A DNA stretch of 58,529 nt, the filler included, from Sphacelaria rigidula (taxonomy: Eukaryota), in the NCBI GenBank assembly GCA_964200075.2. It is 9 parts of 9 records of this genome, joined end to end, with 100 filler letters (N's around TTAATTAATTAA, not from the genome) between each part and the next. Parts side by side here need not be neighbours in the genome. Positions count along the whole stretch, not along the records: positions 52,116 to 58,529 come from CAXNAA020020216.1; 8 more parts are not named here. One strand, given 5' to 3'. The translations under genes were made by a program, and so were the position numbers. Shown here piece by piece: positions 1 through 58,529 of the stretch (positions within the stretch are counted from its first letter, which is position 1; every line of letters starts with the position of its first letter). The notes under the pieces are model-generated. The model had not been told where the DNA came from. It did no database searches and saw only the letters and a program-made list of their open reading frames with translations.

Positions 1-3000
1 GGGGGGCGGTAGGGGTTCGGGGGGGGGGGGGGGGGGGTGGGGGTGGTGGGGGGGGGGGGGGGGGGGGGGGGAGTAAGAATTTGTTCGGGTGATGTGTTTT
101 AGTTGGCCGCTCAAGTTGAAAAGGGGTGCATAGACCCGTGTAAAACGTGATGCAGTCGTCACATGCGGAGGCATGGGGCGGTGAGTGAACGAATGAATGA
201 ATAAGCGAGTAAATGAGGGGGTCAACGGATATTTATCTCGGTGCATCGAGATGGTGACGACAGGATTCCCGAAGACATTGATTTTCACGCCTCGACAACC
301 AAAGATTCTCAGGTTGTGTTCTGTGGGGGATATCGGCTTCAATTCGGGATTATTCACAAGTATAAAATAGGTATATTTTCGGTGAACATGGTTCCGAAGA
401 TACCGGGGCGAGGCTCGATACCCTGCCGGACCATACCTGAGCTGCTGTATGATTGTGTTTGTCTCTCTATAAAATGTAGTATCAGTCGGGACGCAGTGCG
501 GTCTGTGCACTCGACTGTTGAAAACTTCATGCTACCCCAACCCATCACTTGCGCGATACCGAACATGGCTGGGTAAAGACACACAACCAGCGCTGGTATA
601 CACCGCTTGACCGGCTGGGCTACACCCCGTGCTCCGATGAAACGAGCAACCCACTACTACTTGCACCCGTCAGGATGGCGGCCGATGCCGCTGGCATCGA
701 CGCCAGCGCTCGCGGACACGGAAAGACACAACCGGCCACACTAAGATGGGGATATACCGATACACGAGCATCGCAATGACGCCCTGCGGCGACAACGTAC
801 CACTTGCTGTCTGCTTGTCTACTTGCAGCTTCGTTTCTCACCTGCTCTTTTATCCGTCCGGCCTCACTGTCAACTCCTGTACTATATTACAGTACGTATT
901 GTACACTACAGGTGTGACGCGAGTCTGAGAATTAGTCACAAGCATTTTTCACTACATAACTCACTACATAACTCACTACGAAGGTCGCATTTCATTGGCG
1001 CTAGATTCCGCCGATTCCTCACTGAATGGCTTCTGATTGGTTGAATTCCACATTTCTCTACAAAAATCTAGTCCCATGTATGGGCGTTGTGCCCAGAAAT
1101 GTATTGCTCAGGGGGTGTTATAATCCATCATATTCAGAACCGCATCGACGTTTTGTGTCTCGCAAGCTCGCGGGCGTGGATTCCTGCCAAAATAGTGCGA
1201 TTCCTGGATAGATGAGTAGCGGTCCGCTTCCACGGCACAGTGATTTGCAAGAACTCCGTACCTGAAGCCCCTGCACCGACCTGTCCGAGTGTTCTCGGGA
1301 TCGGGACTACAATAGATCCTTCCAAGCCGTGTTTCTCACTTCCTTCCCCCCTTTTATTTTGTCAGCCACGCAGTCTCTTCCTTCATCACTTCTTCACTTC
1401 CCCCATCCACTCGAGTTGCCTTCAGCGAGTGTTTTTATTAATGCACCTTGGGTACGTCAATTTTGTGATTACGCCTGGAGTCGAAGGCGATCAGTTAATG
1501 TGCGACAATCAATCAGTCAACCAACGCTACGAGGAACACCTGGTAATGCCGTCTGTACAAGGATAAAACAAAGGAGACGACGATGGCGATGCTGGAAGGT
1601 GGATACCGGATTCAGGGGAAAATAAACCCGCGGCAACCAAGCGCAACTGCTGAATCCATAAGCCTCGTGATTTTGCTGCACATCTCACCTTCAACCCCGA
1701 CTGAGAGCGATGGTCGTCGTTGTCCTCATGGAAAAGTTGCATCGCCGCTCCGCGCACCCCCTCTGTCGGTACAACAGAAATCCCTGTACGGACACGACTC
1801 GAACGGGCACTAGCGGCCATGGTTGGTGAAGTTGTTGGCGATACAACATCCATGGTCCATGACGACGACGGCGGCGACGACGATGATGATGATTCCATAG
1901 TAGACGAACCGAATTTCCCGATAATATGCAGCAAATCGGACTAGCTGTAGCCGGTTTAGGGAATGCTTCCGTCTGCCTGCCTGTACAGACTGTGCGTTGA
2001 CGTGTATGACTCGCACGAACACTCTGAATTTAATGTCATCATCCATGATGCACACGAGTGAAATGTTTCTCACACCCGCGGTAGGTTCACGGCGAAGGTA
2101 TGATAATCCTGCAAGCTGCCAGTGAAAACGGACTCTCCTGCATTTGAAATTGACCTTGAGGTTTAGTCATGAGCTCCGGAGATAGGGAAGGGGCCAGGTG
2201 AGAAATAGTTTTCTGACATATTTCCCGAAGTTGCAAGATGCGCACACGCCAGACAATACGCAAGGTACCACAACCATGCAGTCCTTGTGTCACGTGTCCA
2301 ACCAGCCCGGCTTTAAACAGCCGTCGTTGTTGCTATTTCCGTTGCCGTTACTGCTTGTGTGCTGCCATGTGTAATATACTGTGCCTCAGTTTGTCGTGTG
2401 CCCTCGTTATGGTGGTCGCTGCCGCACTCGTTGATAGTGCCGCGCTGCCGCACTCATGATTTTGTCGTACAGCATGATAATTTGTGCTGCACTGTATATG
2501 GCGGTGGATAACACCCCCTCCTGTGACACTTATATTCAACCCTTTCATCGCCCAGTCGAGCAGGTGATTTTTTGTCGGTCTGACTATGTGGAGGGGCACC
2601 GGGATACTTGTTCTGGTGAAATTTACAGCTCCTACATAGATACAGGAGAATCTGGACCGACTGGGCCGTTGTCACACACATATCACATATCCATGCCACA
2701 GTACAATACAGACGTTGCATTGTGCAGTACCGACTCCTTGAGCACCCGACGCTTTCTATTCCGAAAATCCGGCGTGACAGCCCCGCGGGCATTGGAGCAT
2801 GGCAATGGTATGCATTAGATTAAAGGCCAAAACATTGCCTTTGTACGCTATTCGTAGATCGGACTGAAATTTGAACTTTTTTCTGAGTATGGCAAGTGTG
2901 CCAGCATATGCGCATGGCTAACCGGGCGGATTGAGTGTTTTACGGCGTTTGTATCGCACAACATAACACTTGCAGCTAGCTGTATCTGGCGAAAGTTCCG

Positions 3001-5714
3001 TCAGCACAATGATCGCACCCGCAACGCCTACGCATCTGTCGGGGATTGCTCTCGCCGACTTCAACGATAGAAAACCGCTGCGATTCCAGCCCAATTACCG
3101 TTGTGGTGTGCACGGTCTACCCGATAGAGGCGTACATGCCATATCACATGCGGTGGTGGCACGTCAACGCTCGTAGTGGTCTTGACCCCCCCAAATGTAA
3201 TTGCACGATGCCGTACTGTCCTCTGTACTGTACTGTGCCAACTATGACATTGATATGTGCGTGGCAACGGTCCGGCGGACCCACCTCGTTGTTTTCATGC
3301 ATGTTTTGTCTACCATCACTCAACCATCCCAAATAGTCAGGCCGACGAGCGGCCACCTTTAAAGCTGGGCGCTACAAGGTTCCACCCTTTCGGTACTGGA
3401 TATCCCTGTGGTGTTCATTTCGACCTGTCGTGTTTTCATGATCGTGCTTGCTTTTTTTTTTTCAGTATTCACGTAAAAATATTCGCACAAGTTGGCATCA
3501 TCAGACCGGTGAGAGAGAAGAAGCAGAAGAAGAAAAATGAAAAATCCCTTCTTTTGCCGGCGGCGAAGGATCAGGTCTATTTGTCTATTCGGTGTCGGTG
3601 TTCCTTCTAACGCTATAAACAAAATGCGCGGAGACGTGTTGACGGGGAAGACAGGATGCAGACAGTAGTCCCGTACAGTTCCGTACAGTACACAAAGTAA
3701 GTTAATGCACACCGCCGCCCGATACTTACAGCAGTGGCAGCTGTTTCTACGGTGAAGGATAAAATGCGTTCGAAGGGCGGCTACAGAAGGTGGTACGCAC
3801 ACCGTTTTTGGGACCACCAAAAAGTCTGGACCGCCGGCATAAATCGAAGAGTCGGCTGCATGGCGACACGAAGTGATGAGCGGTTGGGGACTGCGTCAAG
3901 CATCGCTCACGGCAGCACTAGATGCCCATGCGCTGGAAGGAGTGGCGGAGATCACGAGCCAGCGCGTACTTATTCCTGAAGAGGAGCGATGTTTGACATC
4001 ATGCAAGCTGTATGCGGGCCAGAACTGGAGAACCCGGAGAGCCCGGATAAGGGAAACGCTGAAGAGTGTTCCAAAAACACGACGCAGAGGAATGTCGCCA
4101 GGAAAAATTCGGGCAAACATCTGCCCGACGGCGAGCCAGAGATCGAGGCGGAGTGCAACACAATCGGGAGGGCCAGGAGTCACCTGAAGTGGGCGCTGGG
4201 CAGCGAAACTTGAAGTTATGTGGCTGACGATGAAGTGTCTTGCGACAGCCAGTGTTGTCTTGGGCGTCAACATAATGAGCAGCAAGAGCAAAAGAGCAAT
4301 GATTCTACGGCCCGAGTATACAGCAGTACGAGGGCTTCGATGGATATGCTATACTCCCTGAATAACAAGGACAAATGTTTTCATCTCAGATACAGCACCG
4401 CAGGTGACTTGAACCGCGGCCGTCAAACCGCAGTAGGTCGTGCAGCAAAACACCGTCAAAAGATTCGTGCCGACGCTTTGCACCTCAACGATACGGCGAG
4501 AAGGCACGTGGAAAAAATGTATTTTGGCGCTGTAGGATAGCTGGAGCTGAAATTCCTCGAGCAGCATCCCCACCAGGTCGATTTCAGGTCAGTGGCGAGG
4601 ACGCCGATCCCTACGCCACCTTCACCTGCGCAGTCGAATTTCTCCCCTGGGGTGAGTCCGAAGAAGAAATTTACCGATGGCAACATGTTGGCAGCGGTAT
4701 ACGAGAAAGGCGAAGGGGATGCGATACACGGCTCGTCAGAAACGTGGAATCGCGTTTTGTGGTCACTACAAGGACTGGGGGCGGGCAGCGTGGCGGGGGG
4801 GGGGGAGAGACAGCAAAGGGCAGAAGCGAAGAGGGGTGACAGTGCGGAAGGCGAGGACTATGGCGAGATCCGTACGACAGATCTGACTGCAAGCTGCAGG
4901 GCGTGGAGAATGGTCTAGAGACGCGAAGTGGGCACGCTTTCATCCCTGAAACATGGACATCAGTGCCTGAGGATATATGGAAGATTTTCGAGCCGTATTA
5001 CCTGGAGGCGCACATAAAAGTCTCAGTGATGAGGCCTTCCAAGAGTGCGTATGTGAAGGTAAGTTTGAGAAATACGTGAAGAATGCGTACCCAGAGTACG
5101 GTGCGGCTGCAATCTCGTGGTGTTACGTCGGGCTCGTTGGTTTCGTCTGATAGCAGACATGTTGGGACCACTTCTTATGGTGTCGAAAAAATATTCCCCG
5201 GGGAAAAAATCCAGCCCCCTTCCGGCCATGTTTTCTTGGAAAAACACCACCTCAAGCGAGAGTGTCCAAAAAAAAAAAATTGAGACCCTATGCCCTTTTT
5301 TTTAACCCTGGAGTTTTTCGGGGGGCGGGAGGTTACCAAATCCCATACATGAAAAATACGTTGAAGAATAAAAAATGAAAAATGAAGGATATAAAAAATG
5401 AAGCTTTAATTATTCGCATACCTTCGGAGCCAAGTAAGGTCAAGTAATATTTATGGGTTTCGGCAATACATTGCATATCACACTCCCACGACAAGAACAA
5501 GACCAGACAAATACCATAATGCTCTGCAATGCTTGCTCAATTAGGCTAAACCCATCTTGTGGTGGTAGATAGAGTCAGCAATCGTCGGCGCTACCTCACC
5601 CAAGCCGCCCCCAAATGGCTATTTGTTGAGTGTTTCTTGATGTGAATAAAAAAGTCCTACGACCACCGGAGCGGAGGGGGGAGGAGAGGGGGTACATGGG
5701 GTCTCGGAGGGTTT

Positions 5715-5919
5715 CAAGGGCAGGTCAAGTAGAATATACTCAATTGCGGGGTATTTTGAAATACGTACTTGGGGTATTCAAGTTAGGGTAGAGTGTTGAG
5801 AGTCGTACCCAAAAAATGGCTGGGAAGCGATTCCTGAAACCCTACCCCCAATTTGTGTACTCCACGTACGACTTTCAAAATACCCCGCACTTGAGTATAC
5901 TCTACTCGACCTACCCTTG
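5715..5919. mobile_element. ~205-bp palindromic MITE/foldback element
   Basis: CAAGGGCAGGTCAAGTAGAATATACTCAATTGCGGGGTATTTTGAAATACGTAC at 5715 matches the reverse complement of 5866-5919 (CAAGGGTAGGTCGAGTAGAGTATACTCAAGTGCGGGGTATTTTGAAAGTCGTAC). Imperfect pairing continues inward to about 85 bp per arm. Confidence 0.8.
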
Positions 5920-6415
5920 GAGTTTTTTTCTGGGCACTCCTGCCTCATGAGGTCATTTTCGGCAAAAACAAGGGCATGCACTTTTGGCCGCGAGATAAAA
6001 TTGCCAAAGGTTTCCAAAGTAGCGCGCACTTTCGATGATGAGAAAGTGCCTTCACCGTTCCGTCCCGCGTGGCGCTGGGGCTATGTTGTTTTGAGCCTTG
6101 GAGTTTGTGCCCGTTTTTTTTCTATCCTCTTTGGAGAGGATGCGAAGGGCGGGTGCACATGACGATTTTTCTGTTTTTTTTCAATGCCGTTGCGCCGTAG
6201 CCAAGAGCCTGGCAGCCCTCCAGTGCCAACACACATCGACGATCGGCACTATTGTACTGTCCGTGTATCGTGTGCAGTGTAGAAAAGCGTGTCACAACTA
6301 TCACCCTCGCGTTAACAGCTCAATCCGCCCCCACACTGGTCTGGTCTTAGCCTGGTCCGGCGAGAACCCGGCGTGCTCCGTCCCGGCTTTGTAGGGGCGG
6401 ACCCCCGATGGGGTT

Positions 6416-6515
6416 NNNNNNNNNNNNNNNNNNNNNNNNNNNNNNNNNNNNNNNNNNNNTTAATTAATTAANNNNNNNNNNNNNNNNNNNNNNNNNNNNN
6501 NNNNNNNNNNNNNNN
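6416..6515. other. Artificial contig spacer N44-TTAATTAATTAA-N44; also at 12931-13030, 19446-19545, 25960-26059, 32474-32573, 38988-39087, 45502-45601, 52016-52115
   Basis: Eight identical 100-bp spacers with a six-frame stop linker separate nine contigs of 6415 or 6414 bp, consistent with length-sorted concatenation. Confidence 0.99.
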
Positions 6516-7017
6516 GACCGCTTTTCACTCTCAATCGTATCATCTACTCTCAATCTCACGAAAACACTGTTGTCTGCAATGTATTTACGTTGTATGCACA
6601 AAAGATGGTGTGAAAATACACCCGTGAACCTCCGGCTGGGTGCGTACCTGTCCTCCCTATTTCACCGTGCAGTGGGTTTGCTGGTTGCGTGAACATGTGG
6701 TGTGCGTTGTTCCAGTGGAGGAAGAAATGACTGGGCATCATGACATATGGCATTGGTTTTCAACTCCCAAGGACGAAACCTGGTATTCGGATTCGGAGGG
6801 TACCTTGTCGTAGCTGTCGTCTCAAACGACCGTTTCGCGGCCTGTTGTATCCGACCTCCAGCCGATTCTTCAGCACTCGATGTTTGCCTTGAAATGTGTC
6901 GCTTCTTCTGTGCGCATACGATTGACACGCCGACGTGTAGTAGTCACTCCTCCCTTCCCCCTACTGGAAATCACACCATGTGTGCCCCACTGCTTGCACG
7001 TAACCCTAGGTTGCTGC

Positions 7018-10000
7018 TTACCCACCATCACGTATTCCTGAAACCTGAATCACCACTCCTTGACTTGTGGTACAAAACACATTGAGATCCACCACCTGAC
7101 CGGCGTCAACAGCCACCGGCTCGTCCAATAACACGGCCGCCTGCCGAAAATGAGGAAACCCTCCGCTTCTACACTGCAGTGTGTGATCACCCTCGTCACC
7201 GGCATGCCGAACCTCACCGCGTACAGGTCCCGTATCTAAAACACCAGCATCAACAGAGCTACTTGCGTCGCTCCTCTCCCCTAACCCCGTTGACCCCGCA
7301 ACCGCGTTGCTACGGGGCTCAAAAAGGCGTTGTCGGTACCAGTAGGCAATGGCGTGCAGAGTTCCACGTCGGGCTACGGGTAGGTGTGCCGACCTCCGCG
7401 GTGTGCATCCGTCTGCCCCGGCTTGCACATCGGACAGGTCGAGCTTGTAAGTCACGGCAGGCTTTGTGAGAAACACTTCCTCGTCTTCCTCCTGCTGTAC
7501 TCGCTCTCGTTTGTCTCTGTTGTGGTCTATGGCGTCAGAAGTACTACACGTTTCCACACTACTTTGTGTATTTTGTCGAGATGCGTTGTCGTTCCATTTA
7601 TTCCCGTGTATTGATGTATCTGCGGTGGGGTTTGCGTTGGGGTCAGCCCGAATTCCATCTGCAGTGGCGGCGGCGGCATTGGCCGCCCTAGACAGATCGA
7701 GCTCGCGGAAATTCGCCACACCAAACGCGTTCACGGGCGTAACATCAACACCGCAGCACCGGCAACAATCTCGCTGCTCGGAGGACGCCGATGAAGGAGA
7801 AGAAAGGACCCTGTTTTCCGAAAGCAACGATGCCCGCTGCAAACCCTGACAGACCACCTCCAGCGAACCCGGCACAAACGCAGCGCCAGGGCCGCCGCCC
7901 CCATCGCCATACCTGTTTTCCCCACAATTGTCGCTGGCGGCGCTGTCGCTGTCAACAGCACAGATAAATCTCCGGCACAACTCCAAGTCACCTAGCACCC
8001 CTTGCCGCAGTAACCCTGACCCCTCTACGACCCCCGATGCAATTACAACCGACCACTCACGCCCGTCATGCTCGGGAGATCCTCCGTCTTCTACCGTTGC
8101 GCGATTGTGTTTTTGACGGCTACGGCGCCGTCGACGCGGCCAGCACCTACAATCCCTCGGACTTCGCCCGCAGCACGCACCGAGGGCACCCGCCTTGACT
8201 TGAGACACAATACCACCAGCCAATGATGAACTGTTAGATACATCACGGCCAGTTGGGTTAGTGACGGGGGAGGCGGTAGTGTCGCCGCCGTGGTTAGGGT
8301 CTCCTTCACAGTCACCCCCCCCCGCAACCCAGGAAGCAAACTCGATCAACCCGACCGCGAAGGCCATGTAACGGTCCGACTCGAGCCCGTTCTCCCTCGC
8401 AAGCGCGTTCATCGCCTCGGCTATCTCCACTTCACCGTCCCCGCAAAGTGCCAGCACCTTCGTTGCCGGGCCGCCACCCTCCAGCTCCAACCGCGCCACG
8501 AACAAGCCAGCAAGACTCCACGCCCCGTATAGGTCCAGAACGTACGCGGGGGACGCGGACGGTGAGGAAAGCGCCCCTGCGGCGGGAACGCCGGCGGCCC
8601 CGGCGACGTTGGTCGAGGTGGCGGCTGCGAACGGTGATGGCTCACTGGTAAAGGTGGTGTCATCGAGAGGTGCAGCTACAGGATTATCGGCGGTGACCTG
8701 AGGTGGGGCTCCTCTCCTGTCGGTTAGAGGAGGAATCAGGGGGCCAGCTAGCGGCGCGAGGTGAGGGGTAGACTGCGACGGTTGCATCGCACAGGCGGTG
8801 CTTGCTTCGATGCGGTGGTTTATGGCGAGGATGTCTGCAACGGCCGTCGCGTAGGATTCGTGGAAGGTTTGGTCATTCAGACGGGCCAGGTCCATTTCTC
8901 CGAGGAAGAAGTGCTCGGCATGTCTTTCATCGTTGTCGGTGCGTGCTGCTTTGGGCGCACTTTCCCTCACAACCTGGCTTCCGCTTGTTGGGTTTTTGCG
9001 TCTGATTGGTTTTGCTGACTGCGTCGTACTGATTCCTTCGTTGCCATTTAAGGTCAGGTGAAGACAGTCGCGACCGGCCGATGCTTCCAGCGCAGCATCA
9101 CCTCCCACTTGTAACTCCACCCCAGACGCGAAATATACACCTGCATCCTACGACCACGTGAACGAGCAAAAAAGAGACAGCAGAGGGGATTTCGGTACGA
9201 GCAAATACCGTATCCGCACGTTTGTACGACAGGACGTCGCAAACGCTATTCCGCCTTTTCGAAGGCTAGACTGCAGAGGTCCACAGTTTCATAGGAAATA
9301 ATATTAACTCGGCGATAGAAGCACTTCGGCGGTTTGGGGTGCATAGTACATACCCAACTCAACTATCGTTCTCCCTTCTCGGCATGTCCCTCCTCGCCCT
9401 AGAACCAGAAGCATCCCCCAGTAAGAGCGGAATGAAAAACTCACCCAACCGGACGCATCCCCGGGTAAGCATCTCTCCGGCCGGGTGCTGACCACATCAT
9501 GTTCCCCCCGCTCCTCATCCAACCAAAGATCGAACCAAACGGCGATTGCATCCGCTCGCCCCGAGCGCTCCACGGATAGCGAGGACGAAGCCTGCTGTTG
9601 CTGCGTCGGCGCCGTCGGATGAGGGGGTGCCATGAGCACAGCTCCGATCTCGAGGAAATTTATGTCCAATACAGCGGTAGGGAAGGTGAGCTTTTTGTGC
9701 TCCAGGCGGGAGAGATCCTGCGGTGTTTGCGGTCACATGATGGGAGGCGGCAGGAGCGGGCATTTCGTGTTGCAGCGCGTTCGTACCGTGGCGAATAGAA
9801 AGACACTAGTGGTGTGTTTCACTTTGACTCAACGACGCATTTGCCCTCCCTGTCCCCTGCCCCCGCCAAAAATCGCATCATCACTTGACTGCACCAAAGA
9901 TTGATAAACTTTAGGGCAATGCAGACACTGCGTGGACGTGCATTGTGCGCTCAACATGACCACGGTGTCCACAAGCACAGAAACGAGAGTATGCGCTGAG

Positions 10001-11609
10001 TAGCGACGGTCTGTTCAGCACACCGCAAAGATCCTCAAAATCAAATAAAACAAAACGAAACTAAAAAAACAGCTCATAACACGGGGTTTGACATACTGTG
10101 GATGTGTTTTTTTTATTGAGGATGAGAACCCGGCGAATTAGAATCTTTGTATCCACACCAAATCTTCGAAATATAAGTCCACTCCTTCACCTACTGGTAG
10201 CTATTGACAACTACTGCATGCCATACAAATTTGGATCCTGATAACCGACATGTTTGGGTCCTAGGTGAAGAAACAATTTGGGGGAGAATTTAGATGATCC
10301 GATCAGATCGCCGAAATTCCCCCAAAATGGTTTTTTACCTAGGACCCCAACATTTCGTTCATCGGAATCCAAATTTGTATGGCGTGTAGTAATTGTCAAT
10401 AGCTACCAGCAAGTGAAGAAATGGAACCATATTTCGGAGATTTGGTGTGGATACGAAGATTTTAATTTTGTCCGGGTTTCTCATCCTCAATAAAAAATCC
10501 ATCCCGGATTTGTAAAATCCCGTGTTTCATCCCTACGTCCTTCACCTCGCAGGTGTAAGGTTCGTCGACGCTGAAGCCCACTGTCCTCGTGCGCAATCCG
10601 GCAGTGTTGTCGGGCTGTAGCCTGGATCGCTTTCTGATCGTCTCCGATTGCAACACTGCCGCGTAGACGCATGCCCCCTGACGGTGAGAGCAATCAATCG
10701 GTCGAGAGAGGGGCAACGTGGTGTTCGGCCCGGTGCGCAGAAAACCTCTCGGAGAGGACAACATCATTCGACGATTTCTTTTGGATGCTGCAAAAACACG
10801 CACGGAGATACGCTGAACGAAAACTGTTACGAAACAAAGAGCAATCAAGACTCCTTGTGTACAGAGGTAGATGACTGGCACTTAGTTTTCCTACTGAACG
10901 AAAAATTAACACCACGAAAATATGATCGGCGAGAGTCTCGGGGCCGAGAATTCCAGGTGGACGGCTGACGTCAATCAGCGGTGATCGGGGCGCAAAAAGC
11001 GATCGGAACTCGGAACACATGTGCTCAACTCATACACCAACCGTCCCCTCCCTGAGAGCTTGCCATGAACACCATGACCGTTTAACCAAAAACCTAGAGC
11101 AAAAACAACACGAAGTCACTCTACTCTCTAATGCCAACACGACTGTTATCAAAAAAGAAGAAAAAAAACAGCCGCACACAGATGCCGAAGACTAGGCGCT
11201 CTCTGAACGGAGGCGTTCTCAGCGAAAAGGGGACCATCTCGAGCTCTGCATGCCTCGGCAGTGACTTGATCATTATCCACGCGTTCCTTGACATCGGAAG
11301 ATGCATACGGGAGCGGGAGGCGCGAGGAAACGAAGAACGATTCGGGAAAAAAAGAAGAAGCTGAAACGTGAACATGATTTCTACGGTACCTGATGCCTGT
11401 ACGGTACCTGAGGTATCACACGTCCGCCTTCCGCCAGCAGACCGCGGGCACGGGCGTCGGCAAGGACGGGTATGATGCGCTCCCCAAGGAGGCCAGAATC
11501 GACCAACTCTGTTACTACGACGTCAACGCCGCGCGCCGGTAGATCTACTCCGGGTTTCAGGGACCCTGAAGACTTGTTGATAACGGTCACTCGGTCGGCG
11601 ACACCATTC
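7018..11609 (-). CDS. PRMT9: Protein arginine N-methyltransferase 9-like (PRMT7/9 double-domain family), 3' part. Exons 11609-11408, 10677-10546, 9717-9445, 9147-7018 (stop)
   Basis: Four GT-AG exons splice in phase to give VDVVVTELVDSGLLGERII...GRVIPQ/GACVYAAVLQSETIR...EPYTCE/DLSRL...DAIAVWFDLWLD...SGW/DAGVYF, then a degenerate second domain (LARLNDQTFH, GTLHAIAYWY, HFRQAAVL). EPYT.E and VVTE.VD.GL.GE resemble PRMT9. The 5' exons are not on the contig. Confidence 0.85.
10100..10504. mobile_element. ~400-bp foldback (long inverted repeat) element in a PRMT9 intron
   Basis: The left arm TTTTTTATTGAGGATGAGAACCCGG...GTATCCACACCAAATC...GGTAGCTATTGACAA...CCATACAAATTTGGAT...GGTCCTAGGT is complementary to the right arm over about 195 bp, centred near 10301. 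A related end occurs at 26060-26102. Confidence 0.9.
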
Positions 11610-12159
11610 CTGGAACAAGGAGGAACGCGAAGACAAGGGAGCGCCGAAGCAGAGGTGCTGCAGTACGATTTTTGCCCCCCATGTGAGACAAATATTTTCT
11701 CCGTGGAATGAATGCATCTTGTGACCCATGGTTTGTCGCCACTCTTGCGTTTCATTGAAAACGCGTCAGGGCATGAGCAGCGAAGAAATTTTGACGAGTC
11801 AACGAACGGGGCACGGGAGTGTTGATCTAGATCCTCGACACAGGTCTCAGGGGTACCAGGGAAGAGGCGGGTTGACTCCCGGAGACCATGGGTTCGTCTC
11901 GAGAAAGGGGAGGGATTGAAGAATATTTATTTTTATTTTTTATTTTTATTTGTCGCACTCTAAATCCGTTCCCTTCCTCGGGACAAGTCCGTGGTCTCAA
12001 GGGATCAACCCATCTCTCCCCGGTAGAGGGTGTGACGAGAAAAAAATAGGACTCAAGAGTGGCCATGTACTTCGTGCTCAAAGGGGTGAGGCTATCTCCT
12101 ATGGGATTGGTTTCTTGTATTCTAGGATTCTTTAGTTTCGGGACACTTGACATAGTGAG

Positions 12160-12517
12160 TGTTGTCGTCCCATCTATTCTGCACGCCGGTCTACACCTTT
12201 CGATATGTGTGAGCGCACCAGCCGGGGCCACAGGAGGAACGTTAACCCAGGGGTATTATATATATATATATATATATATTGTTTTTAGTTCTTCGCCTCC
12301 CTTCTGCGGTGCTTGCCTTTTATTTTTATGGCGAGAAGGTTTCGGCAGTCCCTTTCCCTCGTCGACCGTTGAGTCGAATCTTGTGTGCCCACGACACAGT
12401 CCCTCTCCACTGTTGGGCCTGTGCGAGAAAAAATCCCAGATTGCACCGAGATTCGAACCCACGACCCAACCGTCAGAAGATGTCGAGGTTACCAACTGAG
12501 CCACCGGGGCGACCGGC
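12160..12517 (-). mobile_element. tRNA-derived SINE (copy 1)
   Basis: The minus-strand head GCCCCGGTGGCTCAGTTGGTAACC...GGGTTCGAATCTCGG has Pol III A and B boxes but no clean cloverleaf. The body is homologous to 46485-46810. Confidence 0.85.
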
Positions 12518-12840
12518 TACACGGCTACAGTATTTGATCCTAAAAAAAATGTCACACTTAGGAATATAGCCCATGTCTCCGGTTCGCCCAGCTCCGAGGT
12601 TTCGAGAACGACCTCTGAACAAAACTCGATCAGTCAAAAGAAATATGTATTTAGGCTTGTACCGATTTTGCTCGTGAAAACAATATTATCCTGCAATAGC
12701 ATATTAAGCGAGGATGTTTTTTTCGTGTAGATGTTTCGTTTCTCGCCTTCTTCTGCGGGCTGTTTGGGTGATGGGTATGGGTGGTGTGCTCCTTGTACTC
12801 TGAGACCACGGGTTCGAGAGATCGAGCTAATGTGATTGAT

Positions 12841-12867
12841 ATAATAATGATAATAATGATAATAATG

Positions 12868-12930
<63 letters not shown>
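12841..12930. repeat. (AAT)n microsatellite at contig end
   Basis: Directly visible. Confidence 0.97.
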
Positions 12931-13129
12931 NNNNNNNNNNNNNNNNNNNNNNNNNNNNNNNNNNNNNNNNNNNNTTAATTAATTAANNNNNNNNNNNNNN
13001 NNNNNNNNNNNNNNNNNNNNNNNNNNNNNNACAAAAAGGCGGGAAGAGGATGTGGCGCCGGCCGAGGATTTCCGCGGTGCGCCTTCCCCCCCCCCCCCCC
13101 CCCCCCCCCCCGCCCCGAACCAACCCCAA

Positions 13130-13879
13130 GTTGATAGGGCTGTATGGAAAAAAAATCACGAAAGGGCAGGCTGGAATAAGGTGGGATGGAGAAGTCGAGA
13201 AAGTATGGAAGGGGATAGGAGGAAACCAAGACGAAATACTGTCCTTGAGTGAACATGCGGGGTAAGAGGCAAAAGTAAGAGACATGTTTCAAATAAGGGG
13301 AGGAGAAGCGCTCAGACGCAAAGTAGACGAGGAAGAACACCTGAGGATATACGGGGGGTTGAGAGAGTGGATAGGGATGAAAACATATCTGCATGGCCCA
13401 ATGGACGCCGCGAAAAATCTGAAACTGCGATTTCGACTTGAGGACCTGGACCTGCCGGAAATAATCAAGAGATATACTAGTAGTCGAGTGGAGGAGGGAG
13501 TAGATGCACGGAATTGCCCCTGTGGCAAAACAATAGGGAGCAGAGCTCACATAGTGTCAGAATATGGACTATACAAGGAGGAACGGGACGTGCTAGAGAG
13601 GGAAGTGCAAGACGTGGACGAAGGTGGCATGGAATCGTTTGATGCACTAGGCAGTAGCGAGAAAACTAAGGCTACACTAGGAGACAAATGGCGGCCACAG
13701 ACGGGGAAACGGGACCGGGATAAGATATGTAGATTGCTTTTTTTTTGTAGTGTACGGAAGAAACGTCATGAGCCCCGAGATGTTGGAGGTTTCTCCATCA
13801 GGAGTACGAACGGTGCTCCGTCTCGAAACAGATGCGCGGTCAACGGTCGAACGATGAAGGCAAGCAATTATATGAGTAC
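13130..13879 (+). mobile_element. 5'-truncated LINE (family B), ORF2 C-terminus with CCHC-like motif and 3' end ATGAGTAC
   Basis: Homologous to 19272-19445. The ORF contains NCPCGKTIGSRAHIVSEYGLYKEER. It is flanked by an imperfect direct repeat CCCC(T)GAACCA(A/G)CCCCA (about 13113-13128 and 13883-13899). Confidence 0.85.
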
Positions 13880-14877
13880 GTCCCCCTGAACCAGCCCCAC
13901 AACTGCCATCAAGGAAACGGCTATACAGCGCATGATAGCTGGTTTCAAACTGCACGAAGCGCCTCATATGGGCGGCATTGGCAAAAGCGATCCCAAACGT
14001 AGAAGGTTCCTGCTGCTCGGTGTGCTCTACTTTTGGTATTATGATTCACATCAAGATTTTTCCTCCGCTAGCAAGCCATGTTTGAGGGGGGCTGGGGGTG
14101 TGCTATCGCGGTATCATTCGGTACAAGTTTCACCCTCTGGTGCCCGATGTCCGACAACATGACAGCAAGAAGGGAACAAAAATGAACAAGACAAGGGCAT
14201 GACGAGCTGCGGGACGGCTTATACACTCCTCGACGATGATAGGTTTGCATTTGTTAGCGCAAGTATACAGGCCGCGGGAGAGCAGGATTGATCATTAATC
14301 GTTGCGACCGACGTGAAGGCGTGGGGGAGGTGCAGGCACAAGTACGACAAATCCAGCGGTAAGTAAGAAACACAACACCTCGTCGGGCGCTGAGCATTCT
14401 GTGAAGATGTTTCGTGAACTTCCGTGGGCACCGTAGGACGTATCTCTGAATATCGACATCAAGGGTATTTGAAGTACCCTTCACCGGCCGTGGGCGACAT
14501 CTCCAAGTGGCCCCTTCCGGCAGAAGGTTGGCCTAACCCCTTGCCCCCTCATGCTCCCTTCCGTCCCCTCCGGTATGGCTTGGAAGTTGTCCCTTCGATC
14601 TACTCCCTGAATCTTCGAGCAAGTCCCATTCTGCGAGCGATCATTTTCACACTAGACATGCAACAAGCGATACAACCGATTTTGTTTTCCCCCAGAAAAA
14701 CACAAGATGGATACAGACTTCATGTAACAAAGCTGACCGTTTTTCTTTCGCATATTGCCCTTTCCTTTTCCTTATTCTCTGTATTTTTTCTTTCCTTCAT
14801 TTTTTCTTGTATTTCCATTTTCCTTTTCCTCTTTCTCTACATTTTTCTTCTTTTTCCCGCTTTTGTTGGTTTTCTTC

Positions 14878-15420
14878 GCTACTATAACACAACCCAAAGA
14901 CAGACATGAAATGAAAAGCTGACCATCATTCTTCTTCAACCGACCGTGGCACAGCCCGGAAAAAGACGTGATTGAAAAAAAGCCAACCATCCGTTATCTT
15001 TAACCTAACACAGCACAGCCCGGACATGGACATGGAATGAAGAACCTAACCATCCTCTATCTTTATCTACCGTGACACGGCCCGGATATAGACATGAAAT
15101 AAAAAAAGTTGGCCATCATTTTTCTTCAACCTACCATAACACAGCCCGGATATGGACACGAAATAAAAAAGCTAACCATCCTTTTTCTTCAACCTACCAT
15201 AGCACAGCCCGGACGAAGCCAAGAAATAAAAAAAGCCAACCATCCTTTTTCTTTGATCTACCATAACACAGCCCGGACAGAGACATGAAATACAGAAGCT
15301 GGCCATCCTTTTTCTTTCACCTACCAAAACTCAGCCCGGAAATAGACATGAACTGAAGAAGCTCACCGTCCTTTTTCTTTAACCTACGATGACACAACAC
15401 GGATATCGACGTGAAATAGC
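14878..15420. repeat. Tandem array of about 9 copies of a ~63-bp unit
   Basis: The unit, approximately AACCTACCATAACACAGCCCGGACATAGACATGAAATAAAAAAGCTAACCATCCTTTTTCTTC, recurs with ~63-bp periodicity. Confidence 0.92.
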
Positions 15421-16632
15421 GAGGAAAAACAGCTCTATTTTCCCGAGTCAAAACAGATGTAACCGAGATTCTCCCCCCCACACCGAAACAAAGACACGAC
15501 AGAAATAAAACCAAAACCTGGACGTGTAAATAATAGAGTACAGGTTAACCACCGTTCATGTAAAAGAGAAAATACAAAATGCACAACAAGAATGGATAGT
15601 GTAGGGTCATCACCCCCTGACATTTTAAATTCACATGGAGGTTGGGGTCTCGTGGTAATATAACCGTAAACCCTCACCGCTCTCCGGTAGGCGGTGAAAA
15701 TCTGGTCTGTCATTTTCCTGAAATTTCCGACATCACAAGCAAAAGGCGTCTAACGAAAGGAAAGGGTGAATAATGCGTGACATGAACGTCAAGACCTACG
15801 GCACTCATGGAACAAGCACCTGACCAATGACCGACCACATGATCTACGAGAACGGGCACCAAGCGGTACGTAGACTTCCTGACATCTTGAAGCATAGAAG
15901 CTGGTGCAAAGTGTGGGAGAATCGTCGGCCAAGCTTTCAGCAGCGAAGGTCTACTCGGAAGCATCAGTGGAGTAGCGATCTATGGTGAACCGTACGCGGA
16001 GTGGGAAAAGCGATGTAGGGGACATCCCGATGTGAGTAAGACCTTGTGTTATGCATGTCATCCTTGAACCTTAAACGGTGAGAATGACCGCCCTGGAGGA
16101 GAGTAACCACTACAGCAGCGGGGCAAGAAGATAGAAGATACGATCGTAGGACGCCTGGATGGTTTACCATGAAGATCGCCTGGCACAAACGTGGGGTGCT
16201 TGTGTCAAAGGTGTTGAACTTGGCTTCAAGCTACGAGCCCTATGTTGGAGGCATTATTTAGTGTAGATGAGCCAGCAAAAGAACTGAAAGCCACCAGACC
16301 CCCCACAAGTACTAGGATTGGGGTATCCCAGTACGCTGACTACATCCCACCACAACACTTGAAACGAAGCTGGAGATTCTCTCGAAAGAGATCGGGAGGG
16401 AGACGGTAAGGAAGGGTGGATGGAGCAGTAGAGAGTGGGCGAGTAAAGTACTAGTAGTGCTGGTATTCGGAGTCCGTAGCGATATGACGTGGATAGAGTT
16501 AAGATGGAGGGTATGCATTGCTACTAAACAGCAAATCTAAGACGTAGTGCACGGGTAAACAAAGGGTAAGAAAGGCAGGAAGAGGTGAGTGCCCGGAAGG
16601 GGAAGGGGAGGGGGCATAGCGGCCAGGAGTAA

Positions 16633-19445
16633 ATGGACGAAGATCAAACCGGCAAGGGGAAGAACAATGAAGCAAGAAAATGTAGAAATAAAAACGACGG
16701 AGAGAGGAAAGTAGACAGCACGAGAGTGGATAATGATTCGGAAAGGAAGTTGAGAATAGGATCGTGGAACATGTGTGGGTTCGTCACAGACAAGCGCACA
16801 ATGATAGAGATAGCTCAACAAGTGAGTAAGCGCGATGGGAATCCAAGAGTCATGGGAGAAAGAGGGGGCGGAAATAGGATGCAAAGTTGGAGAGTACGCA
16901 TGGACAGAGAAAAAGCGGGAGGGACAGAACCCCCAGAGCAGGGGAGCAGGGGAAGTAGGATTCTTAGCCAAGAAATACCTGAGTGGAATTATAGAAGTGA
17001 TCGAAGACGCGAAATTCGACGAGGGCATATGGAAAAGGGTACCAGGAGAGCGGTGAACAAAGGACTTCTTCGTAGGGAACATGTATATATGCCCCTAGAA
17101 TCGAAGAGTACAGTGAACGATACAGCGTAGCGTAAATTTGAAGAGATAGCAGCAGATGTACGTAAGTATAAAATGCAAGGAGAAATAATATTGGTGGGGG
17201 TTTTAAATGTAAGTGTTGGAAATACAGGTCAACCGGATGATATCATTGGTCATTGGGCAATACGGGGAAGGAAAGAAGAGCATGGATAGGATGAAAATGC
17301 TGAAGTTTCTTGAGAATAACGAGATACAGACGCTTGACGATGAAGCACAAAAGCCAGAGGCGCAATGGACATGGACTAGAAAATGTCAAGACGAGAGAGA
17401 ACGGTCCGTTCTGGACTATATAGTGGGAGAGCATGGAAATAGTGAAGAAATGGACGTACATGTATGCGCGAAGGACGTGGGAACTAGAGATCATTGCCTA
17501 ATGTGGACGGAAAGCCAACAGTTGAGAGCTAAAATAAATAGGCGGGGTAGGAAGCTGTACAAATGGAGAATCGATACACTGGAAATTGATGAAAAACGGC
17601 AAGAGTTCCAAGAAGAGAGTATGGGAAGGTGTAGTGAATAAAATAAAAAAAGATGTCGATGGCGGGATGAAACAATATGGGTGGGAATGAAAGGGATCAT
17701 GGGAAACCAGGCAAGAAAGATAGACATGGGGATACAATAGCCGCGCTACGGACACAGAACGGTATAATGGTCAGTAGTTCGAAGGGGAAGAGAGAAGTGC
17801 CGGTCGAGCACTACCGTAAACTAGGAACACCAAAATAACCACGGAGTTTGACATAAAAATCGAAAAATAAATCAACGCGTGGTCAGAGGCAAATGTAAAG
17901 GCAACCGGAGGATAGTGGCTCGGAAGAATTGCAGAGAGAACTTACCAGAGATGAAGGAGTGTGTAGCTAAGCTCAAGAAGAGAAACGCAGCAGGGTAGAC
18001 GAAATAGCGAATGAGTTTCTGAAGTACGGGGGAGAGGGAATGGTTACCATGATGGCTATGCTGTACAACTGGATCTGAGAAAACGAGTACACACTCAAGA
18101 GGTGGAGAGAAGGAGTAGTCGTCAATCTTTTCGAAAAAAAGAGACACGACTGACCCAGGAAATTTTGGAGGTATAAAGCTACTGAGCACGGTAGGGAAAA
18201 CAGTCTGTAAGATTCTGAACGATAGAGTAGGAACGATGCTAGGAAATCAGCGAGGGACAAGCATGTTTCAGACCACACCGTACTTGCGTAAACCATGTGT
18301 ACACACCAGGTAAGATTATTCAGGATAGGAAACATTCCGGGCTGACAACGTACTGTTTCTTTCTGGACGTACAAAATGCTTACGACACAGTATGGAGAAA
18401 TGGGCGGTGAAAAAAGTCGTGGGAAACTGGGATCAGAGGAAAGATGCGGAGAATATAGTGAGAAAGATTACAGAATGTGCCAAAGGTGATACGGTGGTAG
18501 GCGGGGAAATATCAAAATATGCTGATATTTTACAAAGAGTCGCACACGGATGTACGTTACCACCCACTTTGTTCGAGGTATCTATATTGATCTGATACTA
18601 GCAATAGAAGCAGCAAAGCAAGGAGTCAAGGTGGGTGAAGATATGGTATCAAGATTGATGGCCGCGGATGATTTTGTAGGGATTTCAGGAACACCAGAAG
18701 GATTACAGAAACACATAGACAAGGGGCTATAATACAATGGGAAATGGAGAGTGAGCCCAAACGTCAACAAATGCGCGGTACTTGTCTGTAACGAAGACGA
18801 TCGAAATCCGGTAGAGTTCAAATTCAAATGGAAGTGGGGAGAAGAGGAACTGCCGATCGTAGACCAGTATACACACCTTGGCGTGGAGAGCTCAAGAAAC
18901 TGTTCTTGGGATGCACACATAAACAAAAGTACTTCGTAATAGAAAAGGGTAAGGCGCAGATAGGTAGAATGGACGTGATCCTCGGAGACTCGAACCTAGA
19001 TAGCAGGATTCAGATATGTATCCTGATGAACGTGGTTGTACCAAAACTGGAATATGCAGGAGAGGTGTGGGAGGAGAACGTGAAGTTGGTGAAGACGTCG
19101 GAGCCAGCACAGATGGCAGCGGATAAGAAGTACTTGGATGCTCGAAACCGACGAGTATACAGCATTGAATGGAGAGTTGGGAATGTACCCACTTGAAACA
19201 AGCAGAGGCATGAGAAAATTGCGATGGCAATATAGCGTTCGAAACATGCAGAGAAAGAGATTCCCAGCTATAGTTGATAGGGCTGTATGGGAGAAAAGTA
19301 CGAAAGGGCAGGCTGGAATGAGGTGGGATAGAGAAGTCCACGACGTATGGAAGGATATAGAAGAAAGCCAAGACAGAATACTGTCCATCGGTGGAGATGC
19401 GGGGTACAAGACAAAAGTAAGAGGCATGATAGAAATAAGGGAGAA
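16633..19445 (+). mobile_element. Degenerate non-LTR retrotransposon ORF2 (APE endonuclease plus reverse transcriptase), family B, possibly RTEX-like
   Basis: APE motifs LRIGSWN, GIQESW, GEVGFL, RSVLDYIV, RDHCL and RT motifs AAGVDEIANEFLKYGG, LLSTVGK, FFLDVQNAYDTVWR, GCTLPPTLF, LMAADDF, YTHLGV, broken by many stops and frameshifts. The clade call is an inference. Confidence 0.9.
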
Positions 19446-20299
19446 NNNNNNNNNNNNNNNNNNNNNNNNNNNNNNNNNNNNNNNNNNNNTTAATTAATTA
19501 ANNNNNNNNNNNNNNNNNNNNNNNNNNNNNNNNNNNNNNNNNNNNGGTATACAGAAAACCGTACCTTACAGAACACAACCTTGCTATATTCAACCATGAA
19601 AATATGTAAGGTTGATTAATATTCCGTCCTCAACGAAATTAGCCGCCTGCTCAGCTCTTCTCCGGTGCAACGTCCTCTTCTTCAAAATGGACCTCCGGAG
19701 GCTCCCATCTGTCCTCACCAGCGTCCATGGCTAGCCCAACCGCCCACCCTCGCCGGTGCCCATGATCCCAAACAATGCCTCCTCTACTTCGTTTCGTGAA
19801 AAAACACTTCCTCCCTCGTGATGCACTCTGGTTCTGGTCTGTAGTAAGCGTGTCTCTCATCGAGGAGGCTCAACCAGACCTAACCCGCCCGTCGACGACC
19901 GCTTCCCCTTCATCCTTGTCGCCGAAACCAGTCTGCACACTGGCACACGCTCCTTTGATCAAAGGTATGTGCGCGCCAGCTTTCGACAGGGGTGTCGTCT
20001 GCCTCCGCGAACACACCGAATCTCATACATGCCCATACTCAGGGCGTTGTCACATATCACATTGCTTGTAACGTGGGATACGCCCGTACTCAGCAGGGTG
20101 TTTTGACATATTCTGCATTACAGCTGCGGTGGGTGTGCCTGATGAGCACCGTGCTGACCCAACTCGAACACCACACTACTGCCTTGAACAAGGGTAGTAG
20201 TAAAAAGGGATCACTCCTTGTAGTAGTGAAAAGGGGTCAGTCCTTGAAGGTGATTTCGGCCCTACACCCGCAGAAACAAATACCCTCCCCACGCCGTAC

Positions 20300-20608
20300 C
20301 GATGGTGAGGCACCCATGAGGCAGTGCATAAGCCATGGCTGTCTCTGGAAGTGGCGTTACCAGAAAATGAAGCAACTCATTGGAAGCTGTCATCCAACTG
20401 CAAGAAAAAAAGTAGGTTTCGGGCCGAACAATCTTAGCAGGATGCAACTCACCCTTCATGCGACTCGCCGAACACACCACAGCGCTTCGCGCCTGGTGAT
20501 TGATTGCGAGCCTGATCCGGCGAAAACCCGGCGTGCTCCGTCCCGGCTTTGTAGGGATGCGAGGTCAATGGTTTTCTGACTATTATGGCATGTATGATCA
20601 TGGGTATA
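20300..20608 (+). mobile_element. Dispersed retroelement 3' fragment (family A). Other copies: 6345-6400(+), 20805-20880(-), 22521-22560(-), 32574-32634(-), 38951-38987(-), 39088-39145(+), 50190-50490(+)
   Basis: The sequence GGCTGTCTCTGGAAGTGGCG...GGGCCGAACAATCTTAGCAGGAT...CCGGCGAAAACCCGGCGTGCTCCGTCC...GGTCAATGGT...GCATGATCATGAGTAC is shared, in whole or part, across five independent contigs. Confidence 0.85.
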
Positions 20609-21089
20609 CGCTGTACCGACACGGTCGGTCGCGGCCTTCGTTGGAGGACGGCGGGGAACGGAGATAGATAGGGTTAAAGCGATATAATGGTGAAACCCAC
20701 TCTCAATCAGCGCTCTGCTCTCAATCTTCTCACGAAAACACTGTTAGAGATTGTTCGCCCCGGGGCGTGTTGATTATCCTGCATATGAATGGTAGCCTCG
20801 AACGAGGTGCTTTATTTTCTGGCATGGCCACTTCCAGAGGCAACCGAGCGCAACACTGCCTCACACGGGTGCCTCATCATTTAAACCCCATTTAGTGCGA
20901 TCATCCCCTTGGTACGAAATTGGGGTTCTCCGCCCCACGCATTATGATCTTCGACAGGGTGGTTCACGCTCATCAATCAACCTAAAATCACCCATCCACC
21001 CGCAGAAGTTCACGTCTGTTAGGCGTTGGGCCGTGAACTTTTGAACAATTCTGCTGTGGGACATTTCGCAACTTCCGCAAGGTCGAATC

Positions 21090-22091
21090 TTTGTACTACC
21101 GCTTCTCGGGGGTCTCAGGGATTTGAGGAAAGCTTGGATCCCGCCGGACCCCCGATTTATCTATTTTGAGCCAAAAAGTACAAATATTTCGTTCATCGAA
21201 CGTTGCGTGATGATCCATAGCAAAAAATGTGCAAAACGTTCAGGGCCTGACTCCTAAAAACGGCGTGAAGCTTTGCCCGTTTGTGTTACGGCGTGAGCTT
21301 GAAAAATGCAAACTATGAACTACTTGTTTTTTGTATAAAAACGTTTTTTTGGATGAAATTACCCTTATAAAGGTAAGAAACACTGTATGAGTTTTCTGAG
21401 TTCTTCCCCCAAACTTTGTACATATGTTCCTTGGACTACCCCGGGACGTATAATTTTATTTTACTTTTTGAGTCATTATGTACCGCTTCCCGGGGCTCTT
21501 CACGTTGGGACCCCCGGAAGCCGGTAGAGAACGAAACAAAATGAAGTACTGTATGGTAAAAAACACAATGTTTTCATTTGGAGCATCAATACGTACGGAA
21601 AGCCAAGTCTGAGGGCGATCTAGGCTTTTTTATGGCAGGTACAAGGGAAACCGCCACGAGGCTCCATGGGTCTTTCGTACGCAGCATCAGTGGAAATTAG
21701 ACGTCGCCAAAATTTCACATCACCAAAACACCATGGTTTCGGGTATACTTCGACCCCATTGTAACGGTTTTAAAATCTGTTTTTTCCTGTTAGGCTCCCG
21801 ATCTGGTGGCGGCTAGTACGATTTGAAAGCATGTGGAGATTGAGTGAAAATTGGACTAGGAATTCGTATTTTCGATTTCAGAACAATTTGAAGGGCGCTG
21901 ATTGGTCGACGTACATTTTCGTTCTTGCACCACCACTATGGACCTAGACAAAAATTCGGCTATGTCATGCTCTTCAGCTGTTGTTCATGGCAATCAGAAT
22001 GATATCATAATATATGCGACTATTGCATAAGTATTGCGAACGGCATTTGCTGATGGCACAATTTTGGGTGATCAGCGTGAACCAGCCTGTA
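21090..22091 (-). mobile_element. ~1-kb non-autonomous DNA transposon-like repeat with terminus TA|CAGGCTGGTTCA
   Basis: Reverse-complement homology to about 47109-48100 on a different contig. Both copies stop at the same TACAGGCTGGTTCA boundary, a Tc1/mariner-like TA-CAG end. The second TIR was not found. Confidence 0.7.
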
Positions 22092-23291
22092 GCTCGACAA
22101 CCATCCTGGTTACCGCAAAAAACAAGCAAGCGAAAACAAAGGTCACCTGGGTGCCTGTCTTATGCAATGATCGCCGTGTTTTACACGTCGTTGCCAACCG
22201 TTTCCAACCCTGAAAAGGGAAAAACCCAGGGGGAGGGGTGCATGGTACCCTAAATTACAGGCTACGGGCACACTCGTTTCACGTTACACATGCATATTTA
22301 TAGAGAGGTTGAAGTGTGGCTTTGTCGGATTGGTGCCAAAGAAGTGGTTCCTCCTGTGACGGCGGTCTCACCTTTTCAGGAGGAGGGGCACGTACGATGA
22401 GAGTAGTGAAATGAACAAGGGTGCAAATCTCAGTCTGGTGGGGGAGGGGAGTGATGAAGGCACCGTGGAGCACCCGCGCCTTCTTCGTTACCAAGGGAAA
22501 CTGCGATGGAGAGGGGGGGGGTACTCATGATCATGCATGCCATAGTCATAAGACCATTGACTGCGATGCGGAGGGGGGGGTACATCAGTTAGAAGGGTGC
22601 CAGCTACTCCCCGCCAACCAACCATCAGATAGCAGTCCCATTACCTGATTTATGTATATGGTCGTACTCTTGTCACTTCTTGATGTCAAAACTTCTCCCC
22701 GCATTTCTTGAGGTATACCTGGAAAATGTTCTGCCACGGTTGTACCTGGAAATTGTCCTGCCACGGTAGGGGTTGCACATTAATTTGGGCCCGAATATCT
22801 CTCATTGAGGGCCCCCTAGGGTTAGGAGCTACATAACAATATAGGTCCGGGGTATTGCCGTTCCAAAATTCATTCGAGAGACCGCCAGCCTATTGGAGTG
22901 CCAATCGTGGCATGCTCTCACATATTTCATTCACTATTTTTGGATGTGCGGTGCCGGGCTCTCCACAGTTTAAAGCTGATGAATACTTTGCGCAACCCTA
23001 CCGTCGTAGGTACAACTTCGGTTGAAACGCCCCATATCACCATCATGCAGACGAACAATTCAAGCAAGCAATCATTTCCAGAAACCTTAGCCCTCACTCT
23101 AACCCTAATTTCGGTCTGGCGCTTGCTGTGCATTTTGTGAAAAACCACCTCATGAGACTATCGCAGGAAGGCCAACTGCTCCATTCATTGCCACGCGAAT
23201 GGCACACCGTAACGACGAAATTAACTCCGCGAAACCTACAGTTCGAGGAACAACGTACCGTCGGAGGAACGGTGGGAAAAGCGGCATCACC

Positions 23292-25311
23292 ATGAACAAT
23301 TACCCATTGGTGAACGCAATCGTGTGGACACTCTTGTTCGCCTCCCTTCAAACGCTGCGCTGCGTCGAGGGAAAGAAGTTTCTCAAAAGAGGTCAAACCT
23401 TCGGCCCCAAGGAGCACATTCGGTTAGCCGATGAAGGGCAGCAACTGGAGCCGTTTAGCCCCGGGTGGGCGGAGCAATACTTTGACGCACCGACCACCCC
23501 GGAGGGAATCACACGAGGCTGCCATCCAGAGTTGGGGAGCTTCGCATGGCGACGCCATGGGCTCGGCAGCAACATCAACAGTGAGTCTGAATGAGCCAAG
23601 CTAGCTGCTTAGCTGTGTAAAGAGATACAATGAGTATCGTGGTAAGCGTGATCTCTAGTAAGATCTTGAAAGTGAGGTGAAGAGCTGATGACCGACAGAA
23701 CTAATACTTTGTTGTCATATTATGAAGGGGCTGTCTGCAAGATGGTCCGGAAACCCAACTCATGTCTAACGTGATATACTATTATGAAGAATCTGCTGAG
23801 CAGCTCAACAAACCGGTATGTATTCCGGTGTTGTCAAGTGTGTTCGCTGGGTATTCCACCCCGCTATGGTACTGGTAGCTTCCCAATGGAGAGAAAAGAC
23901 ACGTACACACGAACCCAGAGTGCACAAAAGAAACCATCCCTCACACATGAGATCTAGCCCTCTTTTCGCCAGAACTGGCTCCCCTGGTGAGAGTACGCTG
24001 ACTCCACTGACCATATCCCTCTCATGCCTCAGCTGCGGGTTGCTGAGTCCCCTTTGACAAAATAGAAAGGGGGGGGTCAGCCATCAGTGGTCGCTTTATC
24101 TACAACAATCCTCCATCCTCTCGATAGCGCATGTTCAAGTGGTCAGTTAACGGATGGAATACGGGAAGAATACACCACGTCAAACACCGGCCCTTCTCTT
24201 CTCGTGGCACCGCGAGCAGATTTCGTGAACGCGTGGGTGTACGCTTTAGCTGTCAAGAAGTGGAGCGGCATGTCCCTCATAGTTAAATCCGACCAACTTC
24301 GTAAGCTGAGCTGCGAGGAAGAGAGCAATGGGCGGGCATCAGGGGGCTGGGAATGCGTTTTCGCTCCCATACCACACCTGTGCAGATTCAACTCCACAGA
24401 GGTGAACGGGTGTCGTCGGTAGTCTATGGAGTAACTTCTGAACATTGACCGACGTCTTCGAATACTAACCCGTTTCAGTGGTTTTGACTGGCCAAGCGGC
24501 TACTTTGCGGGTTGGCCCGTACACCTCGGGAGTCGACGCACTAGCAGAATAAAGAAGGGTAGTCGGCATAAACCAAAACAATGTAGAATTAAACAACTCT
24601 TACGGTTCATGTGCGATGTAGGATGGTCGAAAGAGCCGTGTGGTTTCACACAAGGGATCGGCAGAAGTCACTCTATGAGACACGGGGGAATGACTGCAGA
24701 ATCTCCCTGTCAACGCCAACTACACTGTAAAATATTGCTTCGTGCTTATATATATATATATATATATGCTGTATATAGTGCGGCAGTTTGTTGTTTCAAC
24801 TGACTCAAAGCTACCGTCTCATTAATCAGGCGGTGCGGATACAGTCACTCCCAGGTGTGTGAATCTACCTGGCCGTGCTACGAGTGGGGTACGTCGCTTT
24901 TCTTGCCGGTGTTACTTAGACTTGATATGGGGTATGTGCACAATGTACAATCGAGGCCCGTCGTACGAAATACAAGAGCATATGAAGGCGCATCTTATAC
25001 ACTGAATACTCGCATGTACAAGATACTCGCCCATTTGAACCCAAGGGGTACGCGGTTGCCATGGGCTGGCCACGTGTCAAACTATAACACCAAGACGCTG
25101 TTGACCTGGCTACCCTTCGTGTTGTTCCCCCCTCATGCATTTCCGTGCGCAGCATTGGCAGGATGCTTTGGAAGCTACTCAGGATTTTTCCAAGGAAGAA
25201 ATATCCACGGCGCTTAACACAACTCAGGACGAAATCCGTTCACATCCAGAGCTCATCGAGCAGGCACTGGGCGGTTTGAACGTTGAAATTGATCACGCTG
25301 GCGCGAGTGCG
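23292..25311 (+). CDS. GT23 (FUT8/NodZ-type) alpha-1,6-fucosyltransferase-like protein, 5' part. Exons 23292-23580, 24220-24401, 25153-25311
   Basis: In-phase GT-AG splicing gives an N-terminal hydrophobic segment (LVNAIVWTLLFASL), then HGLGSNINNFVNAWVYAL and GGWECVFAPIPHLC, which resemble FUT8 CG.GCQLHH..YC and GGWETVFRPVSETC. The catalytic VHVRRxD region is not on the contig. Confidence 0.7.
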
Positions 25312-25520
25312 GTAAGAACTCTATCCCGTCTTTGTACACCCGTATGTCTGGTGTATTGCATCTGTGTAGTCCTGAGACAGAGGGGGAGAGTTGGTTGTGT
25401 GTGAACTGCCGAGATCTCGAGAGACCTTGGATATGAATTGATGACTTTCTCTCTTTCTTTCTTTCTTTCTCTCTCTCCGAAAGGTGGAGGGTGCATGCCC
25501 GTGCGCATCGCATCGCATCT

Positions 25521-25521
25521 T

Positions 25522-25568
<47 letters not shown>

Positions 25569-25605
25569 CTCCCTCTCGCTCTCTCGCTCTCTCTTTCTCT
25601 CTCTC
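25521..25605. repeat. (CT)n microsatellite
   Basis: Directly visible. Confidence 0.95.
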
Positions 25606-26690
25606 CGGTATGAGTTATACCCATTCGGATAATAGTCAGGGGATTCCACACGGACATATCTGGAGCCAACAGCTCCTTCTCTCCATCATATGGAAAGTAT
25701 TATCAACGGCAGCTACCGTAGACCGCTTCACCACGGAACGAGCACAACGCTAACAGTGATCCGCATTAATACCGAAAATGCGTGTTCATGATGATCATGA
25801 TTTGGGCACATTGATCAATTCGCCATGAGTCGTATCAGCCCAGATCGCCGTCTGCTTGTTCGCGGTTGCCCTGCTGGGTCAGGCGTCATGCACGAAATGG
25901 ATCGCTTCACGCCCTTCGGATAACATATCTTGTGACCTTCGTAAACATGGAAGGCCCCCNNNNNNNNNNNNNNNNNNNNNNNNNNNNNNNNNNNNNNNNN
26001 NNNTTAATTAATTAANNNNNNNNNNNNNNNNNNNNNNNNNNNNNNNNNNNNNNNNNNNNTTTTAATCCTCCGGGTTCTTATCCTCAATCAAAAGCACCAT
26101 CCTCAACATAGATGATTGGTTGTTTAATCTTCGCGCACTAGAGCTCCGCGAAAATATATGTCATTCAAGGTTCAACCTTCCACAACCCCGTATCATGTCC
26201 TTACCGGTCTTGCCAAGACATTTGAAACTAGGCATAGGACACACTGCGGACGGCTATACTGTTCGAACGGTTCATAGTTTTCGTCCACGTTCAACTTTAT
26301 ATCTGCTCACCTCCCGAGCGGCTTGTGTGCCAAAGAAGGAGTAGCCGCTGCACGACGACTCGCAAAGCTGGTGCGCAGTGGAGACACAACCACGGTCACG
26401 ACAGGCGGCGGGGATTCATCAGGAAGAGGGTCACACCCGACGTTGTAGTGCGGCGAATGAAATGGCGGGAAAGAGCGCAGGCTGAACTTTCAGTAAGCCT
26501 ACACGTAACACAACTTTCACGTCCAGGCAGGCTGTGTTGGACAACGCGCACCCCCACACGAAAGCGGTGACCTCGCAGACGGTTCGTCCGAGTTCGTCCA
26601 CCTCGTGTTGTAGCACGTGGCAACATATAGCCCAAATGATACGGTCAAACCCAGCGTTCCTCCCGGCATTCATCTCTCGTTGACGCTCAC

Positions 26691-29600
26691 CTCATTCGTC
26701 ATGTTGTCGCCGTCGACGAGAATTCTAATGGCCATGATGCGACTGGAAGTATCAGTGTAGCAGCCCTTGTAAGTAGATGTGGGTGGCGGTGTGTCGTCAC
26801 CGTAGTACACGCTCATGGCGCTGCGCCCACCGCAAATTTCACTGTCGTCGCCCGTGCACTCCATGTTGCAGTTGTCGGATGCACCGAGACGCTCAAAATC
26901 ATCGCCCTCGACACCGCAGAAGCACTCGCTAGCGTACTGGGTTCCGTAGAAGGGAGCGCTGCCGCAGAATTTTGCGCACTCCTGTATACGAAGTCAGCGA
27001 AGGAGAGCGAGGGTAAGCAGCAGGTAGCAGCAGGAGCTGGAGGGAGGCATCGCACAGGACTCGGCCATATCAAAAATACCCACTGTATCGGAATGATTGT
27101 AGCTGATACTGTATGATATATCCTTCGCGTATCGGAATGTTCCAGGAGGTCGTTATGAACTTCGCGCTTGAAGCTGAATTGAAGGAGCTGGAGCTGGAGT
27201 CACGTAGCTGGATCTAGGGTAGGTACGACCACGCGCCGGCCAAACATCATCAACTCGAGTCGACAACCAGCGTATTGATATCGGAAACGTTCGAGGGAAG
27301 AAACGCGTTCATGACAGAAAAACCCATCAACATGCGAGTTGTATCGCTTCTTGATAGTTCCTCTCGCGCTTCGGCAGAACCGTAAAAGTATTGTGAGTCT
27401 GCTACATCAGGGACGGGGGGGGTACTCATTTGTTACTTGCCTTAGTCGTTTGATCGTTGACCACGCATGCCTATCGAGACGGAGCCCACTCCTAATAGAG
27501 ACATCTCCAATATTTCGATGCTCATTACGTTTCTACTGTACACTACCCAGAAACACTCTACATATCTTATCCCCGTCCTGTTTCGCCGCCTGTGGCCACC
27601 GTATACCTTCTAGTGTAGCCATTGTTTTCTCGCTACTGTATTATGCACAAAACGATTTCATGCTTCCTTCGTTCACGTCCCGCATTTCCCACTCTCGCAC
27701 GTTCCGGTCTTCCTTTTATGTTTCACATTCTGCAACTATATGGGTTCTGCTCTACTGCTTTCCCACAGGGGCAATTCTATGCGTCTACTTTCTGCTTTCG
27801 ACAATTGGGGGGGGTCCACTCCACGAAAAAACAGCTCGTGGGTGTGTCAGACGACCCAACACACTAGCGGTGCGCTTGTATTTGTGTCAACAAAACTTGC
27901 CGAGCGGTGCGATTGGGCGTTATTTATGGGTAACATGCGCGTTCGAACGACCGTTGCTGCATTCAACGACGGTTTGAAGTGGAATTTCGCGGAAGAAATG
28001 GTCCGATTCCCCCCCCACCCCCCCCATCGTGGCACGTCTGCTTGCACCACACTAAGTGTTGCTGGTATGCCCTGTCGTGAGGGCATTGCCGTGCCCTACT
28101 CACCGCCGAGGTCATGTCGGGGTCATTCTTTTTCGATTGTCCTGTCAAAATGCGGTCCCTGCTGCTGTCTACGAAGCAGCCAGCATACCCCGACGGGGAG
28201 TCATCAGTGAACTCGTAGACACTGATGGCGTTGCGGCCGCCGCACGTCTCGCTTGCGTCACCAGAGCACTCCATGTTGCATGTAGCATCTCCGAGGCGAC
28301 TGGGATCATCCGATGAAGGCCCGCAGAAGCACTCTTTACCAAACTGAGTGCCGAAGTAAGTTGAGCCCGCGCAAAGCGAGGCGCAGGACTGGAAATAGTA
28401 GGACGCGAGGTAGGGGGGATTGGGCAACGACGGTCGGCAGATATTTCAACGAGAACGCGTGGCTGCTCCCTCTGAAGCACCTGTCTAGATATATCTGATG
28501 CCAAAATACAGAGAGTGGGTATGGTATCGTGGGAAAGATGTGTGTGTACGTCTATCAACAGCGAAAAGAAATGTCTCCACCGTGCCTTTCAACTTGTCGA
28601 CAGATCGAAGGTACGCACGACTTACAATATCTCATGCAACTTGAAGCGCATCATCAAAGGATTGACAGGCAACCGCGCACAGCGCCTCAGAATCGAACTG
28701 ATATGCATCGAAAAACACCGACGAACACAAGGGCAAGTCAACAACAATTCGATGCACTCACATCAATGGTCAAGGAACCCTGGTTTTTAAATGCATCTCC
28801 AGAGAGTACACGGTCCCTGGTGCTGTCGGCGAAGCAGCCCAGGAACGCGTAATCCTCGGGAGTAGTCGTGTCGGGAGTGGGTGCAGGGGTAGGAGCCGGA
28901 GTAGGCTTGTCGGAAGGGTCCCTCCAGTTGGAGATGGTTTCCTGAGGGAGATTGAGGCGAGGCACACGTCGACGATAAAACACAATGATACGTCCGTTGT
29001 GGTTGAGCTGTAGCAGTCTACTACCAGGACGTCGTCTCCACCCCTCACCCCGCAAGAAAGGTTTACGGTCGAGAGATGAATGTACCGGACCCTTTTCCCC
29101 TCAGCTATTGCTCGTGCGTGGTATGAGGTCATCTGGCAACCATTGTCGATGACCGATCCAGTCTTTGACATCTCGCGGTCAACAATCATCACAACAACTT
29201 AGTGAACAATACCACGAACCACGAACCACCAAATACCCCTTGATCAACCATTCATCGCACTTTTGACACAAAATTCTGACCATGGTCTCCCTGATGACCC
29301 TGGCGTTGTCCTCCGTCGAGGTTCCGGTGGGCTTCTCTAGGTAGTTGACGTCGGGATTGGAGAAGTAGTTGATGACAGGTGCCGCCCAGCAGCTGTTGGA
29401 GTAGCTCATGACTGTACGGAACAGCCTGACCAAGCATGGTACGCGTGAGCGAACGGAGACAAATCAGGAAACAGACATGTATAATGTTAATCGCATCCAA
29501 TAACATGTCGTGCACCATGTACAGTGCGATGTGTCGAGTCGTAAGCATCTGTATAAACCAGCATCGTATTTCTTGGGCAATGTAAGGCTATTCCTCCAGT

Positions 29601-31865
29601 TTCCATCGCGCGGTGGAATGGGACTCGGCAAAACATCCGTGACTCTGGTTGAGGTGAAACCAAGGTATCAACGCAGCGACATAGGCGAGACGTTTGTTCA
29701 CCATTTTGGCTGCGGATCAGACCGCGACTCAACCATTCAGCTCGAGGCACAAAAAGGCGGTAGGTCACTCACGGATCGTCGCCCGAGCAGTATCGCATCC
29801 CGTGGGAGTACTCCTCATCAAAATTGCTGTTCTCGCGGTCGTGATGCGCTCCCATGTTGTGGCCAAACTCGTGGGTGTGGCTGAAGTTGTAGAAGCAGTT
29901 AGCGCCCACGGTGGAAAATCCATACCGGTCCTGGCCGAACCAGTAGAGCCACCTGTGGTGATAGAGAAAAGGTTGATGGAGGCACGATGATGACGATGGG
30001 TTAGAGGGCACCGTTTTTTGCGTATATTATTATGTTTCGCAAGCGGTTTTCACCGTAATAGAATTAACTGATGATGGCGGATGTCGAGCTCGTCCAGAAC
30101 TCGCGACTCAATTCACGCTGGAGATGGGTTGCCGGTAATTACGACTCATTCGGTATGTCTTTTTCGTAAATTGATTTTCCCGGGCTTGTACGTTGGATCG
30201 AACAGAAACAGCACGCGCATGATTCCAAACCAAAAACACGGATCGCATGAAAACGGTTTTCACGCATTATTATCCGGCGTCCCGGTTTGTCCCTCTAGTA
30301 GTAGCACCAACATCCAACAAACTATCGAGGCGGAGAGTACATGCAAGCGAAGTAGCGTTCAGGGTTGGGGCATTCTAACCAAGCAACTTTGGTGCGTGTA
30401 CACCATCGTATCAATTCACTCACGCAATCCCACAGTAATCGGAGAACTGGCCTACAAGCTGAACCAGATCAGCGCCGTACTCATCGCGCAGGGCTGCGAC
30501 CTCTGCGTTGCTATCCAACTCGTACAACGCCTCTTCGCTGCCGGTCTGCTGATCGTACGGCAACTGTAAGAACACGAAGGCAACAAGGATGGGGAAGACA
30601 CGGATCAACAGGAGTTCGGCTACCGCTGATTCTGCGGTACCAAAGGGCGCTGTGCGTCCTCCCAAACCTAGAAGGGGTGTTGCTAGGCGTTTCGTATCGA
30701 GAGCAAGGGACCGTATGTATGATGCCACTGAGAAAAAAAACCTTTACGCCGCACTTTTCGTTTTTGTTCTCATGGGCTAATTGACTCACACAGCAAAACC
30801 TCAGGATACGATATAAATGAAACGATCAGTTGGGGTTAAGAGTGCTGTAACAAGACTGCGAAATGAATGCAGAAGATAATCCTATCAATGATGTTTATTT
30901 TCTCTTGCAGAACATCGACAAAGATGCAAAGTTTACCTGGCCCACGTGAACAAGACGGTAGTGCACATCGAGGTCCGAATTGACGAAGGCCTCATTCGTC
31001 GAAGCGATGGCGTCCGTGATAATGGTCGTCATCTGCTCGTCGCTGATGCCTCCCAGCTGGCTCTTCGCCAGATCGCTATAGAGCATCATTACATCAACCT
31101 ACTCGATACATCGTGCGCCCGTGACGACCGTTATGCGGAGAGGGAAAAAGGGGTCGTCACAACAGTGGAAGAAGACACGGGTAGGGTGTGGGGTGTGGGA
31201 GGCGACCGGAGGCGACCGGAGAGGGGAGGTTGAGGGAGGGTTGTGCACATCAAGTCGCGATGATAATATTCATGGTGTGCGTGAACGAAGCTTCGTACAC
31301 AGATCGCGAGGGATAGAGATTAGCAGCTACCAGCCCCCCGTGGCATGGGCCATGAACCTTGGGTCTGTCACCTTCGCAGTGAATCCTATTCGCCGGAGCT
31401 ATAGACTCACGCCTGAGCTGATGACATTTTTGCTCCAACTCAGCTGTTTCCGAGTTTGGCTTCTCATCTTACCGGTCTGCAGCACTACTTTCGTCATATG
31501 CATTAAGATATTCGATATAAACACAGAGGTGACTATTCATCTCAGGCAAGTCTCAAACACATGACACGATTCCAGACCATACGAATGAGAGTAGTATTCG
31601 TGCGGTGAAGATGCATTCACTTGAGGTTTACGCTGTCCTCTGACGTGGCGCTGATATAGTTGGCTGGGCATAGATGTAAACTCATGGCAGTCATAGGACG
31701 TACCTCGGTCGATGTCTGGAGCTTGCGGTCCTTATTGGTGCGACGAACAGCTTTACGACCAACGCTGCTCGCACGCAGACGGCGGGAAGTAGTCCCTGAT
31801 GTATCAGGCTCGGAAGTAGGGGCCACATCATCTGGCAAGATCGAGCCCTTAAGCTCCAGTGACAC
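26691..31865 (-). CDS. Metzincin zinc metalloprotease (peptidyl-Asp/M72 or reprolysin-like) with tandem WSC domains, partial. Exons 31865-31704, 31098-30937, 30563-30424, 29952-29773, 29425-29281, 28941-28762, 28388-28104, 26981-26691
   Basis: Eight GT-AG exons splice in phase. They encode a basic RRLR/RKLQ pro-segment, VDVMMLY, ADLVQLV...CGIA, the zinc motif HEFGHNMGAHHD, a Met-turn RTVMSY, YFSNP...PTG...DNARVI, a PTPAP linker, two complete WSC domains (GCF.D...C...C...YFGTQ...ECFCG...C.M.C.GD..E.CGG...SVY) and the start of a third. Confidence 0.92.
27422..27802 (-). mobile_element. Intronic 5'-truncated family B LINE 3' end. Further family B tips at 32652-32830(-), 46907-47108(-), 58427-58465(+) and, degenerate, ~50685-50730(-)
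   Basis: Homologous to 13485-13879. It ends in AAATGAGTAC, with G8 runs on both sides (27415-27422 and 27807-27814). Confidence 0.85.
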
Positions 31866-32320
31866 CTGAGATGACAATGTTCGTGCAGGACAATTCGGGA
31901 GACGCTTAATGTGAAAAATGTTGAGCGTGGAAGGATGTGCGGGAGAACAGATATGCGGATACCAATGCGTTGCTAATTATTTGATTCTATCGAACTGATG
32001 GAGCCCAAGTAGTCCGCATGGACCATTCATCGAAAGCAAAACATTCATAACGCCCCCACGCTTACGTGCCCACATCATGTCTTGGCTCCGTCAAAAGCCG
32101 GTCGGCGAACCTGCGTGTACGTAGGGCTTCTAGGCACGATACGTCCGTCTGGGTATCAGAGAACAGGAAATGTGCTGTAATGCGTGAGAGGACCACGTGC
32201 TTAGAGGACCGCATCGGAATGTGAACATCGCCATGGCTAGCGTTAGGGTTAGGGTTAGTGTTGGGGTTATGGTCAGGGGCGTGGTACCTGCAGAGACTGG
32301 CCCGATTGGTTTTGGAAGCA

Positions 32321-32464
32321 TCGATCCTGCGGTTTTTTCAACTACGGCGCGGTCCTCTAAGCACGCGGTCCTCTCACGCATTACGGTGCTACATCGTAGT
32401 GTGATGCTTGAGAGGACCGCGTGCTTAGAGGACCGCGCCGTAGTTCGAAACACCTCAGGATCGA
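32321..32464. repeat. ~145-nt hairpin next to degenerate (TTAGGG)n repeats
   Basis: AACTACGGCGCGGTCCTCTAAGCACGCGGTCCTCTCA pairs perfectly with TGAGAGGACCGCGTGCTTAGAGGACCGCGCCGTAGTT. A partial arm copy lies at about 32178-32213 and telomere-like repeats at about 32238-32280. Confidence 0.9.
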
Positions 32465-33479
32465 CGTTTTAAANNNNNNNNNNNNNNNNNNNNNNNNNNN
32501 NNNNNNNNNNNNNNNNNTTAATTAATTAANNNNNNNNNNNNNNNNNNNNNNNNNNNNNNNNNNNNNNNNNNNNGGATGACAGCCTACAATGAGTTGCTTT
32601 ATTTTTTGGTATCGCCACTTCCCGAGACAGCCACAGGGGGGGGGGGGGGGCGTACTCATTTGTTGCTTGCCTTTGTCATTTGATCATGGACCACGAGTCC
32701 CTTTCGAGACGGAGCACTGTTCCCACTCCTAAAAGAGGCACCTCCAACATCTGGGCGCCAAATACGTTACTTCCAAACATGGCACAGAACATATTTTCAT
32801 ATCTCATCCTCTTCCTCCTTCACCGTCTGCAGAGGGTCGTAGTTCGGAATACAGCGCATTATGCTCTCATCCACAGGAGATGAGTGCTCGGATACAGGGC
32901 GGTCCTCCATATGTGCCGACTATGCTCATTGGGTCAACTTTGTAAATACAGATAGATAGCAACTTACAGGGGGACCTGGAAGTTTCGAATGCATAAAGTG
33001 TATAAAGCGTGACCAAAAAACGAAGACACTAAACTTTTCGCGAAAACATGTAATTATTTGTCAAATTTCATGCGTTATTCTGTTTTATATAATTTTCGTA
33101 AGGCCTTCGTGCCGGACCCCACTGTACGGAAGGGATGACAAACTGACGACGGAATCATATCATGGTTTCAAAGAGGTGAGCATACGCAATATATATATAT
33201 ATATATATCGGTATGTATTTTCACATTTGTGAAGTTGCAATGTGATTTCTACTTTTCACCGCCAATTGTCATCAGTGAAGTGAGTTCCGTGAGGAAATAA
33301 ATACTCACACCAGCAAGCTATGTAAGAGGAATATAGGTTTTGATACACGGTTATTTCGCAACCACTCTTGTACAACACAGGATAACTGCAAAGTGCACAT
33401 CAAAATTGCCGGTCAACGGTATAAGCAGACGGGGGAGTTCGTCTCCCTTAGTATCGCTATCAGCGCGGATGCGAAAGTA

Positions 33480-34396
33480 TCCATCGAAATCAACTGCCGG
33501 ATCAGCGCAGCGTGGGGCGCGTATCCGAAAATATAGCTCTCAACTCTACGATCGACCCAACGCTCAGTTATCCTTGAAAGTTCGGCTGCTTAAAGCTGAG
33601 GTGGTAGAAGCTCTGCTGCGCGGATGTGCCACATGAACGTCGTGTTCGAACCGACTATCCGCAAACGCCAACTCTAGTTCGCGGGAGCCCTTGTTCGGCC
33701 GAAGGAAGCTCGCCTTCCTAAACACGTCATGAACGGACGGTTAACCGCACGAGGGCCCAGGGAGGCTGGCCGTACCCCCAAAAGATGGCAGGAAAATCTC
33801 CAGGAGAACTTGCGTGCACTAGGGGCTGTTCCGCACAAAGGAGCACGACGGTAATGGTTCGTCTCCTTCCTCTTTGCTCTCCCTTTCCCGCACCCCTTTC
33901 TCTCTACATGTGTTCTGTCCTACCGGTGTATGGTGTATACCCGAGCAGCGTGGTACCTCCTTTCATTATGTTTTTTCCATGGATGAGAGGGTCCACACCC
34001 CAAATAGTGCGGTCGTAGTACATAACCCGCAATCTTTTCATTTTCCCACGGCCGTTTGTTTCGTACGACTGGGTATGAGTGTGCGGTTCTGCGTAGTAAG
34101 ATCTTTTCCGCCGGAACCGTGTGACAGAGGCCAGCCATTTTCTTTTCCTTTCTCTTGTTTTCTTTTTTTTGTGGCTTTGTTTTTGTTTTATTTTCTGTCC
34201 TAGTCTACCCTGTTGTTCTAGTCTACCCTGTTGTTCTAGTCTACTTTTTGTGTGTGTGTGTGTTTTTTTTTCCTTTAGCGAGTGTTTCAGTTTTCTTTTC
34301 TCTCGGCTACGTCTATCCTGTGATTATGACCACGATTGAATCATGACTCCTAGGGAATCAGTTGAAGTGCGACAATCAATCAAATGAATCAATCCA
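33480..34396 (+). mobile_element. RTE-type LINE 3' fragment with 3' UTR and (CAAT)n-like tail
   Basis: Frameshifted peptide INCRISAAW...SLKVRLLKAEVVEALLRGCAT...RLPKHVMNG...GRTPKRWQENLQENLRALG. It ends in TGCGACAATCAATCAAATGAATCAATC, and similar ends occur at about 1497-1523 and 44995-45023. Confidence 0.7.
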
Positions 34397-36806
34397 TGGT
34401 GATTTTTTGTTTTTGGGAAGCGTTACGCTTCTTCTCCTAGAAAACTACCTCTCTCACGTTCCCCACTCCTTCGCACCACCCTGAAACACGATGATGTCAG
34501 AAAGGTCTCGATATTTCAAGCTGCGATCACCGGGAATAAAAGGGCATCATCCGAGGGGCGACTCGTTTTATATATTGCTATATCAGCACCATTATAAGAA
34601 TCGACCAAGGATACGGGCACCATCTCTCCTTTTAAGTGACAAGAACTTATCATAATGCTACCTGTATCCCGCCCGAATCTGCAGCTTGACCAAATCGCAA
34701 GGCAACCTGCAAGTATTCTCTCAAGAGGAAGTAAGTATCGTGCACCACCTACATGCGGAGCCACTTCGTGGCAGGGCCCTGTTGTGCACTATTTGCATCA
34801 TCTCAGTTTTCGTTAGTAGTAAGTACACCGTGCAAGGTATATCATACGTCCAGCGGTGCTGCGGTAGTGCGGCGTTTTTGAGGCCAAATGTTGTCTGAGG
34901 TTGCACGTGTAAGCTCTCAGGTGTTTCTCGCTGAGGGGCCGTCGAAGTGAAGGACGTCAAAAACGTTTCGTGCACCCCTAACGTGGCACCACTCTGTTGC
35001 AGACTCTTTCCCCCCCCCAACTTGCTGCGGCACGTGGGAATAGTACTCCGGTGTCCCCGGTATTGCCTGAAGCCCCGAGTTGTTTCTTTTTTCTGACCAC
35101 GCGGTAATGCGTGTGTCTAGGCGGTGTGCGACGGCGACAGCGTTTGACGCGGAGGTTGCTTGATTAATGGATTGTCACACATCAGTCAACGATTCCCGCG
35201 AGATCCAGCCGTGGTTACGGATAGAACGGCTTCCCTGTCCCCCCGCCAGGTATTAATGAAGGTCAGTAGAGTTTTCACGATCGCATAGAACACTAATGGG
35301 GGTACGGAAAGTTTCTCCTCCATGAAGATGCGTGTTTTTCAACCTGCAGAGCGTTTCGTGCCCATTCTTTTCTGATACGCACGGTAACTTGTCGATTTCT
35401 GTTCCGTTCTCCACGGACTGGCTGATGCCAATCCCAGAAAAGTTTGATATTGACGTCCGACGGTATCTTTGCGTGTTTAGGCGGACCCGAGGCGGCCACC
35501 TTCCCTCAGGCCTTGAGAGTCGTTCAAATAGTGTGGGTGAAGTTGAGAAAAATCAACTGTTTAGCTTTCATGCCCGTTGCGAACTCCGGTCGGGAGTGAG
35601 TACGGCAGCAACGAAAGCTAGCTATGATCGGGTTTGCCTTCCGTACTACCGGCAGCGTTGCGTGAAAGCCACAAGACCTTTGCGGTCGGCAGTTGATGGC
35701 GCGGGTCTCAAATGCAACGACAAGTGGTTGATGGTAGCGCATTCTCGTTCAGCTTGTAATGCATGACCTCCTCACATCGTAATAATTCTGGAAAGCTACT
35801 CGTAGTGTACCCAGGTGTTCACGCGACCAGCGTGTGCTCCAGATTGTAGCATGGACGGGCTCCTATGCGCCACACTCACAACAGTTAGGTCACCACCATA
35901 CGTATCTTTTTTCACTCCGCATGTCAAAAAGGTCTCTACAAGTGTTTGATCTTTCATACACCCCCCTCCACTNNNNNNNNNNCAATGATGAACAACACCC
36001 CCAAGTTTAAATTGAATCTGTTTGTTGTGGCCGCACCACCGCCCTTGCTGGCATGTGTGTTACAGAGAACAGTAGTAGCGATGACGGGAGCATTGCCCTA
36101 TTTTTCAACGACATGTTTTTCGGCGCACAGAAGCGCGTCCTGTCCAAAAGGAGCGGCAGAGAGAAATCGATCTTCGCATTCGTGAGCTCGACAGGTAGTT
36201 GTAAGACGAGAGAAAATCTTTTCGCAGCTCAATGTCTCAGCGCATGAAAAATTGGGCACATGCTGGTAACATCGATGATGTCAGTCTCTCGAGATTTTGG
36301 TAATCGCCGAGCGAGGACACGCGAAGGACACGGGCGAGAAGCTTCCTCTCTGTCGTTGCTTCTCTCTCTGGTGATATCGTNNNNNNNNNNCACGCGTGTA
36401 CACCGCATTCGTTAGGTGCACCTAGCTACAGCTGCTTAACTGCGGCGGAAATTTTGGGGGGAAGATGGCTTCGCTCGGTCGAAAGTGTTTCGCGTCATCC
36501 CTGCAAAAGAGAAACGCCACTTCAACCTCATTTTTTAGATGAACCCCATTTTCTAGGATCCACTGTTACGTGTTGTACCCGGCCCCATATATCCATACAA
36601 ATGAGTAAGTCATCCTGCAAATTCGGAATAACCACATGCGCCTTGCTGCAGCAAATGATACTTATTCATCCGCTGCTAGTTGCTATCTATAAATGAACCC
36701 TGTACACCAGAAACACAACGAAACGCACTATAATTTTCGACACACGATGTGCGGTGAAAAACTTCAAAGAAAGCGACCATGCACTGCGGTGCTTCCTTTC
36801 TCCTAC

Positions 36807-38438
36807 CACTGAACGACTCGCCTGGGCCTCCTCCTCCTCCTCCTCCGTAGTGTTGTTGCCTTCTGATGCACTGGTCAAAGATGATGCCGTGGAACTGGTT
36901 TCGTTCGATGATGTGCTATTTGTTGTCGATTCTTGCAGACGAAGAGTCTGAGAGCAGCGGTTTCGAACGAGAATATCCCGAGAGAAATGTCGAGTAAGGG
37001 TCATTGATGTGAAATGGAATTGGACACAGAGAGGATAAAACACAAGTAGGCGCGTGCCTCTTAGGATTCCATACTTTATTGTCGCCTGTAAGGTCATAGA
37101 AAATCGACGGCGAGGTGTACGATCATATTTGACCAGTAACGTTCCGTCCCGCAATTTCCCTTGACCCCACTTCCCTGCCCCCGCCAGTTCGAAGAACGTT
37201 TCCTGATTGAGAATACCTACGTTGTACCCCACAACACCGTTGATGTTTTCTTATTGCCCAACACAACGTTCCCGAGAACACTCCAGGCATTCCATTCCTC
37301 GCCAACACCCGGTGCCTTTTAGTCCGATGCGAAATGGCTCCATTCCCGGAAAAATACTTTCCTCCACAATAGCAGGGCTATACTGCCCTTCGGTTCTTGA
37401 TTCATTGAGAACAGATCGAGGAACACTGTGTTTGCCATTGCTGTTGTCTAGTTTCTTGTGGTCAGCGTTTGCATACGCAGTTGTGCGGTGACTATGGGCA
37501 CTGCCATGACCAATTCCCTCGACATACACGCACAAACCGGAAAAAATCTTCGATACTGAATCAGGCAAGAAAACCAGTCACACCACCAAGGCTGACATAG
37601 CCATTTGATATATGAATTAGACCCAGATTTATCCACCTTTGGCTGCTGCAGCGCCATCCCCCCCTCCGGCTCCCTCCCCAGGACCATATCCGATACATTG
37701 GCATAGTGCAGCACGATACCCTCCAGTCGCCAGTCCACGAAGTCGTCGGTCGAGCATGCCCCTATTCCGCCAGTCAAGGCCTCGCCCACCTCGATGGCCG
37801 CCGCGCCTCTCCAGCCGTCACTGGCGTTTTTCCTGGTTTGTCCTCGATTTGGGGGCGGGGGGAGGGGAGGGGTTGCGTCGAGAACGACTGGAAAAATGAT
37901 GTTCAGCCTTGCGCATGCAACGATTATTGTTACATATAGATGCAACGGAAAATAAGTAACGAAAGTACCATTATAGTGGAGAGTGAGATGAATGCCATTA
38001 TTCAATCGTCCAGTAGTGAACGACGTTGTTGCAGAAAACGTTAAATGCACAAAAAGGAAAACTAAATGCTTCGGGGCTTTATGATAAAATCTGAGACCGG
38101 ATTTCGTTCGCTGACGATTGAAGAGAGTCTGCTGAAAAACAGCGAGTTGTGCGCGATCTTTCTTTTCCACTGTTTAGACGGGTGCTTGGAGGCGTGCTAC
38201 TGTTTCTAAGGTTCTACAAGCAGAAACGCGTTCAACATCAAAACCACAGTGTAAAGTACAGCCACTTCCACTGCCAGTGCACACTGCCAGTAAGTAGTAG
38301 TAGTGGTGGTGGTGGTAGGAGCGTGAGTCCACCTGAAAGTAACCGTGAAGTGTTTTGGATTTCAAGCGGGAGTGCCGTGCATTTATCTTGGGACGACCCA
38401 CCTGGTATTGTCGTGCTCTCCATACCAGTACCTTGTTC
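36807..38438 (-). CDS. Unidentified multi-exon gene fragment. Putative exons 38438-38402, 37832-37637, 36947-36807
   Basis: The GT-AG boundaries are phase-compatible and give TRYWYGEHDNTR/KNASDGWRGAAAIEVGEALTGGIGACSTDDFVDWRLEGIVLHYANV...QPK/TLRLQESTTNSTSS...EEEEEEAQ. No family was recognised. Confidence 0.45.
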
Positions 38439-39276
38439 CTGCAGGTTGAGATTGAGATGTCGCTTCCTGTGACTCATCTTCTGCTCAAAGAAGAGGGAAG
38501 ATAGGCGGATATATATACAGAGAGAGAAAGAGAGAGAGAGGCAGTCAGGAAATGTGCCATGAGCGGAGGCGGAGAGGGAATGTTTCGAGAAATTTGTCGG
38601 AGGAAGGAGCCGCTCTGAGGCGCCGCGGAGTACGCCACACCGTATATACGTGCATCCACCTCGATGATCGGTGTTCGGCGACATTCTTTTGGACGATGAA
38701 GTGATGCCGACACAACCCCGCCCCAAAACGTGGTTGCTTTGACGAGGCAAAAGCTACATGCGAATCAAAATACTAAAGGCCGAGCACACCGAACTGCTGG
38801 AAACTCCCACGCTTGAGATCGTTTTTACCGATTACCGCTCACATGAAGCGCTTCAACCTGTATGAAACCAGGTTACCATGCGCTGCTCGGCGATTGTCTT
38901 CGTGACAGTTCTGAGGCTGGTTAGGGGCGGGGGGGGAGGGGGGGGGGGGGTTGCTCCTGATTTTACATGCCATAGTGATAAGACCATNNNNNNNNNNNNN
39001 NNNNNNNNNNNNNNNNNNNNNNNNNNNNNNNTTAATTAATTAANNNNNNNNNNNNNNNNNNNNNNNNNNNNNNNNNNNNNNNNNNNNTTTGTAGGGATGC
39101 GAGGTCAACGGTCATATGGCTATGGCAGGCATGATCATGAGTACAACCTCCAGGAAGAACATCGTGCTCTATCGGGGCGCTCACCACATGCCTCCCAGAC
39201 AATCGACGCAATGCCCCGAGTATTCATGCGCAACCTTCCGATTCACTCACTCTCCCGTCCTGTGACTCCTGGGCAG

Positions 39277-42200
39277 GCGGCAACTCGGTTCAACGTACCC
39301 TGTCAACAATCCAATGCGACTACGAGCAGATCGTCCACGCGTGGGCAGCGGACTACGGTAGAACCATCGCAGCCCCTCCACGCTCGGACGTGGCGCCTCG
39401 CATGGCGAATACCGAAGTGGGTGAAGCCGCCGGGCAGCGCCGTACCTCTTACCCCCTCCCCCTCGGCTGTCTCGGCTTGGAGCTCGGCCGTCCTCCGGTC
39501 CTTGTCAGTGCAATCGATACCCGGGGGCCCGGTGGTGGGCCCGTCGTACGCGTCGGCAACGATCGGTATTCGGCGAGTGACACTCGCGCTGTTGACAGAC
39601 GGCTCTCCATCGGCGGCCTCTCCGAACGGCTTGGGGGGTTCTCTGCAGGCGGAAGAGATCGTTCGCGTGATCGTTGACGACATAAACACATTCGCCGAAA
39701 CCGGGCCGAGCAGCACCGACGACGGTAGAGCAGTTCTTGACCCGGCGGTGGCTGTGAGGGGAAGCGCCGAGGTAGCCGTCGAAGTGCAAGACTTCTCGAA
39801 CTTCCTCCGTCTCCCGCTCGTGTCGCACGCGCTCGTGACGTGGAACGTCGCAATGTGCGGCGGCGGCGGCGGCGGAGGTCGTGGCGTCCATGGCGGCGCT
39901 GGAGTGGAGGAGGTGCTATTGTCAACCTTTAGGCCCGTCACATCCGCGGCTGTGGAAATGCAAGATGCGGTTATCAGCGTGTCTGCGACGGCGATGCAGT
40001 GTGTCGACCGCTGTCTAGGTGAGCTGTCGCTCAAGCCCCCCATCGGCGATGACGGGCTTTCTTCAACCGTTAGTGCATCTGCGAACCACGAGTCAAAAGG
40101 CGACGGGTCTCTTCCCTCGGCGGTGTCATCGCTCCCACCACTACAACGACAACGGAGAAAGGGCTACATTGTGACAAATAGTACGGACAGGTCCTTGTGG
40201 TTTGGGCAAGTGTCCACCACAGAGACTGTAGTCCTTAGCCCCGGTGTCAGCACTTCGTATCGGTGGAGAACGATCCCAGCTCCGGTTGCGGCTACCGCTG
40301 GAGGCAACGAGACGGCAGAGGCTTCCCGGCTGGAACTCATGCTCCGCCTCGCGCTGCATCGCGATGGTCGCAGAGGAGGCGGCGCTGGCGCCATGACCGG
40401 GAGCTTCGGGGCTTGGACAGAACCGTTTCCAGCAGATCGTCCTGGCACGTACATGGTGGGTAATCTCATTTTTGTCGACCTACTGGAAAGCCTTTTCGTT
40501 GCCGCTCCGGATGACAAACGCATCGCCCCTGCCGGAAGATGTGTTGCTCATCACGCATGCGAGTGTCGAACAAGGCGGTGAACAGCGGATTCCGCCCGAT
40601 ACGACTGAAAAATTGTCGATGCACACTTGTTGCTTGGCAGTTGAGTAGTATGCAGTGAAGAATATTGATTCCCTAATCCACCGTGTCAATCCTGTTTCCG
40701 TGTGGGGTCTATACATCCTTATCGCAGCGCCTGTTGCGAAATGCAGGAGCAGAGGGGTCACAAGCTGCCGCTGAACACGCTGGTACTGGGGGTGATGCGA
40801 TGGCGGTCCCCTTGTGGGTAATGGTCTCCAAGGAAGGCTTACAAACACGGATAGAACTGCGCGGGGAATGGGTATTCACCAATCATCTTCCGCAGGAGGT
40901 TCAGGTGAGACTCCAAGCCAGGCCATGAGCTCAGCAGGAATACATTTACCGCAATCACCATGGCGGAATATGCACAGTATGTCGGGGCGTCTGGTGGTCG
41001 TATTGCAAGAATAGGCATGCTCCTGAACCGCTCACACCATTTGAACACGAAACGTTTTGTCCCTCGACTGTAGTACTCACATCGTTAGCGCCCCGACCCT
41101 ACGGATCGACCCATGAAGATATTTCCAACGTTGGATCTTGGTGGAGCCAACTCAGTGCTGTTGCACCCGAGGTCAACTGCGTCGCCTTGCAATTTTCCCC
41201 GACGTTTTACTCAATAATCAAAACAAGGTGACGTGGGCGACGGTAGAGGGGGGAGGCAGAAGCAACGACCGGACGCTAGTCGAGCCGCCGGGGACCCGCG
41301 GCGACCTCATTCTCGCTGCGTGCAGCATAGACCAAGCTTCTGCCCTCGAGGCCACCGGTTCCGATCCGGTTCAAGACGAGTGCGTACCTCGCCCTGAGTC
41401 TCTTTCCGCTCTCACTAGTTGCGCGCCTGTTGCGATTCCGGGCGCGTCGGAGGAATGGCGTGGGAGACTGTCAGAGCTTAGGCTAGAATTTCGTCTGGCG
41501 GGGACGGACGGCAGCGCGGTTGTGGGATCTGTGGGTCCGCCGCCGATAACAGCAATAAGTGCAGCCCTTTGCCGTTTGCCAGTCGCACAGGCGGGTGGCG
41601 ATGGTCGGGACGGGAATAGGGCAGGTGGTGGGGAGGGGCGTGGTGGTGATACTCCGGGCGGAGGAGAGGAGGACGGAGTGGAGATGTCGTGGGCTGCGAC
41701 ACGGCAGTCAGATTGGGTTGAGGCACGACCGGGGATATATTTGTCGCTCATATCTTGCGCCAGCCCTAATCTGATGAGCTCTGGGATTTGGTTTTGGTGC
41801 GTCGCGTCGAGGCAGGCTACGCCCCTCCGCGACTGTGCTGATTGCGTCTCTGCCGTGGGCGAACACCGTTGCCATCTGGGGCAGATGACCATTGACCTTC
41901 GCCCGATGGCCATGCTTCGGAACCGCTGCTCGCTGCCGCTAAGGGTCATGATGGAGAGCGCAGAACGTGAATACGGTGACGCCAGTCGCGCGCAAGTCGA
42001 ACATCCGCAGCCTTTGATTACAGGCAAAATTGAAGATGATACTAGGGCGACGCATTCGGTCAGTAGCCTATATTCGTTCTGCCGTGTGGGGTTAGGTTTG
42101 ACCCTTGCGCCAGGCAGGCGAACGGCCGTTTGCCAGCAGCCCTTCGTGGACTATCGACTAACCTTCGCAGGGACTAGAGCGCAGGTAGGCGCCGCCGCCC

Positions 42201-44700
42201 CTCCAGATTCAGGAGGTAAGGACTCTTCTCGGCCTTTCGTGATTTCCGTTCCGTCGGAGCTTTTTTACCGGAGCTGTGAGGCGCGATGGCTTCCACTCCA
42301 CGAGCGGGCGCTGAGGGAGAACGTCTTGAGCCCTCTGGTGGTCGTCGCATCGCGACCGTTCGACTCCCACTGGCCGTCGCTCACCCTCCACGTTTACCCA
42401 GGACTTAGCATCAAGAACAACTTGCCCATGCCGCTGTCAGTTTTCTCGGCCTTCCACCACCCAGTGGATACGGAAACGGAAGTGCCAGGCGCTGGTAGTA
42501 CAACTGAAGGCCTGTGCGATGCCCAGCACGACAGAAGACCGTCAAATGGCCGAGTGACAACAGCAGCAACGGCCGAGGGTCAGGACGATGATCCCGACAT
42601 TCCATTGCTCCGCCGCAGCGCTGCGGACAGGGAGAAGCGACCGTCTTCGGCCGACGGCCGCCGGGGAAGCCGCGATGGCCGCCGCAGCGACAGTTGTGTC
42701 AGTGAGACCCCTTCGTCCAAGCGCTTTTGTCGGATATTCCACGCGCCGGCAGAGAGTCTTCACAGTGCTTGGGATATTCACGACATCTCAGGAGACCCTG
42801 TTCCGTGCGTTCTCCCCGCCGTACACTTCGAGTTCAGCTTGTGCACGGCGGACGCGAAGAGCGCGGCGTCTCCTGCCGTGAACGAGCCCAAAACTGCCGC
42901 CACGCATGACCCTTCAGGGCAGAGGCAAAGATCACCTCGAGTGGTTGTTAACCTGGACAGCGACGTGGACTCGTTGAACAAACTCGTCCTCGTGCCATGG
43001 ACACAGGCGCCGCCAGGTAGCAATGACGGCGGGGACGATGGCAGTGGCCAGCCCCAAGCTCTCTCTCTTGACGAGAATGTGGTCCTTCCGGTCATCGTAA
43101 CGCTCGGGAAAGAAACAGTTGCCGGTGGAGTGGACCTACTTCGGCTGGAGATCCATCCGCGGGTGGTTGTGCACAATGCCACCAATCTTCCGGTTTCCCT
43201 CTCCTTGGTTGGCGCACACTCCGACTCTTGTCCTTTGTGGCGCACTCAGCTCTCCGCTGATGGACACGGGAGTAGCATGGCCGTGCCGGCGCTACCTGGA
43301 AAGCGAGGATACTACCCTCGTAAGGCAGATGTCATGGACAACCCTAGCTCCTCCAGAAGAGATACCGACGACGCTTTCGGTGCGGCAAGAGATGTGGGCG
43401 CTGACGACGCTTCTGCGCGTAACGCTGCGAGGTCGGGCGGTCGACTGCGATTCGGCCTTTCCTGGCTCATGAAAAGCGCGTACAAGGCAGCGCCCGCGAA
43501 GCCCACAGGCTTCTGGGCAGATCTTGGGGTGGCATTTGGGAGAGAAGATACGGATGACGAAGCAGCGGGTAGCGGCGATAAGCGGTCGATTGTATCGTTG
43601 GCTGAGCTAGAGAGCGGCGCTCCGCTTCACTGCGAACCTCCGTCGATCACCGTAGCGGCGGACGAGGGGCGGCGTGCGGCGCGCGTTTGCGTTGCCGTTG
43701 GGATAGATCCTCGCGATCACGATTCATCGAAGATGCCGTCCTCAGCGCCCTCTCGCCATGTGGTCTTGTTTCAGGACCCCCAGCCGGTCCTTACGGTGTG
43801 CAACAGGGCTGCGGGCCCCGTGACAATCATGTTTGATTGCGGTGCCACGGTGGAAGTGTGCCCGGGCAAAACGGCAGAGCACTCATGGTCTGAGCTCACT
43901 AGTGGGCGGGATCGCAAGAGCAGTGGCGGAGTCGGCGGAGGTGGCATAGCCGCCGCCACAGCGAGCGCCGCTGGTTTCGCGGCACAGCCGTCGCCCCGGC
44001 GGCCACCTGCGTCCCCGCTCCTTCAAGGACGTGGTCGGATATTTTCAGAGACCCACTCCCATCATGAGAGCGAGTCGTCTTTCCTAGTGTCGCCGACATC
44101 TTCCACTCCGCCATCGCCGTGCTCAAGTAATCAACGGAGAGGAAGTGGCGGGAGGCGGCCAAGCGCCGGTGGTGGCTCCGCTGCCACTAGCAGTAGTGCC
44201 GGAGGCAGCGGCAAGAAGCGCACTGCCGGGAAAATTTTCGGCGGCAGCGGGAACCCGGCCAGCTTACAACACTGGTTTCGATGCAAAGGGGCAAGCGAAG
44301 ACGACGAGTCGGTGTCGTGGTCAAACCCGCTATGGGTTGCACGCGGCGTACAGGTAATCCGGTTCGACAGGCGAGGTGGCGGCGGAGGGTGGCATTTCAG
44401 AGAGAGCTACGGCGGCGGCAGCGGCGGCGGCGGAGGGGCTGACTCCGTCAGGCGGGAGGTGCCTGATTGGGATGGCTTCGGCAGTACCGTTGACAATGGA
44501 TTGTTTGGAGCCGGACCCGACGCGCGAGAGGTGCAGGTGCACGTGATGGAGCGTGCGGGTGGGTTTATCATGTCCTTCGCAGAGGGTGGGTTCGAAGGTA
44601 TTGAATCATGCGTGGCGGCGGTGGCAACGGCTGCAGCGGCGGCGGCCGACGGCGGAGCTAGCGAGGGAGCGAAGAGCAGGGCAATCGCAGAAACAAGGAG
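39277..44700 (+). CDS. VPS13B: VPS13B-like lipid-transfer protein, internal part (VAB/SHR-BD repeat region). Exons 39277-40455, 40728-40904, 41228-44700
   Basis: YIVTNSTDRSLWFGQVSTTETVVL...YRW...WTEPFPADRPGTYM/RLL...RIELRGEWVFTNHLPQEVQV resembles VPS13B (LRFGQVDTDENILL...WSEPFSVDHAGTFIR). Recurrent P....N..P..L motifs (PMAMLRNRCSLPL, PGLSIKNNLPMPL, PRVVVHNATNLPV) and FQDPQP are present. Splice sites are in phase. Confidence 0.82.
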
Positions 44701-45446
44701 GTATTTTTGCTGTTGTGAACTGCCACGCGACTTGTTTTTCAGAGCGCAGATTGTTTTACAGAATAGGATTTATTCAGGGCTTTACGTGAAAGCGCTGATT
44801 GAGATCAAAAGGTGAAGACATGAGTGTGAGGAAGGCGCAGGATGGGCAAGATGACAGGGCTCGTGCCGTGATTGGGTATTTGTGTGCCTCCGTGGAAAAG
44901 GGGCTGAGACATTTACGTAGAACGGCGGTTACCAGTATTCCGTGCTCAGGCCGCAGGCCGTCGTGAGGCGTCAGCTGAATCAGCCGGCCGCACAATGTGC
45001 GACAACCAATCGAATCAATCAAATGACGGGGTCGTGCTCTACGATAGACGATAGACCTCACCATCAAGTTTACTGTAGGGCGGGCGGGAGGGCAATTCAC
45101 TCGCTGCAGGGTTTGCGTTGATCCACAGCGTTGATGCAGCGTCCGAACGTCGTTCATCGAACTGTTTGCCAAAACCAACCATCTGCCTGGTATGAGAATC
45201 CTCTTCGGCTGACTTGCGGCAAAAACTGTGTCATGTGAAATCAATCACACTGCGAACACTTGTCATTCTTTGCTGGCCCCACTTTCGCACCTAACAAAAT
45301 TATCGACATCACTCTATACGTGACACCGATGGCAAAACCCCTAGAACACGAGGATATTCTCGCCCTGTCTGTCTTGGACCGAGCAGGGATAAATTCCACG
45401 CTGCTGCGAAAATCACCCACGCTCTGTTTTTTTTAAATAATACCCC

Positions 45447-45490
<44 letters not shown>

Positions 45491-45601
45491 CCCCCGCGTC
45501 GNNNNNNNNNNNNNNNNNNNNNNNNNNNNNNNNNNNNNNNNNNNNTTAATTAATTAANNNNNNNNNNNNNNNNNNNNNNNNNNNNNNNNNNNNNNNNNNN
45601 N

Positions 45602-46330
45602 CATACCACGGTATGGGATACCCCGGTAAATACCGGGGGTACGCTCGGCACGGTACGTTACCTACGGTGCCTGTGAAAACTTCGACTACCCAACTTGTAA
45701 CCAGATCTGAAACGCTTCGCACTGCCAAATGGCAGTTTTGAATCCGGTGTAGAGGGTAAGGCAGGTACCCGGTACCGGTATTCGGGACATCTCATACCCT
45801 ACCGATACCGACCCAGTCCGGTATTTTCGAAACTCATATCTACGACACCTGCGATACCACGGTATTTCGAGATTTTGAGATTTCAATACCTACCGTACCT
45901 GCCAAATCCGGTATTTTCGAATGTCATACCTACGATACCGACGATATCTCTGAGACTCCAATACGTACCGCACCCGCACAATATCCGGTATTTTCAAATG
46001 TCATCCCTACGATACCTACGATACCAGGATATTTCGAGATCCCAATACCTACCGTACCCGCCCAATCGGGTATTTTCAAATGTCACACCTACGATACCTA
46101 CGATACCACGGTATTTCGAGATACCAATACCTACCGTACCCGCCCAATCCGGTATTTTCGAAACTCATACCTACGGTACCTACGATACCACGGTATTTCG
46201 AGGTTTCGATACCTACCATACCCGCCCAATCCGGTATTTTCAACACGCATACCTACGCATACCACGGTATGGGATACCCCGGTAAATACCGGGGGTACCC
46301 TCGGTACGGTTCGTTACCTACGGTGCGTGT
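45602..46330 (+). mobile_element. Helentron/HINE (DINE-1)-like non-autonomous element with internal ~77-bp tandem repeats; 3' end of one copy (45602-45675) directly followed by a full copy (~45679-46330)
   Basis: The internal unit ATACCTACCGTACCCGCCCAATCCGGTATTTTCGAAACTCATACCTACGATACCTACGATACCACGGTATTTCGAG is repeated about 6 times. There is a 3' hairpin CCCCGGTAAATACCGGGG and a subterminal inverted similarity (GGGACATCTCATACC vs GGTATGGGATACCCC). The same element occurs at 55662-58410. The superfamily call is an inference. Confidence 0.7.
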
Positions 46331-46484
46331 GGATTCTTTGTGTCAAATTGTTGTTCTCCGTGCGACACTAATTATAATTTTGAGTTGAACCCTTCTAGGA
46401 ACACAAATGCGATGGACGTATAAGATCAGCGAAAAAAAATCGACTGGCTATTTTTTTCGATAAAAAAGGTGCCAAGACACGCCC

Positions 46485-46810
46485 TAACCTCGAAACCTTG
46501 TGACAGTTGGGTTGTGGGGTTCGAATCTCGGTGCGATCTGGGATTTTTCTCACACAATGCCGAACAATGGCGAGCGACCATTTTATGTCTTGGGTACACA
46601 AAATTCGACTTCATGGTCGACGAGGAAAAGGGACTGCGGAATCCCTCTCGGGATAAAAAAAAGGCGAGCACCCCTGAAGAAAGGTGGAGAACTAAACCGA
46701 ACGAAGAAGAAAAAACTCCTGTGTTGACCTTTCTCCTGTGTGACCCCGTCTGGTACGCCCACATATACCGAAAGGTGTAGACCGGCGTCCAGAATAGACG
46801 GGACAACACA
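46485..46810 (+). mobile_element. tRNA-derived SINE (copy 2, A box lost)
   Basis: B box GGTTCGAATC; colinear with the reverse complement of 12160-12495; ends in GAATAGACGGGACAACAC. Confidence 0.85.
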
Positions 46811-47108
46811 TAATACACACATATAAAAGTGCATTTCTACTGGTACTGTTGTGCTCAAGATCGATAGACACAGACAACCAAAATGAGGATGGGAGGGGGG
46901 GCGGTCGTACTCATTTATTGCTTATTGCCTTAGTCGTTTGACCATTGACCACGCATCCCTTTCGAGAAGGAGCACCGTTCCTATTCCTAACAGAAACACC
47001 TTCAACGTTCCGGCGCTCATCACGTTCCTTGCATACATTACACGAAATCCGTTTACATATCTTATCCCCGTCCTGTTTCGCCGTCCGTGGCCATCATCTA
47101 TCTCCAAA

Positions 47109-48100
47109 TACAGGCTGGTTCATGCTTATCACCCAAAATTGTGTCATCAGCAAATGCCTTTCGCAATACCTACCCAATAGTCGCATACACGATATCATAC
47201 TGACCGCCATGAACAGCTGAAGAGCGTGACATAGCCGGATTGGTGTAAGGCTATGGCGGTAGCGCCAAGGGCGAAAAGGAATATCGACCAATCAGCGCCC
47301 GTCGAATTGTTCCGAGATCGAAATTACGAAATCCAAGCCCAATTTTCACCCAATCTCCACATGGTTCAAATCGTAGTAACCGTCATCGGCTCGTGAATCT
47401 AACGAAAAAATCATATTTGAGAACGGATACTACGGGGTCGAATTATACCCGAAACCGTGATGTTTCGGTGATGTCGGGCGTCGGCGTCGTCTAATTTCCA
47501 CTAATGATACGCACGAAAGACCCAGGAAGCCTCATGACGGTGTACCCTATATCTGTTGTAGAAAAGCTCAGGTCGCCCTCAAACTTGGCTGTTCCGTAGG
47601 TATTGATGCTCCAAATGGAAAAATTTTGTTCTTGATAATATTTTATGGTTTCCCCGTTCTCTACCGGCTTCCGAGGATCCCAGTATAAAGACCCCCGAAT
47701 GGCGGTGCAGAATGCCCTAGAAAAATAATAATACAGTAATGCGTCCTGGGATAGTCCAGGGAACACCTGTACAAAGTTTGGTGGAGAAACTCGAAAACCT
47801 CATACAGTTTGTTCTTGCCTTGACGTGAAATTCACCCCAATATACGTTTCGATACCAAAACGAAGTATTTAGGAGTTGCACGTTTCAAGCCAACGTCCTC
47901 CACAAACGCGCAAACCTTCACGCCGTTATTAGAAGTTAGATCCTGAAACTTTGCACAAAAATCCTATTTATCATCACGAAACTTACTATGGGCGATGTTT
48001 TTTACCTCTGAGTTTTTCAACGCTTTTCGGGGATCCGACGGAATCTAAGTCGATTTTCGAAGTAGTCTCCATTCTGGGACCCCGGAAAACCGGCACTACG
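47109..48100 (+). mobile_element. Second copy of the TA|CAGGCTGG DNA element, abutting a family B LINE fragment
   Basis: Reverse-complement homology to 21090-22091; it begins exactly where the LINE homology stops. Confidence 0.7.
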
Positions 48101-49424
48101 ATATTTTTTTTCCATTTTTTCGCGAGCGACCTGTCCCCGCATAACCCGAGGAAGGGTCCCACAAACGTTTGTCGCAAAACTCAATCACCTGATGCTTGAA
48201 TTTTCATGTTCAGTCAAAGAAGGCCCCAAAATGGCGTTTTCTCACGAAAATCAAGAAGTTCGCGGTTTCACCGCGGCACGTCAAAGTTCATCGCACAAGA
48301 GCGAAAAACCTCACGACGTTTCAAGGAGTTGGACCCTGAAATTTTGCACAACTGTGCTATGGATCATTACACAACTTTGGATATACGAGGTTTTTCGAGT
48401 TTTTTCTTCTTTACGTACCGTTTTGCGGGGTCCGATTGGATTGTTGTTTCCCGGAAAAAACTGGAACCCCCGAAAAACGGTGAAAAAAGTTGAAAAGTTG
48501 AAAAGCTTACCACCCATATAATTAGCTAGGTATTGACTCCATTTGCTCGTTTTATGCTTTTTTTTTCGCTTTTCGGCGCTTTTTCAGCGCCTTTTTTCTC
48601 TTCTCTGCGCTCCCCTTCCCTCCTTCTGCCCTATTTGTTTTTTCGGCCCCTCAAGTCGTTTTTCTAACGTAAATTCATTTCGGTCCCTCATGCTGAAGCA
48701 TACGACAGACCCTACCACAATTTCTTTCGCGTATCTCATGTGTCGCATGTATTTCTTTGGCGACAACTTTTTGCATGTGTCGCAAGTCATGTACCCGGTA
48801 CAAAATGCCACATGATCCATGGAGATAAATGTGTATACCTCAAGTATCAGTCACGCCGTGCTGTGGAATTCGCCATGACCTAGCTCCGCATACTGAAGAA
48901 ACGGTTTCCTCCCACGACATGAATACACTTCGAAAAACCACAACAAATAGATAGCGACAGATCGCCCGAACTAAATGACTGAGCTTCTCGATAGTTGGAA
49001 AGCCAACTTCGCGACCCTCACCGCCGGTACCTCGAGAAAAAATACACCGACGTGCTTCCTTCAGCCGTTATTCTTGTTTCTATCCTCCCTCCTTAATCTT
49101 CAAACTCCTCCTCCTCCTCCTCCTCCTCTCCTCCTCCTGCATCTCCCTGCCCCCCGCCCCCCGCCCCCCGCCCCAGACCCTCCCTCGAACCCTCCATATG
49201 TGTGTAGTGTGTATTGTAGTGTGCGCGTGTGTGCGGACTGCTGTATATTATATGTTGCTGCTGTGCAGCTGCAGAAGAGATGAAAAGGTCCGAGAGTCCG
49301 CGACGCAGCGACGAACGCACGCACTGGGGTTCCGCACACAGAATAACCCCTCAGCGGTTTAAGAATATATCCTGCCGAAAAGGAGGGTATTGGATAGGAA
49401 GAAGAACGTGCGCGGAAGGAGGCG

Positions 49425-49630
49425 GGGCCCTACACGTTATCACACGTAGCACGTGTCACGTCATAAGTTAAGATGGGCCAGTAATACGGTGCGGGACCAC
49501 ACTGGGAGCCCTGATTTGACTTGACTTTTGAACGGGGTTACCCACGTGGTACCTATCCCCCACCGTGGTACCAGCCTGGCTTAACTTTTGACGTGAAACG
49601 TGAAAAGTGGACGTGTAGCGTGTAGGGCCC
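49425..49630. mobile_element. ~206-bp MITE, PIF/Harbinger (Tourist)-like
   Basis: Imperfect TIRs GGGCCCTACACG(T/C)TA...CACGT(G/T)TCACGTCA(T/A)AAGTTAAG at both ends. TAA is present on the right flank only. Confidence 0.7.
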
Positions 49631-52306
49631 TAATAGGAGGGGTTCTGTCTGTCTGTATGCAGGTCTTCCGTCCGGGGAAATCGCAAGTCTACGCTGTCCT
49701 ATTGGATATCTGCGCCAGGCAATCCCAATTATGCTGTATCCTTTCTAGAATCTGCTGTATTTGCTGAAGATCTGCGACATATTTTGGTTTTCCTGCTGTT
49801 TTTTCACGGCCGTTTTTCTGCGCAAAAAAACGGTAATCTGCTTCTTCTGCAGCCGCAGCAGGAGTCAAGGCCTAAATATAGCTCAACAGTTCAATGTGCA
49901 AGGTATTAACCACTCCACATGTATGTATATATATATATTTCGCACAGAGTGTACCGTAACGTTACCAACCCCTTCTCTCCCTTTGAGGATCGGCGTAGGT
50001 TGGCGAAGACTCTGTAAAACACGTCAGTTACTGCGTAAGCTGGGCGACCAGGTTGTCGTTTTTTTTGTCATCGCTTGCATATTTTTTTTTCTTTAGATAA
50101 CCATCATGATGGTCGAGCTACATCATATTGTGCGGGATGGAGAATCCGAACTCGACGCAAAGAGGATGATCGTACTACGTGGTGCTTATATGTTGAGACA
50201 CCCACGAGGCGGTGTGTAGGTCGTGGTTGTCTCTGGAAGTGGCGATACCATAAAATGAAGCAATTCATTGAAGGCTACCATCCATATGCAAGATAATCAG
50301 TACGCTTCGGGCCGAACAATCTTAGCAGGATAAGGCTCACCCTTCATGCGACTCGCCGAACAAACACATTACGGCGCTTGGTGATTGATCGCGAGCCGGG
50401 TCCGGCGAAAACCCGGTGTGCTCCGTCCTGGATGTGTGTGGGTGGGAGGTCAATGGTCTTACAGCTACGGCATGCATGATCATGAGGACACCCCTTCCCC
50501 ACGTAGCTTTCATTTGACCCATGGATCTTTCCTCTACGCTCGTACTTGGACGCATGGTGAAGCTGGGGACGAATAAAAGAGAGGAGGGAAGAGAAATCAG
50601 CCATGTCACAAAAACCAAAACACGTGTAGATAAGCCCAGCGGAGGCAACAAGCGAAGGAGGAGGGTCGACCGGGGGGGGGGGGGGTACTCAATTTTTGGT
50701 TACCCTTGTCGTCTGACAATTCGAGACGATGTAGAAGTGAGGGGTGAGGTGGGGGACAAAAAACACTGCTTATAATACGGTGCAGTCGGCGACGAGTGGG
50801 GTACGCCCATTCTGCTGAATGCTCTGAGGTGTGTTTTCCACTTGGTCGATGAAGAAATTTCTCGAAAACGAGCAATGCTACGGTAGGGATTGCATTTTTT
50901 GAGCGAAAACGTTTCTCGGGGCTGCTCGGCGTGTTGGATCGGTCGTTTTGGGAATCGGCGTCATTTTTACTTGAAAAACATTGAAAATGGTACTTATTCT
51001 CGAAAAGGTCCCAGCATGCAAACACCACGTTTCTGGGAGTCCTGTCCCCGGAGATTTGGGTCGCACAGTAAGCCCCATATGTTCGGGCTCTTACGAAAAA
51101 GAAACCGAGAAACAAAAAGTGCAGCCCCTATCATAGGAGGCGACCTGAAGAAATGTACGTAAACAATGGTTGGTACTATGGAGATGCTGCCAATTCTAAC
51201 GCTAACCCCAACCCTAACTCCGACCAAGGCATGCCGAGAACCCTCGGGCGAGGGGGTGCAGAGGGTTCCCTCGGCAAAGTGGGCGTTGCCAGAGCTCGAA
51301 TCGACGCCTTTTAGCTGATTCTGGACCAAAACACGTTCTGGATGAGCTGGGTCTACTGCTCACCACTGCTCACCTGCCCCAGACCATGCATTTTCTCATA
51401 ACTTTCTTGAGTCTGAAATCAAGTAAAATCGAGTACCAACCATTATTTACGTACATTTCCCTAGGTCTACTATACCGTAGCATCGCTCAAACATGAATAT
51501 TTTTAAACAACGCTAACCCTAACCCTAATCTGGGAGTACGAAAGACAGGACAAGCGCACTGGAATCCTCCTGAAAAATAAAGCAAATCTTTCCGAGGAGG
51601 CCAAATCCGCCAAGGCCCTTATTCCGCCATTAATCCGTGATGAAAGGTTCAAAAGGGAAGTTCTCAGAGATATATATTTTTCGGTCTCCAAGAAGCGCCT
51701 TCATTAACCCCAACCCAAGGCATACCGACAAGTGGGCGAAGTGTGACGTTGGCAGATCTCAAAACTGCGCCGCAGGCGCCATTTTTGACGAGAACGCCTT
51801 CTGCGCACGCCAGGGGCAGTTGGGGGTCAGCCCCGCTGAAGATCTGAATATCGGTGTTCACACTTGTTGTTGTCTTCACATTATACTCAAATCAAGTAAT
51901 AAAATTCTTGGAAGGTTACACGGTTAGGACGAATCATCACGACTCAAAAGCACCAAATTCACGATTTCTTCGGCCTGATTGACGAAAAAAGAGAAAAAAG
52001 TTGATCGCTGGCCCANNNNNNNNNNNNNNNNNNNNNNNNNNNNNNNNNNNNNNNNNNNNTTAATTAATTAANNNNNNNNNNNNNNNNNNNNNNNNNNNNN
52101 NNNNNNNNNNNNNNNCGCTGTTGAAGCTAACAGTGCCCAACCCTCTTCCCACGATGACCTCCTGTCTGAGCTCGAGAGAATTGAAACACCACAGCTTTCC
52201 CAGTTTCTCGAATAACTGCGGAACATGACTTCAACTAGTAGAACGTACACCTCACCGTGATAAAAGCTTCCATATTATCGAAAAGGAATAACACTGTACT
52301 GTATTA

Positions 52307-53217
52307 CCGTAAGTTGCTCTGTGACTGCACAGGGCGTGAATTTCGCACAGGGGTCGTGAGAACGCACCCCTGTGCGATCGAAAACACGGTATGAAACTAT
52401 GTAATTGGTTTTTCGCACCGGGGTGTGATCTCAAGGATGAAATGCGTCTCAGCCACCTTCCGGGCGTGAGGACGCGTGCGCGCGGATGGATATTTGGGGC
52501 GGACAGCCTGAGTTGCCACGATTTTTCTCTTTATTCTCCGCTGGTCGCCATGGAGCTTGTCTGGACTACGCACTGCGAATTGGCAGTGCAGACACAAAAA
52601 ACGTGCGAAGTCGTTTTCTTTTTCAATTTATTTTACTCCAGTTTTCATCGTGCACCCTGGATGAAACCACCAAACGAAGCCGAACCTTTCACCAAACGCC
52701 AACACTGACGGAAAGAACGAAGCTCGAAAGCAAACGCGTACTGGCACCGAACGATATTTTTTTCAATCAACCTCGTCTCTCTCTTCGACATTTCGTGTAA
52801 AAGGTATACCGGTACCACGACAGCAATCGTAGGCTCGTGCAGTGTGCTTGATGTTGTCGTGCTGTAGCTGTGTGCCCGTGTGTACTTGCTATGTTTCAGG
52901 CATCTTCAGACCGTGTTCCTAGCAGTACTGTTGCAGATTGTTACTTTACACCGGCGAAGATATACTCAGTATCGCACATGGCGGGGTTATCGCACAGGGT
53001 GTGCGTTCAAAGACCCTGGTGTCATCGAAATTATTCACTCAATATCGCACATGTCGTTGAGATGGCACAGGGGTGTGCGATGGAAAAGCAGTGCCGAATG
53101 ATTTAATTCGATTTTCGCACAGGGGTCGTAAGAACGCACCCCTTTGAGAACAAAAATCAACTTCGAAAACATTTAAAAATCGATCGCACCCCTGTGCGAT
53201 CACAGAGCAACTTACGG
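52307..53217. mobile_element. 911-bp Tc1/mariner(pogo)-type MITE
   Basis: TIRs CCGTAAGTTGCTCTGTGA..GCACAGGG and CCCTGTGC..TCACAGAGCAACTTACGG are each flanked by TA. Subterminal repeats TTTCGCACAGGGGTCGT(G/A)AGAACGCACCCCT are present and there is no transposase. Confidence 0.9.
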
Positions 53218-55915
53218 TATGCACAGTACTTTATTTTAAATTGTATACCTGTACTGACCGTAGAAAGCTCTTGTCCGGGGTGTATTGTAATACATTTCCA
53301 CATATATTAGGCGGTGAGATCGTTTAATACTCCAGAGCACAGGGCCGAAGTGGAAGTGAGGCAATCACCGAAATATTCACGTGCAAAGCGTGTGCGGAGA
53401 AAATCTAAGTTGATAAGGCTAGAAGAATACCAGTACAACGCCCACTCTGGCTGTCAACCTGTTTGTACGGCCGTCCTGGTATTGGTGGGACTGTCTGCAC
53501 CGGGATGTTTCCCCCGGTGCCAGGTACGCCGGCACGGGCCCGTCGCGCAACCCACTGGTCTCGCGACAGAAGCTTAACCTTCAGCTGTCGACCGTTTTGG
53601 AGCGGAAACGTTCACCTCCCAACCCTCATATATACAGCGGACCATAGACGATGTTTCTTTGCTGGGTTTCTTCGAGCGTTCATCCATGACTGGGCGATAT
53701 TGATGGTGAGGCCAGCAGGATCCGTTGCAGTCAGCGTGCTCAACTGTCAACTGTACCCACCATGATCGTCATCAGACAACAGTGTGGTGAAGAACAAAGT
53801 CCGACGCGCCATGGATATCCGCACTTTTGATGCAGACCGGGCCATCAGCGACTTCCCCTGCTGCAGCGGTGACTGTGACGCCTTCCTCTGATGATAATCT
53901 ACACATTTTCCAAGTTTCCGCGTCATCTGACGCGAGGTGCGGATTCTCTCCACGGCTAAGCTGCCAAGATACCGCCACCATATTATGGAGAAGAAATAAT
54001 ACTGTAGTTCATAAAAAAAAAGGAGATGACTCTGCACGTACTAAAAGGGCGGTCTCCACATCACTCCATTGATGCGCCTCGAGTCTACCTTTGAAGGTTC
54101 GTGGCGGGCATTCGGGAGTATAATTTGTATGTGTTCCTGAGATACTTTTGAAGTGGCCTGTAGTCGAACGCGGAATGATATCCTCTGTACTAGGCGTTGA
54201 AACACACTAAAACAAATGATTTTTTCGACTTTCCCCACTCATGAACAGGCTGGGCCAGCCCAGAAGAAGCGGATTTGTAGTTTCAGGGTGAATTCGCAAT
54301 TTTGACTAGGAGTCGGACAGTGGGTTTTGGTATAGACAATCAACAGGGCATGAAGAAAAGCTGTATGTGGGATCCCGATTTTTCTTTATTTCTATTCCAT
54401 GAGTTTAGGGCATTTTGCGGAGGTCTCAAAACTGATCATTGCCCTCAACTCATCATGAAAAAATACGAAAAACCTTCGGGACCCCACAGACGGCTTTTCG
54501 TCGTGCCCTGTTGATTGTCCATTCCAAATTCCATTGTCCAACTCTTAACCCGTGGACCCCGAGGGCAGTCCATCTGGATTATGCATCCTTTTTTTCAAGT
54601 GAATTTGCTGCCCATTTAACAGATGAACTACTCTCGCTGTCCAAGGGTTGAGTAAAAAATTGCGAATTCGCCTTTTAAAAACCGGGCAGGCGCTAATTCG
54701 GAACAGTATTTTGCAGGCCGTTTCTCGGCCCACGGATGATTTTTGTGTATTGAAACGTTGTGCAGGAGCTCGCTAGGTCATAATGAACCAAGGAAAATGG
54801 ATCAGATTGGTCTTGATTTATGTTTTTTCGCTGGTTTAGGGCATTTAGTATCGTAACGACCATTTGTTTTACGAGAACACCCGAACCTCTGCCCCCCATG
54901 AAATGATGAAGGTGTATATATTTTTTTATTCAGCATACCTCTGTCGTTCTCCATGCTAAGTTTCAAATCAAAATCTCAAAAATTGAGCTTCAAAATTCAG
55001 AGAAGGTCCGAGAGCAATGATCGTTTCTCCTCAAAACTCCCCTAAAAACACGAAAAAAATGAAAAAAAAACGAAAAGAGGAGTAAAAAGCTGTGTTACTC
55101 AAGTTTCATAATGCACTAGCGTTTCTTCATACCAATCTTCACAGCACAACTCTCAAAAGCTGAGACGCGATATCCAGATTTAGAGCATCCAGTGCCTCTG
55201 CTCGTAATGTACTGATTTTAATATGGAAACTTATGTGCGCCAAATCTCGAGATAGATTACGAATTACGTGAAGTTGGGGGGTATCTATCGTCTCCCCGTG
55301 CTTCAGGGAAGGTCCACACCAAAAATTGCAATCATCCGCTGAATGTATCGTTTGGGGTCTCATATAGATTTTAGTGTGGACGCTATTGCCGTACGGTATA
55401 GGAATTACTAGACATGGGGTTTATTTAACGACAAAATATTGGCCCAGATTTTTGAGCAGATGGGCACCTACCTTCCCCTTGATCAGACGATTAATACGAC
55501 ATGCAGATCATGGGCCAACTCGTCTATGTCGATGAGATATTGCTTTTAGAGCTTAAATCCGTTTTTAGGCTGGTCCAGCTCGCAAAACGAAATGGAAAAA
55601 AATGTTTCGTGCAAGTTTCGTTTCGTGATTTGGCTTCAGCTGAACGATCTGCCCAGATTACCACAGGCACCGTAGGTAAGGTACCGTACCGAGCGTACCC
55701 CCGGTATTTACCGGAGTATCCTATACCGTGGTATGCGAAGGTATCGTAGGTATGAGTTTTGAGAATACCGGATTGGGCCGGTACGGTAGGTATCGATATT
55801 TCGAAATATCCTGGCATCGTAGGTATCGTAGGTACGTATTTTGAAAATACCGGAATGGGCGGGTACGGTAGGTACTGAACTCTCGAAATACCCTGGTATA
55901 GTAGGTGCCGTAGGT

Positions 55916-57738
55916 ATTATTATTATTATGATGATTTCCGCACATGAGTCCGATCCGCAAATATGTTGAAGAGCTCGGGGGAAAGTACACAACCTTGGCG
56001 GAGGCCCTGGTTTACGTGAAACCACTCAGATGTCTCGCCGCTATCCAGGCAAACGCATACCCGCGTACCGTCATGGAATTGGCGGATTATGGAAATTATC
56101 TTGGCGGGTATACCGTAGCGTGTTAGAACATTCCAGAGAAGAGAGCGGTCCACTGAGTCGTACGCTATTTGGAGATCGATTAAGCACATGTACAGAGGAA
56201 GATTCTTCTCTTGGGCTAGTTCTTGGAGTCTGCGTACAACGAACGTCATGTCGACTGTCGAACGGCCAGGTCGGAAACCGCATTGCGCTTCTGGGAGAGA
56301 TCACTTCCACTCGCAGTAGGCGCTGAGGCGAGTCGCAACTATCTTGAGCACCACCTTGCCCGCGTGGGACCCGAGAAAAATCCCAGCATCCTTCACCCGC
56401 CCAAACTCTTTGTCCGTCACCTTCAGCGCCTTCTTCAGGACAATGTCTTGGGGTTTGCTCGTTGTTTTTTCCATACACTTTCCCTGAGATCCCATGCCTT
56501 TTGGAGGCAATCCTGAGCTTGAGATGACTCACTAAAACCGCCAGATGGGGTTTTCTTGGGGCATCGAGGGAGTGTATCCGCGGCCGTCTGTCGCAGGCCG
56601 TTAGCGAAGGTGGATGCCATGTCGTTGACGTCCATTACTGTGGGGGAATCAGTGGCATTCGGGAGCTTATCGACAATGGCCTGTGAAACAGTAGCTCCCC
56701 AGCTTCGGTCGGATGCGAGGGCTTTGCGGTCGAAACGCACTCCCCTATCCCCGCCTCTCGGTTGCGGTTAGTGGTCGGGGGCGTTCCGTCTAAGGAGACG
56801 GATGGCGACAGAGATCAGACGACGGTCCGATTTCATCTCGGTGTGCACCGTGACATTTCCGACGAGTCTTCGGTCTTGCTGACATACGAGGATGTAGTCC
56901 AGGCGCCAGTGGTGTTCGACCTTCGGCCCCGCATATGTGTACGCGGTCGAGCTTTCCCCGCGAGTTGGTGTGCGAAAAAATGTGTTGGTGATGGCCATTT
57001 TCTTTTCCGCCGCGCATTTCAGGAGGCGTCTACCATTATCGTTCCGGGTGTCTCTGCCATACTCTCCCAATAACCGAGCGTCACCAATGCCTCCTACTCC
57101 CCTCTTTCCGGTACGAGCATTGGCATCCATCATTAGTACTAGGTGCTCGTTGGTGGGCACTTCAGTGATGGAACTGCAGAGAATTTTCCAGAACGTGGTC
57201 TTATCCGAACCTTGTGCTGTCTCAGTGGGAGCATACCCTACAATGAAGGTTGTGGCAACTCTATGCCAGAAAGCTACTCGTACCTTCAGGATCCTGGCAC
57301 TCACGTGTTCGGGAGTGATGGCGTCTGGATCCAGTGTGCTGGTATAGACTGCCTGATGGGAAGGCCGACTCCGAGCATTCCCGGTTTTCCCCGTCCATGG
57401 TAGTAGCCGCTGCAGTGAACTATGTAGCGTGCTGCCGGTACGTGGAAGCGTGTTCGTCCGTCGCGACGGGCTTCTTGGAGGGCGACGAAATCACAGCTGT
57501 ACTTGGGCGCAAAAAGCGTCAGGTCCTCTGCGTGGCCTGTGCCGTTGCAACCTCTCTCGGCCATGGTGCGTACATCCCACGTGATCACCACCCACTCTTT
57601 GGATCGAGCTTCCACCCTTGCGGCAGTACGATTGGCGTGAGCCTGAGCTTTGGCTGTTCGCCGAGCTGGTCTTTCCCTCCTCCTCTCCCTTCGTTTTCCT
57701 CTGCCTCTTCCTTTCTGGTGTCTGATCCAGCGTTTGTG
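55916..57738 (-). mobile_element. RTE-clade LINE, internally deleted, with (TAA)n tail
   Basis: APE motifs ITWDVRT, DFVALQEAR, VGYAPT, MDANARTG, NDNGRRLL, ITNTFF, RLDYIL, KSD and RT motifs GKVVLKI, EAQCGFRPGRSTVDM, IDLQIAYDSVDR, GLRQGCVLSPELFNIF, with stops and frameshifts. Confidence 0.92.
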
Positions 57739-57815
57739 TGGTATGACATTTCGAAATACCGTATTTGGCAAGTACAGTAGGCGAGGAAATTTCGAAATAC
57801 CGTGGTATCGTAGGT

Positions 57816-58227
57816 TTTGTTTTTGTTGTCCCCAGAGGACAGGAAGGAACCTTGAACCATGCACTTCGCTCTTTCTAGTTTCGTGCAGCGCTTCGAGTTG
57901 CTCCACCCGTCAGACATGCCCACCCGAGGGTAGACATGTCCGACGAATGGATGGATAGGCACCAAGGTGGGAGTGCCCCCCCCCCCACCCAGGTAGTGTC
58001 GGACTTGGGAAGTAATACAAAAATGTCCCTCACCGACCAAACCTTCTACAATGTCCCCTGGCTTGACTCTGTACACGAGTCACCCTGCCAATCCGGGCGT
58101 CGGTCCTCAAGAAACAGCACCAGGGCTTCCCACGTGGTCCCCAACCGAAGTACTAGCCTGGCCCGACGCCGCTTGACTTCACAGAGCGGACGGGATGTGG
58201 TACCATCGACGTGATATGGCCGTTCCT
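57816..58227 (-). mobile_element. 5S rRNA-derived SINE (SINE3), 412 bp, with 14-bp TSD
   Basis: A full-length 5S head is followed by a ~280-bp unrelated body and a CAACAAAAACAAA tail. The TSD is GTGGTATCGTAGGT (57802-57815) and GTGGTGTCGTAGGT (58228-58241). Confidence 0.85.
58109..58227 (-). pseudogene. 5S rRNA-derived sequence (SINE head; probably not a functional 5S gene)
   Basis: AGGAACGGCCATATCACGTCGATGGTACCACATCCCGTCCGCTCTGTGAAGTCAAGCGGCGTCGGGCCAGGCTAGTACTTCGGTTGGGGACCACGTGGGAAGCCCTGGTGCTGTTTCTT is 119 nt with eukaryotic 5S hallmarks (GGCCATA, ATCCCGTC, GAAGT.AAGC, AGTACT...GACC, GGGAA) and pairing ends. No oligo-T terminator follows it. Confidence 0.9.
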
Positions 58228-58529
58228 GTGGTGTCGTAGGTATCGTCGGTATGACACTTCAAAATACCGGATTGGGTCGGCATCGGTAGGGTATGGGATG
58301 TCCCAAACACCGGTACCGGGTACCCGCCTTACCCTCTATGTAAAATTCAAAATTGTCATCTGGCAACGTGATGCGTGTCAGATCTGGGTGCAAGTTGAGC
58401 AGTAGAAAGTCGCCCCCCACCCGAACTCAATGGTCAAACGACTAAGGCAAGCAACAAAAGAGTACGCCCACCACCGGCCCCCTCACCCGGGCCGCCGCAC
58501 ATCCCCCCGCACCCCCCCCGCCCACCCAC

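Follow-up and report, generated by a model that had tools for sequence, protein, structure and literature searches.

The window analysed here is a stretch of 58,529 nucleotides made up of nine separate pieces of about 6415 bp (1-6415, 6516-12930, 13031-19445, 19546-25959, 26060-32473, 32574-38987, 39088-45501, 45602-52015 and 52116-58529), with N44-TTAATTAATTAA-N44 linkers recurring about every 6514 bases. It is not a single locus and holds no linkage from piece to piece, and piece ends cut the element copies at 38951, 39144 and 32574 as well as a long LINE at 16406-19443. Judging from the sequence, the host is a brown alga other than Ectocarpus. A 709-aa host frame shares 73% identity with a Sphacelaria rigidula protein and 36-41% with Ectocarpus, Scytosiphon and Pylaiella proteins, and WSC-domain exons are present in the window (Pfam). 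A Pfam scan of the 208 distinct open frames of at least 90 aa returned WSC (2), a PRMT_C-like match and one unrelated RT fragment, with NICE-1 and SEN1_N matches falling under Pfam's cut-off.

The feature under study is a 3′ module of about 75 nt ending (A)TGAGTA(C). A profile of the tails found 11 copies in the window and none further at E 0.01, with five on the + strand (13878, 20606, 39143, 50487 and 58464) and six on the − strand (22522, 27423, 32653, 38954, 46908 and 50686). The terminal octamer ATGAGTAC occurs seven times against 1.26 expected, a count reached in 0 of 100 shuffles. One octamer match, at 30477, was set aside as unrelated sequence with no element. The module is carried by two families, A and B, which are described below.

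At the focal site (22500-22584, − strand), a 5′-truncated family-B 3′ tip of 38 nt (22522-22559; profile E 1e-11), here called B22521, lies between direct repeats. On the + strand it reads TACTCATG...CCATTG, i.e. TACTCATGATCATGCATGCCATAGTCATAAGACCATTG, and on the − strand it ends ...CATGAGTA; with the flanking C and G included, the tip is 40 nt. The 3′ copy of the target-site duplication (TSD; 22500-22521, −) reads ACTGCGATGGAGA plus G9 on the + strand and C9-TCTCCATCGCAGT on the element strand. The 5′ copy (22560-22580, −) reads ACTGCGATGCGGA plus G8, or C8-TCCGCATCGCAGT on the element strand, and is followed by TACATCAG on the + strand and preceded by ...CTGATGTA on the element strand. The repeats, 22 and 21 nt long, differ by two substitutions and one C. 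In the 5′ copy the C-run is on the side facing away from the insert, at a distance of 13 bp from it (C8/9 plus 13 bp). These observations agree with the initial annotation, which had described a 40-bp tip between ~21-bp direct repeats at 22521-22560; we find a tip of 38-40 nt and repeats of 21/22 nt that start with C8/C9.

The association of the module with C-runs extends well beyond this site. A C-run of at least 5 lies within 20 nt 3′ of the tail in eight of the 11 copies and a run of at least 7 in six of 11; among 114,998 positions of the window taken as background, the corresponding rates are 1.8% (binomial p 1.7e-12) and 0.39%. The three tails with no run of at least 5 are at 20606, 39144 and 50494, the last of which is nonetheless C-rich (CCCCTTCCCC). 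No poly(A) tail or A-run of the L1 type follows any of the 11 window copies or any of three copies found outside the window; a (C)n 3′ end free of poly(A) is present at eight of 11 window tails, at all three external copies and in the contig consensus of four sequencing runs. The earlier claims that most of these elements end (A)TGAGTAC(G) directly before a C-run with no poly(A), and that the copies at 20608 and 39145 are exceptions, were both upheld. C/G runs are plentiful in the window as a whole (57.8 kb), with 24 of at least 7 against a shuffle mean of 7.05 and nine of at least 11 against 0.025. Seven of these runs adjoin a tail, and three sit at 5′ TSD copies.

Family A is, as read from its sequence, the 3′ end of an APE+RT LINE. 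The open frame at 13266-13886 (P0002) had no match in Pfam; its protein matches are APE+RT proteins of 567-1360 aa (E 1e-63 to 6e-67), along with a Sphacelaria rigidula protein (E 2e-52). The 1360-aa protein P0005 carries Exo_endo_phos at residues 170-392 and RVT_1 at 740-989 (Pfam), placing an N-terminal APE before the RT in one ORF, and a CPCG...H....C motif can be seen by eye at its C-terminus. Using tblastn, aa 1-1171 of P0005 aligned to 16406-19443 (+) in several frames, and its C-terminus aligned to 13149-13868, 27769-27429, 32829-32659 and 47147-46914. The copy at 16406-19443 is a near full-length LINE ORF, frameshifted and cut by the piece end. The Pfam scan of open frames missed it because frameshifts break the ORF, and tblastn recovered it. 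Its 5′ UTR extends back at least to 14879, taking in 63-bp tandem repeats at 14879-15418; the region 5′ of the ORF in an external copy, L005, aligns to window positions 15610-16438 and to the 63-bp repeats at 15119-15377.

The remaining family-A copies are shorter. A 5′-truncated copy at 13129-13879 (+) aligns to aa 1121-1359 of P0005 and ends ATGAGTAC, and another at 27423-27802 (−) comprises aa 1244-1360 plus TGA GTA with C8 on either side. The copy at 32636-32829 (−, tblastn) spans aa 1304-1360 and ends TAC-G-C15. An internal family-B fragment (32574-32634) is found past this C15. A tail at 46895-47147 (−) spans aa 1281-1360, ends TAC-GACCG-C7 and is joined upstream to a repeat that we call X (47109-47990), while a 38-nt tip lies at 58427-58464 (+; site 58411-58475; profile and flanks). 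Apart from the family-A copies, a diverged tail, C50685 (50672-50758, −), ends TTGAGTA-C14 and has a C-rich CCCCCACCTCACCCC about 50 nt upstream. The window copies are 72-83% alike and are old. The family-A protein ends ...TKASNK, with the DNA reading ...AAC AAA TGA GTA C. The stop codon is inside ATGAGTAC, and the gap from ORF to C-run is GTAC(G), or 4-5 nt, which leaves the element virtually without a 3′ UTR. TGA GTA C directly follows the last codon in the window copies and in the external copies L001, L002 and L005, the last of which has an uninterrupted frame of 1359 codons.

Outside the window, the family-A end was found at two metagenome loci and at one locus in the prokaryote genome set, and at none among viral contigs. 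L001 is a marine metagenome contig and L002 a WGS contig. The prokaryote-set locus (L003/L005) is on a eukaryotic contig that had been assigned to a bacterial MAG. All three external copies end TAC-G followed by C8, C10 or C13; none of the three extends to a 5′ end, and they therefore contribute no TSDs.

Family B had been annotated as a LINE along with family A, and this was not borne out. Its sequence indicates a non-autonomous partner of about 305 bp, not a LINE. One full element lies at 20291-20619 (+), flanked by an 11-12-bp TSD, ACGC(C/T)GTACCGA, with no C-run, and a second at 50190-50494 (+) ends GAGGACA-CCCCTTCCCC. These elements (20303-20606 and 50190-50494) and the tips have only the last ~75 nt in common with family A, from GTGCTCCGTC to GAGTAC. 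No ORF2 similarity was found in family B by tblastn of P0005 against the window, and no Rfam match, and hence no SINE-type head derived from tRNA, 5S or 7SL, was found in 20200-21000, which holds the family-B head, at E up to 1. Two further copies are incomplete. A tip at 38929-38987 (−), cut by the piece end, is followed by C13-T-C8 and then by a second repeat, Y (38927-38711), and a 3′ end at 39088-39144 (+), which the start of its piece truncates, finishes in ATGAGTAC-AACCTCC and has no C-run. RNAalifold folded the 3′ module into a closing helix, GUGCUC/GAGUAC, plus two hairpins, with a double change in one of 19 pairs and an unfavourable covariation term, so covariation lends this fold no support.

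Five public runs, from two studies, contain piece 4, and contigs of four of them (X1, X2, X4 and X5) were examined by placing them on 19546-25959 at 90% likeness or more. No contig in these four runs bridges 22509-22534; the contigs break there. The family-B tail is highly abundant, with 17,974 to 69,669 records per run at this likeness across the four runs. Loose ends 3′ of the B tip (place 22513) number 368, 397, 163 and 68 in X1, X2, X4 and X5, respectively. In all four runs the consensus past the tip continues with a further G14-G22 and then with nothing consistent (agreement 0.37-0.48). The pattern is that of a C-run followed by unique flanks, genome-wide, and contigs at least 90% like the tip have runs that exceed the window's C9 by at least 14-22 nt. 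At place 20583, where loose ends are listed for X1, X4 and X5 and no X2 entry is among those listed, the 3′ consensus is GGCATGCATGATCATGAGTACACCCCCCCC (GAGTACACCCCCCCC downstream of family B) in X1 (72 records) and X5 (25), and a different sequence lacking a C-run in X4 (104 records). The four runs have 5, 2, 1 and 0 contigs, respectively, with a joint that goes back 49, i.e. the tip and its run in tandem. Taken together, a common 3′ end of ~75 nt and a tandem joint in eight contigs are what would be seen with a non-autonomous partner that is sometimes arranged in tandem.

We next consider where the C-runs come from. TSDs were counted as resolvable when both junctions lay inside one piece and the duplication was readable, which left six copies. 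Five of these (B22521, A13879, A58465, A27422 and C50685) have a TSD that starts with a C-run or C-rich tract. The 5′ side of A13879 (13086-13128, +) consists of C26 and, directly 3′ of it, the 5′ TSD copy GCCCCGAACCAACCCCA (13112-13128). The 3′ copy GTCCCCCTGAACCAGCCCCA (13880-13899, +) is also the start of repeat Y (13883-14102), and the duplication is GCCCC-GAACCAACCCCA / GTCCCCCTGAACCAGCCCCA, i.e. GCCCC(T)GAACCA(A/G)CCCCA. A58465 (+) is flanked by CGCCCCCCACC at 58411-58421, followed by 5 nt (CGAAC), and by CGCCCACCACC at 58465-58475, giving CGCCC(C/A)CCACC. A27422 (−) has C8 at 27415-27422 on its 3′ side and at 27807-27814 on its 5′ side; AATT separates the element from the latter run. 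Thus, all of the C-initiated, TSD-like repeats previously noted at 13130-13879, 27422-27802 and 58427-58465 were reproduced. C50685 adds C14 at its 3′ side and CCCCCACCTCACCCC at its 5′ side. The sixth copy, B20606, has a clean TSD of 11-12 bp (ACGC(C/T)GTACCGA) that starts (A)CGCC with no run, so a C-run is not obligatory for insertion. No clear duplication was found by a TSD search at A32652, A46907 or B50494, and piece ends truncate two more copies. Run lengths in the 5′ and 3′ TSD copies are near equal (8 vs 9, 8 vs 8, and CGCCCCCC vs CGCCCACC). This shows that these old copies did not gain a long additional tail; lengths so similar need no RNA tail to account for them.

Repeat Y offers a second view of target choice. 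The sequences on the 3′ side of A13879 (13883-14102) and of the family-B copy B38951 (38927-38711) are homologous, and both Y copies open with a long C-run (C26 in one and C13-T-C8 in the other) followed by GCCCC(G/T)AACCA. In one Y copy the family-B element precedes the whole run on its 5′ side; in the other, a family-A element lies immediately 3′ of the long run. This indicates that the same run was chosen independently by two elements. Based on sequence, the long LINE in piece 3 probably begins with Y, in which case A13879 and that LINE would form a head-to-tail pair joined by the C-run. A paralogous empty site was also considered at repeat X (21194-22091 vs 47990-47109), where one copy at first looked like a site lacking both the A46907 insert and a C-run. 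It was discarded, as homology merely stops at the junction in a direct alignment. Since no empty site was seen, the pre-existence of the C-run rests on the TSDs of old, diverged copies.

The base between TAC and the run bears on whether the Cs belong to the element, the target or both. It is G in seven of eight family-A ends (four of five in the window and three of three outside it) and A in four of five family-B ends as well as in the X1 and X5 consensus. Because the linker base differs by family, it is encoded by the element. Nevertheless, in both of the resolvable family-A TSDs (two of the five family-A copies in the window), the linker G lies inside the TSD and recurs with the following Cs in the 5′ copy. 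The simplest reading is that (C)G(C)n is present in RNA and target alike and that the two pair with each other where the nick is made; a family-specific linker base within the TSD fits an RNA with its own G/A plus (C)n that pairs with the target. These results modify the initial annotation's account of a (C)n/(G)n-targeting, tail-less system. In favour of the targeting part, B22521, A58465 and A13879 each have a 5′ TSD copy whose outer edge is marked by a C-run, C8 lies on both sides of A27422, two families occur independently at the C-run of the Y paralogues, and a published Ectocarpus library gives the TSDs of its RTE-X families as 'C-rich'. The absence of poly(A) also stands; a purely target-derived origin of the Cs is not established, given the family-specific linker base within the TSD.

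Several known systems resemble this one in part. RTE-clade LINEs are said to have a very short 3′ UTR and simple-repeat tails, as described by Malik and Eickbush in 1998. The elements in the window likewise have APE and RT in one ORF, a minimal 3′ UTR, a simple repeat in place of poly(A), and SINE-like partners with a 3′ end in common. They differ in that the repeat unit is a single C, the same homopolymer starts the TSD, and a C-terminal CCHC domain of about 350 aa follows the RT. In L1, the poly(A) RNA pairs with the T-rich strand nicked at TT/AAAA. The logic that we propose is similar, in that an RNA-end homopolymer would pair at the nick and the TSD and tail begin with the same base; also as in L1, 5′ truncation is heavy and the 5′ junction shows microhomology. 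In contrast to L1, the base is C rather than A, the tail would be DNA-encoded read-through rather than a post-transcriptional addition, and a specific 3′ module is common to the partner. R1-group APE LINEs (Kibi/Koshi, Mino and Waldo) reportedly insert into di- to tetranucleotide repeats of insects, according to Kojima and Fujiwara. They are likewise of the APE type and insert into simple repeats, but they belong to another clade, and the target here is a homopolymer; to our knowledge, no homopolymer (C)n target is known for that group. At the motif level, the resemblance to RTE-X presumably lies in GFRPNRSC.

The closest match is in the brown alga Ectocarpus. The published library describes RTEX-1a_Ec32 (5867 bp) as 'single EN-RT ORF; (C)n 3′' with a 'C-rich' TSD, and RTEX-2_Ec32 as having '(C)n termini/TSD', also with a C-rich TSD (PMC12477816). 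Two non-autonomous elements are listed there, RTEX-N1_Ec32, of 607 bp, with a '60 bp 3′ end 83% RTEX-1/RTEX-2' that 'can be present in tandem' and a head that is untraced, and RTEX-N2_Ec32, of 188 bp (PMC12477816). RTE-1/2 of Ectocarpus have a (CAA)n 3′ end (PMC12477816). In the main text of that paper, RTE-X is the most abundant LINE group, the C-runs go unmentioned and the term 'C-rich' occurs 0 times (Genome Biol 2025, PMC12477816). Compared by published description, the window elements are like RTEX_Ec32 in their single EN-RT ORF, (C)n 3′ end, C-rich TSDs and brown-alga host, and family B is like RTEX-N1/N2_Ec32 in being an abundant short partner with a common last ~60 bp, an untraced 5′ origin and possible tandem arrangement. 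The entries give 5.5-5.9 kb for RTEX_Ec32, compared with about 6.1 kb for the window LINE if Y is its 5′ end. Relative to those entries, the host is another brown alga, the window copies are 72-83% alike, and the partner is about 305 bp rather than 607 or 188. An RTE/RTE-X assignment fits, its basis being the match to this published description. The (C)n trait is thus already recorded for Ectocarpus RTE-X, and the feature is not new to the literature. Our literature search found no paper analysing a (C)n-targeting LINE; in print there is a supplementary-table line that gives no mechanism.

Based on these observations, we consider it likely that families A and B are an autonomous RTE/RTE-X-type LINE and its short partner, which integrate by target-primed reverse transcription (TPRT) at (C)n tracts, probably with pairing of the RNA to the target. 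The LINE has a single long ORF in which an APE endonuclease is followed by a reverse transcriptase and then by a CCHC domain at the C-terminus. Since the ORF reaches to 4-5 nt from the element end, its last ~75 coding nt double as the 3′ module copied by the partner. We predict a first nick in the bottom strand at the 5′ edge of the top-strand C-run (after the bottom-strand G-run), cDNA synthesis primed by the G-run at this nick, and a second nick 8-22 bp downstream. With nicks so placed, the C-run would start the TSD and be present on both sides of the insert. The RNA end would most likely consist of the family-specific base plus read-through Cs from the donor's flanking run, and these would pair with the G-run primer as the (C)n counterpart of L1 poly(A) at a T-rich nick site.

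An alternative is that endonuclease specificity alone places these elements. The RNA would end GTAC(G/A) with no Cs, the APE would nick beside a bottom-strand (G)n, and the junction Cs would all be target-derived. This is the model of the initial annotation and we have kept it as the main rival. The near-equal C-run lengths in the two TSD copies are what it predicts, but it accounts poorly for the family-A G inside both resolvable TSDs of the five window copies. Family B, which presumably uses the same enzyme, has A at that position, and RNA-target microhomology explains this difference more easily. The contigs at least 90% like the B tip also weigh against it, as their runs reach at least 14-22 nt beyond the window's C9. 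We regard specificity of the enzyme alone as unlikely.

The opposite view, that the element brings its own (C)n tail by read-through, RT slippage or untemplated addition and has no target preference beyond a few bases of microhomology, seems very unlikely to us, although the curated Ectocarpus annotation '(C)n 3′', the long runs in the loose-end consensus and the integration of B20606 without a run would all agree with it. It is difficult to reconcile with the 5′ TSD copy of B22521, whose C-run is at its far end, 13 bp away from the insert, or with the C-rich 5′ TSD copies of A58465 and A13879. The paralogous Y copies argue against it as well, since two families occupy their C-run, one on the 5′ and the other on the 3′ side of the long run, and the Ectocarpus library itself gives the TSDs as 'C-rich'. 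Chance in a C-rich genome, or poly-G produced in sequencing or assembly (e.g. by two-colour chemistry), could be raised because C/G runs are so plentiful (24 of at least 7 in 57.8 kb). This explanation is scarcely credible given a p of about 2e-12 against the window's own background and the recurrence of the junction in three unrelated assemblies and in contigs of four runs from two studies. Furthermore, these are internal runs, found on either strand, and they form TSD pairs together with unique sequence.

If integration does proceed by TPRT at (C)n tracts, the target run would be duplicated at each insertion, so that new copies would come to lie head-to-tail beside old ones and poly(C)/(G) tracts would multiply. 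Poly(C) could then serve both as a DNA-encoded RNA tail and as a genomic address, with self-made landing sites, head-to-tail arrays and a seeded excess of tracts. The excess of runs in the window (24 of at least 7 vs 7.05, and nine of at least 11 vs 0.025) and the tandem joints can be cited for such self-propagation, which we offer tentatively, as quite possible but short of an explanation that we favor. If true, this would be a homopolymer-guided LINE unlike the poly(A)/T-rich logic of L1, and its entire RNA recognition module would be coding sequence.

In conclusion, this analysis adds to the recorded trait an ORF that runs to within 4-5 nt of the C-run, a 75-nt common module that is coding sequence, a family-specific linker base inside TSDs, head-to-tail insertion at the runs of other copies, and an occurrence outside Ectocarpus. 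For annotation, short tips with C-runs should be masked as RTE-X-type repeats. The system provides a natural test of RNA-target pairing versus endonuclease specificity in the choice of LINE insertion sites. A (C)n/(G)n-homing LINE is rare among described APE-type elements, and its occurrence both in marine metagenome contigs and in a second brown-alga lineage, distant from Ectocarpus, points to an old, conserved trait of this LINE group. Insertion of LINEs at such runs may also explain the abundance of long poly(C)/(G) tracts in these genomes.

The 3′ module shared by the tails (13804-13886 and others) has GTGCTC at its start and GAGTAC at its end, and in the predicted fold these motifs are able to pair, closing two small hairpins. 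This modeled fold, for which covariation support is absent, is suggestive of a structure that the RT would recognize. A further non-autonomous family may be represented by repeat X, with a head of ~1 kb. Its two copies, at 21194-22091 (plus strand) and 47109-47990 (minus strand), are 77% alike, and neither shows similarity to the LINE protein (ORF2). The copy in piece 8 is fused to a 240-bp tail of family A, the APE- and RT-encoding LINE. In other contigs, the repeat X end at 22091 runs straight into a G-run and the short 3′ tip of family B, the non-autonomous partner of that LINE.

Several long C/G runs in the window have no recognizable family-A or family-B tail beside them: C41 at 45448-45488, G19+G24 at 19-71, G11 at 4795-4805, C11 at 57976-57986 and C8AC8 at 28009-28025. 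Overall, 14 of the 24 C/G runs of at least 7 in the window are unexplained, and these may point to additional RTE-X families, to tips that have eroded or to the 5′ copies of TSDs. A second, distinct LINE is represented by an RT fragment at 55959-56384 (minus strand; RVT_1, E 2e-17) with 38% identity to P0005, the family-A reference protein. It is adjoined by 82-bp tandem repeats (55723-55917) that were found again at 45798-46270 and 57740-58407.

In the 5′ UTR of the family-A LINE, a 63-bp unit is tandemly repeated 8.6 times (14879-15418, plus strand). Since an external copy of the element (L005) is headed by the same repeats, they belong to the LINE as a monomer-type 5′ UTR. This external copy is a 5.3-kb contig, nearly all eukaryotic LINE, that has been assigned to a ‘bacterial’ MAG, apparently through contamination of that bin.

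Linkers of the form N44-TTAATTAATTAA-N44 are regularly spaced (6416-6515, 12931-13030, 19446-19545, 25960-26059, 32474-32573, 38988-39087, 45502-45601 and 52016-52115). Thus, the window comprises nine separate ~6415-bp pieces, and neighborhood across the linker points is artificial. One piece ends in an (ATA)30 microsatellite (12841-12930), and a short interstitial TTAGGG-like repeat (two units of 18 bp) lies at 32238-32273.

Host genes are also present. A WSC-domain exon pair (26673-26993 and 27966-28445, both minus strand; E 1e-13 to 1e-14) encloses, on the same strand, the family-A fragment A27422 and its two C8 runs, which are probably intronic. A 709-aa open frame (7021-9147, minus strand), within which lies a C9 run (8315-8323), has a PRMT_C-like end that falls under the Pfam cut-off. 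With 73% identity to a Sphacelaria rigidula protein, this frame is a handy marker for the host lineage.

Follow-up and report, generated by a model that had tools for sequence, protein, structure and literature searches.

At 57802-58241 of the window (the whole 58,529-nt stretch of the Sphacelaria rigidula assembly analysed here), an inserted element is headed by a 5S rRNA-like sequence, which raises the question of whether it belongs to an undescribed 5S-headed SINE (SINE3) family, as originally predicted, or whether the 5S sequence and what follows it were joined in some other way. The insertion lies on the minus strand, and runs from the 5S head through a 293-nt body to a CA-rich tail ending at 57816. 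Its parts and immediate surroundings are as follows:

55661..58410, no strand assigned: host dispersed repeat with 82-bp internal units, interrupted by the 5S-headed insertion and a LINE relic
55918..57739, minus strand: broken EN-RT LINE relic, one unit from the insertion and in the same host repeat
57802..57815, no strand assigned: target-site duplication (TSD) copy on the element's 3' side, 14 bp, 1 mismatch
57816..57829, minus strand: CA/A-rich 3' tail, with a small terminal hairpin just before it
57830..58108, minus strand: body, a full-length non-autonomous retroposon copy with its own 5' end at ~58109
57902..57951, minus strand: 23-bp hairpin in the body, the whole of which folds with z = -3.9
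58019..58023, minus strand: internal T5 run, element nt 205-209, 86 nt into the body
58061..58106, minus strand: start of the body, common to organism C, with heterogeneous flanks upstream
58109..58227, minus strand: full-length 5S rRNA copy (Rfam RF00001), stopping at the expected mature 3' end
58131..58178, minus strand: putative type-1 Pol III internal control region (box A, IE, box C), with limits that we take from the Xenopus numbering
58228..58241, no strand assigned: TSD copy on the element's 5' side, 14 bp, 1 mismatch

The boundaries of the insertion are well defined. When anchored, the repeat reaches its greatest length at exactly the ends given above, and 14 bp with at most one mismatch occurred in 7 of 20,000 random position pairs (pairs touching N left out). 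The flanks plus one TSD copy align over 170 of 170 nt to a sister host repeat at 45930-45753, with 81% identity, a gap-free junction, and a single 8-nt gap in the left flank. The TSD is single and encloses both the 5S and the body, with no inner duplication seen between them. Hallmarks of TPRT are therefore present in the 14-bp TSD, the CA-rich simple-repeat tail and the clean empty site, and the 5S head, body and tail are one genuine retrotransposition event. In these respects the original prediction has held: a full 5S head begins at the first base inside the TSD, the direct repeat has the length and single mismatch described, removal of the element and one repeat copy restores a normal host unit, and the TSD and empty site bear out a single retrotransposition. 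The “tandem array” to which that unit had been assigned is, however, the internal 82-bp repeat of a dispersed element, ~0.5-0.65 kb in size, with a sister copy at 45681-46332.

Evidence on copy structure comes from the assembled contigs of four of 22 public runs (X1, X3, X7 and X15) aligned to 57690-58340, and draws on 40 of 64 differences, 15 of 45 joints, 24 of 637 loose-end entries, and 32 of 7,047 pieces. Both outer junctions are found in these contigs, in X7 record 32 (58181-58340, 0 differences), X1 record 1 (57711-57929, 0 differences), and X7 record 25 (57690-57852, 4 differences), though either of X1 and X7 may have a link to the source of the window itself, and so they do not count as independent for these junctions. 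As the outer junctions match without differences, X1 and X7 stem from the same organism or one very close to it. The junction between 5S and body is present in the window and is bridged, with at least 31 nt on both sides of the border, by 0 of the 32 listed pieces of 7,047; this absence is weak, as junction contigs would be short and fall outside those 32.

The host repeat also carries the LINE relic, which ends inside its RT domain, ~40 nt before a (TAA)n-like end. Its homologues include an Ectocarpus protein at 46% (one of 30 matches is so named, most being unnamed), which supports the predicted brown-algal origin of the DNA, while leaving the species itself unproven. Pfam gave no family for the relic's ORF, although the homologue search did find relatives, and the LINE protein query had no match in viral contigs. 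Comparison of the relic with the body revealed no 3' similarity, and thus no partnership is indicated; likewise, no partner LINE 3' end in the window matched the body above shuffled controls. The 3' ends of the relic and of the 5S-headed insertion abut the same short motif in neighbouring host-repeat units, hinting at a target preference. A second EN-RT LINE, a broken C-terminal fragment on the plus strand (33393-33833), is without a recognisable body-like tail.

Elsewhere in the window, self-BLAST located self-inverted foldback repeats at 10078-10526, 5715-5919, 54307-54547 and 32321-32464, which are likely MITE-like elements, and a 63-bp tandem array of ~8.6 copies occupies 14879-15418. Exons of host genes lie at 7018-9147 (minus strand; a PRMT C-terminal-like region below the Pfam cut-off), 27963-28445 (minus strand; a WSC domain) and 41117-44815 (plus strand; a 1,232-aa open frame with no Pfam match). 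An Atlas search of a host protein returned “eukaryotic PRMT” alone.

The identity of the head is clear, with RF00001 matching over model positions 1-120 of 120 (90.4 bits, E 3.7e-18), the sole match in the window at the gathering score. Compared with the majority 5S of the same species, the 119-nt head shows at least two fixed changes (5S nt 80 and 85), both within the box C part as delimited above; further differences may lie beyond the 40 of 64 listed. Among those listed, fixed differences number 2 in 119 nt for the head and 7 in 293 nt for the body (Fisher p = 1), and because these rates are alike, the head was ordinary 5S when captured. It is near-native 5S, without subfamily-specific or extra divergence; heads of fungal SINE3 elements, by comparison, are reported to be 50-65% like their 5S (PMC5063351). 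Residual depth in X3 is 2,288 and 3,840 at the two head sites, as against 39-560 for the sites in the body. The letters of the head may thus recur in other sequences, variant 5S copies and other letters being the simpler cause.

It was also necessary to consider whether the body is the normal downstream spacer of the 5S rDNA, the case that the original prediction had named as its own refutation. Among the loose ends listed, 26 contigs in X3 and 45 in X7 carry 5S of the same species and depart at 58109 into different, T-rich sequence; therefore the body is not 5S spacer, and a 5S rDNA repeat unit (gene plus spacer) was rejected.

Other arrangements of 5S sequence were seen in the same material. 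Head-to-tail 5S-to-5S joints, each in a single contig of X3 and X7, connect 58228 to 58109, 58221 to 58108, and 58220 to 58157, and several diverged full-length 5S copies have unique flanks (X3 records 22-24, X7 record 31). Dispersal or retrocopying of 5S seems frequent in these genomes. Within the window, a foldback, MITE-like element of ~206 bp at 49425-49630 has a 15-nt outer inverted repeat (93%) and 54-nt inner arms (76%). Both arms can be aligned with the 3' half of 5S, where its promoter lies, scoring 43 and 46 (500 shuffles of each gave no more than 33), and they are the best window tiles after the 5S itself; Rfam gave no 5S match on this foldback. It is probably multi-copy, since 49580-like sequence follows the 5S in seven X7 contigs that diverge from it at 58159, and going by its sequence it is possibly a DNA-type repeat with two facing TFIIIA-site-like motifs.

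The body is a dispersed, multi-copy family in its own right. The majority letter at 57871 is carried by 87 contigs in X3 and 82 in X7, and records containing the body run into different 3' flanks (X3 17, X7 27, X7 28, X1 2). Summed contig depth over the body in X3 and X7 is 27,000-234,000, compared with 20-47 for single listed contigs, which suggests hundreds of body copies or more, depth not being the same as copy number. Among the loose ends listed, 37 X3 contigs quit the reference at 58109 into unrelated flanks (agreement 0.34), and two long contigs follow the same course: X3 record 20 (1,242 nt) aligns over 57981-58109 before ~1.1 kb of other DNA, and X7 record 30 (2,850 nt) over 57956-58114 before ~2.7 kb. 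The body family thus has its own 5' end at the 5S/body junction. In X1, depth falls from ~9,700 to ~30 across the junction, a drop that was not used as evidence, as X1 is also without the 5' half of the window copy and nearly all native 5S.

The family extends beyond one species. Organism C (X15) shares the first ~45 nt of the body and continues 3' in diverged form, with eight contigs departing at 58106 into heterogeneous flanks (agreement 0.48, loose ends listed), and different sequence lies downstream of the 5S copies listed for it. The window body itself bears at least seven near-private substitutions relative to the family majority among the differences listed (57819 and 57854, where the family is mixed, being excluded). 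At these seven sites the window letter accounts for at most 0.07-0.46% of contig depth in X3 and X7, hence no large sibling group shares the seven changes.

Broader searches for copies in sequence collections returned nothing beyond chance. Exact-pattern scans gave 0 and 19 loci in metagenome contigs, 0, 0, 12 and 0 in viral contigs, and 0 in genome contigs, with no true copy; all 31 of the 31 loci fetched match the 16-24-nt seed alone, as expected by chance. Against phages, blastn returned seven chance records at E 1-3. In the rest of the window, no stretch of the body matched above shuffled controls save a G-run region (40 versus 29-33 in five shuffles).

The start of the body, conserved between two species, is sharply bounded on its 5' side, with no promoter or ribozyme match. 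Rfam searches of this region at E up to 10 gave unrelated weak matches alone, with no tRNA among them, and relaxed ARAGORN placed nothing at the body's head. There is an A-box-like match with two mismatches, with no B box at a fitting distance, and the first 90 nt adopt a loose cloverleaf-like fold; some resemblance to long-arm tRNAs may exist. No HDV-like or hammerhead ribozyme was matched by Rfam in the body, and a simple, unbenchmarked descriptor found no ribozyme starting within its first 12 nt and no hammerhead core. Origins of the body start from tRNA, SRP or a ribozyme thus have no support from these searches. Depth over 58061-58108 is greater than over the rest of the body in X1 and X3, and other families may share this start, as the Ectocarpus families unknown4-N1 and unknown6-N1 share left ends.

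Whether the 5S promoter could drive the whole element depends on the T5 run in the body, which with the family majority letter becomes T5-G-T4 and is, judged by its sequence, a probable Pol III terminator. The original prediction held that the 5S head lacks a T-run terminator; directly after the 5S there is indeed none, but the T5 follows further on, at 58023-58019. For comparison, the commonest 5S downstream flank in X3 and X7, together with the end of the gene, gives T5. According to Kojima (2015), a SINE with an oligo-T stretch inside it cannot be a Pol III transcript (PMC4494074). The body family has been amplified despite this run, so either it is not made by Pol III or the run leaks. Since the T-run should end Pol III transcripts before the tail, the window element is probably a dead end.

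Taken together, these data are probably best explained by a chimeric retrocopy, in which a non-autonomous, LINE-dependent retroposon gained mature 5S rRNA at its front through template switching or ligation. One TSD surrounds two parts, each of which also occurs on its own as an RNA or a family, and a near-identical 5S is joined directly, in the same orientation, to the 5' end of the body family. In the proposed mechanism, a LINE reverse transcriptase, probably of RTE type, would prime at a nick in the host repeat and copy an abundant non-autonomous retroposon RNA of ~290 nt over its full length, starting at the CA-rich tail and finishing at the 5' end. The enzyme would then carry on into mature 5S rRNA at its 3' end, either by switching template or because the two RNAs had already been ligated, and proceed to 5S nucleotide 1, after which repair would leave the 14-bp duplication flanking the whole chimera. 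The copy would since have decayed neutrally by about 2%, and it carries a 5S internal promoter. We infer the switch or ligation, the RTE partner and the absence of daughters from this arrangement; template switch and prior ligation both yield same-orientation chimeras with one TSD (PMC13174262), and by description the CA-rich tail would fit RTE-1 and RTE-2 of Ectocarpus, LINEs with (CAA)n ends and non-autonomous dependants (PMC12477816, supplement 1). Independent template-switch chimeras are, in addition, predicted to leave many headless copies sharing the 3' part (Kojima 2015; PMC4494074). A multi-copy body under a chimeric head is a third case missed by the original prediction, which had set a SINE against a 5S spacer or single-copy body.

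Some observations sit less easily with a chimeric retrocopy. Depth is greater at the sites in the head than at those in the body, so that further copies could carry the same head letters; the body family was amplified in spite of its T-run; and the 5S part of human 5S/L1 chimeras is typically antisense and truncated (PMC13174262), whereas here it is sense and full-length. The head-site depth, which lies above the level of a single copy, could instead reflect a young, low-copy SINE3 subfamily, in which an earlier chimera became a master and the window copy is one of its daughters, with the 5S promoter transcribing through a leaky T-run, the body's tail mobilising the transcript, and headless parents remaining far commoner. 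We regard this as unlikely. Such a subfamily would have a complete head in sense orientation that abuts the TSD and in which box A, IE and box C can be recognised, as is the case here, and a template switch that gives a non-autonomous LINE derivative a small-RNA head is a proposed route of SINE birth (PMC5786205). A subfamily with a native head and majority body would escape the 32 of 7,047 pieces and 40 of 64 differences listed, and its junction contigs could sit outside those pieces, so that the 0 of 32 bridging the junction is weak evidence against it. Against it also stand body copies that start at the junction without 5S in two species, a head without subfamily-specific divergence, and the internal T5, and the SINE3-family reading of the element is weak. 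The original proposal that head and body form a unit driven by a type-1 promoter is likewise not supported, given a body that is multi-copy alone, a near-native head and the T5.

A read-through retrocopy, where the body had inserted behind a working 5S gene, replacing its terminator, and the Pol III transcript was then retrotransposed once or a few times, would likewise account for the exact start of the 5S, its orientation in sense and the single TSD around the whole. It is nonetheless very improbable, as no terminator or spacer bases lie between the 5S end and the body's usual start, and the transcript would have to pass the T5. Two successive insertions of a 5S pseudogene and the body at one spot, or a mis-assembly of the inner junction, would account for the absence of that junction from the listed contigs, and precedents exist in the dispersed, diverged 5S copies with unique flanks described above and in the host repeat having received another insertion one unit away. 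This is also very improbable, given the single TSD enclosing both parts, a 5S without a tail of its own, outer junctions present in public contigs, an exact empty site, and similar decay in head and body. The preferred reading remains a chimeric retrocopy: the insertion is real, adds a new case to a type of event already known, and is probably not a new SINE family.

As a single chimera this is a modest result, one that extends small-RNA/retroposon fusion to brown algae. On that reading it shows the initial step proposed for the origin of 5S-headed SINEs, and both of its parents can be recognised. Its body indicates a non-autonomous retroposon family, shared between species, that has a sharp 5' end and no promoter match; Ectocarpus has several unexplained families of this kind. 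There is a small chance that a 5S-headed SINE has been caught at birth, with a fusion of 5S and headless retroposon having become the master of a small subfamily. Were the fusion to have daughters, it would be a first stramenopile SINE3 with both parents still in the genome. It would then put the template-switch model of SINE birth to a direct test, and offer a natural one of whether Pol III reads through a terminator inside the element.

Among known systems, the element resembles SINE3 in its 5S head, unrelated body, LINE-type tail and TSD. SINE3 members include zebrafish SINE3 and lepidopteran HaSE3, which has an RTE-derived 3' end (PMC5786205, PMC10886601), and AfuSINE3/SINE3-1_AO of Aspergillus (PMC5063351); with reports from vertebrates, insects and Aspergillus, the original description of 5S-derived SINEs as mainly animal was overstated. 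In Lepidoptera, HaSE3 and HaSE1 have a common 3' part under different heads. The window element departs from SINE3 in a body seen to start at the junction without the 5S, a near-native head and the internal T5, and its probable terminator would, on sequence grounds, place it outside SINE3.

A parallel for the body is found in the Ectocarpus non-autonomous, LINE-dependent families RTE-N1, RTEX-N1/N2, unknown4-N1 (432 bp) and unknown6-N1 (321 bp) (PMC12477816, supplement 1), which, as described there, are short and non-coding, with a simple-repeat tail and a 5' head of obscure origin. The left ends shared by unknown4-N1 and unknown6-N1 recall the body's start, shared across species. Unlike the window element, no family in that supplement is annotated with 5S, the comparison with the body being by description only, and its TE table has 0 matches for “5S r”, “rRNA” or “tRNA”; the accompanying text mentions possible SINEs with unknown heads, none with 5S (PMC12477816). 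The main text of a preprint on brown-algal genomes has 0 occurrences of “SINE” or “5S rRNA”, and the published literature, as searched here, yielded no brown-algal SINE3 or 5S chimera.

The nearest counterparts of the whole element are the small-RNA chimeric retrocopies of mammals, namely U6/L1, U3/L1, 5S/L1 and snRNA/Alu (PMC13174262, PMC4494074), together with the WEIRD-MGL chimeras of Magnaporthe (PMC2104539). As in small-RNA/LINE-SINE chimeras, an abundant small RNA lies 5' and a retroposon 3', with one TSD around both, and the 3' partner is far commoner alone. The full-length sense head is like that of U6/L1, and as human 5S/L1 chimeras typically have the truncated, antisense form noted above, the window's head is closer to U6/L1. 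It differs from human 5S/L1 in its driving LINE, which the RTE-like tail suggests was not L1, and from mammalian chimeras in general in its brown-algal host and in a 3' partner that is a full-length non-autonomous element.
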